A stretch of 42,417 nt of DNA from NCBI GenBank assembly GCA_043827405.1, contig JBDRPD010000091.1:1-42417 (forward strand), in the 5' to 3' direction. How positions within the stretch are numbered: position 1 is the stretch's first letter; every line of letters starts with the position of its first letter. The notes under the pieces were generated by a model, which did no database searches, was not told the DNA's origin, and was given only the letters and a program-made list of their open reading frames with translations. The translations under genes and the position numbers were made by a program. Shown here piece after piece: positions 1-42,417 of the stretch. The stretch is from Elusimicrobiota bacterium (GTDB lineage Bacteria > Elusimicrobiota > Elusimicrobia > UBA1565).

Positions 1-601
1 CCATATCCCCCAGCACCTTCTCGGCGCGCTTGCGCGCGAAGCCGCCGATGCCGACCACAAACTTCGGCCGGTAATACTCCACCAGCCGCCGCAGAGCCGT
101 ATCGCAGGCTGCCATTAGCGGCTGCCGTTCACCCGGCGGCAGCTTATCCGGCGTGAGGTTGCGCCCGCTCTCTTCCACAAAGGAAAGCGGACAGAAATTT
201 AAAATCAAATGCCTGGCAAAAAACCGTTCCGGCGTCTTAAACGTATCCCGCGCCCAGCCCCACAGCCGCGCCCCGCTCACCTCGGAGCGCGTGGTCGCAA
301 AGCCCAGCACCGGCCGCTTCGGATGCTCGCGCGCCGGCTTGCCCACCGGCGCCTCAAGGCCGAGCCAGTCCCGCGCCAGGTTCACCTCGCCGAAAGGGAT
401 GCCCGTCTGCGCCATGCCCCAAGGCCCCGGGTTCATGCCGAGCCACAGCACCTCCTTGCGGCCCGCGCCATAGCGCGTCAAATACAGCTCATGCGGCTTC
501 CAGGCATACTCCAGAGGGTTGTAGACATAGGCCGCCGGGGGTTTAAACGCCAGCCGCTTCACGTCCTGCGCCAGCTGCCGGGTTATTTCGACGGGATGCA
601 C
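1..601 (-). CDS. SMUG1-type (family 3) uracil-DNA glycosylase, 3' end runs off the window
   Basis: Not in the ORF track. Manual minus-strand translation from GTG at 601 gives ...VYNPLEYAW...LGMNPGPWGMAQTGIPFGEV...RSEVSGARLWG...NFCPLSF...GRNLTPDKL...VVGIG, the SMUG1 motifs. Confidence 0.9.
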   Translation of the reverse strand, partial: MHPVEITRQLAQDVKRLAFKPPAAYVYNPLEYAWKPHELYLTRYGAGRKEVLWLGMNPGPWGMAQTGIPFGEVNLARDWLGLEAPVGKPAREHPKRPVLGFATTRSEVSGARLWGWARDTFKTPERFFARHLILNFCPLSFVEESGRNLTPDKLPPGERQPLMAACDTALRRLVEYYRPKFVVGIGGFARKRAEKVLGDM

Positions 602-602
602 G

Positions 603-1793
603 TCAGTCCAGCGGGTAAATCGACCCCGGATGCCCCTGCTTCTTGAAGGGCTTGCGCACATAGGGCTTGGCCTCGACGCGCAGTCCCCAGTAGTCCGGTT
701 CGCTCGCTGCGGCGCGAAAAGACCGGCGCGCCTTATCGTGCGCTGCCATGAGATCCGCCAGCTGCCCGGAGCGGATCAGGGCCCAAACCGACCAGCGGCT
801 CAGCTGCCCCTTGAGACGGATATCGGCGCCCGAATCGTAGGCCGCGACCGCCTCCTGCAGCTTGCCGAGCGCCCAGTAGGCCGTGCCGAGTATCACATAG
901 CCCTTGGCGGCGTCGATGGGGCGGTAGCGGCCGTCATTCACCGCCGCCTGAAAAGCGTTCGCTCCCTCCAGGACCTGCTCGTAGCGCTCCGCTTCATAGA
1001 GCGCGATCAGCTGCGCCCCGTGGATCATGGCGCTCACCGGATAGCGCTTGCGAATATCGTCTAAAATCCTGAGCGCGTGCTCCGGGTCTTTGTTGTCGAA
1101 GCGGTCCATGATATAGATTTCGATGAGCAGCAGCTGCGCCGCGACCTTGGTATAGCGGCCTTTGTCCGCCACTAGCGACAGGATCTTGATGCCCCGCTTG
1201 CGGTTGCCGTGCAGCACAAGCTTGGCCAGCGCTCCGATAAAGTGCGGATAAGCGTCGGAATAGTAGTCGTACATCCCCACCCCGATATAGGCGTCGTAGT
1301 TCTCGGGATCGGCGGCCACCGCCTTCTTCATGATCTTGACGGCCTTGCGCCCGTATATAAAAGCCTTGATCCATTGCTTGCGCATGACCAGCAGGCGGCT
1401 CCACACCCCGTAGGATGAGGCCAGCAGCATCAGGCCCTGGCTGTCTGCGGGGTGCTTCTTGACCCAGCTCTCGGACTTACTGATAGCGGTCCGCATCCGC
1501 CGCTCAAACTGCGGCAGGATATTTTGATCGGTCTGCTCGGTATCATAGATGAAGCGGACGAACTCCACGGCGCCGAGCGCGAAATAACCGATGGGGTGCT
1601 CGGGCGCGAGCTCGATCACGCGCAGCCCCTCGGCTTCGGAGGCGTCGAAGTTCATCTCGTAGATCGCGTCGAGACCGCGCATCACATGCTTGTCCATCTC
1701 CGGAGTGATGAACACCTCGCTCGCGGCGCTGCCCGCAAGCGCCAACGGCAGGCACAGGGCCGCCGCGGCCAGAATAGAGCTTCCGTTCTTCAC
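603..1793 (-). CDS. Secreted tetratricopeptide-repeat protein
   Basis: Signal peptide (MKNGSSILAAAALCLPLALAGSAAS) and TPR-like helices (KAVAADPENYDAYIGVGMYDY; KGYVILGTAYWALGKLQEAVAAY). Stop is 1 nt from the SMUG1 start. Confidence 0.75.
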   Translation of the reverse strand: MKNGSSILAAAALCLPLALAGSAASEVFITPEMDKHVMRGLDAIYEMNFDASEAEGLRVIELAPEHPIGYFALGAVEFVRFIYDTEQTDQNILPQFERRMRTAISKSESWVKKHPADSQGLMLLASSYGVWSRLLVMRKQWIKAFIYGRKAVKIMKKAVAADPENYDAYIGVGMYDYYSDAYPHFIGALAKLVLHGNRKRGIKILSLVADKGRYTKVAAQLLLIEIYIMDRFDNKDPEHALRILDDIRKRYPVSAMIHGAQLIALYEAERYEQVLEGANAFQAAVNDGRYRPIDAAKGYVILGTAYWALGKLQEAVAAYDSGADIRLKGQLSRWSVWALIRSGQLADLMAAHDKARRSFRAAASEPDYWGLRVEAKPYVRKPFKKQGHPGSIYPLD

Positions 1794-1858
1794 TTGGAGA
1801 TATTGACAAATTTCCGCAGCGTTTTGGGGTATGCTAGAATCCGCCTAGCAGGTCCCCC

Positions 1859-3532
1859 ATGAACGCCAAGCATATCACCCGCTCCCTGCCCGCCTCGATC
1901 GACGGCGTCATCTTCGGCCTCATCATGGTGCTGGCGGCCTTTTTGGGACGCGAAAACCCGTACTTTGTTTACCCGAATATCCTGTGGTGCTTCCTGGTCT
2001 TCCTCGCCTTCAACCTATTGAACTTTTCCCTGCTGACCCGGCTCATGGACGATCAGCGGCGCATGCTGCTTTCCATCGGCGCCAATATCCTGTTCGTGTC
2101 CGCCGCCGTGCACTACTCGGGAGGCCGGCAGTCCTATTTCTGGGTAATGTATCTGCTCCCGGTATTTCACGCCTGCATCGCTTTCACCCGCGGCGGCGTC
2201 CTGGTGATTACCGCGAGCATCATTATGCTGCTCGGCCTGCTCCATGTCGGGACCGTGCCGGAGCTCGACTTGACCGTGATGTTCGAATTCCTGGTGAAAG
2301 CGGCGACCGTCCTGCTCTCCGCCCTCGTGGTCCGCCGCACCGTGCTCGGAGAGCGCGAGGCGAACAAGCGCCTCGCGGAGGGGCAGCGCACCATGGCCCA
2401 GGAACGCGAAACGGCGAGGACCACTTTACAGCATATGGACCGCCTGGCCACCCTGGGCACGCTCACCGCCAGCGTCGCGCATGAGATCAACTCGCCGCTG
2501 ACTTCGATCCTCGGCTTCGCCCAGATTTCCATGGACGTCCGCGCCAGCGACGAGATCAAGAAGGACGCCCTGCGCCGGATCGAGAGCAGCGCCAACCGCT
2601 GCAAGAAAATCATCCAGGACATGCTCCGCTTCTCGCGCAAAGAGAAAAGCGAGCGCCGGCCGGCGGACATCAACGAGCTGATCAAGGAGTGCGTCGAGCT
2701 TAAGCGCCATGACTGGCTCACCGACACCCTGCATGTTCACGAGGACTATGACGAAGACCTGCCGCAGGTATCCCTCTTGGGAGCGGAGTTCCAGCAGGTC
2801 ATCTTCAACCTGCTGACCAACGCCCAGCACGCGATCCGCGACGCCCGCCGCGAAGACGGCCGCATCGAAGTACGGACCGCCGGAGAAGAGGAATGGGTCA
2901 CGGTAGCCATCAGCGACAACGGCCCGGGAATCCCGGAAAAAATCAGCAAGAAGATCTGGGAGCCTTTCTTTACCACCAAGTCCGACAACAAGGGCACCGG
3001 GCTGGGCCTGTCGATCTCCCGCAAGATCGTCGAAGCGCAAGGCGGCGAGATCGCCGTCGACACCCGCCCCGGCGAAGGCGCCGTGTTCACGCTCCGCTTT
3101 CCCCTCGAGGACGGCGCGCGCCCGCACCTTCCGCCCGCGCCGCCGTCCGCGCCGCCGCGCCGCTCAAACGACAAGATTCTGCTGGCGGAAAACGATCACC
3201 AGAGCGCGAATCTCATGCGCATCCTGCTCATCAACTACAAGCGCTCGGTCGACAGCGTCGAGACCTTCGAACAGGTGCTCGCCGGCGTGCGCGAGGAGCT
3301 GCCCGCGCTGCTGATCATCAGCCTCGACATGCCGGAAATGCGCGCCTACGATTTCCTGCGGACGCTCGACCGGGAGGGGCTGCTGGAAGCCATGGACGTT
3401 CTGGTCGTAACCGGCGCGCCGCTGGACGCCGCCACCGAGGAGTACGTCAAGCTGAAGGGATTTCCGATTCTCGCCAAGCCCTTCGACATCAAAGCGTTCC
3501 ACGAGAAAGTCGATGACTTTCTCCGCCGATAG
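1859..3532 (+). CDS. Membrane hybrid sensor histidine kinase with C-terminal (pseudo)receiver
   Basis: About 5 TM helices, H-box VAHEINSPLT, N-box QVIFNLLTNA, DNGPGI, FFTTK, GTGLGL, then a receiver-like tail ending KPF. Confidence 0.9.
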   Translation: MNAKHITRSLPASIDGVIFGLIMVLAAFLGRENPYFVYPNILWCFLVFLAFNLLNFSLLTRLMDDQRRMLLSIGANILFVSAAVHYSGGRQSYFWVMYLLPVFHACIAFTRGGVLVITASIIMLLGLLHVGTVPELDLTVMFEFLVKAATVLLSALVVRRTVLGEREANKRLAEGQRTMAQERETARTTLQHMDRLATLGTLTASVAHEINSPLTSILGFAQISMDVRASDEIKKDALRRIESSANRCKKIIQDMLRFSRKEKSERRPADINELIKECVELKRHDWLTDTLHVHEDYDEDLPQVSLLGAEFQQVIFNLLTNAQHAIRDARREDGRIEVRTAGEEEWVTVAISDNGPGIPEKISKKIWEPFFTTKSDNKGTGLGLSISRKIVEAQGGEIAVDTRPGEGAVFTLRFPLEDGARPHLPPAPPSAPPRRSNDKILLAENDHQSANLMRILLINYKRSVDSVETFEQVLAGVREELPALLIISLDMPEMRAYDFLRTLDREGLLEAMDVLVVTGAPLDAATEEYVKLKGFPILAKPFDIKAFHEKVDDFLRR

Positions 3533-4950
3533 CCCAGCGCCGGAACCAGCAGCAGCGCCAGCGTCAGCCCCCCCGCCGCCGCCATGCACAGCGGACCGAC
3601 CAGCCAGCCGACGGCGGTATAGAACGTCCCGCCCCGTGCCAGGCGCGCCGTTCCGTACAGGACGCCGGACTCGAGCGCCGGCAGCCGCGCGCGCACACGC
3701 CCGGACGGATCGATAATCTGCGAGGTCCCGGAAGACGCGGCGCGCACGAGCCACAGCCCGGATTCCACTGCGCGCACCGCCGACATCGCGGAGTGCTGGG
3801 CATGCTGCCACTTCCCCCATTCGGCGGGATCGAGGTTCGTCACCACCAGGAGCTCGGCGCCGTCCCGCACCATCCGGCGCGTACCGTCCTCGAAGTCGAG
3901 GTCGTAGCAGATCTGCAAACCCAGCCGGCCCAGCGGAGTATCGACCGGCCGCGGCGCCGGATTCGGTTCCAGGAGCCGTTCGACATAGGGGATCGGATGG
4001 AGCTTGGCGTAGCGGCCCAGCTCGCGGCCGTCCGCGTCGAGCACCCAGGAGAAGTTCCGCATCCGCTCATGCTTTTCCTCCGGAAACACCGCGGCGCCCA
4101 GCACCTTGACCGCGCGGGACGTCCCCAGGCTCTTGGCGACGAGCTTGCGGTAGCGCTCCTCGCGCCCCGGCCGGACGGCGAAGGAGTACTCCGGCCAGAC
4201 CAGGAGATCGGCGCCGCGAACGCGCGGCTCGAGGCTGCGCCGGGCGAGCCGCTCCAAGTCGTAGCTCTCATCCTGGACCAGCGCCACCGTAATCTCCCGG
4301 CCGCGGTCGACGGGCAGCTCCGCGGCCCGGCGCTCGCCGAAAAAAAGCAGCAGCGCCACCGCGCCGAGCAGCAGCTCGCCGGGAATACGGCGCCCTTTTA
4401 TAAACAGCACGGCGGCCGCATTGGCCGCGGCGATCACCCCCGATAATCCATAGAGCCCCCAGACGCTCGCCGACTGCAGCGCGGCCAAGCTTCCCGCCTG
4501 GCTGTAGCCCAAAGCGAGCCACGAGCACTCCAGCGGCCAGGCCTCGGCGCGAAAGTATTCGATCCCGGTCCAGGCGACGCCCGCGAGCGCGACCCAGAAC
4601 AAATCCGCCGCCAGGCCGGGCCTCCGGCCCGCACGGTCCTGCGCCGCACGCAGCAGCGCGGCGTGCAGCGCGGGAGCCAAAGCGAACACGCACCAAAACG
4701 CCGCCGCGCTCCAGCCGAATACCTTGACCAGCCAGTGCAGCGACAGCGAATAGAACACCAGGCCCGCCGCGGCGCCGAGGTTGGCGGCCTCGTGCGCGCC
4801 GCGGCTGGCGCGCACCGCCAGCCATAGAGGCACCAGCGCGCCATAGGCGAGAAAGCCGCAGCCGAACGGCGGGAACGCCGCCGCGAGCAGCAGGCCGGAC
4901 AGCGCCGCCGCGGAGTATCCGCCGACAAACCGCCTTGTTTCCCCGTTCAT
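3346..4950 (-). CDS. lnt: Apolipoprotein N-acyltransferase
   Basis: N-terminal TM region (AAAFPPFG, EYFR, LGYSQ, GLYGLS) plus nitrilase triad VWPE / YAKLHP / QICYD. The last ~60 aa overlap the convergent kinase gene. Confidence 0.85.
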   Translation of the reverse strand: MNGETRRFVGGYSAAALSGLLLAAAFPPFGCGFLAYGALVPLWLAVRASRGAHEAANLGAAAGLVFYSLSLHWLVKVFGWSAAAFWCVFALAPALHAALLRAAQDRAGRRPGLAADLFWVALAGVAWTGIEYFRAEAWPLECSWLALGYSQAGSLAALQSASVWGLYGLSGVIAAANAAAVLFIKGRRIPGELLLGAVALLLFFGERRAAELPVDRGREITVALVQDESYDLERLARRSLEPRVRGADLLVWPEYSFAVRPGREERYRKLVAKSLGTSRAVKVLGAAVFPEEKHERMRNFSWVLDADGRELGRYAKLHPIPYVERLLEPNPAPRPVDTPLGRLGLQICYDLDFEDGTRRMVRDGAELLVVTNLDPAEWGKWQHAQHSAMSAVRAVESGLWLVRAASSGTSQIIDPSGRVRARLPALESGVLYGTARLARGGTFYTAVGWLVGPLCMAAAGGLTLALLLVPALGYRRRKSSTFSWNALMSKGLARIGNPFSLTYSSVAASSGAPVTTRTSMASSSPSRSSVRRKS

Positions 4951-5164
4951 AACATCCCCCCTCGCCCCGCCTAAAACAGATCAATTTATATGCCGATAAA
5001 CGCCGGGGACGCCGCGGGGCGGACGCAAGAGCGGTACCGCAAGGCCCAAATTTTTTTGGGTCTAATAACGGCTAACTTTCACCCTTAGGTCTCATGCCTG
5101 AATTCGAGGCAGCATGTACTATGATGCTGTCAGCAGCCGGAGGTGGAGTCAGAGGAACGCACTT

Positions 5165-5392
5165 ATGTCTAAAATTATAGGCGAAGAAACAATGGCCGAA
5201 ATCGCGGCAAAGAATCAGGGTCTGGAACCGGACCGTCCATCCAACCGGATGGTGCGCAACTGGGCCAAACTGATTTCGAAGGGCCGCGCGAACGTGATTC
5301 CCGTATTTGTGGACGGCAGCTGGACGCTCCATGTCCTGCGCGGACACAAACGAGTCCTGCAGTTCGCCATCGGCAAAGAACGCGAGTCCTAA
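5165..5392 (+). CDS. Small hypothetical protein (~75 aa)
   Basis: ORF 5114..5392 with AGAGGA upstream of ATG 5165. Fills the gap and its stop overlaps the convergent kinase stop. Confidence 0.55.
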   Translation: MSKIIGEETMAEIAAKNQGLEPDRPSNRMVRNWAKLISKGRANVIPVFVDGSWTLHVLRGHKRVLQFAIGKERES

Positions 5393-7341
5393 GCTAAAGG
5401 CAGCTCCACGACGAATCGCGCGCCGGGCCCGGGGGCTCTGTTTTCAGCCCAGGCTCGGCCGTCGTACAGTTCGGCCAGCCGCCGCACCATAGCGAGCCCC
5501 AGGCCCGTACCGCCGGGGCTTCTCGTTGCGAAGGGAATAAACAGCCGCGGCAGCGCCTCCTCCGGAATCCCCGCGCCGTTGTCGAGCACTTCAAGAACCG
5601 CTTTTCCTTGCGCGGCGGTGAGCCGCACCAGCACCTGCGGCGCGGCGCCGCCCTGCTGCGCGGCGCGGGCCGCATTCTTGATCAGGTTCAAAAGGATCTG
5701 CTGCAAGTGGCCGCCCGACACCCCCAGCACCACGGACTCGCCCGCGAACTTCAGCTCCAGACCGGAGGGCAGATCCGTCTTGAGCAGACGCATCGCGCGC
5801 TCCCAGGCGGCCCGCCATTCGACCTTGGCGTTTTTACCGCGGGGAGCGGAATAGTCGACGAGCTCCGTCACGATCCCGTTGAGCCCCTCGACCTCCTCCT
5901 TAAGAATCCGCAGGCAGTCCCGGCGGCTCTGCTCCGGAATGCCGCGGCTTAAAAGCTCAACCGCGCCCAAAATCGCGCTCAGCGGATTGCGCACATCATG
6001 CGCGATCCCGGCCGCCAGCATGCCCATCTGCGCCAGGCGGTCGGCATGCAGGACCTCCTGGGTCAGCTCGACGCCTTTGACCGCGCGGCCGAGCGCCACG
6101 CCCAGACGCCGCAGCACCCGCAGATCCGCCAGATCGTAGTAGCCCTGGCTGGCCGGGCCCGCCAGCAGCGCCGCGACCAGCTCGCCCTCGCGCGTGACGG
6201 GGGCCAGCGCGCGCTTGCCGCCCCGCTCCAGCCATTCCCTGAGGACGCGATATTCTGCGGAACCTTGCCGCCGCAGGCCGGACAGCGTATAGGCCTGCGG
6301 ATTTCCGGCCAGCGGGACGCGCAGCTCATCGGGCAGCGTCCGGGACGGCTCGATGCCGCGCAAGGCCGCGCGGTCCCACCAGATCTCCGTTTCGGCGCCC
6401 CATATCGCGCGCACGGCATCCGCCGCCGCCCGCTCGACGTCCGCCAGCCTGGCCGCGCCCTCGAGGCCGCGCTCGAAGCGCTCCAGGGCGCGCTCGTGGC
6501 CGGCCTGACGCTGGAACACCAGCTGGTTGAAGGCGCGATTGACGCGCTCCCAAACGAGCGGCAAAATAATGACCAAGGCCAGGCTGAGCGCGAAGAAGTT
6601 CAAAAACAGCTGCCCTTCCAGCCGCTGGGTCAGCCAGGCGAGCCCCGCCAGGATCAGGGCGAGGATCGACGACGAAGCGATCAGGGCGAAGGCGCGGCCC
6701 GCAGCCGAACGCAGATCAAGGAGGTAATGCTTCTCAATCGCCGTCAGCACGATCAGCGAGTAGGTCATCAGCGACAGGTTCGCCAGCGACAGAAACGGCA
6801 CGCCCAGCTGCGGCAGAAAATCGGTAAAGCCGCCGACGACCGCGATCACGAAGGCCGCCAGCAGGTAGCCGCGGCGGTTCTTCTCGGCGGCGTCCTCCGA
6901 CTGCCGCCAGTGCAGAAACAGCAGCGCCAGACAGAGGCCGAAGATCGGTATGCCGCCGAAGATGAAGGCCGCGCGAAACTGCAGCAGCGAAATACGTCCC
7001 GTCCACATAAGAACAATGAGGAGAAGGCCGGCGGCGTAGAGCGGCACCGTGCGCCGCTGGCGCGCGCCTTGCGGCAGCCCCGTGAACGCCCAAACAAAAG
7101 ACAGGCCGGCGCCCGGCAGGACCGCCAGCGGCGTAAACAGCGCCTGCATCCAGAACGGATCGGCGAACGCCGGATACACCTTTACATAAACGAGACTCCA
7201 GGCGGCGAAAGAGAAGCTGATCACCGCCAGGCTGCGATAGAGGCTGCGGCCGCGGGAACGCGCGTAGGCCAGGCAGCCGATGACGGTATTGAGCAGCGCC
7301 GAGCCCAGCGCCGCCGCGGCCGGCCAGGTCAGCCAGCTCAC
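5389..7341 (-). CDS. Multi-TM sensor histidine kinase with GAF-like linker
   Basis: About 8-9 TM helices, GAF-like segment (ALAPVTREGELVAALLAG...YYDLADLRVL), H-box IAHDVRNPL, QILLNLIKNA, DNGAGI, GTGLGL. Start placed at GTG 7341, which overlaps the upstream stop (GTGA). Confidence 0.88.
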   Translation of the reverse strand: MSWLTWPAAAALGSALLNTVIGCLAYARSRGRSLYRSLAVISFSFAAWSLVYVKVYPAFADPFWMQALFTPLAVLPGAGLSFVWAFTGLPQGARQRRTVPLYAAGLLLIVLMWTGRISLLQFRAAFIFGGIPIFGLCLALLFLHWRQSEDAAEKNRRGYLLAAFVIAVVGGFTDFLPQLGVPFLSLANLSLMTYSLIVLTAIEKHYLLDLRSAAGRAFALIASSSILALILAGLAWLTQRLEGQLFLNFFALSLALVIILPLVWERVNRAFNQLVFQRQAGHERALERFERGLEGAARLADVERAAADAVRAIWGAETEIWWDRAALRGIEPSRTLPDELRVPLAGNPQAYTLSGLRRQGSAEYRVLREWLERGGKRALAPVTREGELVAALLAGPASQGYYDLADLRVLRRLGVALGRAVKGVELTQEVLHADRLAQMGMLAAGIAHDVRNPLSAILGAVELLSRGIPEQSRRDCLRILKEEVEGLNGIVTELVDYSAPRGKNAKVEWRAAWERAMRLLKTDLPSGLELKFAGESVVLGVSGGHLQQILLNLIKNAARAAQQGGAAPQVLVRLTAAQGKAVLEVLDNGAGIPEEALPRLFIPFATRSPGGTGLGLAMVRRLAELYDGRAWAENRAPGPGARFVVELPLA

Positions 7342-8372
7342 CGCCGCCCCCGGCCGCCCAAACCCGACTCCTTGCGGTACTGCGCGACCGAGCGCCGCGA
7401 CAGATGAATCCGGTAGCGCTCGGCCAGCGTCCGGCACAACCCTTCATCGGAGAGCTGCGGCGCCGCGGCGGCCAGCTCGGCGACCGTTTCACGCGCGAGG
7501 CTCTTGGCGCTCGGGCACAGGACGCGCAGCGGCGCTTCGACGCCCCAAGGCAACTCCACCGCTTTTCGGGCGAGCAGCCGATTAATCACGCTCGGCTCGG
7601 AGTCCACCGCAACGGCAAGCGCGCGCTGCGTCAGCGGCTGCCGGTCGGCGGGATCACCGCTCAGAAAATATGCGGCCTGCGCCTGCAGCAGGCATTCGAG
7701 CACCTGATAGAGCGTCGTCTTGCGCCGGTCGATGAGCTCGAGACGGGACAGCAGGCGCCGCACGCGCTCCCGCTGCGTCGGGTCCAGGCCGGCGCAGCAG
7801 GCCGCGGCCCGCTCCGCGTCGATATGGTAGCGCCCCTTCCAAACCTCGCGGTTGAAAAACTGCAGGACCGGCCGGCCGCCCGCGACGCCGATGCCGGCGA
7901 CCGTACTGAACGTCACAACCGGAGCGGCGGGCGCCGGGTCCGCAAAGGTCTCGCGGACATACATGCGGTTGATGAAGTCGCGAACGCGGCGGACTTCAGC
8001 GGACGTCAGCCCCGTCTTCTTCGCCCGCTCAGCGTCCCGCATCCGCTCGCCGCCGAGGAAGCATTGCTCGAACTTCCGGCGTCCGACCCGGCGCAGAAGA
8101 CGGACCAGGTCCGACTTGCCGTCCAGAATCTCCGCCAGTCCGGTAGCGCGCGCCGCGAGGCTCAGCCCGGAAAACTTCCGCGTCGCGAAAAAAGCCCGGG
8201 GAAACGCCGTCACCCGCACCGCTCCCGCCGCCGTCAGCGCGGCGAACTGCGGCTTGGCTTCCAGCCCCGCCGCCTCGCGCGCGAGCTCGGCGTCGCTCAT
8301 CGTGAAAAGCCGCGCCAGCTTCATGCCCGCGAGCTGCTTGAGCGACGTCCGCAGCGCCGGCTTAACGGCCAT
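7338..8372 (-). CDS. Divergent, short RNA polymerase sigma-54 (RpoN)-like factor
   Basis: The C-terminus follows the RpoN ELH/HTH and DNA-binding domain (RRKTTLYQVLECLLQAQAAYFLSGD...PLTQRALA...EPSVINR...K...PWG...LSDEGL...SRRSVAQYRK). The N-terminus resembles region I. GGAGG precedes ATG 8372. Confidence 0.78.
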   Translation of the reverse strand: MAVKPALRTSLKQLAGMKLARLFTMSDAELAREAAGLEAKPQFAALTAAGAVRVTAFPRAFFATRKFSGLSLAARATGLAEILDGKSDLVRLLRRVGRRKFEQCFLGGERMRDAERAKKTGLTSAEVRRVRDFINRMYVRETFADPAPAAPVVTFSTVAGIGVAGGRPVLQFFNREVWKGRYHIDAERAAACCAGLDPTQRERVRRLLSRLELIDRRKTTLYQVLECLLQAQAAYFLSGDPADRQPLTQRALAVAVDSEPSVINRLLARKAVELPWGVEAPLRVLCPSAKSLARETVAELAAAAPQLSDEGLCRTLAERYRIHLSRRSVAQYRKESGLGGRGRR

Positions 8373-9675
8373 GCCCCGCCTCCAGCATCCGGCCCAGCCG
8401 CTTGGCCGCCTCGCCGTCGGGATCAAACGCGAGCGCGCGCGCCAGCTGACGCCGCGCCGCCGCGGTCATTCCCACACCGTGCAGCGCGAAGCCCTCCAGC
8501 GCGCAGGCGACCGACAGCTGATCATCCCGCGTCAGCTGAAAAAGAACCGGCGGATGCTGCTCCAAGCGCCGGATCGCGCCGCTCGCGGCGGTCCTCGCCG
8601 CCGCATAGCGCTTGCCGTCGAGCAGCAGCGAGGCGCGCATGAGCTCCGCTTCCGCGAACTCCGGCTGCCGGCGAGCGGCCTCCGCGAACCGGCCGAGCGC
8701 GTCGTTCCGGCGCCCGGCGGCGCCCGCGATCAGCCCCTGCCCGTAGCTCTCGATCGCCAGCCGCCATTTTTCATCCGCGTCGATACGTTCCGCGAGCGCG
8801 CCCGCACGCTCGGCCTTCCAGCCCTCCTTCCGGAGGTAGGCCGTAAACTCCGCCATCTTCGCCAAATCCTCGGCATAGCGCGCCAGCTGCCCGCGGCCCA
8901 GCGACTCGTAGAGCTTCTGCCATTCCTTGGTGAGAGCGAGAACCTCCCGGCGATGGCGCAGAGCGGCCCGCGCCTCCGCGGCGAGACGCCGCGTATCGCC
9001 CGCATTGAGCGCGCTCATCGCCGCGTCGAGCCGCATCACCTGGCCGTAGTCGTGATAGTGCAGCGCCGTCAGGTACCAGCCGATCAGGCTCCCGTCGCTC
9101 GCGGTACGGCGCCAGGCGCCTTGGCGCAGGGCGAGCAGACGCCGGTAGTATTCGTCGGAGACCTCGCGCCGGTCGAGTTCGAACGAGGTGACAAATACCA
9201 TCATATAGGCCTGCCAGGCGTTCGGGTTAACCGCAATCGCCCGCTTGAAGAGCTCCAGCGCCCGCTTCTTGCCTTCCGGGTCCTCGCCGGTATCCGTCTT
9301 CCAGGACAAGGACTGCCCTTCATCGATCAGCCGGCCCGCCACGTAGTCCTGGCGCACGATGGAACCGAGGAAAGTGAAAGGCAGCAGGAAGAAAAGAAAC
9401 AGCGTCGCGGCCGCGAGCAGCAGCCCGCGCATGCCGCGCGTAATGACGAGATAGGGCGGCAGCGCCAGCGGCCACAGAAGCATGGCCCACGGCCACAGCG
9501 CCGCGTCCTGCCCTTGCCCCGGCGCATCGCGGCGAATCCACCAGGCAAAGAACCCGCCCAGCACGACGCCCAGCACTCCCGCGCACAGCAGCGCCGGCCA
9601 GGACGGCAGCAGGATCAGCGCCAAGGCGCAGACGGCGCCGCCCGCTATCCCGCCGACGAGGCTCCGGTTGGTCAC
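8362..9675 (-). CDS. Membrane-anchored TPR protein
   Basis: About 4 N-terminal TM segments and TPR helices (ALELFKRAIAVNPNAWQAY; ARRQLARALAFDPDGEAA). Stop overlaps the start region of the sigma-54-like gene. Confidence 0.7.
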   Translation of the reverse strand: MTNRSLVGGIAGGAVCALALILLPSWPALLCAGVLGVVLGGFFAWWIRRDAPGQGQDAALWPWAMLLWPLALPPYLVITRGMRGLLLAAATLFLFFLLPFTFLGSIVRQDYVAGRLIDEGQSLSWKTDTGEDPEGKKRALELFKRAIAVNPNAWQAYMMVFVTSFELDRREVSDEYYRRLLALRQGAWRRTASDGSLIGWYLTALHYHDYGQVMRLDAAMSALNAGDTRRLAAEARAALRHRREVLALTKEWQKLYESLGRGQLARYAEDLAKMAEFTAYLRKEGWKAERAGALAERIDADEKWRLAIESYGQGLIAGAAGRRNDALGRFAEAARRQPEFAEAELMRASLLLDGKRYAAARTAASGAIRRLEQHPPVLFQLTRDDQLSVACALEGFALHGVGMTAAARRQLARALAFDPDGEAAKRLGRMLEAGHGR

Positions 9676-9711
9676 GCCATTCCCCGCATCATCTCAGGAT
9701 ACCTAATTACA

Positions 9712-9864
9712 AAGCAGCGTCGGCATCCGTCTTCGCTCCGCGCCGGGCAAGGCCTACGCTCGCTCAGACGAATACCGACACTGCTTCATAGGTCGGACTG
9801 CGGTCTGTCTTGACGAAGCGTAGACCATGCCGAGCGCAGAGGAAAGGCAGGCCGCAGTCCGGCC
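9712..9864. repeat. Two oppositely oriented ~75-nt stem-loop elements (REP/MITE-like)
   Basis: Arms 9712-9732/9766-9786 and 9791-9811/9844-9864 each pair 18/21 Watson-Crick plus 3 wobbles. The loops are homologous in inverted orientation. Confidence 0.8.
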
Positions 9865-11010
9865 TTAGTATCCGAGGTCGCCGAGGCGGCGGAGGGCTTC
9901 GCCGACGTTGGCGTGTTCGGGGTAGAGGTGCTGGGCCTTGAGCCAGGCGTCGCGGGAGCAGACGTATTCGCCGCGCTGGTAGCAGGCGACGCCCTTAATA
10001 TAAGACTGCTCCGCCGCGTCCCGGCGGCGGTTGCGCTCGGCGGCCCCGCCGGCCGCGTCGTCTTGAGCGGCCGGCTTTTTGACGACCCGCAGCGCCGGCG
10101 GCTCAGCCGCGAACTGAACGGCCGCAAGCCCTTCCGAAAAGCCCGCGGCGTCGCGGTAGCGCGGGTCGACGCCGAAGCGTCCCTTGCGGTCGACATAGCC
10201 CCAGCGGCCGTTGAGCTCCACCGGCGCCAGCCCCTCACTAAATGAGAAGGCATTATCGAACAGCGGTTTAATGACGAGCATACCCGCGGCGTCGATAAAG
10301 CCCCAGCGGCCGCCCACGAGCACGGCCGCCAGCCCCTGGGAGAAGCCCCCGGCCGCCGTATAGCGCGGAGCGATCGCCTGCATGCCGTCGTGATCGATAT
10401 AGCCCCAGAGGCCGTCGCGCTTGACGCGCGCCATGCCCCCCGAGAAGCCGTAGGCCGCCTCGTAGCGGTAGGGGATCGCCAGCGAGCCGTCGGCGCGAAT
10501 AAAGCCGAACTCCTTTTCTTTACGCACCGCCGCCAGCCCGCTGGAAAAACCGTAGGCCTGCTGGTACTCGGGCCTAATGACAAAAACTCCGGCGGCATCG
10601 ATATAGCCCCAGCGCCCCTTGCGCTTGACCCGGGCCAGCCCCTCGGTGAAGCTGCCGACATCGTCAAACGCCGGCTTGATCCGCATGCGGCCGGCGCGAT
10701 CGATAAAGCCCCACTTGCCGCCGATCTTGACCGCGGCCAGGCCCGCCGAGAAACTCCAGCAGTCATCAAACAACGGCTGGATGACGATCTTCCTTTCCTT
10801 ATTTATATACCCCCAACCGCCGTCCAGCTTAACGCGGGCCAGACCCTCATAGAAGCCGGAAGCCAAACTGTAGGCGGCGGGAATAACCGTTTTGCCGTCG
10901 CGGTCGATGAATCCGTAAGCGGGAGCGAGCGAGTCGGCGCCCTGGGCCGAGGCCGTCGCGGCGGGACAGGATAAGCAGAGCAGCAGCAGCAGAGACCTCG
11001 GCGCCTTCAT
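9865..11010 (-). CDS. Secreted WG-repeat (KWG-type) protein with C-terminal TPR
   Basis: GGAGG and signal peptide MKAPRSLLLLLCLSCPAATASA. Eight repeats of [WYF]G[FY][IV]xxxG...FSEGLAxV, then a TPR at the C-terminus. Confidence 0.9.
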   Translation of the reverse strand: MKAPRSLLLLLCLSCPAATASAQGADSLAPAYGFIDRDGKTVIPAAYSLASGFYEGLARVKLDGGWGYINKERKIVIQPLFDDCWSFSAGLAAVKIGGKWGFIDRAGRMRIKPAFDDVGSFTEGLARVKRKGRWGYIDAAGVFVIRPEYQQAYGFSSGLAAVRKEKEFGFIRADGSLAIPYRYEAAYGFSGGMARVKRDGLWGYIDHDGMQAIAPRYTAAGGFSQGLAAVLVGGRWGFIDAAGMLVIKPLFDNAFSFSEGLAPVELNGRWGYVDRKGRFGVDPRYRDAAGFSEGLAAVQFAAEPPALRVVKKPAAQDDAAGGAAERNRRRDAAEQSYIKGVACYQRGEYVCSRDAWLKAQHLYPEHANVGEALRRLGDLGY

Positions 11011-11114
11011 GGAACTCCCTCCGTACTGCGTATAGAATGCGCGATCCATGTTTCATGAATATTATCATCCGCCCGCAACACTCCGGCAACCCGATCTTGG
11101 TAAACTATCGCGGT

Positions 11115-11498
11115 ATGACGAATGAAGTCCAAAGCAGCTGGAGCGTCCTGGTCATCGATGACGATCCTGATTTCTGCCTGCTGCTGCAAACCGCCTTGCC
11201 CAAGACCTTCCGGGTCGACACCAGCGCCTCCGGTGAAGAGGGACTTGAGGCGGCGCTCGGCGGCAGCCATGACCTGATCCTGCTCGACGTCCTGATGCCC
11301 GGCATCCACGGCTTCCACGCCCTCGAACGCTTGAAGAACGAGCCCAACACCAAAGACACTCCGATTCTCATCACCTCCAACCTGCCCCCGGACCAGGTTG
11401 AGATGCAGGCCGCAGAGCACGGCGCCGGCTACATCAACAAGCAGATGTCGATCAAGGAGATCGTCGCCCGCATCCGCCGCACGGTCAAGGACGTCTAA
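11115..11498 (+). CDS. Single-domain response regulator
   Basis: VLVIDDD, DLILLDVLMPGIHG, TPILITS, GYINK. Start placed at ATG 11115 after TG-n-TAAACT. Confidence 0.88.
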   Translation: MTNEVQSSWSVLVIDDDPDFCLLLQTALPKTFRVDTSASGEEGLEAALGGSHDLILLDVLMPGIHGFHALERLKNEPNTKDTPILITSNLPPDQVEMQAAEHGAGYINKQMSIKEIVARIRRTVKDV

Positions 11499-11504
11499 CC
11501 GGAG

Positions 11505-12155
11505 ATGGACCTCTCCGTCGTCTTCGAAAACGACCGCCTCGTCGCCGTATCGAAACCCTCGGGCCAGCTGGTGATCCCCGGCCGCGGCGATGATCAAGGC
11601 GAGCTTCTGGTCGAGACCGTGGGCCGCTACCTCAACGCCAAACCCTATATCGTGCACCGCATCGACCGCGGCACCAGCGGGCTGGTGCTGTTCGCCAAGG
11701 ACGCCGACGCCCAGCGCAAGCTCTCTTTCCTTTTCGCCGGCCGGAAGATCAAGAAGTGCTACCTGGCGCTGGTGCAGGGAGAAGTTGAGGCCGACGGGAC
11801 GATCGATGAGCCGCTAAGAGTCTTCGGCTCGCGGCGCACCGGCGTCGATCCCCGGGGGAAGCCCTCGGTCACGCACTATGCGGTTAAGGAACGGCTCGCC
11901 GGCGCGACTTTACTGGAAGTGCGCATCGAGACGGGACGGCGTCATCAGATCCGCGCCCACCTCAACTATATCGGCTTTCCGATCCTGGGCGACGGACGCT
12001 ATGGTCCGGACCGGCCGGTGGGCGGCGTGCCGCGGCTGATGCTGCATGCCTGGAAGATCGGGCTGCCCGGATTTGCCAAGAAGGAGCTCGCGCTGCGCGA
12101 CGATCCGCCGCCGGAATTCATAAACATCCTGCGGCGGTATCCGGAAAAACGCTGA
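11505..12155 (+). CDS. RluA-family pseudouridine synthase
   Basis: SKPSG, HRIDRGTSG, TGRRHQIRAHL, PILGDGRYG, LMLHA motifs. Confidence 0.93.
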   Translation: MDLSVVFENDRLVAVSKPSGQLVIPGRGDDQGELLVETVGRYLNAKPYIVHRIDRGTSGLVLFAKDADAQRKLSFLFAGRKIKKCYLALVQGEVEADGTIDEPLRVFGSRRTGVDPRGKPSVTHYAVKERLAGATLLEVRIETGRRHQIRAHLNYIGFPILGDGRYGPDRPVGGVPRLMLHAWKIGLPGFAKKELALRDDPPPEFINILRRYPEKR

Positions 12156-12158
12156 GCG

Positions 12159-13085
12159 CTACCAGCGCAGGCGGCGAATGAAGCGCACCGCCTGGCGGAT
12201 GCCGATTACGCAATGCCCGCCGCGATGCGGCTTGAAGGTGACCGGCTGATTGCGCCAGCGCAGCTCGCGGTAAAAGATCCCGGCCCCTTCATAGAAGCCG
12301 AACTCGTCCCGGCGGTTGGCCTGGATCAGCAGCGGCGGCACGCGCCGGTTTTCGCGCGCCAGCGCCAGCGGGTCCTCGCGCGCCCAGGCTTGCGGACCTC
12401 CGACATGCGGACGCAGGCGGCGGATGCCCCACATGACCGAGCCTTCGTGGTCGGCATGCGTGCGCCGGGTGTAGCGCCGCAGCTCTTCGTCAGCGGCGTA
12501 GATCGAGACCGAATAGAAGGCCGGACAAGAGAGGACCGCCCCGTCGAACAGCTCGGGACGCTTGAGCACCAGCTCGGCGGCGTTTAGCCCGCCCTGCGAC
12601 ATCCCCCAGATATAGCGCCGCTGCACCTCCCCGATCTTGGCCTCCACCAGCGGCATGTCGCGCTCGATAAAGCGGTTGAATAAGGCCGGAAACTTCTCGC
12701 CGGGCTCCTCAAGCAGCACCCAGTCGGGGCCGTAAGAGATCGACACCACCTTGGGCGCCGGCAGGCCGCGCCGCCGGAAGTAGGAGTAATAGAAGCGCGA
12801 CAGCGGAATCTCGCGCCAGCTCATCTCGCTGCCGCCCGCATAATGCAGGAAGTATAGAACCGAGGTCGGGTCCTCCTCCGCCTCCCGGGGCGCGGTATGC
12901 AGGCAGTAGCGCATGCCGTCTGCCCCGCCGCATTCGGCTATCGGCTGCGGGCCGGAAGTTATATGAGACACGAAGTGCATCCAGCGGTAGGAGCGCGCGC
13001 TGTGCACCGCGCAGCCGGAGAAGGGAACGGCGAACAGAACCGCGCTGAAATACGGGACGCGAAATATGGTAAAAAAACGCCGCAT
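12159..13085 (-). CDS. Alpha/beta-hydrolase (esterase), probable lipoprotein
   Basis: GMSQGG nucleophile elbow, candidate Asp (RRDEF) and His (GGHC), lipobox-like FSG-C. Confidence 0.8.
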   Translation of the reverse strand: MRRFFTIFRVPYFSAVLFAVPFSGCAVHSARSYRWMHFVSHITSGPQPIAECGGADGMRYCLHTAPREAEEDPTSVLYFLHYAGGSEMSWREIPLSRFYYSYFRRRGLPAPKVVSISYGPDWVLLEEPGEKFPALFNRFIERDMPLVEAKIGEVQRRYIWGMSQGGLNAAELVLKRPELFDGAVLSCPAFYSVSIYAADEELRRYTRRTHADHEGSVMWGIRRLRPHVGGPQAWAREDPLALARENRRVPPLLIQANRRDEFGFYEGAGIFYRELRWRNQPVTFKPHRGGHCVIGIRQAVRFIRRLRW

Positions 13086-13112
13086 CGTGATAATCTATAA
13101 AATTGAGGCCGC

Positions 13113-13907
13113 GTGACGAAGGCGAAGCGCCCGTCCAGGATTCGCATCCGGCACCGCGGACCGGTATTCCATTTCTTCTGGCCGCTGACCCGCTACCTGG
13201 TCAGCAACTTTTCGGCGGCGGTCGGACACATCTACTTCATGATGATCAACCGGACGATCATTATCGGCCGGGAGAACGTCGGCGAGAAAAAGAACACCGT
13301 GCTCCTGCCCAATCACCAGTCCATGATCGACGGCTTCCTGGTCGGCGCCGCCGTCTTTTTCCCGCGCAGCCTGCTGCGGCCGAATTTGCTGCCCTGGCTG
13401 CCGGCGGCCTATGAGAACTTCTTCACCCATCCCGTCATGCGCTGGCTATCGGACAACTGGAAGTGCATCCCGGTCAAACAGGGGCGCAAGGACTTCGGCG
13501 CCATGAAGCGCATGGAGGCCTGCCTGCAGCAAGGGATGATGATCGTATTTCCCGAGGGCACCCGCTCACGCGACGGCGAGCTCCTGCCGCCGCGCTCGGG
13601 GATCGGCTACGTGATGCTCCGCACCCGCCCCAAGGCGGTACCGGTCTGCCTCGACGGCATGGATCGTGTCCTGCCGGTCGGCGCCGTCTTCCCCCGGATC
13701 TTTCAGACGATCTACATCTGGTACGGCGAAGCCGCGGATCTTTCGGAGTTCTACGATGTCCGTCCCGGGAAGGATACGGCGAAGGCGACTATTGAGGAAG
13801 CTTTCGCCCACGTCAAGAGAATGCAGGGGATACTGCAGAGATATCGCCGCTACCGGAGATACGTCCTGGCGAAGAAGCCTTTCTTCTACCGCTTCTACCG
13901 GCCCTAA
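13113..13907 (+). CDS. plsC: 1-acyl-sn-glycerol-3-phosphate acyltransferase family
   Basis: NHQSMID (HX4D) and FPEGTRS motifs. Confidence 0.88.
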   Translation: MTKAKRPSRIRIRHRGPVFHFFWPLTRYLVSNFSAAVGHIYFMMINRTIIIGRENVGEKKNTVLLPNHQSMIDGFLVGAAVFFPRSLLRPNLLPWLPAAYENFFTHPVMRWLSDNWKCIPVKQGRKDFGAMKRMEACLQQGMMIVFPEGTRSRDGELLPPRSGIGYVMLRTRPKAVPVCLDGMDRVLPVGAVFPRIFQTIYIWYGEAADLSEFYDVRPGKDTAKATIEEAFAHVKRMQGILQRYRRYRRYVLAKKPFFYRFYRP

Positions 13908-14623
13908 TCCCGACGGTCCTCGTCCCGGCGTTTGCGCCGCCCGCTCGACCGGCCCTTCTGTGAGCGCCAGGACTCCATCAGATCGCGATTGAACTGATCG
14001 CGCACCTTTTCCTGCTCGATCGTGAACCCCCGAAGGTCGTCGAGCATCTGCGTCAGGTAGTCGTGCATCTGTTTCTTGAGCTCGAGCTCGAAGGCCCGGA
14101 TCTGCGTCGTCTGCAGGCGCTCGAAGTCTGAGATAGTCTCGTCATGCGAAACCGAATCAAGCGAAGCCAAAGACTCGAACAGGTTGAGGCGCTGGCGCGC
14201 CATGCGCACATCGAAAAGCTTGCGGTCCTCATAGACCTTGTCCCAGAACTTGACCCATGAGGCGCTCATGCGCTTGCCGTAGAGGTCCTGTCCGCGGTGG
14301 AACTTCTGCAGGGTCTTGATGCGGGCCTGCAGGTGTGCCTCGATATCCTGCTTGCTGGACATCGGCCGCTTCTTGGGCGCGTCCTCGGGCTCTTCCTCAC
14401 GATCCTTATCGTCGCGGCTTTTCCGGCTCTTCTGGCGGCGTTTCTTGCTCTTCTTCGGGGCTTTCTCCTCCTTCTCATCCAGTTCCCAATCATAATCCGA
14501 ACCGGAGCTGGAACTTTGCGCGGAGGATTTACTCTTGGCGCGCCGGCGGATCTGCGCCGCCGCGAAATCCGGCATGATCAGCGCAAGGCCGATAGCAAAA
14601 AGCAATAGTGCACGAAAACTCAT
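13904..14623 (-). CDS. Secreted, highly charged coiled-coil hypothetical protein
   Basis: AAGGAG before ATG 14623, signal peptide, K/E/R-rich linker and helical C-domain. TATAAT lies upstream (14642-14647, minus). Confidence 0.7.
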   Translation of the reverse strand: MSFRALLLFAIGLALIMPDFAAAQIRRRAKSKSSAQSSSSGSDYDWELDEKEEKAPKKSKKRRQKSRKSRDDKDREEEPEDAPKKRPMSSKQDIEAHLQARIKTLQKFHRGQDLYGKRMSASWVKFWDKVYEDRKLFDVRMARQRLNLFESLASLDSVSHDETISDFERLQTTQIRAFELELKKQMHDYLTQMLDDLRGFTIEQEKVRDQFNRDLMESWRSQKGRSSGRRKRRDEDRRD

Positions 14624-14846
14624 AGTAATGCTCCTTCGGCGATTATAACCAATGTATACATCGATACACAAAAAAGCGCAATAACAGAAATGTTAAAACA
14701 AGCGCGGCCGCCGCAGTTATTCCCGCGATCTAAAGTTCGGCACAAACCGCGCCCGAGAGTCCCAAAAACGCATAGGCCTCATAACTTTCGAGACCGGCCC
14801 TTGCGGCTCACCAACTTATGAAGAGTTTGTGCGAAGATAACACCGC

Positions 14847-17800
14847 ATGCAGCGAATTATTGCGGTACTCCTCACAGCGGCGCTTCTCCTTGCCGTCCCC
14901 GGACAACCCTGCTATGCCGCGCTCGGACGCGTAGCGGCGGGCACCTCGGCCGGACCGGCGGCCACCGGCGCGGCCGGCGCGGCGGGTCGCATCGGCGCCC
15001 ATGCCGCGCTCGGTGCGCTGCATACGCCGCTTTACTCCGCGACCCTCAACACCGCTCTTCCCTCGGTCGAGAACCTCCGGCTCCAGACCGCGGTCCAACA
15101 AGCCGCCGTGCGCGTCACGCCGCGGGGGATTGCCGGGCGGACATACGCGCCGCGCGGCAAGCTGGGCAAAACGATAGAGCGCATCACCGGTTCCGCTCAA
15201 CCGTTCCGCAAAACTATCGCAAAGCCGGCCGCCTCGGCCGGCCAAACCCACAGCGCCGGAACGGACCTGCAGAATCTTTTGAGCGGAGTACTCCATAGCC
15301 GCCGCGACTCCGCCGCGGTCCTGCCGCGCGTTGGTGCCGGACTGGCGGGCTTCAAGAGCGCGACGCCGGCCGGCCTGGGCATCGGCCGCGCTCGCTTGAT
15401 AAATTCAGCGCATCGCGGCGAGGTCCCGGGCGCCGCGGCGGATGCGCTGCAGGCCGCCGCCAAAACCACCCCGGCGGCGGCGGCCCTACGCCGCGCCTGG
15501 CACGCGCTTAAACGCGCCGTCCTGCGTCCGGTGCTGGGCCTCACGCTCCTAATATCCCTCATCGCCGCCGCCCCGGCCTTCCCCGATGTTAAGGTGGACC
15601 TCCTTGCCCAGCAGGGCACGCCGCCCGCGGGACAAACGGTCAGCCAGCAGGCGCCGGAAGTGATCATCGCCCCCATCGCGGCGGCGGTCAAGGTATCGCC
15701 GCAAAGCGTTACCGTGGGCGAGACCATGGAGCTGGAGATCACGCTGCGCAACAACGGCGGCAAGACGCTTGAGATTCCCTCCGTACGGGCGGCGGTTGAG
15801 CGGAGCCTTCCTTTCACGCTCGAGCTCCGCGGCCAGGAAGGCGTTGACGCGATCGAACTGGCGCCGGGAGAGTCGCGCACCGTGGTGCTGCGCGTCGCTG
15901 CGTTCGACGCCGGCGAGATCAAGCTCGAAGGCGTACGTATTTACCTGGGCGCTGACGGCTCGGTTATCGTCGTGCCGGACGCGGTATTCAAGGTCGATTC
16001 CGTCCTCACGCCGGACTGGAAGAAGAAGGGCTTTGAGGATATCGCCGAGATCCAGAAAGGGGAGACCCCGAATATCGGCTGGCTGTTCTCCATCCCGCTG
16101 GGCCTGCTGCTGCTCATCGGCGTCGAGCGCCTGCTGGCGTCGCGGCGCCAGGGCCGCAAGCCCAAGGTCTTCCTCCAGCCGCTGTGGGAAACAACCAGCA
16201 AACGCATAGGGGAGCTCACGCAGAACGGCGGCCGCCTAAGCAGCGCCGTCTTTTATGCCGAGGTCTACAATATCCTCGACACCCTGCTCATCGACCTGCA
16301 TGGCCTGGAGAAACGCGAGCGCGGCGCGGGCGAGCTGATCCGCGACATTGCGGGCGCGAAAAAGTATTCCAAGGAACAGCTCGCGCTCGCGCGCCGCATC
16401 GCCGAGACCGCCGAGGCCGTCCGCTTCGGAGGCGCGGCCGACAACAGCGAGCTGCGGCGGCGCACCCTGACCGCGCTCAACGCGCTGGCTGAAGATCTCC
16501 TGGCACCGGCGCCGCCGGCCGAGCAAGACCCCCCCTCCCTGCTGGGGTTGGGAGCGCTCTTTAGCGGCGGCGGCGCCGGCCTGTCTTTCGGTCAGCCTTG
16601 GGCCCTGCTGCTGGTTGTGCCGCTGGGCGCTTACCTGCTGTGGCGGATGTGGCGCAGCCCGGCATCGAGCTTCAAGGTATCGTCCGCCGATACGCTCCCG
16701 GGAAAAAGGACCTGGCGGCAGCGGCTGCGCTGGATGCCGAGCGCCCTGCGCATCGCCGCGGTGACTTTGCTGCTGCTCGCCCTATCGCAGCCGCGTATCG
16801 GCGTCGAGCGCCAGGAGACCTACGTCCCCTCGACCGACACCGTGATGTCGATCGACCTCTCAGGCAGCATGGACACCAAGTTCGGCACCGGCGATAAAAT
16901 CAGCCAGCTGGAAGCGGCGCGCAGCGCGGTAAAGGCCTACGTCATCGAGCAGCGGCGCGGCACGACCAACCGCGTCGGCATGGTCACCTTCGCCGACGAC
17001 TCCTACCAGGACGTGCGGCTCACCACGGACTACGACGCGCTGATCGCACACCTCAAAGAGCTCAAGACCTCCGGCTCCACGGCCGTGGGCAAGTCGGTTC
17101 TCGCCTCGATCACCCATTTTCTGGAAGTCAACGCTTACGAGCTCAATGATCCGGACGACCCGCGGATCAAGAAAGTACAGGAGCTGCTGGACAAGAAAGG
17201 TCTCGGCGAGGCGCTCGAGTACGCGAAAAAGCACTCCGACCTGATGCGCCGCATACTCCAGCCCGACCGGACCAAGATCGTGGTGCTGTTCTCTGACGGG
17301 GGCTCAAACACCGGCCTGTCCATGGCCGAGGCCGCCGATATCGCCAAGAAGCTCGGCGTCCGCATCTACACGGTCGGCATCAACACCTCGGGCACCGACG
17401 AAAAAAACCTCAAGGATATGTCGGAATCGACCGGCGGGCTTTACTTTCAGGTCGGCAACGCGGAAGGGATGCGGGCGGCGCTGCTCGACATCAGCCGGCT
17501 TGAAAAGAGCCCCTCCCTGGTTAAGTCCAAAATCGCGACCAAGGACTTCGGCAGCTACCTGCTGATGCTGGCGCTGCTGATGCTCGGCTTGGAGGTAACG
17601 CTCTCCTCCACCCGCATGCGCAGCCTCTCCGGCGTGGCGCTGATCGCCGCGCTTGGCCTGGCCATCCCCAATCCCGAACTAATCCGGCCCCTGACCGGCG
17701 GCGGTACGCCGATCGTCATGGCGGCCGCGACCACGGAAGCCCCCGCCAAGGCGCCGCTGAGCATCGTCGACCAGCTGCCGGTTTCCAAGATGCCGCGGGA

Positions 17801-20800
17801 GCTCGCCGCGGCCAACACCTTGTACCTCCAGGGGCGCTTCGATGAAGCGGTCAAGAAGTACGCGGAAGCCCTGCGCCGCTATCCGGACATCCCGCAGATT
17901 TACTTCAACACCGCCAACGCCCTCTACCGGCTGGGGGATTTCGCACGCGCGGCCAAGTACTACCAGGAGTACCTGAAGCACGTTAAGGACGACGCCGGCG
18001 AATCATCCAAGGTCTTCTACAACCTCGCCAACGCCGCTCTTATGCAGAAGGATCTAAGCCGAGCCATCGAGCTCTACCGTGAAGCCCTGCGCCGCAACCC
18101 CGGGTATACCGAAGCCAAGTGGAACCTCGAAGTAGCGATGCAGATGCTTAAGGAGCAGCAGAAAAATCAGCAAGGCAAAAAGGGCGAGGGCAAAGGCAAG
18201 AAGCAGAAGGGCAAGGGCCAGCCCGGCGACAGCGACGGCCAGGGCGAGCCCGGCGACAGCGACGGCGACAGCGCGCAAAGCGACGGAAAAGACGGCAAGA
18301 AGAGCCCGGGCAAGCCGGGCAAACCCAAGCAGGCCGAGCAAGCCGAAGGCGTCGACAAGCTCCAGAAACAGCAGGACAAAATCGAGAAGGAAGGCGACGC
18401 CAAGGCCCGCAAAGCCGTCCCGCGCAAAGGCTCCGGCATCTGGGGCTTGGCGGCGATCGCGCTGGCCGGGCCGGCGGCGCTGAGCTTCACCAACCCGGTG
18501 CTGCTGTGGAGCGTATTCGTCCTGGTTCCCATTATGGCCGGCCTGCTGATTTACAGCCTGCGTAAAAAACTGCAGGCCGCGCGCGAGCTGTCGGAGCTGG
18601 ACGCGCCGAAATCTTTCAAGGAATGGGCGGGACGACGACGCTGGACCACGAAATTCGCCCTGCTGCTGTCGGCGCTCGCGCTGTTCGCACTCGCGGCGGG
18701 CGATCCCATATTCGGCGAGCGCGATACACGCCTCAATTTCGGCGGCAAGGACATCATGATGGCGACCGATGTGTCGCGATCGATGCTCGGCGCCGAGGAC
18801 GGCCGCCACGAGCGGACCAAGGCCGAGCTCATGGAGTTCATCCGGCGCATGGAGGGCACCGACCGCGTCGGGCTGGTGGTCTTCGCCGGCAAAGCGCGCA
18901 CCGCCTCGCCGCTGTCGATCGACTACGGCAACTTCGAGTTCAAGATGCGCCGGCTGGAACGCGAGGCGCGTTCGCTCAACGGGGGCTCGGATCTGGCCGC
19001 CGCCATCGAGCACTCGATCCTCTCTTTCGATACGGTCAAGAAAATCGGCGACCGCGAGCGCATTCTTATCGTAATCTCGGACGGCGACATCTTCGAGCAG
19101 GAGCTCGAGAAAGTCATCCGGCTGGCCAAGAGCAAAGGAATTGCGATCTATACGATCGGCGTCGGCACCACCGACGGCACCCGAATCGCCCTGCCCGAGC
19201 AGGAGGGCGACAACGGCGAGACGCAGTACCTGATCGATGAGAAAACAGGCCAGCCGGCGCTCACCCGGCTCAATGAAAAAACCCTGCGCCTCCTTTCCCA
19301 CAGCACGGGCGGCGAATACTTCCGTGCGCAAAACGATTCGGGGATCAACAGCCTGCTCTCGCGGGTCGCCGAGCTGTCCAAAGGCACCGAGACCGACAGC
19401 GTGAAATCTCCGCGCAAGATCGCCGCCTTCTTTATGTGGCCGGGACTGGCGCTGCTGCTGCTCGAGCTGCTGCTGCCCGGCATCTCACCGCTCAGAAACC
19501 GGACGCGTACGCGCAAAGAGGGCCAAGACAAGGCGGGCAAAGCGACCGCGCTGCACGGAGCGGCGCTCCTCGGCCTGGCCCTGCCCTTAAGCTTCTGGCC
19601 GCAAGTGCTGCCCTTCGCCGCCCTCATCACGCTGTTCGCCGGGCTGATCCTTTACGACCTGCTTTCCCGCGGCGGAGCCGCGCGCCGAATTCTGGCCTGG
19701 GCGCACCGCGGCGAGCCGGCCGCGAACCTGGAACGGGACCTCGGCATCCTGTTCGACTCACCGGAGACCGGCAAGGAACGTTTTCGCGAAATGGACCGCC
19801 TGGAGCTGCGCAGGTTCCTGCGGGAGTGGCAAAGCGCCCCCGGCGAAGACAAAACGCGGCTGATCAACACCGCCCTCGGCGACCGGGAGCTGTGGCGGCA
19901 GAAGCTCACGACCGCCTATCTCGCGGCAAGCGTCCGGCCATCCAAGGACTCCGCCGAAACCGCGGACATGATTCTGGGAGCGCTCGCCGCGGCGGCGCGA
20001 ACGCACCTCGACCGGCTTGAGCCGGTCCTCAACCGCCTCATCGACCGGCGCGCCGAGCTGGCCTGGCTCAACCACCCGCTGCCCCTGCGGGCGCTCGCCC
20101 GTCTGGCGCAGCAAGGACTGAACCCGAAGCACGCGGCTTCGCGCGCGACGCTTCGCAGCCTGGCCGCCGAACCCGACGCCGCGGTACGGCAGGCGGCGCT
20201 GGCGTCCCTGCTGGGCATGCGGGCGCCGCCCAGCCGCCTCTCATGGACCAAACGCGCCGGCGTCACGCTGCTGGCGCTGGTCATGGCGGCGATGGTGATG
20301 CTCTCTTCCTTCTCGGGAATCAAGACCCTGGAGTACCGGACGATCCAGAAACAGGCGGTCCAGACCCAGCTTTCTATTTTCTTCGGCGACGACCTCTATA
20401 TCCTCAACGATAAATACGCGGACGCGCGCATCCAGGACGAAGTTGTTCCCGTTCTCAAACGCTGGCACCGAACCGATGCGGTAACACAGCAAGAGCTGAT
20501 GCAAGCCATCGCCGTCCTGCGCTCCTCGCCCGATCCGAAAGCCGACAATGTCCTCGAAGCGGTCTTTAAGCTGGCGGACATGCTGCCGCTGACCGTAGAG
20601 TCCGAGAACCTGCTGCTCAAGACGCTCATCGAGCGCGACAACGACCAGGTCTGGGAATTCCTGAAGCGCTACATGCAGGCGAACGCGAAAAATCCCATGG
20701 CGACCGGGCGCCTGCTGCGGATGATCCAGATCGGCGCCGAAGCCGGGAGCGACCGCGTTTTCGTCAACCTCTTTTACTTCCTGACCAGCCCGAGCCCGCA

Positions 20801-23800
20801 GGTCCGCGACCTGGCGGCCAAAGAGATCGGCAAATCGCTCAACGCCCCCACCCGAACGGATCAGTTCATCAAGCGCCTCAACGACGTCTCGACCCACCAC
20901 GCCGAGGATCCGTTCCTCCAGCTCTGGGTCCAATACTTCACTTTGGACCGCCTGATGCAGGCCGGCGCTGAATCGCTGTCATTGGACGAAGCCGGCAAGC
21001 TTATCGACCATGTCCTGGCGACCGCCCAGCGTATCGACATCCAGCGCGTGGAGGCCCTCAAACAGCTCAAGCCGGGACAGGAAGCCGAGCTGCCGCCGGC
21101 CCTGCAGGAGCAGACCGTCGCCATCCTGCTCAATGCCCTGCGCGGCGCCCAGCAGCGGGGCGCAATCTCCGCGCCGCTTAACTTAACGGTCATCGAGTCG
21201 ATCAACAAGCAGACCAAGAGCCTCATAGAGGAAGCCTATAAGCATTTCGCCGACCTGCACGAAAGCGAGCTCAAGAGCACCCAGGGCTCGTACCGGCTCG
21301 CGGATCTTAACAAGCTGCGGGAGGTCTTGGCGGAGAAGGCCGCAGCGATCAAAAACTCGAACCAGCCGCTGGCCAAGGAGTTTACCGCCGAGCAGCGGGA
21401 ATTCGTCGACCGGGCGCAGCGCGTGCTCTCCCACATGATCCCGGCGGCCGAGCTGGCGGGCATCCAGCCGGGCGGCACGGCGGGCGAAAAGGCGGCCGAC
21501 GAGATCAACCTGCTGCTCGTGGAGGGGCAGCAGAAGTTCGACGGCGACCAGTTCGTGCGCGCCCTGCGCCGGGCCGGGCTCGCGCCCGACGCCAATATCT
21601 CCGTCACCGCCGACAAGGGCTTCTACCAGAGCTACAGCCCCGAAGAGATCGAGAAGCTGCGCGGCTTCCTGCTGGAGCTGGTACAGAAGGATATCAGCTG
21701 GGAGACCAACGGCCAGCGGCGCTCGTTGGACTGGAACGAAAAGAAGTATCTCGCCGGCGCGCTCGAAAAGGTCGTCGGCATCCACACCAAGCACTACGCC
21801 GGAAACGAGGCGCCGACGGCCCAGGACTCCGCCACCGTCCTGCAGCAGCTGACCGCCCTGCAGGACGCGCTCAACGGCGGCGACCAGGCCGCCGCAGGCA
21901 AGGCCGAGAAAGCCCTGCGCGGCCTATTCGCCGACGCAGAGGATGCGGACCTCTTCCTGGCCAAGGTCGTCGCCGCCCAAGAGGCGCTGGCCGCGGGCCC
22001 GGCGGGCAAGGACGCGCGGGCCAATTTGGCGCTGCTGCGCTTCCTGGCGGCGCGCATCTCCGAGGGCGCGAACCTCCACGCGGAGGGGCTCAAGGAGGTT
22101 TTCGCGGACGCGCTGGAGGCCGCGCTGGACCATGCCGCCGCCCCGGACATCAAGCCCCTCCCTGACGCCGAGACCTGGACCGCGGTGCGCGACGCGCTCG
22201 CCGGCATTCGCGACAGCGGCCGCCCGGTCCCGGAAACGCTGACGGAAGCGATTCAAAAAGAGCTAAACGACCAGGCCGTGCTTATCGCCGACGGGGGCAA
22301 GGAAAAGTTTAAGGCGAACACTCCCGCCGGCGACAGGTACGACCGGCGGCTGCGCGAAGCGCGGATCTTCAAGGACAGCAAAACCCGCGACAAGTTCAAG
22401 CTGTTCCACCTGCGGGAGCTGCGGCAGGCAATCGCCGAAAGCGCCGGCGACGCGGAGTACGCCGCCGAGGCGGACGGGATCCTCGAGCGGATGCTCGAGA
22501 CCGCGCAGCTGGCCGGGGCGGCGGACGGCGGTTCGGTCAGCGAGCGGCTCGCCGAAGAGATGAACGACATCCTGTACGCCGGCTACATGGCCTATCCCGG
22601 CACCTACTTCAACGACATGCTGCGCGCGGCGAAGCTCGCCCCGGAAGGCGCCGGCAACGCCGCCGCCGAAGCGTATCACCAGAGCTACTCGCCCGAGACG
22701 GCGCGCAGGATCTACATATTCTACGAGGACATGCTGCGCTCAGGCCAGTATACGGGCGGCACCGGGAAGGAGAACCTGAGCGAAGCCCATAAGCTGCACC
22801 TGGCCGAAGGTCTGGAAAAGATCGCGCACCTGCTCGAGAAATTTCACCCGCAAGCGCTGGAACAGCTCGCCCCGCGGCCTTTCGGCATGCTATTCAGGAC
22901 GCTGGCGGACGGCGCTCCCGGCCTGCAGACGGCGCTCGACGCGGCCGCCGCGGACGGCTCGCTGCTGGCCCGGCTCGCGATAGTGCAGAAGCTCAACGAA
23001 AAGGACGCCCCGCTGCAGCGCCGCATCCTGCACCTGACGCTCGAGCGCCTGGGCGGAGCGCACGGCCAGCAGTACGCCGACGACGACCTGTCGATGCGGC
23101 TGCTCGACGGCACGGTCAAGGCCCTGCTGGACCGGGGCCAGCAAGCCGATATCTGGCAGCTGCTGACCGACGCCCTCAAGAGCGCCGAAGTCAAAGACGG
23201 CCTCTCCCGCATCGCGCAGGAAAAGGTGCACGACTACCTGACCGGCGCCATCACCGCGGCCGAGGAAGCCTTCCCCGTCAACGACGCCCTGGTCGAGAGC
23301 AAGGTGCGCGCCACCGCCACGGCGCAGCGCAAGAGCTTCCGCCTGATCCATATCACCCGCCTGCGCCGGATCATCCTTGACAGCGCGGCCGCGGCGGCCA
23401 AGAGCGGCGGCCTCTCCGCGCCGCAGAAGCTGGCGCAGGAGACGGCGGCCAGGGACCTGCCGCGCCTGCGCAAGCTCGCCGAGCTCAGCGGCATGCTCCC
23501 CGGCGACTCGCAAGGCGAGGTCGCGGCCGAAACGGTCAACACCCTCCTCCACGACGGCCACATGAAGTTCACCGGCCAGAACTTCGTCAAGTATATGCGG
23601 TCGCAAAAGCTCGCGGCGGACCAGAAAGCCAATCAGTCCGGCGGCATAACCTACGATCAGGAGCTCACCTGGCGCCAGTCCTATTCGACGGCGGAGGTCG
23701 CCGAAATACTCGCGCAGATGCGCGCCATGCTCAAGGGCGACGTGAGCTGGGATCATGAAGGCAAACCGCGCTCCCTGACGCCGGACGAGAAGACCCTGCT

Positions 23801-25007
23801 CGAGGGCGCGGTCAAGACGCTGGAGGGGCTGCTGGAGCATTATCCGAACCCGGCGCCCGAAGATAAAGCGAAGGTCGACGCCGCCGTGGCCCTGCGCGAC
23901 GCCGCGCCGGCCCCGGTCGATGCCGCGAGCGGCGCCACCGGCTTCCCCGCCTTCATCCCGGTTACCGCCGGCCTCACCGCGGCCTCATTTTCCATGCCGG
24001 CGTTCATCGGCGGCTGGCTGCCGGTGGTCGCGATCGCAGCCTTCGCCGCGCTGGGACTTTATCTCCTGGCCCGCTCTTGGCGCGGGCGCGGAAACACGAA
24101 CGAACAAGCCGCCGGGCGCGCGCCCGCAGCAGCCGAACCATCGGCGGAGGCGTTAAAGCGCTACAAAAGGCTGGAGATCGCCGCCCGCAAGATGGCCTCG
24201 GCGGTAACGGCCGGTCAGTTCCGCTCGCGGCTCGTCGGCGCCAGCGGCACGGACTTCGTCGAGCTCGCCGACTACCACAACGAGGACCGCAAAGCGATCA
24301 ACTGGAAGGCTTCGGCCAAGCGCGACGAGCTCCAGGTCAACCGCTACGAACAGCACAAGGACATGCCGCTGGTGCTGCTTATCGACGTCAGCGATTCCTC
24401 CGTCTTCGGCACGCGCGGCACCGACAAGAAGACGGTGATCGAAGATACGGCGGCGCTGCTGGCGCTCATGGCCTCGCATCTCAATATCCGCGTGGGAGCG
24501 CTGCTGTTCAGCGACCGGGTCGAGGAGTTCATCCCCCCCAAGAGCGGCAAGCGCCACGTCTGGCATATCCTCCGGCGGCTGATGCAGGCGCGGCCGGAGA
24601 GTACGGGAACGGACCTCAACGTTCCGCTCAGCTTCGCCCTCAAGCGCCTGCGCTCCCGGTCCATGGTCGCCATGGTCTCGGACTTCATCGCCCCGGATTA
24701 CGCCCGCAGCATGGGCGGCCTGTCCGAGCGCCACGATTTCCGGCCGATCCGCGTGACCGACCCGGCGGAGATGCGGCCGCTGCCCGACGTCGGCCTGCTG
24801 CGGACGCAGGACGCCGAGACCGGCGGGGAGCGCTGGGTCGACACCTCAAGCCGCGCCGGCCGCGCCGAACAGCTGGCCAATATCCGCGCCCGCGAACGCC
24901 GCATCGAGGACGCCTTCCACGCCGCGCGCACGCGTCCGGTTACCCTTTCGACTGAAACGGAATATATGGAAGAGCTGACGAAGGAATTTTCCGGAAAGAA
25001 GAAGTAA
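14847..25007 (+). CDS. Giant 3386-aa multidomain Bat/VWA fusion protein (signal+leader, Ig/DUF4381-like, BatA VWA, BatC TPR, BatB VWA, HEAT-like, 3x helical repeat, DUF58)
   Basis: Uninterrupted 10.16-kb ORF. BatA: LSFGQPWALLL (~16581), LALSQPR, MIDAS DLSGS, LFSDG. TPR plus Q/G/K-rich tail ~17800-18430. BatB: LSFTNP (~18480), DVSRS, VISDG, YTIGVGT. DUF58: GTDFVELADY...INWKASAK...LLIDVSDS...VSDF (~24150-25004). Confidence 0.9.
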   Translation: MQRIIAVLLTAALLLAVPGQPCYAALGRVAAGTSAGPAATGAAGAAGRIGAHAALGALHTPLYSATLNTALPSVENLRLQTAVQQAAVRVTPRGIAGRTYAPRGKLGKTIERITGSAQPFRKTIAKPAASAGQTHSAGTDLQNLLSGVLHSRRDSAAVLPRVGAGLAGFKSATPAGLGIGRARLINSAHRGEVPGAAADALQAAAKTTPAAAALRRAWHALKRAVLRPVLGLTLLISLIAAAPAFPDVKVDLLAQQGTPPAGQTVSQQAPEVIIAPIAAAVKVSPQSVTVGETMELEITLRNNGGKTLEIPSVRAAVERSLPFTLELRGQEGVDAIELAPGESRTVVLRVAAFDAGEIKLEGVRIYLGADGSVIVVPDAVFKVDSVLTPDWKKKGFEDIAEIQKGETPNIGWLFSIPLGLLLLIGVERLLASRRQGRKPKVFLQPLWETTSKRIGELTQNGGRLSSAVFYAEVYNILDTLLIDLHGLEKRERGAGELIRDIAGAKKYSKEQLALARRIAETAEAVRFGGAADNSELRRRTLTALNALAEDLLAPAPPAEQDPPSLLGLGALFSGGGAGLSFGQPWALLLVVPLGAYLLWRMWRSPASSFKVSSADTLPGKRTWRQRLRWMPSALRIAAVTLLLLALSQPRIGVERQETYVPSTDTVMSIDLSGSMDTKFGTGDKISQLEAARSAVKAYVIEQRRGTTNRVGMVTFADDSYQDVRLTTDYDALIAHLKELKTSGSTAVGKSVLASITHFLEVNAYELNDPDDPRIKKVQELLDKKGLGEALEYAKKHSDLMRRILQPDRTKIVVLFSDGGSNTGLSMAEAADIAKKLGVRIYTVGINTSGTDEKNLKDMSESTGGLYFQVGNAEGMRAALLDISRLEKSPSLVKSKIATKDFGSYLLMLALLMLGLEVTLSSTRMRSLSGVALIAALGLAIPNPELIRPLTGGGTPIVMAAATTEAPAKAPLSIVDQLPVSKMPRELAAANTLYLQGRFDEAVKKYAEALRRYPDIPQIYFNTANALYRLGDFARAAKYYQEYLKHVKDDAGESSKVFYNLANAALMQKDLSRAIELYREALRRNPGYTEAKWNLEVAMQMLKEQQKNQQGKKGEGKGKKQKGKGQPGDSDGQGEPGDSDGDSAQSDGKDGKKSPGKPGKPKQAEQAEGVDKLQKQQDKIEKEGDAKARKAVPRKGSGIWGLAAIALAGPAALSFTNPVLLWSVFVLVPIMAGLLIYSLRKKLQAARELSELDAPKSFKEWAGRRRWTTKFALLLSALALFALAAGDPIFGERDTRLNFGGKDIMMATDVSRSMLGAEDGRHERTKAELMEFIRRMEGTDRVGLVVFAGKARTASPLSIDYGNFEFKMRRLEREARSLNGGSDLAAAIEHSILSFDTVKKIGDRERILIVISDGDIFEQELEKVIRLAKSKGIAIYTIGVGTTDGTRIALPEQEGDNGETQYLIDEKTGQPALTRLNEKTLRLLSHSTGGEYFRAQNDSGINSLLSRVAELSKGTETDSVKSPRKIAAFFMWPGLALLLLELLLPGISPLRNRTRTRKEGQDKAGKATALHGAALLGLALPLSFWPQVLPFAALITLFAGLILYDLLSRGGAARRILAWAHRGEPAANLERDLGILFDSPETGKERFREMDRLELRRFLREWQSAPGEDKTRLINTALGDRELWRQKLTTAYLAASVRPSKDSAETADMILGALAAAARTHLDRLEPVLNRLIDRRAELAWLNHPLPLRALARLAQQGLNPKHAASRATLRSLAAEPDAAVRQAALASLLGMRAPPSRLSWTKRAGVTLLALVMAAMVMLSSFSGIKTLEYRTIQKQAVQTQLSIFFGDDLYILNDKYADARIQDEVVPVLKRWHRTDAVTQQELMQAIAVLRSSPDPKADNVLEAVFKLADMLPLTVESENLLLKTLIERDNDQVWEFLKRYMQANAKNPMATGRLLRMIQIGAEAGSDRVFVNLFYFLTSPSPQVRDLAAKEIGKSLNAPTRTDQFIKRLNDVSTHHAEDPFLQLWVQYFTLDRLMQAGAESLSLDEAGKLIDHVLATAQRIDIQRVEALKQLKPGQEAELPPALQEQTVAILLNALRGAQQRGAISAPLNLTVIESINKQTKSLIEEAYKHFADLHESELKSTQGSYRLADLNKLREVLAEKAAAIKNSNQPLAKEFTAEQREFVDRAQRVLSHMIPAAELAGIQPGGTAGEKAADEINLLLVEGQQKFDGDQFVRALRRAGLAPDANISVTADKGFYQSYSPEEIEKLRGFLLELVQKDISWETNGQRRSLDWNEKKYLAGALEKVVGIHTKHYAGNEAPTAQDSATVLQQLTALQDALNGGDQAAAGKAEKALRGLFADAEDADLFLAKVVAAQEALAAGPAGKDARANLALLRFLAARISEGANLHAEGLKEVFADALEAALDHAAAPDIKPLPDAETWTAVRDALAGIRDSGRPVPETLTEAIQKELNDQAVLIADGGKEKFKANTPAGDRYDRRLREARIFKDSKTRDKFKLFHLRELRQAIAESAGDAEYAAEADGILERMLETAQLAGAADGGSVSERLAEEMNDILYAGYMAYPGTYFNDMLRAAKLAPEGAGNAAAEAYHQSYSPETARRIYIFYEDMLRSGQYTGGTGKENLSEAHKLHLAEGLEKIAHLLEKFHPQALEQLAPRPFGMLFRTLADGAPGLQTALDAAAADGSLLARLAIVQKLNEKDAPLQRRILHLTLERLGGAHGQQYADDDLSMRLLDGTVKALLDRGQQADIWQLLTDALKSAEVKDGLSRIAQEKVHDYLTGAITAAEEAFPVNDALVESKVRATATAQRKSFRLIHITRLRRIILDSAAAAAKSGGLSAPQKLAQETAARDLPRLRKLAELSGMLPGDSQGEVAAETVNTLLHDGHMKFTGQNFVKYMRSQKLAADQKANQSGGITYDQELTWRQSYSTAEVAEILAQMRAMLKGDVSWDHEGKPRSLTPDEKTLLEGAVKTLEGLLEHYPNPAPEDKAKVDAAVALRDAAPAPVDAASGATGFPAFIPVTAGLTAASFSMPAFIGGWLPVVAIAAFAALGLYLLARSWRGRGNTNEQAAGRAPAAAEPSAEALKRYKRLEIAARKMASAVTAGQFRSRLVGASGTDFVELADYHNEDRKAINWKASAKRDELQVNRYEQHKDMPLVLLIDVSDSSVFGTRGTDKKTVIEDTAALLALMASHLNIRVGALLFSDRVEEFIPPKSGKRHVWHILRRLMQARPESTGTDLNVPLSFALKRLRSRSMVAMVSDFIAPDYARSMGGLSERHDFRPIRVTDPAEMRPLPDVGLLRTQDAETGGERWVDTSSRAGRAEQLANIRARERRIEDAFHAARTRPVTLSTETEYMEELTKEFSGKKK
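21190..23850 (+). repeat. Three internal protein repeats (~330-350 aa period) in the giant ORF
   Basis: Core A[EQ]L[AS]G..G...E..A[DE]..N.[LI]L..G...[FY].G..F...[LM]R...LA...QSYS. QSYS starts at 21627, 22680 and 23676. Confidence 0.85.
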
Positions 25008-25019
25008 GGAGCGAATATA

Positions 25020-26885
25020 ATGAACGCACGAACTCTAAGCAGCATCCTAAAAAAAGGAACAGCGGCGGCGCTGGCCCTCTGCCTGAACCTTATCCCCGGA
25101 CACGCCGCTTTCGCCCGCGTAATAAAAGTACGGCTTAACGGCGCGGCCGGCATGAATGCCCCGGCCGTCCAACTGCGCATGGGCACCGCCGCCGGCATCG
25201 CGGCGACCGCCGCCCTGGCCGACGTCAAGCTGGGAGCCGGCGTGCTTCCGACGGTGAGCTCTATCGCTTCGCCCAGAGCCGCGGCGCCCGGCGCGATCAG
25301 CGTCCATGCCGCCGGCCAGGTCAAGGCCATCGCTCCCGCGACCGTCCAGAAGACCGTCAAGACCCGCGCCGTCGTCAGCGCGGAAATGACCGGCATGAAA
25401 AAACAGATCGCCGCCCTGCCGCAGGCCGAGAAGACCTCGACCGGCAAGGCCTACGGCGCGGGCCTCGCCCTCGAGGCCATCCTGACCGGCCGCCGGAGCC
25501 ACTCCTTCGGCGGCCTGGTCCGCGGCCGCGACGCCTCGTTCACCGAGGGCTTCGCTCCCACGGTGCATCTAGAGATCGCGGCGGCGCGCGCCGCCAAATC
25601 CGCCATGGTCCCGCTGCCCGCCAAGTCGGCGGCGGCCAGGGCGAAGTCCTTCCTGACGTCGAGGCGGGGCATCCTCGCCGTCGTGGCCGGCGCCGCCGTG
25701 GCCACCACCGCGGGCATGATCGTCCTGCAGCTCTACATGCCGGCCATCATCGGCTCGCTCGGCCTGATCGGCATGACGGGGACTCTGTGGGGCAAAAAGG
25801 ACAAGGATAAGGAGCAGTCCGCCCCCCTCCCCGAGGGAGAGCCCGCTCCGGCTTACGCGCACGAAGCGGACGGCGCATCCTACAATACCGCGCCCGACGC
25901 CGCGCTGCAGGAGGCGATCGCGGGGATGAGCGGCACGATTTCCGCGCTCAAAGCCGAGATCCGGCGCGTCATCGTCGGCCAGGAAGACATGGTCGAGTCC
26001 ATTATCGTCGCCATGATAGCCGGCGAGCATATCCTGCTCGAAGGCGTGCCCGGCGTAGCCAAGACGCGCACGGTGCAGGCCTTCGCCGACGCCACCGGCG
26101 CCGACTTCCAACGCATCCAGGGGACTCCGGACAAGATGCCGGCCGACATCCTGGGCGCCGAAGTTCTGCAGACCCAGGCGGACGGCACGCGCAAACTGGT
26201 CCACGAGAAGGGTCCGATCTTCGCCCGCGTGGTGCTCTTCGACGAGATCAACCGCGCCATGCCCAAAACCCAGTCGGCGATGCTCGAGGCGATGCAGGAG
26301 CGCAAGGTAACCATCGGCCGCGAGACCTTCGACCTGCCCAAGCCCTTCCTCCTGCTCGCGACGCAGAACCCGATCGAGCAGGAAGGGACCTACCCCCTCC
26401 CGGAGGCGCAGCAGGACCGCTTCATGTACAAGATCGTCGTCCCGCAGCCGACGCGCGAGGAGCGCAAGAAGATCAACGAGCTCAACCGCAAGAAGGAGAA
26501 GGTCAAGACCGAGCAGGCGGTCGAGGTCGACGAGCTGGTCCGCGCCACCGAGATCGCCGAGCAGGTACGGCTCGATCCCGCGCTGCAGGACTACATCCAG
26601 GACATCATCGACGCGGCGCTCGCCCCGCATGAGATCGGCATCGGCACGGAAGGCATCGTGGAGCAGGCGATGATCACGCGCGCTTCCATATTCATGGAAA
26701 AGGCCGCGCGCATCCACGCCTTGATGCAGGGACGCTCCTACGTGACGCCGCAGGATATCCGCGATATCGCGCCGAAGATCCTGCGCCACCGCATCATCCT
26801 GAGCTATGCGGCCGGCGAGCGGACGACCGACGATCTGATCCGGGAAATCCTGCACCGGCTGCCGGTCCCCGGCCCGCAAGGCTGA
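25020..26885 (+). CDS. moxR: MoxR-family AAA+ ATPase with ~300-aa N-terminal signal/leader/TM extension
   Basis: VIVGQ, Walker A GVPGVAKT, Walker B VLFDEINRA, ATQNPIEQEGTYPLPEAQQDRF, ILRHRI. AAGGAG RBS, 12 nt after the giant ORF. Confidence 0.92.
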   Translation: MNARTLSSILKKGTAAALALCLNLIPGHAAFARVIKVRLNGAAGMNAPAVQLRMGTAAGIAATAALADVKLGAGVLPTVSSIASPRAAAPGAISVHAAGQVKAIAPATVQKTVKTRAVVSAEMTGMKKQIAALPQAEKTSTGKAYGAGLALEAILTGRRSHSFGGLVRGRDASFTEGFAPTVHLEIAAARAAKSAMVPLPAKSAAARAKSFLTSRRGILAVVAGAAVATTAGMIVLQLYMPAIIGSLGLIGMTGTLWGKKDKDKEQSAPLPEGEPAPAYAHEADGASYNTAPDAALQEAIAGMSGTISALKAEIRRVIVGQEDMVESIIVAMIAGEHILLEGVPGVAKTRTVQAFADATGADFQRIQGTPDKMPADILGAEVLQTQADGTRKLVHEKGPIFARVVLFDEINRAMPKTQSAMLEAMQERKVTIGRETFDLPKPFLLLATQNPIEQEGTYPLPEAQQDRFMYKIVVPQPTREERKKINELNRKKEKVKTEQAVEVDELVRATEIAEQVRLDPALQDYIQDIIDAALAPHEIGIGTEGIVEQAMITRASIFMEKAARIHALMQGRSYVTPQDIRDIAPKILRHRIILSYAAGERTTDDLIREILHRLPVPGPQG

Positions 26886-26897
26886 GCATAAACGGCA

Positions 26898-26930
26898 TAA
26901 AAAGAGGAAAACCCCATTTAGGGGTTTTCC
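26898..26930. terminator. Intrinsic terminator hairpin (U-tract on minus strand, possibly bidirectional)
   Basis: GGAAAACCCC-ATTTA-GGGGTTTTCC perfect 10-bp stem. The minus strand continues TCTTTTT. Confidence 0.75.
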
Positions 26931-26998
26931 CCTTCCCTGCCGGCATGAGGCCGAGCGGGATAGGTGTTCTTTAGGTAGCCCGCGAGCGGGTGTTCCTT
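26898..26998 (-). ncRNA. Candidate ~100-nt small RNA
   Basis: Bounded by TTGACA-17-TATACA (minus) and a terminator, has internal hairpins, and has no credible ORF. Confidence 0.55.
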
Positions 26999-27004
26999 AC
27001 CACA

Positions 27005-27033
27005 TGTATAACCCCTCCGACGGAGAATGTCAA
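27005..27033 (-). promoter_or_regulatory. Sigma70-type promoter TTGACA-N17-TATACA
   Basis: -35 at 27033-27028 and -10 at 27010-27005, read directly from the sequence. Confidence 0.7.
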
Positions 27034-27067
27034 TACTTTTTTCATACGTTCGTGCTACACTGACGGT

Positions 27068-27466
27068 ATGAGCGGACCATCCAAGAGGCTCTACGAGCGC
27101 TACCCCTGCGACATCCCGATCGTCGTACAGGCTCCGCGCATGAAAAACCGGCGTTTTGACGGCATCATGCGGGACGTCGGCATGGGCGGCGCTTTGCTCA
27201 GCATACACGGCAGCGTCGAAGGACCGCTCCTCATCGTGGAAATAGAGACCTCCGCCGGAAAAACCTCCTTCAAAGCGCGCATCGCCCGCGCCATCGGCAT
27301 GGACAAGAAAAAGGCCCGGCACTACCTGTACGGGGTCATGTTCGAAACCGATCTAAGCAATCAGCACATCCTGCGCAAAATCCTCGACCAAGCCCGCGCG
27401 GGCAAATGGTCGGGCCAAACCGGGACGGATTCCGGCGAAACCCGCCGCGATTACTGGAACATGTAG
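27068..27466 (+). CDS. PilZ-domain c-di-GMP-binding protein
   Basis: RLYER (RxxxR) and DVGMGG (variant D/NxSxxG), YGVMF. TG-n-TACACT lies 6 nt before the ATG. Confidence 0.8.
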   Translation: MSGPSKRLYERYPCDIPIVVQAPRMKNRRFDGIMRDVGMGGALLSIHGSVEGPLLIVEIETSAGKTSFKARIARAIGMDKKKARHYLYGVMFETDLSNQHILRKILDQARAGKWSGQTGTDSGETRRDYWNM

Positions 27467-27568
27467 CCTTTGGGCCATCGGTCCCAAATCCCGGTCTTTC
27501 GGCCCAAGCGCTGTTTAAGGCCCTATGCCCCAGGCGTATTTTCCGCATCCGGCTAAGCTATCAGCAAG

Positions 27569-28480
27569 ATGGCAGCAGCAACCGCAAAATACACGGAGCT
27601 CCCGGAGGCGGCGCCTCTGGTCTACCTGTCGACGCATTTCGTCCAGGCCAAAGAATACCTCGACGCGATTTTCGACTCCACCTCCGACGCCATCATCACC
27701 ACGGATATGCGCGGCAACGTGATCTTCTTCAGCCCGGGCGCCGAAGAGATGCTCGGCCGGCGCAACAGCCAGGCCCTCGGGATGCCGGCCGCCCGCATCT
27801 ACAAGAACGGCCGCGCCGAAGCCGAAAAGATCATGCGACTGCTCCTTAAGCGGGGCAAGGTGGCCGATTTCGAGACCGAGTTCCTCACCAAGGACGGCAA
27901 GGTAGTCCCGGTCAGCATGTCGGTGGCGCTCCTGCGCGACCGCCGCGGACAGCTGATCGGCACGCTCGGCATTTCCAAGGACATCAGCCGCCGCGTCGAG
28001 CTTGAGCGCCAGCTGCGGGAGCTGTCGATCACCGACAATCTCACGGGGCTCTTCAACCAGCGCCACTGCCGCGAACGGCTGGAAGCGGAAGTCGAGCGCG
28101 CCAAGCGTCAAGGCACCGAGCTCTCGGTGCTGGTCATCGACCTGGACAATTTCAAGATCGCCAACGACAAGTGGGGGCACCTGGAAGGCGATCGCATCCT
28201 CAAAGGGGTGGCGGACATCCTGGGACAGTCCATCCGGCGCAGCGTCGACGCCGCCTTCCGCTACGGCGGCGACGAATTCGTCCTGGTCCTTCCCGGGCTG
28301 TGCCTGCGTACCGCACAGCTGGTCGCCCGCCGCATACGGCTCGCCGCCAAGAAAAAAGATTTCGCCTCGATCGTCGGCCTGTCCATCGGAACGGCGTCGC
28401 TGCGCGCGAAAGATTCCGCCTCCGACCTCCTGCGCCGGGCCGACAAGCGCATGTACGCGGCCAAGAACTGCCGGCGCTGA
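27569..28480 (+). CDS. PAS-GGDEF diguanylate cyclase
   Basis: PAS/PAC, TDNLTGLFN, DLDNFKIANDKWGHLEGD, I-site RSVD, intact YGGDEF. Confidence 0.94.
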   Translation: MAAATAKYTELPEAAPLVYLSTHFVQAKEYLDAIFDSTSDAIITTDMRGNVIFFSPGAEEMLGRRNSQALGMPAARIYKNGRAEAEKIMRLLLKRGKVADFETEFLTKDGKVVPVSMSVALLRDRRGQLIGTLGISKDISRRVELERQLRELSITDNLTGLFNQRHCRERLEAEVERAKRQGTELSVLVIDLDNFKIANDKWGHLEGDRILKGVADILGQSIRRSVDAAFRYGGDEFVLVLPGLCLRTAQLVARRIRLAAKKKDFASIVGLSIGTASLRAKDSASDLLRRADKRMYAAKNCRR

Positions 28481-28506
28481 CGCCGACATGCTATCATGCT
28501 TCCAGC

Positions 28507-29064
28507 ATGAGCAAGCCGGCCGCTAACAGCGAGAAATTTCATCCGCTTACCGCGCTGACGGACGCCGCCCGCCTGTTTTATAACCCCGTCGCCGTCCTGC
28601 GCAAGATTCCGCGCGAGGGCTCGCTGCGGCCGGAAACGCTGCGCATCCTCTACTGGGGAGTTCTGGCCGGCGCGCTGGACGCGCTGACGACGCTGCTGGG
28701 CCTGCGCGACGGCGCCAGCGGCGCGACCGACGCCGTCGGAACGGTAATACTGGGACCGATCTTTTTCCTGCTCATCGCCGCGGTGATAACGCCCTGCTAC
28801 CATCTGCTGGCGCTGGCGTCCGGTGCGCTGGGCACCCTAGCGGCGAGCTACCGCACGATCAGCACGCTGATCCCGCTGCTCGTGCTCGACATCCTGTTCG
28901 GCGGCAGCCTGTGGCTGCGGCTGCCGCTATTGGCATTCAAGTTCTTCCTGGGCGCGCTCGCCGCCGAGCATGTTCATGCGGCCCTGCGCACGCGCACGCG
29001 CGCCGTTTTCGCGACGGTGCTGTGCGCTCTGGCGGTACTGAATATCTGGACGGCCAGCCTTTAG
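28507..29064 (+). CDS. YIP1-like integral membrane protein
   Basis: About 5 TM helices and a LFYNP start motif. The upstream part of the 297-aa ORF is shadow of the GGDEF gene. Confidence 0.6.
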   Translation: MSKPAANSEKFHPLTALTDAARLFYNPVAVLRKIPREGSLRPETLRILYWGVLAGALDALTTLLGLRDGASGATDAVGTVILGPIFFLLIAAVITPCYHLLALASGALGTLAASYRTISTLIPLLVLDILFGGSLWLRLPLLAFKFFLGALAAEHVHAALRTRTRAVFATVLCALAVLNIWTASL

Positions 29065-29504
29065 CGGCCGCTGCTGCCGAAGCCGCCCCGGCCGCGGCCG
29101 GTTCGGTCCAGACGCTTCCGCTCGCGCACCTGAGGCACGGCGATGGGGACCACAAGCAGCTGCGCCACGCGGTCGCCCTTGCGCAGCGTGAAAGTTTCCT
29201 TGGAGATGTTCCACAGCAGGACGCTGACCTCGCCCCGGTAGCCGGCGTCGATAATGCCGCCGGCGGTCTTAAGCCCCTTCTTGGCCAGCGAGGAGCGATC
29301 GGCGATAAGTCCCACATGTCCGGGCGCGACGGCGACGGCGATGCCGGTCGCCACGAGACCGCCCTGCCCCGGACGAAAGTCGAGGGTCTTGGTCGCGTAC
29401 AGGTCCAATCCGGCGTCGTCGGCATGCGCGCGCGTGGGCAGAAGAGAGCTTGGGGTGAGACGACGCACAGGAAGGACATCCGGGGGGTTTCGCTGTTTTT
29501 TCAT
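29061..29504 (-). CDS. dut: dUTP diphosphatase
   Basis: All five motifs: AGLDL, RSSLA, GIIDAGYRGE, RVAQL, RGRGGFGSSG. Confidence 0.95.
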   Translation of the reverse strand: MKKQRNPPDVLPVRRLTPSSLLPTRAHADDAGLDLYATKTLDFRPGQGGLVATGIAVAVAPGHVGLIADRSSLAKKGLKTAGGIIDAGYRGEVSVLLWNISKETFTLRKGDRVAQLLVVPIAVPQVRERKRLDRTGRGRGGFGSSGR

Positions 29505-29584
29505 GATCGAGGCTATTTTCGAACATTTTCCCCGCCGAGTCAAAGCCCCCTGGACAAATCAAATAAACCGCTTATCCTAAGGGC

Positions 29585-30898
29585 ATGAGCCGTTCGCAGC
29601 GCTTACCGCTCGCGGCGGGGTTCGCTTTACTGCTCGCCGTTCAGTCCCTGACAGCGGCCGAGCCGAAAGCCGGCGTGCTGCAGTCCCTGTCGCGGCACGC
29701 CGACGGCGGCGCGGCCTCCGGCATCCTGCAGCGCCGCGAGCTCAGCTTCGAACAGAAAGTGGAGAAGCTGGTCGGCTCGATCCCCGACAAAAACCGCTCC
29801 GCCGCCCTCGCCGGCATCCGCGAAATTGAGCAGCGCCTGCGGGAAAGCGCCGGGGATAAGCCGCTGCCGGCCGACGCCCTGAGCGCGCTCGGCACGGCCT
29901 ACCTGCAGCTCGGCCAAAAGGACAAGGCAATGCAGCTGGCCGCCAACGCCGTCTCCCGCCACGCCGGCGATCCCCAGGCCCACCGGCTGGCCGCGCAGGT
30001 GCTCGCCGCCATGGGCGATGAGGATGCGGCGCGCAAAGAGGCGCGGGCGGCGGTCGACAACAGCCCGCACGGCTCATCGCTCAAGGGGAGCAACGTCGCG
30101 CTGCTGAAATCGCTTTCCGCCGGCGCGCCGAGCCCGTCCCCCGCGGCGGCGGCGCCGGACGCGTCGCGGGACCCGTCGCTCAACGACGTGCAGGTCCGGA
30201 AGATAGACGACGCCTTGGTCATCTTGTGGAACACGAAAGAGGGCCGCAAAGCGATCGTCGCCGTCGCTCCGCAGACCAAGAACGCGGTCGATCTCGAACA
30301 GCTTCGCCGTCAACTCTACGAGGGCGGCGACAAGAAAGTGAAGTTCAAGCTGGCGGGCAGCGGCGAGGTGAAGCAGGGGCGGCATGCGGAAACCCGCGCC
30401 GCCCGCGACGGCGATGCCGAGATCACCCACGTCATCCTGCTGACGCCGGAGACGCTCAAGAACCCCAAGGAAGTCCTGTCGCCCCTCATCGGCGAAAAGC
30501 TCGACAACGTGGCTTTCTGGGATCAGCTCAGCGAGAGCATGCGGGATCTCAAGGGACGCCTGACGCGGCTCTATATCAAGCTGGAACAGAAGGCGCTGGG
30601 CTACTGGCAGGAAGCGAACACATTGCTCGGCCAAGAGATTCGCATGGACGAGACCATAATGGCCGGGAACCTGGCCGCGGCCAAGGTGGAGACCAAGACA
30701 CACGGAGAGGCCGCTCCCCGCATGGTCCATATGCTGAAAAGCGCCGAGTCCCGGGGCGGCCTGCAGGACGTCTATCTATTCCAGCGCTATCTCAACACCG
30801 AAGCCCAGTTCGAGGGGACGCGGCTGCAGGCCGATTTCAAGAACGATAAGGCGGCGCTGGACAACCTGCACGCGGAGGTCCAGAAGCGCCCGCGCTAG
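29585..30898 (+). CDS. Secreted TPR-containing protein with unknown C-terminal domain
   Basis: Signal peptide and TPR (ALSALGTAYLQLGQKDKA; AHRLAAQVLAAMGDEDAA). TGGACA-16-TATCCT lies 6 nt upstream. Confidence 0.7.
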   Translation: MSRSQRLPLAAGFALLLAVQSLTAAEPKAGVLQSLSRHADGGAASGILQRRELSFEQKVEKLVGSIPDKNRSAALAGIREIEQRLRESAGDKPLPADALSALGTAYLQLGQKDKAMQLAANAVSRHAGDPQAHRLAAQVLAAMGDEDAARKEARAAVDNSPHGSSLKGSNVALLKSLSAGAPSPSPAAAAPDASRDPSLNDVQVRKIDDALVILWNTKEGRKAIVAVAPQTKNAVDLEQLRRQLYEGGDKKVKFKLAGSGEVKQGRHAETRAARDGDAEITHVILLTPETLKNPKEVLSPLIGEKLDNVAFWDQLSESMRDLKGRLTRLYIKLEQKALGYWQEANTLLGQEIRMDETIMAGNLAAAKVETKTHGEAAPRMVHMLKSAESRGGLQDVYLFQRYLNTEAQFEGTRLQADFKNDKAALDNLHAEVQKRPR

Positions 30899-30915
30899 GG
30901 CGCCGCGCCAAAGCC

Positions 30916-31476
30916 ATGCCGAACAAACAAACGCCGGCGGTCCTTTTTTTTGTGTTCTGCATTCTGCTCGCCGTCGCGCTCATCGCCTCCCGGAAGGCCG
31001 GCGCGCCGCCGGCCGACAGACCCGGTCCCGCGGCGGACAGCCTGCCGGACGGCTGGGAAACCTACGAGGATGACGTCATCCGCTTCCCCCGGCCGCGAGA
31101 CTGGATCGTCGACGCCGAAGCGGATGAGCGGCAGCAGACCTGGCACTTCGGTCCGGACACCTATCTCGGAGCCTTCTCAATTATCGGCCGGGAAGAGAAC
31201 CGCACGCTGCCCGCCATCTACGAGCAATACCGGAGCGAAGCGGCCGCGGACGCGGTGCGGTCCTGGAGCCGTCCGCAAAAGCTGAAGCTGCGCCGCGCCG
31301 ACTGCCTGGGCTACACCACCTTTCGCGCCATGGAGGCCTTGTGCTATAACATGAAAGGGCAGTACTTCGAGCTGGGAACGAATTTGCCCCGCAGCCCGCA
31401 GCTGGGCGAGACGCCGGAAAATCAGATGAACAGACAGCATTTCGACCGCATCCTGCGCCGCATAGAGTTCAAATAA
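30916..31476 (+). CDS. Membrane-anchored/exported hypothetical protein (PsbP-like fold possible)
   Basis: N-terminal TM, W.TY....RFPRPRDW pattern and C-terminal FDRILRRIEFK. Confidence 0.6.
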   Translation: MPNKQTPAVLFFVFCILLAVALIASRKAGAPPADRPGPAADSLPDGWETYEDDVIRFPRPRDWIVDAEADERQQTWHFGPDTYLGAFSIIGREENRTLPAIYEQYRSEAAADAVRSWSRPQKLKLRRADCLGYTTFRAMEALCYNMKGQYFELGTNLPRSPQLGETPENQMNRQHFDRILRRIEFK

Positions 31477-31880
31477 TGGCCGCCGAGCAAAGCATCACCT
31501 ACGTCGACAATCAGGGGAAGACCCACGAGGTCGGCTCCATCGGCGAAGTGCCGCAGAAGTACATCCGCAGCATGGTCATCATCGGCGCGGAGCCGGCGGC
31601 CGAAACGCGGGAGGAACTGCCCGCCAAACAGCCCGGAGCCGCCCCGACCGGCAGCGGAATGCCGGGCGCACCGGAGAGCATGCATGCGCCGCTGCTCGCC
31701 GTCGCCGCGGTGCTCCTGATCCTCGTCGTCCGCAGCAAGTCCTTTTTCCTGCGGGTGTCGGCCTTTCTCGTGGCGGGCGCCATCGGCTTCTACTCCCTCT
31801 ATACCTGGATGGAGGGCAGCGGCCTGCTCACCACGGCCGAGAAAAAAACCCGGCGCGTAGAAGCCCCCCAGGAAGAATAG
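31476..31880 (+). CDS. Small membrane protein
   Basis: TAATG coupling to the upstream gene, YVDNQGKTHEV...VPQKY N-domain and two TM helices. Confidence 0.65.
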   Translation: MAAEQSITYVDNQGKTHEVGSIGEVPQKYIRSMVIIGAEPAAETREELPAKQPGAAPTGSGMPGAPESMHAPLLAVAAVLLILVVRSKSFFLRVSAFLVAGAIGFYSLYTWMEGSGLLTTAEKKTRRVEAPQEE

Positions 31881-31888
31881 CGGGGAGG

Positions 31889-32527
31889 CTACCCCGCGGA
31901 CGGTTCGCCGCCGTCGAGGCGCTCCTGAATACTCCGGCACAGCTGCTCCAGCGCCGCGACCCGCTGCTCCAGCCTGCTCATGCGGTCCGGCTGCGCAGGA
32001 GCGGAGACCGCCGCCGCGGGCGCATCGGGAGCGCCGCCGGTAAACAGCTGCCGGTAGCGCGTTTCCTTCCTCCCGGGCTGTTTCGGCAGACGGGCGATGA
32101 ACGGCCCGTCAGGGCGCGCCGCCAGATCCTGCAGCAGGCTCTCGACCTCGCCCGCGTTGGCGAAGGTGCACATTCGGTCGGTACGCGCCTTAAGCTCGCC
32201 GGCCGTCTGCGGACCGCGCAGCAGCAGCACGCAGACGATGCCCGCGACCCGCGGGTCGCCGCCGTCGAACAGGCGGTCGACATGGTGCAGAAATTTCGGG
32301 ACACGGCTGCCGGAACGGCGCTCCGCCAAGTCCTTCTCGATGAGCGTGGCGACGCTCCGGCCGAGAGCGTCGATATCCAGGTTCATCACCGGGTCACGGC
32401 TGGTCTTCTGGTTGCAGGCGTTGAGCAGGGCGTTAAACGACAGCGGATACTGCTCCGGCGTCGTGATCGACTTCTCCACCAGCGCGCCCAAAATCCGCGC
32501 TTCAATTGCGTCCAGTTCGATCAGCAT
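31889..32527 (-). CDS. yceH: YceH/DUF480 family protein
   Basis: EARILGALVEK..TTPEQYPLS.NAL..ACNQKTSRDPVM, LLLRGPQTAGELKART, PGRKETRY. Confidence 0.92.
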   Translation of the reverse strand: MLIELDAIEARILGALVEKSITTPEQYPLSFNALLNACNQKTSRDPVMNLDIDALGRSVATLIEKDLAERRSGSRVPKFLHHVDRLFDGGDPRVAGIVCVLLLRGPQTAGELKARTDRMCTFANAGEVESLLQDLAARPDGPFIARLPKQPGRKETRYRQLFTGGAPDAPAAAVSAPAQPDRMSRLEQRVAALEQLCRSIQERLDGGEPSAG

Positions 32528-32534
32528 ACGGCGC

Positions 32535-32804
32535 TCACACCGGCATATTGCGGCCGACCGCGGCGAACGGCGCCTGAATGACCAGGTACATCACGTCCCG
32601 TCCGGCGGGTGAGTTCTCATCCATCTGCAGCGACAGCAGACCGTTGGACCAGCTGACCAGACGGACATGCTCCTTGGTCAGCCACTCGTAAATCTTGTTG
32701 CCGGCGGCGTCGGTGTGCTCGGACCACACCACGGACATGTGCCAGGGGATCGTCTTGGGATCGATAGTCGATTGAATCTCGGGAAATGCCTGATTGGGGA
32801 TCAT
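32535..32804 (-). CDS. Small hypothetical protein
   Basis: Coupled to the upstream gene (TAATG) and 7 nt from yceH. Globular composition. Confidence 0.6.
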   Translation of the reverse strand: MIPNQAFPEIQSTIDPKTIPWHMSVVWSEHTDAAGNKIYEWLTKEHVRLVSWSNGLLSLQMDENSPAGRDVMYLVIQAPFAAVGRNMPV

Positions 32805-33370
32805 TAGAGTTTCCTTGTACTGCGTGGTCTATGCTGGAACAGGACATAACCTACACAAAAAAAGAAAAAAGAGATGCTCAAACTGATCTGGATGCCGATG
32901 CCTTCGTCGCTCTGCCAGAAGCCGAGCTCCTTCTCATGGCTGACCTCATAGGCGTTCATGAACTGCCGGACTTCCTGGACTTCGCCGGCCCCGCTCTTGC
33001 CGCGGCCGCTCACGTCGCGCATTATGCGCCGTCCCTTGGAGCTGGTACGCACCCGGGCGTCGGTCTTGGCGAAACCGCGTGAGGGGTCCACCGGAGCCGA
33101 CAGACGGACGGCCGACGGCTGGCCGGGCAGGCCGTCATCTTCATCCATCGCGGGCTGTCCCGTATAGTCCTTGGCATTCTTGAGCAGGCTCTTTCCGGTC
33201 GCCGTCATGCCCGGCATATACAACCGGTACGCCCGCAGCAGCGCGGCGCGCTGCATCCAGGCGAACGACATGGTGGCGGCGAAAACAGCGGCCAACAGCC
33301 AAAACCACAACGATGCCCACCAAGGCTTGATGGGCGGCTCTTCCGGCGCGGGAACGTTCATTTCAGGCAC
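32804..33370 (-). CDS. Hypothetical protein with two TM segments
   Basis: N-terminal WWASLWFWLLAAVFAA and a C-terminal hydrophobic segment. First gene after the AT-rich divergent region. Confidence 0.6.
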   Translation of the reverse strand: MPEMNVPAPEEPPIKPWWASLWFWLLAAVFAATMSFAWMQRAALLRAYRLYMPGMTATGKSLLKNAKDYTGQPAMDEDDGLPGQPSAVRLSAPVDPSRGFAKTDARVRTSSKGRRIMRDVSGRGKSGAGEVQEVRQFMNAYEVSHEKELGFWQSDEGIGIQISLSISFFFFCVGYVLFQHRPRSTRKL

Positions 33371-33472
33371 TTAATTTCCTATTCACGTATTTTTAATACT
33401 TTATCTTATTTTTCATTTTAAATATAAAGCAAATAGGCCTTGCGAAGGGTCTGAACGGGCTTTATATTATTA
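33371..33472. promoter_or_regulatory. AT-rich divergent promoter region
   Basis: Strongly A/T-rich relative to the GC-rich window, lies between divergent genes and has several TANNNT hexamers. Confidence 0.55.
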
Positions 33473-34831
33473 ATGATGAATGATCCTCCCAAGAAGGAAA
33501 AAAAGGAGGACGGACCGCTATTCATAGGTTCCGCCCTCGCAAAATCGAAGCCGATATCTTCTGTCCCCCCCAAGGACGCGAGCGGGGGCGGGATGGAGGA
33601 ACTTGTCATTAAACCCGCCGCGCCGGCGGACGACGGCGGGAAGGAAGAACTCGCTGCCGCCCCCCCGCCCGCAGTCAAAGAAGAGAAAAAAGCGGCGCCC
33701 TTACCCGCATCCGGCGTCGGCGACAAGCTGCGCGCGACGTTCTCGCGCCCAAAGCGGACATATAAAGATGAGCTAAAAGAGGTCCTGGCGGCGAAGGAAG
33801 AAAAGCCCGCCGCGCTCGCGCAGTGGAGCAAAAAGAGCTTCGCCGATGCCCCCGAGATCGGCGCCGTCGCCGCCGGCGGGAATCCCGCACAATACGGCGC
33901 CGCGGCGAAGCTGAAAGGCTTCATGCACCGCCACCCCCTGCTCTCCATTTCGGTGATCCTCATCGCTCTCGGCATCGCCGTCGTCGATATTCTGGTTCTG
34001 ACCCGCCATCTGAGTATGGGACGGCTGCGAGCCATCGCGTTCGGCGGCGACACGCGTCCGGTCATCCCCGCCGCGCCCATGGACAGCCGCGACAGCGGCC
34101 TGAGCCTGCTCGAGCGGGGCCTGTACGCCGAGGGCGAAAAGACCGATGCCGGGACCGCCTCGGCCATCCAGGGGACCAACCAGCTGGCGGGCGGCCTCAG
34201 GCCGGCGGGACTGCCCGCCGGGCTCGGCGGCATCGCGAACCCGGAAGACGAAGATGACAAAAAGAAACTCAAGATGCTGGGCAGCATTTCACTGGACGCC
34301 AGCGGCATGGACACCAGCGGCTCCGTTTCCAACATGGGGCGCACCCAGATCAAGAAGTCCGAACAGGACGACTTCACGCCCTACGGCGGCTCCGCGCCGG
34401 GCGACGTCAAGACGGCGAAGGCACCGACCGGCGTCTACTTCGGCGACGCGGGCGAGAACCTGGATAATTTCGCGGATGTCGGCGGCGTCCGCAATTCGGG
34501 CAACGGCGCGGTCAAGGCCGTGGACAACTCCGAGTTTCCGACCGTCCCCGAAGGCCTGCGGGGCGCCGAGCTGGTCAAGTCCATGGTCGGCGACGATCTG
34601 ATGCAGGAGATGAAGAACTACGCCAAAGAAGGCACCTGGCGGATGCGCCGGGCGCCCGGAGCCAAGCAGAACGTTCCGGGCCTGCCGGCCGACGGGATGG
34701 CGGGCAGCTTCGCCGCCAGCCAGCTGCTGGAAACCAAGCGGCTGACCGACCGGGCCCTCAACTGCCCGACGTGCAAGAACGAGGACCGGATCAACCTGAA
34801 CCGCGCGACGTTTTATGGCGAGAAATACTAG
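33473..34831 (+). CDS. Single-TM low-complexity hypothetical protein with C-terminal CxxC
   Basis: Charged N-terminus, TM (LLSISVILIALGIAVVDILVL), Gly/Asp-rich region and NCPTCK. Confidence 0.65.
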   Translation: MMNDPPKKEKKEDGPLFIGSALAKSKPISSVPPKDASGGGMEELVIKPAAPADDGGKEELAAAPPPAVKEEKKAAPLPASGVGDKLRATFSRPKRTYKDELKEVLAAKEEKPAALAQWSKKSFADAPEIGAVAAGGNPAQYGAAAKLKGFMHRHPLLSISVILIALGIAVVDILVLTRHLSMGRLRAIAFGGDTRPVIPAAPMDSRDSGLSLLERGLYAEGEKTDAGTASAIQGTNQLAGGLRPAGLPAGLGGIANPEDEDDKKKLKMLGSISLDASGMDTSGSVSNMGRTQIKKSEQDDFTPYGGSAPGDVKTAKAPTGVYFGDAGENLDNFADVGGVRNSGNGAVKAVDNSEFPTVPEGLRGAELVKSMVGDDLMQEMKNYAKEGTWRMRRAPGAKQNVPGLPADGMAGSFAASQLLETKRLTDRALNCPTCKNEDRINLNRATFYGEKY

Positions 34832-35900
34832 GCGCGGGAGGAACGACCGGGGACAGATTCTGATCCCCGCGCTTTTCGTCCTGCCGTCGCTGGTACTGAT
34901 CGTAATCCTCCTGGTGGAGACGGGGAACCTGTCGCGCGCCAAGATCCGCCAGCAGTTCGCCCTCGACGCGGCCGCCACCGTCGAGATGGAGCTTTATACC
35001 GACACCCTCAACCGCCTCGCCTACCTCAACGGCGTCTTCCCCGACCGCATCTTCCGCGAAGTCTACGGCCTGGCCAATACCCATTACGGCGGTTCGGGGC
35101 TCTATCCCAGCGCGGTCGAAGAGTGGGAGGAAAAAGACGAAGTCTGGCCGATACGCTACGCCGGCTTCCGCTCCTACGCCAATACTCCGAACCCGCCCCT
35201 TAATTTCGGCATCCTGCACACGCATATGCCGGGCGGCGGCCTGGTCACCCTTGATCATGCCAGCAAAATGGCCGTCGACTATATCCAGGTCTACCGTTGG
35301 CTGGGCAATGTCGCCACCTCGCAAAAACTGGTCTTCGAACATACCGTGCGCGATCACGGAATGCTGCGAAAATCGATGTATATGAACCTGCGCGAAAACG
35401 AGCAGGGAAGCTCGTTAAGCGCCTGCGCCTCCGGCGAAGACAGCTGCGGCAACGACTCGGCGAGCGACTTTCTCGACATCGACATCCGGATGCACTACCT
35501 GTCCGGCTTTAAGCACTGTCCGGTCATTGTCCCCGTGGGCGGGACCACCCTCGTCGGCGAGCTCGCCGGCGCCTTCAGCTTCACCGGCTCCGGCCTATGG
35601 CAGCTGGCCACCGTACCGCCCAGCCAGATCGCGGAACTGGAGCGGGGCTATGTCGTGAAGCATCACTGGGAGCCGCCGCGCAACTTCTTCCGGGTCAACT
35701 TTGTGGAAGAGGAAAAACAGGACGTCTACAAGAAAGACACCGGCAATATCGAGGATTACCAAGCCAGCAATGCGGGATATAAAGTCGTGTTCAAAGACTC
35801 GCAGACCGGCGGCCCCTATGTCCGCGCCCGCGTCAGCTCGTCGGGCGGGCGCGTATGGCCGGACACCACGCCGAACTACCGCACCCGCCTGCACCCCTAA
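34815..35900 (+). CDS. Tad/Flp-type pseudopilin-like protein
   Basis: Class III-like leader RRGRNDRG|QILIPALF..., followed by ETGNL...KIRQQFALDAAA, typical of the Tad N-terminus. Confidence 0.7.
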   Translation: MARNTRRGRNDRGQILIPALFVLPSLVLIVILLVETGNLSRAKIRQQFALDAAATVEMELYTDTLNRLAYLNGVFPDRIFREVYGLANTHYGGSGLYPSAVEEWEEKDEVWPIRYAGFRSYANTPNPPLNFGILHTHMPGGGLVTLDHASKMAVDYIQVYRWLGNVATSQKLVFEHTVRDHGMLRKSMYMNLRENEQGSSLSACASGEDSCGNDSASDFLDIDIRMHYLSGFKHCPVIVPVGGTTLVGELAGAFSFTGSGLWQLATVPPSQIAELERGYVVKHHWEPPRNFFRVNFVEEEKQDVYKKDTGNIEDYQASNAGYKVVFKDSQTGGPYVRARVSSSGGRVWPDTTPNYRTRLHP

Positions 35901-36002
35901 CGCAACGGCAAACGGCCGTTGATCGACGCCGTTGACGCGAATCAATCCGCTCACTGGACAGCGGTCATATGCCGCCCGCTGGCGGCGCGTTATACTGTGG
36001 CT

Positions 36003-36839
36003 ATGAAAATTACCTCGATCGCTTTTTCCACGTTCCTCTTCGCCGCCGGCGGCGCCTCCGCCGCCACCCCCGATCTCATGCCGCAGGCGCAAAGCCTCGG
36101 CGGCCTCTTTGACTCCGGCCTCGGCTTCCGGAGCGGCACCATGATCCCCGCGCCCTTCAGCGAAGGCCGCTGGGGCGCGGCGCCCCGCATCGAAAGCTCG
36201 GGCGCTAAAGACGGCCGGATGCAGTACCGCGACGCCCTCGACATTGAAGCCTGCCATTTCATCGACGCCCAGTATTTCCGCCAGCCGACTCTCGAAGAGG
36301 CCGCCGCCGCCCTCAAGAGCTGCCTGGCGGCCGTGGCGCAGAAATACCGCACGACCGTCGCCGTCTCGCAAAACGACAAGGAACTGGTCATCGTCGTCAG
36401 CGGCATCCTCCCCGCCGGCAGCACCGTCGCCGCCGATCTGCGCCAGGCGCTGGAAATGCGCCAGGGCCGGCTGTTCGGCCATAGCGCGCGGGTTGTGCGC
36501 CTGACGGCGACCTCCCGCGAGCGCAAGATGAGCTCGCTGCAGTTTGTCGTCGACCGCTGCCCGACGACCAAAATGGTCCATACCATCCGCTCCAGCGGCG
36601 ATTTTCTCGGCATCTACGGCGGCTGCATCCGGCAGGCCACGGGCCTTGAGATCATGGCCGTGGTGGCGCATCCGACCGAATCCCGCTCGATCGTCGTCTA
36701 CAGCAAGGACCAGAAGGATACGATCGCGGAGATGAACGGCGTCATCCAAATCCCGGCGGACAACGGCCCGGTCCGCATCCAGGTCAGCGCCTTTCAGGAA
36801 GTCCTCAGCTCAGCCCTCGTCCCGGCCGCCCGCCGCTAA
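36003..36839 (+). CDS. Secreted hypothetical protein with two Cys-pair modules
   Basis: Signal peptide from ATG 36003 (TATACT 6 nt upstream), with C-x22-C and C-x21-C. Confidence 0.65.
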   Translation: MKITSIAFSTFLFAAGGASAATPDLMPQAQSLGGLFDSGLGFRSGTMIPAPFSEGRWGAAPRIESSGAKDGRMQYRDALDIEACHFIDAQYFRQPTLEEAAAALKSCLAAVAQKYRTTVAVSQNDKELVIVVSGILPAGSTVAADLRQALEMRQGRLFGHSARVVRLTATSRERKMSSLQFVVDRCPTTKMVHTIRSSGDFLGIYGGCIRQATGLEIMAVVAHPTESRSIVVYSKDQKDTIAEMNGVIQIPADNGPVRIQVSAFQEVLSSALVPAARR

Positions 36840-36890
36840 CCGGCGACGAAGATATCGACAAAGCCTGCCCAGGCTTGTATCATCGTCTCT

Positions 36891-37895
36891 ATGGACATCA
36901 TCCAACACCTGCGCGACAGCGCGCGAAAAAATCCCAAGCGGATCGTCCTGCCCGAGGGCGAAGAAATCCGGACGATCCGAGCCGCCTCCGCTCTCACCCT
37001 AGAGGGGATGGCGGAAGCCTTTCTGCTCGGCAAAGCAGACCGCATCCGGCAGACCGCGGAAAAGGATTCGATCGACATCTCCAAAACACAGATCATCGAT
37101 CCCGACCAAGACCCGCGCCGAGAGGAGTACATAGAGACTTTCTTCGAAAAGCGCAAGCACAAGGGCATCGAGAAGGACGAGGTCGCCCGCCTCATGTCGG
37201 ACCCCATCCACTTCGGCACCATGATGCTCGACGCCGATCATGTCGACGGCTTCCTCGCCGGCGCCATCCACGCCACCGGGGACACCATCCGTCCGGCCCT
37301 GCAGATCATCAAGCCGGCGCCGGGCGTGCGGGCCATCTCGAGCTTCTTTATCATGGTGGTGCCCAACTGCAAGCTCGGCGACAACGGCGTCATCCTGATG
37401 GCGGACTGCGCGATCAACCCCGCGCCGCCGCCGGCCAAGCTCGCCCTCATCGCCATCTCCACCGCCAAGATGGGCAAAGCCCTATGCGGCATGGACCCCA
37501 AGGTCGCCATGCTCTCCTTCTCCACCATGGGCAGCGCCGAGCACGAAACCGTCGACCAGGTGCGCAAAGCCCTGGAGATCGCCAAGCAGAAGGCGCCGGA
37601 GCTGGCGATCGACGGCGAGATGCAGGCCGACGCCGCCTTGGTCCCGGAGATCGGCAAGCGCAAAGCGCCCAACAGCCCGGTCGCGGGGCAGGCCAATGTC
37701 CTGATCTTCCCCGACCTGCAAAGCGCCAATATCGGCTACAAGCTGGTGCAGCGCCTGTGCGGCGCCGAGGCCATCGGCCCGATCCTGCAGGGCTTCAACA
37801 AGCCGGTCAATGACCTGTCGCGCGGCGCGAGCGTCGACGATATCGTGACCTTGGCCTGCGTGACGGGAATTCAGGCGGACTCGTCGCTGCGCTAG
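36891..37895 (+). CDS. pta: Phosphate acetyltransferase
   Basis: RIVLPEGE, RPALQIIK, ADCAINP, AMLSFST, IDGEMQADAA, FPDLQSANIGYKLVQR, GPILQG..KPVNDLSRG. Confidence 0.96.
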   Translation: MDIIQHLRDSARKNPKRIVLPEGEEIRTIRAASALTLEGMAEAFLLGKADRIRQTAEKDSIDISKTQIIDPDQDPRREEYIETFFEKRKHKGIEKDEVARLMSDPIHFGTMMLDADHVDGFLAGAIHATGDTIRPALQIIKPAPGVRAISSFFIMVVPNCKLGDNGVILMADCAINPAPPPAKLALIAISTAKMGKALCGMDPKVAMLSFSTMGSAEHETVDQVRKALEIAKQKAPELAIDGEMQADAALVPEIGKRKAPNSPVAGQANVLIFPDLQSANIGYKLVQRLCGAEAIGPILQGFNKPVNDLSRGASVDDIVTLACVTGIQADSSLR

Positions 37896-37943
37896 CTCCG
37901 ACGACGATCTAGGCCCTAGGGCCCAAATAGTACGGGCACCGAC

Positions 37944-37977
37944 GGCACCTGACAGGTGCCCGCCCCGGCGCTATCCT
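37944..37977 (+). promoter_or_regulatory. Promoter CTGACA-N17-TATCCT overlapped by palindrome GGCACCTG-A-CAGGTGCC
   Basis: Perfect 8-bp inverted repeat at 37944-37960 centred on the -35. The -10 ends 7 nt before ATG 37985. Confidence 0.55.
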
Positions 37978-37984
37978 ATGAATA

Positions 37985-38617
37985 ATGAAGAGAGCGCCGA
38001 TCCTCGCCGCCCTGCTGCTGTCGCTGCCGGCCGCCGCGCGCGCGCAAAACGTCGTCCATACCCACGTACCGGTTTACAACCTGCGCACCTCGGCCGCCGC
38101 CGGAGCCGCCGCCGCCGGTTCGACGCTGCATTCCGGCTTGAGCGTCTTCTCCAGCGGAGTGATCTCCAACACTTTCAAGAACATGCTGCAGCCGCCGCTG
38201 GCCACCGCCTACGCGGCCACGCAGAGCTACTACGCGCAAGCCGTCCGCGGCACCAAGAGGGTTTTTACCGCCGGCGGCAGCATCTTCAGCTACCGGCCGT
38301 CGAAAGAGGTGGTCCAAGTCGCCAAGACCCTGAATATGCCGCAGTCCCGCGAGCAAGAGCATACGGGCAACCTGATCGGCAAGCCCCGCCGGCGCTCCGA
38401 CTTCGGCGCCGGCGATAATGAAGATTTCTTCGTTCCCAACGATCTGCTCGACGGCGGGGCCTTAAAGCGCGAGCTGGACGGCGTTCCCACCTCGCGCGCG
38501 GCCCTCGAGAGCGCGGCGCAGCGGGTAAAATCGCTCCAACACCGCGTCGGCAGCAGCGACCTCGACGTCCTAAACGAAAACTCCTTTACCTTCGACGGAC
38601 AGCACGCCGCTCAGTAG
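37985..38617 (+). CDS. Secreted Ala-rich hypothetical protein
   Basis: Signal peptide MKRAPILAALLLSLPAAARA. Low-complexity mature part ending FTFDGQHAAQ. Confidence 0.7.
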   Translation: MKRAPILAALLLSLPAAARAQNVVHTHVPVYNLRTSAAAGAAAAGSTLHSGLSVFSSGVISNTFKNMLQPPLATAYAATQSYYAQAVRGTKRVFTAGGSIFSYRPSKEVVQVAKTLNMPQSREQEHTGNLIGKPRRRSDFGAGDNEDFFVPNDLLDGGALKRELDGVPTSRAALESAAQRVKSLQHRVGSSDLDVLNENSFTFDGQHAAQ

Positions 38618-39525
38618 ATCCGGTAATCCGGCACGCGCCGCAGGCAGTTGCGCACGTCCACCACGCCGCGGTCGAACGCTCGCCGGCACTCCTCCTTGCG
38701 AAAAGAGAACACTCCGATATTGAGCGGGCGCGCCGGCGTGAACTCAAACGCCCGGATACCGTGCTCGGGCGCCATCAACCGCAGCGAAGCGAGCGAGTTA
38801 TCGATCTGCCCCTGCAGCATATGCTCCACCAAAGTCGAAACGTAGCCGCCCACGTTGTAGCGCGGCCGCGCCAGCGATGTTTTGGCCGCCACGCTCACGA
38901 ACAGAAAGTCGCGGGCGCCGCGCTCGACCATGCGCGGCAGATCGACGAACGAGGTCAGATGGCCGTCCACCAGCACCTTGCGCGGCGCTCCGCCGCACGC
39001 GGGGATTTTGACGGGAGGAAACAGGAAGGGCACCGCGACCGAGCCGAGCAGGTGCTCAAGCAGCGGCGCGTCCCAGGGACCGTCCGGCTCGGGAGAGTAC
39101 TCCGCCTGATCGAGGCCGCGGCACAGATCCGCGCTCATAACGTAAAACCAGCAGCGCGGGCTGCGCCGGCAGGCTTCCTCATCCACAAACGTCCTTAGAT
39201 AGCTGCGAATCGCCTGCTGTGAATAGATGCTGGGAGGCCGCAGCCGCGGCGCGAGCCGCATGAACAGACCGCCGGGAATGTCGCGCCACAGTTCGCGCAG
39301 ATTATCCGTCTTGTTTTGGAAGTAGCCGACGCCGTTAAGACAGCCGGCGCTGGTCCCGGCCACCGAATGAAACGAGAAGCCGTACTCCTTCTCCAAGGCA
39401 TAGAGAACGCCGCCCTGCCAGCTGCCCAGAGCGGCGCCGCCCGAAAGGATCAGAGCCGTCGGCCGGCTGCCTAGGGGGGCGTCCCCAAGATCCGGTCCGT
39501 GTAGGTGATCGCCCATTCGTTCCAT
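38611..39525 (-). CDS. Patatin-like phospholipase (start uncertain)
   Basis: LSGGAALG, GTSAG, SVAVPFLFPP, and VDGH in place of DGG. Confidence 0.88.
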   Translation of the reverse strand: MERMGDHLHGPDLGDAPLGSRPTALILSGGAALGSWQGGVLYALEKEYGFSFHSVAGTSAGCLNGVGYFQNKTDNLRELWRDIPGGLFMRLAPRLRPPSIYSQQAIRSYLRTFVDEEACRRSPRCWFYVMSADLCRGLDQAEYSPEPDGPWDAPLLEHLLGSVAVPFLFPPVKIPACGGAPRKVLVDGHLTSFVDLPRMVERGARDFLFVSVAAKTSLARPRYNVGGYVSTLVEHMLQGQIDNSLASLRLMAPEHGIRAFEFTPARPLNIGVFSFRKEECRRAFDRGVVDVRNCLRRVPDYRIY

Positions 39526-39736
39526 GCCGCCAAACTAGAATAGCCGTACGCCAGCAAAGCCGCCAGCGGCTGAGTCTTCAGGTATACGAAGTATTGAACC
39601 GCCGTCATTCGCGTGGAGCCGTATTGAACCTCAGTGTCAGATTTAGCGTGCTTTCCGCGGAACGCGGACTCGGCGGGCGCCCCCATTACTGTCCGGGGAC
39701 CTAAAAAGCCCGCGACGGGCGGGCTTTCAGCATTAC
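39481..39736 (-). ncRNA. Candidate structured RNA (~220-255 nt), either a leader of the patatin gene or 6S-like
   Basis: Strong promoter upstream. Long-range 5'/3' arm pairing with many G-U pairs only on the minus strand. GGTTCAATAC occurs twice. Confidence 0.5.
39703..39727 (-). terminator. GC hairpin with U5 (terminator of the yaeQ-BI1-TPR operon, or 5' stem of the candidate RNA)
   Basis: AAAGCCCGC-CCGTC-GCGGGCTTT TT on the minus strand. Confidence 0.6.
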
Positions 39737-39742
39737 GGGGTG

Positions 39743-39771
39743 AGTATAGGGTGCGAACCTATTTTTGTCAA
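39743..39771 (-). promoter_or_regulatory. Sigma70-type promoter TTGACA-N17-TATACT
   Basis: -35 at 39771-39766 (contains the TGA stop of the upstream gene) and -10 at 39748-39743. Confidence 0.75.
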
Positions 39772-41096
39772 GGGGGCTGAATCGCACCCTTCTTCGCCGC
39801 GATAAGATAGACGCCGCCCGCGGCGCAGAGGGCGGCGAGCAGAATGCCCCCGGCCAGCGTCCACGGCAGCGCCTCGCCGCCCTCCGTCGCGGAGGCCGCG
39901 AAAAAAAGCGCGGCGGCCGGCGGCGCCGCCGGATCGAAAAGCGCCCCCCCGGATTGCGCCATGCGCGCCAATGAGGCAAACCGGGCGGGAGCGCGCGCGG
40001 CGGCGGCGGCGGCGTCGCGCTTCTTGTCTTCTTCCCGGCCCAGGCGCTCGTAGGCGTAGGCGCGCAGCACGAAAGCCAGGCTGCGCGACGGGTCGGCGTT
40101 GATCGCCTCGGTCGCGGTGTCCGCCGCCGCGTCATACTTCTCCTGATAAAGCTGGGCGAGCGCCAGGCTCTCATAGACCTCCGGCCCGCGCATGCCCAGG
40201 CGCAGCGCTTCGCGGGACGCGGCCTCCGCCTCGGCGAACCGGCCGAGGCGGTTGAGCAGCATCGCCTGCAGGTGGCGTACGCGCGGATCGTCGGCACGCA
40301 GCTCGGCCAGACGCACGGCGCTGCCGAGAGCGAGGACGTACTTCCCGGTCCGCATATTGGTCATGGCGGACTTGATCAGCGCCGACTCCTCCAGGCTCTC
40401 CCGCCGGGTCTCCCCCCGCTCCGACTTCCCCGTATAGTCGAAAGGCGTAAACGTCCAGCGCGGGCCCTTGCCCACATAGTCCACGTCCTGTACCGGCGCG
40501 CCGGCCGGCACGCCGGCCGCCGGCGCACCGCCGCTCTGTTCGCCGCCGAGCTTATCGGGGGTGACGACGTACTGCTTGGCGCTTGGCCGCGCCGGCCCCG
40601 GCGCCGGCTTCTCACGGATCTTCCAACGCTGCGGATCGACGCGTCCCTGGCCGAGCGCGGAAGGCGGCTTATTGTAGATGACCTCTCCCGTGCTCCCCCC
40701 CCGCACCTGCTCGGCGCGGCCGTAGACCCCCGCCATCGGATCGACGGGCGGGCGCGGAGCGAGATCCTCCAGCCGCACGGCTTTTTGCCGGCCTCCCGGA
40801 TGCGTCTCTTCGTTGAAGGCGCGGTCGCCGGGCTGGATCTGCTTGCGCACGCCGTCGAACTCGCGCTGCTTGTCGCGCAGCTGGCGGCGCGCCATCTCGA
40901 GCTGGCGCTGCGCCCTGAGTCGTTGGTAGGTATCGCCCGTGCGCTGCACGCGCTCTTCGAAGCGCTGCACTGTGTCGCGCGCGGCCGCCAGCTCTTTCTT
41001 CTTCTGCTGATATTCCTCGTAGCTGACGCCGGTATCCGCGGCGAAGGCGGCGCCGAAAAACAGGACGCAGCACAAGATCGAGGAAGCCGTGCGCAC
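39768..41096 (-). CDS. Exported coiled-coil/TPR protein with C-terminal TM anchor
   Basis: Signal peptide from GTG 41096, coiled coil, Pro-rich linker, about 4 TPRs, and C-terminal TM followed by KK. Confidence 0.72.
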   Translation of the reverse strand: MRTASSILCCVLFFGAAFAADTGVSYEEYQQKKKELAAARDTVQRFEERVQRTGDTYQRLRAQRQLEMARRQLRDKQREFDGVRKQIQPGDRAFNEETHPGGRQKAVRLEDLAPRPPVDPMAGVYGRAEQVRGGSTGEVIYNKPPSALGQGRVDPQRWKIREKPAPGPARPSAKQYVVTPDKLGGEQSGGAPAAGVPAGAPVQDVDYVGKGPRWTFTPFDYTGKSERGETRRESLEESALIKSAMTNMRTGKYVLALGSAVRLAELRADDPRVRHLQAMLLNRLGRFAEAEAASREALRLGMRGPEVYESLALAQLYQEKYDAAADTATEAINADPSRSLAFVLRAYAYERLGREEDKKRDAAAAAARAPARFASLARMAQSGGALFDPAAPPAAALFFAASATEGGEALPWTLAGGILLAALCAAGGVYLIAAKKGAIQPP

Positions 41097-41101
41097 CGGC
41101 G

Positions 41102-41851
41102 TCAGTCCCGGCTGCGAAGCTTCGAGAGCAGGCGCAGGATCTCGACGTAGAGCCACACCAGAGTCACGATGAGGCCGAAAGCGGCATACCACTCCATGTA
41201 TTTCGGAGCGTTGGTTTCACAGCCCGCCTCGATAAAGTCGAAGTCCAGGACGAGGTTGAGCGCCGCGATCACAACGACGAAGCAGGAGAAACCGATGCCC
41301 ATAAGCCCGCTGCCGTGGATATACGGGATCGAGATGCCGAAGAAGCCCAGGATGAAGGTCGCCATATAGATCATGAAGACCCCGCCCATGGCGGCGAAGA
41401 GCCCGAGCTTGAAGTTCTCGGTAGCCCGGATCAGGCCCGTCTTGTACGCAAGCAGCAGGCCGAAGAGCGTCCCGAAAGTGAGGCCGACGGCCTGGATAAC
41501 AATGCCCGGAAACCGCGCCTCGAGCGTGGCCGAGAGCCCGCCAAGAAATAAGCCTTCGAGCAAGGCGTAGACCGGCGCCGTCACCGGCGACCAGGTCTTC
41601 TTGAATATCGTCACCAGCGCGGCGATAAATCCCCCGAGCGCGCCGAGCAGCATCAGTCCCTGCGCGCCGCCCTGATTCCCCGCGAAGAACTGGCTCCAGG
41701 CGAAAGACGCCGTCAGCACGCAGCAGCAGAGGAGGATGCCCGTCTTATTGACGGTGCCGTTGAGGGTCATCCCTTCGGCGTACTCCTGTCCCATCATGCG
41801 GCCGTATTCGGAAAAGGTCTTTTTGTTAAGCGCCGGATTCGCTGTCCTCAT
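41102..41851 (-). CDS. Bax inhibitor-1/YccA family membrane protein
   Basis: MRTANPAL, MTLNGTVNKT, YALLEGLFLG, NLVLDFDFIE, APKYMEWYAAFGL..TLVWLY.EILRLL. AGGAG RBS. Confidence 0.92.
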   Translation of the reverse strand: MRTANPALNKKTFSEYGRMMGQEYAEGMTLNGTVNKTGILLCCCVLTASFAWSQFFAGNQGGAQGLMLLGALGGFIAALVTIFKKTWSPVTAPVYALLEGLFLGGLSATLEARFPGIVIQAVGLTFGTLFGLLLAYKTGLIRATENFKLGLFAAMGGVFMIYMATFILGFFGISIPYIHGSGLMGIGFSCFVVVIAALNLVLDFDFIEAGCETNAPKYMEWYAAFGLIVTLVWLYVEILRLLSKLRSRD

Positions 41852-41882
41852 GCGTTCTCTCCTGTGTTTCGGCCCCTGAATT

Positions 41883-42416
41883 TTAGCACTTCAGCATGTC
41901 GACCATGCAGAGCTGCTCGTTGACCACGAGGTTCAGGCTCGAATCGTTGGCCTCGCCGACGATCTCGGTTTTCTCGGACAGGCAGCGCATCCACTCCACA
42001 AAAGCGCCGTCCGGCCAGCACAGAATCCGCACCCGCTCCGACTTTCCGACCTTGGCCTGCAGCGTCTCGCGGTAGGCTCGCGCGCCGCGCGGGTGCTCCT
42101 TGAGCACCACGACGCGGGCTTCCGGCCAGCGCCGCAGGACTTTTCCCAACTTGTGATCGCTGGTGTTGCCGCACTCTACCCAGGTCGCGACCGAGCCGGT
42201 GATATCGCTTCCCAGCAGGTCCGGGCGGAAGGATTGGCCGGTCAGGGCCGCAGTCTTTAGGCCGGGGTCGACGATGAGTTCCTCGTCCCAAAACAGCAGG
42301 TAGGCCGCGAGCTTGAGCCCCAGGTGCTCGGGCGTCTCATTCTCAACCGCGGCCAGCACCAGCTTGCGCGAGGCGCTGTTGACCTGGAGATCGGCGCGGA
42401 TTTTCAGCGGGAACAT
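41883..42416 (-). CDS. yaeQ: YaeQ family protein
   Basis: ETPEHLGLKLAAYLLF, RPDL, WVECG, KLGK pattern (PD-(D/E)XK-like YaeQ). Start is at the window edge. Confidence 0.72.
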   Translation of the reverse strand: MFPLKIRADLQVNSASRKLVLAAVENETPEHLGLKLAAYLLFWDEELIVDPGLKTAALTGQSFRPDLLGSDITGSVATWVECGNTSDHKLGKVLRRWPEARVVVLKEHPRGARAYRETLQAKVGKSERVRILCWPDGAFVEWMRCLSEKTEIVGEANDSSLNLVVNEQLCMVDMLKC

Positions 42417-42417
42417 C

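Follow-up and report, generated by a model that had tools for sequence, protein, structure and literature searches.

Two adjacent genes in the window (the whole analysed stretch of 42,417 nucleotides) encode proteins that begin with a signal peptide and a long leader and continue as parts of a MoxR-Bat module. The locus raises the question of what this leader is and where it takes the proteins behind it.

The two genes of the locus

ORF A (14847..25007, 3,386 aa) was delimited from the reading frame and a domain search and, like all features below, lies on the + strand. It contains, in order, the leader, a second signal, a putative Ig-like region, BatA, a vWA domain, TPR repeats, a second vWA, an unannotated helical region and DUF58. 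Signal peptide 1 (aa 1-25, 14847..14921) has a basic n-region, a hydrophobic core, PG and YAA before the predicted cleavage, and AF2 places helices at residues 2-16 and 20-32. It is followed by an Ala/Gly/Pro-rich spacer (14922..15164) with GAAG and L-x-LP elements and few acidic residues, which is predicted to be disordered. A predicted basic helix (aa 107-124, 15165..15218; AF2 helices 107-116 and 118-124) precedes the motif (aa 129-147, 15231..15287, AF2-predicted helix 131-146). An internal second signal-peptide-like segment (aa 215-246, 15489..15584) is basic on its N side, with four K/R before it and one after. ORF A has 12 orthologs at 40-44% identity; the second signal is kept in 11 of them, the twelfth being cut by a contig end, and five have an A-x-A site followed by Q at this place. 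The Bat part consists of the BatA N-terminal TM pair with the first vWA (16584..17516, DxSxS MIDAS motif intact), TPR repeats (17799..18143, domain search), the BatB-like second vWA (18750..19385, domain search and match to the untagged gene) and DUF58 (24285..24887), which lies behind the last TM. This last TM is basic on its C side.

ORF B (25020..26885, 621 aa; reading frame and domain search) consists of the leader, a hydrophobic stretch and a MoxR AAA+ ATPase. Its signal peptide 1 (aa 1-32, 25020..25115) ends in AFA at the predicted cleavage, and its motif is at aa 139-157 (25434..25490). The hydrophobic stretch (aa 218-258, 25671..25793) is basic at both ends and likely forms a hairpin; it is missing in many orthologs, where MoxR stands directly behind the leader. 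The AAA_3 (MoxR) core (26028..26426) has an E-value of 3.5e-57, and Walker A, Walker B and the downstream conserved motifs are all intact.

Judged from domain content, ORF A is a fused duplicate of the whole Bat/vWA/DUF58 operon and ORF B is the partner ATPase, MoxR. The same genome also has an ordinary untagged Bat operon on contig C70, and the parts of ORF A share 23-38% identity with separate untagged genes there. An AAA_3 domain with intact Walker motifs adjoining DUF58 and vWA regions places the locus in the MoxR-Bat type; the separate genes and cytoplasmic, untagged MoxR of that type are replaced by a fused chain and a tagged MoxR. Since MoxR and DUF58/vWA/Bat are parts of one operon type, the two cargoes in the window are not functionally unrelated, contrary to the preliminary description. 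Compared with the Bat operon, the window genes are fused to a single chain, both products are tagged and cysteine-free (the sole Cys of each is within signal peptide 1), and they belong to a separate clade; the tagged MoxR proteins form one clade with an SH-aLRT of 98 in a quick tree. No lipobox Cys for SPase II is indicated: an alignment of 67 leaders shows no conservation of the Cys found in ORF A signal 1, and most tagged proteins have no Cys after signal 1. According to the available sections of the report on Borrelia BB0173 (PMC5700661), the MoxR-DUF58-BatA/B/TPR operon has the same domains, of which the vWA1 MIDAS and MoxR motifs are intact in the window. In the same sections the BB0173 vWA is shown to be extracytoplasmic, and the TM polarity of ORF A is compatible with this placement.

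The leader and its motif

The preliminary description placed a shared 19-residue motif in both proteins, and 15231..15287 and 25434..25490 do translate to the two sequences it gave. The Ala-rich tract it described is also present, as an Ala/Gly/Pro-rich tract behind the hydrophobic stretch in both N-termini. The signal peptide end PG-x3-[YF]A holds for both window proteins but is not general, with PG-x3-[YF]-x(0-1)-A in just 13 of 63 tagged proteins. From the pair alone, the motif match is within chance: the two 19-mers have 7 identities and a BLOSUM score of 37, equalled in 96 of 1,000 shuffles, and the best BLASTP hit between ORF A and ORF B has an E-value of 2.3. A profile-profile comparison of both ortholog sets aligns the motifs, but with a probability of 2.5 and an E-value of 0.018. 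The match becomes significant with an outside MoxR profile. A PSSM built on 19 MoxR orthologs from outside this genome has its best site in ORF A at aa 123-148, a score equalled by 4 of 3,000 shuffles.

A profile scan of this genome gave 61 leader family members at E<0.005 (best reversed decoy E 0.11). With two added by hand, 63 proteins in this genome carry the leader, which bears out the idea of a portable leader on unrelated cargo. The motif pattern is found in 34 of the 63, 26 being FD-type (shuffle mean 0.65) and eight G-type (shuffle mean 0.02), and a strict match is absent in the other 29. The G-type pattern, which was composed after examples had been seen, matches just one of the 1,513 ORFs without the tag. 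Homologs and other proteins also carry the motif, so the objection that it might be confined to this pair or lack significance does not hold. The 19-residue consensus proposed for the pair is a real shared motif in its rarer spelling; the usual ending is [LFM]FD[GN]. Among aligned MoxR leaders, 13 of 14 have the G-type spelling and one has FDG, and the nine aligned ORF A ortholog leaders have G-type in three and FDG at the same place in six. Both motifs are copies of one helix in the shared leader, usually ending in FDG and about 150 aa in (median distance to the signal core 151 aa in tagged proteins). A de novo Gibbs search also found the FDG motif, but the totals of shuffled runs (486-542) overlap the real ones (538-641); therefore, the pattern and PSSM tests were relied on instead.

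No globular fold is predicted for the leader (pTM 0.28), whose mean column identity is 19%. Sec/SPase I signal peptides have a basic n-region, a hydrophobic h-region and an A-x-A c-region. The tagged leaders likewise have a basic n-region (K/R in 56/63), a hydrophobic core, a Pro turn and an A-x-A-like end (61/63, by a loose pattern test only). Unlike a plain signal, the one in the leader is followed by some 110-130 aa of spacer and then by a conserved helix, and the leader stands on cytoplasmic enzymes and N-in transporters. No 19-aa window of the spacer passes the TM threshold in any of the 63 proteins.

The tag is present in 11 of 201 genomes surveyed, all of the window's order, and in 0 of 189 other genomes of the phylum. 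A word-index search with the MoxR leader returned the protein itself only, and no RNA holder was listed. The best ESM Atlas scores (0.86 and 0.85) are to hypothetical clusters that are commonest in Elusimicrobiota and serve as a lead only. The tagged genes also have an upstream DNA motif, TRGG(N)CC / GG(N)CCYA, with at least two matches in 30 of 48 tagged versus 113 of 1,153 control intergenic regions, and with 3-8 matches before all seven ORF A orthologs examined. It is likely a regulator site. The only strict match in the window is a single TAGGCC at 14773..14778.

Cargo, cysteine content and topology

Pfam matches were obtained for 37 of 62 tagged proteins scanned. The cargo includes two ClpB-type proteins, LonB, MoxR, PPK2, adenylate kinase (ADK), glycogen synthase (GlgA) and RNB, as well as uridine kinase plus cytidine deaminase, MFS, ABC, SDF and MscS; in other genomes it includes PspA/IM30 and Bax inhibitor-1. 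Many of these housekeeping genes are duplicates, with an untagged paralog in the genome for 18 of 27 cargo domains tested. On a crude scale, no TM is predicted between the leader and ADK, PPK2, GlgA, RNB or LonB. HtrA, S8, M28 and endonuclease I are also tagged and are ordinarily exported; a second cytoplasm is not required for such cargo.

The tagged proteins have almost lost cysteine. After residue 45 it makes up 0.029% of residues, and 53 of 63 proteins have none. The share is 0.96% for the remaining ORFs of the genome (n = 1,513) and 0.58% for untagged ORFs with a signal (n = 310). In paired domains there is 1 Cys in 5,536 tagged versus 37 in 4,788 untagged residues. The MFS domains have none in 6/6 tagged and 1-9 in 13/13 untagged proteins. 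Among 93 outside proteins, 16 Cys were counted in 68,720 residues and 79 proteins have none.

The membrane cargo has its native polarity, which is inside-out for a chain behind a signal peptide. In the tagged MFS proteins, the leader is followed by the transporter without an extra TM in 8/8, and K/R counts are 109 on the leader side versus 13 on the other (test based on the known topology, with 10 of 12 helices located). This result and the second signal of ORF A place the end of the leader on a cytoplasm-like side despite the preceding signal peptide, which is new here. No 12-TM transporter or many-TM protein is known to cross SecYEG without release into the membrane. The helices of tagged MFS are only slightly less hydrophobic than those of untagged ones, a trend that is not significant (p 0.087, 6 vs 13). 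A crude first-TM polarity test of all proteins was null (15 vs 11, p 0.22) and its control misbehaved; it was replaced by the MFS test. Taken together, the cysteine loss and the topology conflict suggest that the proteins leave the cytoplasm.

Proposed route, alternatives and known systems

The favored reading, with a probability of roughly 0.45, is that the leader is a two-part export address by which a duplicate cytoplasmic toolkit leaves the cell and reaches a second cytoplasm, probably belonging to a prokaryotic host or prey cell. Tentatively, one order of Elusimicrobiota would send a co-regulated, cysteine-free second proteome via Sec and a channel into another prokaryote and rebuild the cytoplasm and membrane of the victim as a feeding compartment, with ORF A as an entire Bat operon joined to a single tag for this transfer. 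It is proposed, with similar reserve, that this proteome comprises chaperone ATPases, ATP-regenerating kinases, nucleases, proteases, glycogen enzymes and whole 12-TM transporters. No such route is described in the literature surveyed. Of the earlier idea of targeting to a host or prey cell, the portable leader stands and the outward passage is supported; delivery to such a cell is still conjectural.

Sec would export the unfolded chain and signal peptidase would remove signal 1, after which the chain would stay unfolded and disulfide-free outside the inner membrane until a channel reads the motif helix. In the target, soluble cargo would run on local ATP, and the machinery of the target would insert membrane cargo N-in, ORF A by means of its second signal peptide. 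ORF A and ORF B could then rebuild a complete MoxR-Bat chaperone module there, and fusion of the Bat genes to one chain would allow a single tag to carry all.

The type II/type IV pilus/Tad class is the most plausible channel since T3SS, T4SS and T6SS markers are missing. The genome, which is 98% complete, has 0 FHIPEP matches for the T3SS export gate (FlhA/SctV), 0 PF03135 matches for a T4SS VirB4-type ATPase (a family detected in just 1 of 14 controls, with Dot/Icm genes outside the search) and 0 matches for the T6SS sheath VipB. It has three secretins, 20 T2SSE-family matches above the cut-off and 15 pilin N-termini. As regards the suggested co-occurrence with secretion or pilus genes, neither of the two candidates for a dedicated machine, RcpC and FliG_C, tracks the tag. 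Tad RcpC is in 166 of 201 genomes, including all tag-positive ones of that sample, but is not specific to these; the FliG-type rotor (FliG_C in 71/201) is absent in one tag-positive genome (G025). A second SecA was also rejected, with a single match in a pattern search; this screen is weak because the SecY and Ffh patterns matched nothing. The Pfam matches listed for tagged proteins include no T9SS C-terminal domain, Por or CsgG families. The search found no dedicated channel, chaperone, host or expression data. LpxC is present (E 5.6e-90), so an outer membrane of the ordinary LPS kind is probable. At 4.3 Mb the genome is not reduced, and an Elusimicrobiota (UBA1565) genome, probably of the same order, has been read as an aerobic heterotroph (PMC9476967).

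The first hydrophobic segment might instead not be translocated, and could tether or sort the cargo to the producer's inner membrane on its cytoplasmic side, either generally or within a specialised patch, where it would work in the cytoplasm of the same cell in native topology. No new machine would then be needed to account for the ATP dependence or for MFS and ORF A being N-in, and Walker A is intact in 17 of 18 MoxR examined. This is nevertheless rather unlikely: the segment has the layout of a signal peptide, the spacer has no return TM, and both the 33-fold cysteine loss, even within TM helices, and the second signal peptide behind the first are left unexplained. The proteins could also be exported but kept in the system of the producer. 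They would then be in a space beyond the inner membrane that is supplied with ATP, in offspring formed internally, or in a resting body or vesicle that has a separate alpha-helical membrane. In this case ATP is proposed to come from the tagged PPK2 and adenylate kinase, no host is known, and the cargo is as much maintenance as attack (Clp/Lon/MoxR, MscS and glycogen synthase here; PspA/IM30 and Bax inhibitor-1 elsewhere). The cysteine loss, duplication and co-regulation would be explained as well. An ordinary LPS outer membrane would not hold alpha-helical MFS, however, the literature surveyed describes no internal compartment in this group, and the same cargo would suit keeping a hijacked cell intact, so that retention is judged unlikely.

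It is very unlikely that these are ordinary Sec-exported periplasmic or surface proteins, with the motif serving in a flexible linker as a pro-peptide, for cleavage or to delay folding, and not as a second-step address. The lack of a globular fold, the low column identity and the chance-level pairwise match would fit, and some bacteria are known to exclude cysteine from their exported proteins (available part of PMC2823432). The other signal-bearing proteins of this genome, however, hold 20 times more cysteine, and MFS would sit upside down relative to the positive-inside rule. ADK, PPK2, GlgA, ClpB and MoxR also need nucleotides, which a normal periplasm lacks.

If the two-part export address is correct, it would be a bacterial sorting route by which ATP-driven machines and multi-pass membrane proteins pass from one cell to another, and a large uncultured order read as free-living would have a predatory or parasitic lifestyle. 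Under either main rival, tethering or retention, the sorting rule or compartment would still be one not described before. Three handles for listing cargo and for direct reporter tests are available in the tag, the low cysteine content and the DNA motif upstream of the genes.

Two-step signals with a second address include curli CsgA N22, the T9SS C-terminal domain, Plasmodium PEXEL and plastid bipartite peptides. The leader resembles these in layout, joining a signal peptide to a second portable element on unrelated cargo; its cargo differs in having ATP-dependent enzymes and multi-pass membrane proteins. Like T3SS/T4SS effectors that have TM domains or metabolic roles, as described in the available parts of PMC6110835, PMC11602083 and PMC4829429, the cargo would include membrane proteins and glycogen enzymes beyond the producer membrane. 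Parts of the idea have precedents in the same texts: Chlamydia secretes glycogen enzymes (PMC4829429), and membrane effectors are extracted from the inner membrane of the producer (PMC11602083). Unlike the leader, the effectors in those parts use Sec-independent signals, and their machine markers are unmatched here. The giant proteins of Omnitrophota, in the available portions of 10.1101/2023.11.21.568195 and 10.64898/2026.06.07.730766, also join a signal peptide and TMs to metabolic-domain chains, have N-terminal regions without known domains, and have been proposed to serve predation. The tag, the cysteine signature and the upstream motif may also be relevant to the combination of signal peptides with cytoplasmic enzymes in giant proteins of related phyla. 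Unlike the leader family, those giants have no shared leader motif in these portions ("leader" and "motif" occur 0 times in 10.64898/2026.06.07.730766 and "leader" 0 times in 10.1101/2023.11.21.568195), whereas here the tag is carried by many mid-sized proteins.

The window genes and their genome

The genome (4.33 Mb, 63% G+C, 98% complete, with the window as its contig C91) carries two adjacent plus-strand genes in this window, separated by 12 bases. ORF A (14847-25007, +, 3,386 aa) has Pfam matches to BatA, vWA (twice), TPR and DUF58, and ORF B (25020-26885, +, 621 aa) matches AAA_3, the MoxR family. Both start with an export-like leader, or tag: a predicted signal peptide, an Ala/Gly/Pro-rich spacer and a motif helix. 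The 19-residue motifs at aa 129-147 of ORF A (15231-15287) and aa 139-157 of ORF B (25434-25490) were confirmed by translation. The preliminary description regarded the two proteins as unrelated cargo, which is not the case. An untagged ordinary operon on contig C70 pairs MoxR with DUF58, BatA and BatB-TPR, genes that match pieces of ORF A; therefore, ORF A and ORF B are parts of one module. The operon is a complete duplicate of this module within the genome.

The tagged MoxR proteins form their own clade (SH-aLRT 98), apart from the genome's three untagged MoxR proteins, in a quick, midpoint-rooted tree of 24 rows. A pattern search found an intact MoxR Walker A in 17 of 18. For ORF B, the ten nearest named relatives all carry labels of Elusimicrobiota or its members; the order is probably UBA1565. 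A record titled Candidatus Endomicrobium trichonymphae (L024) also has the tagged module and lies deep among this order's tagged MoxR; its organism label may be wrong. Twelve nearly full-length orthologs of ORF A share 40-44% identity with it. Across these, its subunit junctions (aa about 563-583, 1197-1217, 1570-1590 and 3030-3055) show conserved short Gly/Ala/Leu segments, often G-L/V-H/W-G/A...A-P-L, which may be transmembrane segments restoring parity or cut sites making the giant a polyprotein. Elsewhere in the window, a 362-aa protein (7341-8426, -) has a sigma-54 DNA-binding domain as its sole domain. A Bax-inhibitor-1-like gene (41102-41851, -) is untagged, and an outside protein (P0111) is a tagged form.

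The leader family and its motif

The preliminary description proposed scanning for the leader on other proteins, and an iterated HMM built on about the first 95 residues found a family of 61 in this genome at E<0.005 (best reversed decoy E 0.11). The tagged set of 63 proteins, from which two signal-only matches were excluded and to which two borderline proteins were added by hand, is a lower bound. Outside this set, further proteins that lack cysteine and either start like the leader or carry cargo of the tagged kind occur at C99:25743-37835, C7:16169-20554, C53:132388, C108:84808 and C43:2-3604 of the genome. Across the phylum the profile is found in 11 of 201 genomes, namely this one and 10 of the 11 others of its order; it is found in none of the 189 genomes outside the order, where tags may be too diverged for it to detect. 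Of 86 genomes of the order, 58 have a match at E 1e-7; some of these genomes gave training rows. A search of 1.84 billion proteins gave 141 matches, every one N-terminal.

From the two proteins alone, the motif that they were said to share is at chance level: BLASTP of ORF A against ORF B gives no significant match (E 2.3), and the 19-mer pair score is equalled in 96 of 1,000 shuffles. The claim stands with outside data. MoxR orthologs keep P-x(2-3)-K-x-S-x(3)-A-x-G-x-G-x(2)-LE-x-A-x-T in 13 of 14 aligned, and a PSSM built on 19 MoxR orthologs, own genome excluded, selects aa 123-148 of ORF A with a score reached in 4 of 3,000 shuffles. The score is modest, since the site ranks only 13th among 14,226 N-terminal regions genome-wide. 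The window's G-type spelling is kept in two ORF A orthologs of the same family, while six others have [LMAS]FDG at the aligned position; one ortholog of MoxR likewise has FDG there. Because FDG replaces the G-type motif at the aligned place, the alignments indicate that these are two spellings of one element, differing in length by about one helical turn. AlphaFold2 on a 67-row leader alignment gave no fold (pTM 0.28), with predicted helices at 107-124 and then 131-146.

Strict patterns, composed after examples were known, match 34 of the 63 tagged proteins (26 FD-type, 8 G-type; shuffle means 0.65 and 0.02) and 50 and 1, respectively, of 1,513 untagged ORFs. The distance from the signal core to the end of the motif has a median of 151 aa. 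The PG-x3-[YF]A signal ending noted on both window proteins is present in 13 of 63 and is not general. Among tagged genes preceded by non-coding DNA, 30 of 48 have at least two upstream copies of TRGG(N)CC or its complement, a pattern derived from these same regions, vs 113 of 1,153 controls; most copies lie 60-120 bases ahead of the start. The window has a single strict copy, and 7 of 7 giant orthologs in other genomes have 3-8. Eight small secreted proteins (C76:2440, C54:33544, C54:105600, C53:180309, C83:191066, C83:188494, C54:39610 and C99:18856) have xFDQG or similar directly after the signal peptide and retain 2-12 cysteines. Six of the eight have at least two upstream copies, and this start is possibly a second tag of the same regulon.

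Cysteine, cargo and topology

Past residue 45, tagged proteins contain 0.029% cysteine, with zero in 53 of 63. Other ORFs contain 0.96% (n=1,513), or 0.58% when a crude rule finds a signal-like start (n=310). In paired domains the counts are 1 of 5,536 residues tagged vs 37 of 4,788 untagged. Among 93 library matches of at least 300 aa, neither own-genome nor training, 79 have no cysteine, and all 93 together have 16 in 68,720 residues. ORF A and ORF B each have their sole cysteine within the signal peptide. The highest count, three in a deaminase fusion, probably represents retained zinc ligands. Where export routes are oxidising, cysteine exclusion is a known response (PMC2823432).

Pfam hits were obtained for 37 of 62 tagged proteins scanned. 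These include ATPases and kinases (two ClpB-type, MoxR, PPK2, adenylate kinase, uridine kinase with cytidine deaminase), proteases (LonB, S8, M3, M28, M48, M50, CAAX, HtrA), transporters and channels (MFS, ABC, SDF, MscS), and glycogen synthase, two amylases, RNB, HD, Fic, ATP-grasp, PLD and endonuclease I. The same classes, with PspA/IM30, Bax inhibitor-1, MutS, M16 and S41, occur in 65 of the outside matches (400-1,500 aa, up to a size cap). An untagged paralog exists in the genome for 18 of 27 cargo domains tested.

By pattern test, 56 of 63 signal peptides have a basic n-region and 61 of 63 finish in a loosely A-x-A-like site; a transmembrane segment in the spacer behind them was ruled out in all 63. 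After Sec export the leader would be outside. MFS N-termini face the cytoplasm. In all eight tagged MFS proteins the first MFS helix comes after the leader with no additional transmembrane segment, and K/R near the helices number 109 on the leader side vs 13 opposite (10 of 12 helices located, the two missing being adjacent). A second signal-like segment lies at aa 215-246 of ORF A, with basic residues on its N-terminal side; orthologs keep it, five of them ending it in A-x-A|Q. The later transmembrane segments of ORF A are compatible with an inside DUF58 and an outside vWA, as reported for Borrelia BB0173 (PMC5700661). From MFS polarity and these ORF A features, the predicted topology is a new point: the leader's end must lie on a cytoplasm-like side despite the signal peptide ahead of it. 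Two results count against this: a crude polarity test over all first transmembrane segments was null (15 vs 11 of 29, p 0.22), and the helices of tagged MFS show no significant drop in hydrophobicity (p 0.087).

A possible delivery route

Tagged proteins may be exported and then delivered into another cell's cytoplasm, a tentative reading with a probability of about 45%. They would leave the producer via an oxidising space and would then enter a second cytoplasm, that of the other cell. This is favoured because only such a route jointly explains the signal, the cysteine loss, the nucleotide-dependent cargo and the N-in polarity. Its main weakness is that Sec should release a multi-pass protein into the producer's membrane. 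It is doubtful that the leader is instead a non-translocated tether to the producer's own membrane, which does not account for all four features together. It is unlikely that the destination is an ATP-supplied compartment of the producer itself. Ordinary export with the motif region as a pro-peptide is improbable. For delivery, a prokaryotic target is suggested by the bacterial type of the internal signals and by cargo that serves envelope quality control.

FHIPEP, VirB4 and VipB have no match in the genome, which contains three secretins, 15 pilin N-termini, a Tad locus, six Omp85, LpxC and 20 T2SSE-family matches above cut-off. Neither RcpC (166 of 201 genomes) nor FliG_C (71 of 201) tracks the tag. 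Six FliG_C matches (C49, C54, C99, C42, C52 and C68; L132-L137) occur in this genome without a flagellar export gate, and FliG_C is nearly absent from the two large small-genome families (0/61 and 1/60). The window also has a possible minor-pilin locus (33473-36839), where a gene whose product starts with a TadE/G-like region (34815-35900, E 1.8e-4) has a secreted protein on one side and a membrane-anchored, Pro/Gly-rich protein on the other.

A partly phylum-specific literature search found no paper describing the leader. The UBA1565 genome announcement describes an aerobic heterotroph with a diderm envelope, obtained from an amoeba culture that was not axenic, and reports no such tag (PMC9476967). 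Two Omnitrophota preprints describe signal peptides on giant metabolic proteins (10.1101/2023.11.21.568195; 10.64898/2026.06.07.730766); the passages covered describe no shared motif, and the supplements may bear on the point. Related feats with membrane proteins are described only for Sec-independent systems (PMC6110835, PMC11602083), and Chlamydia is reported to secrete glycogen enzymes (PMC4829429).
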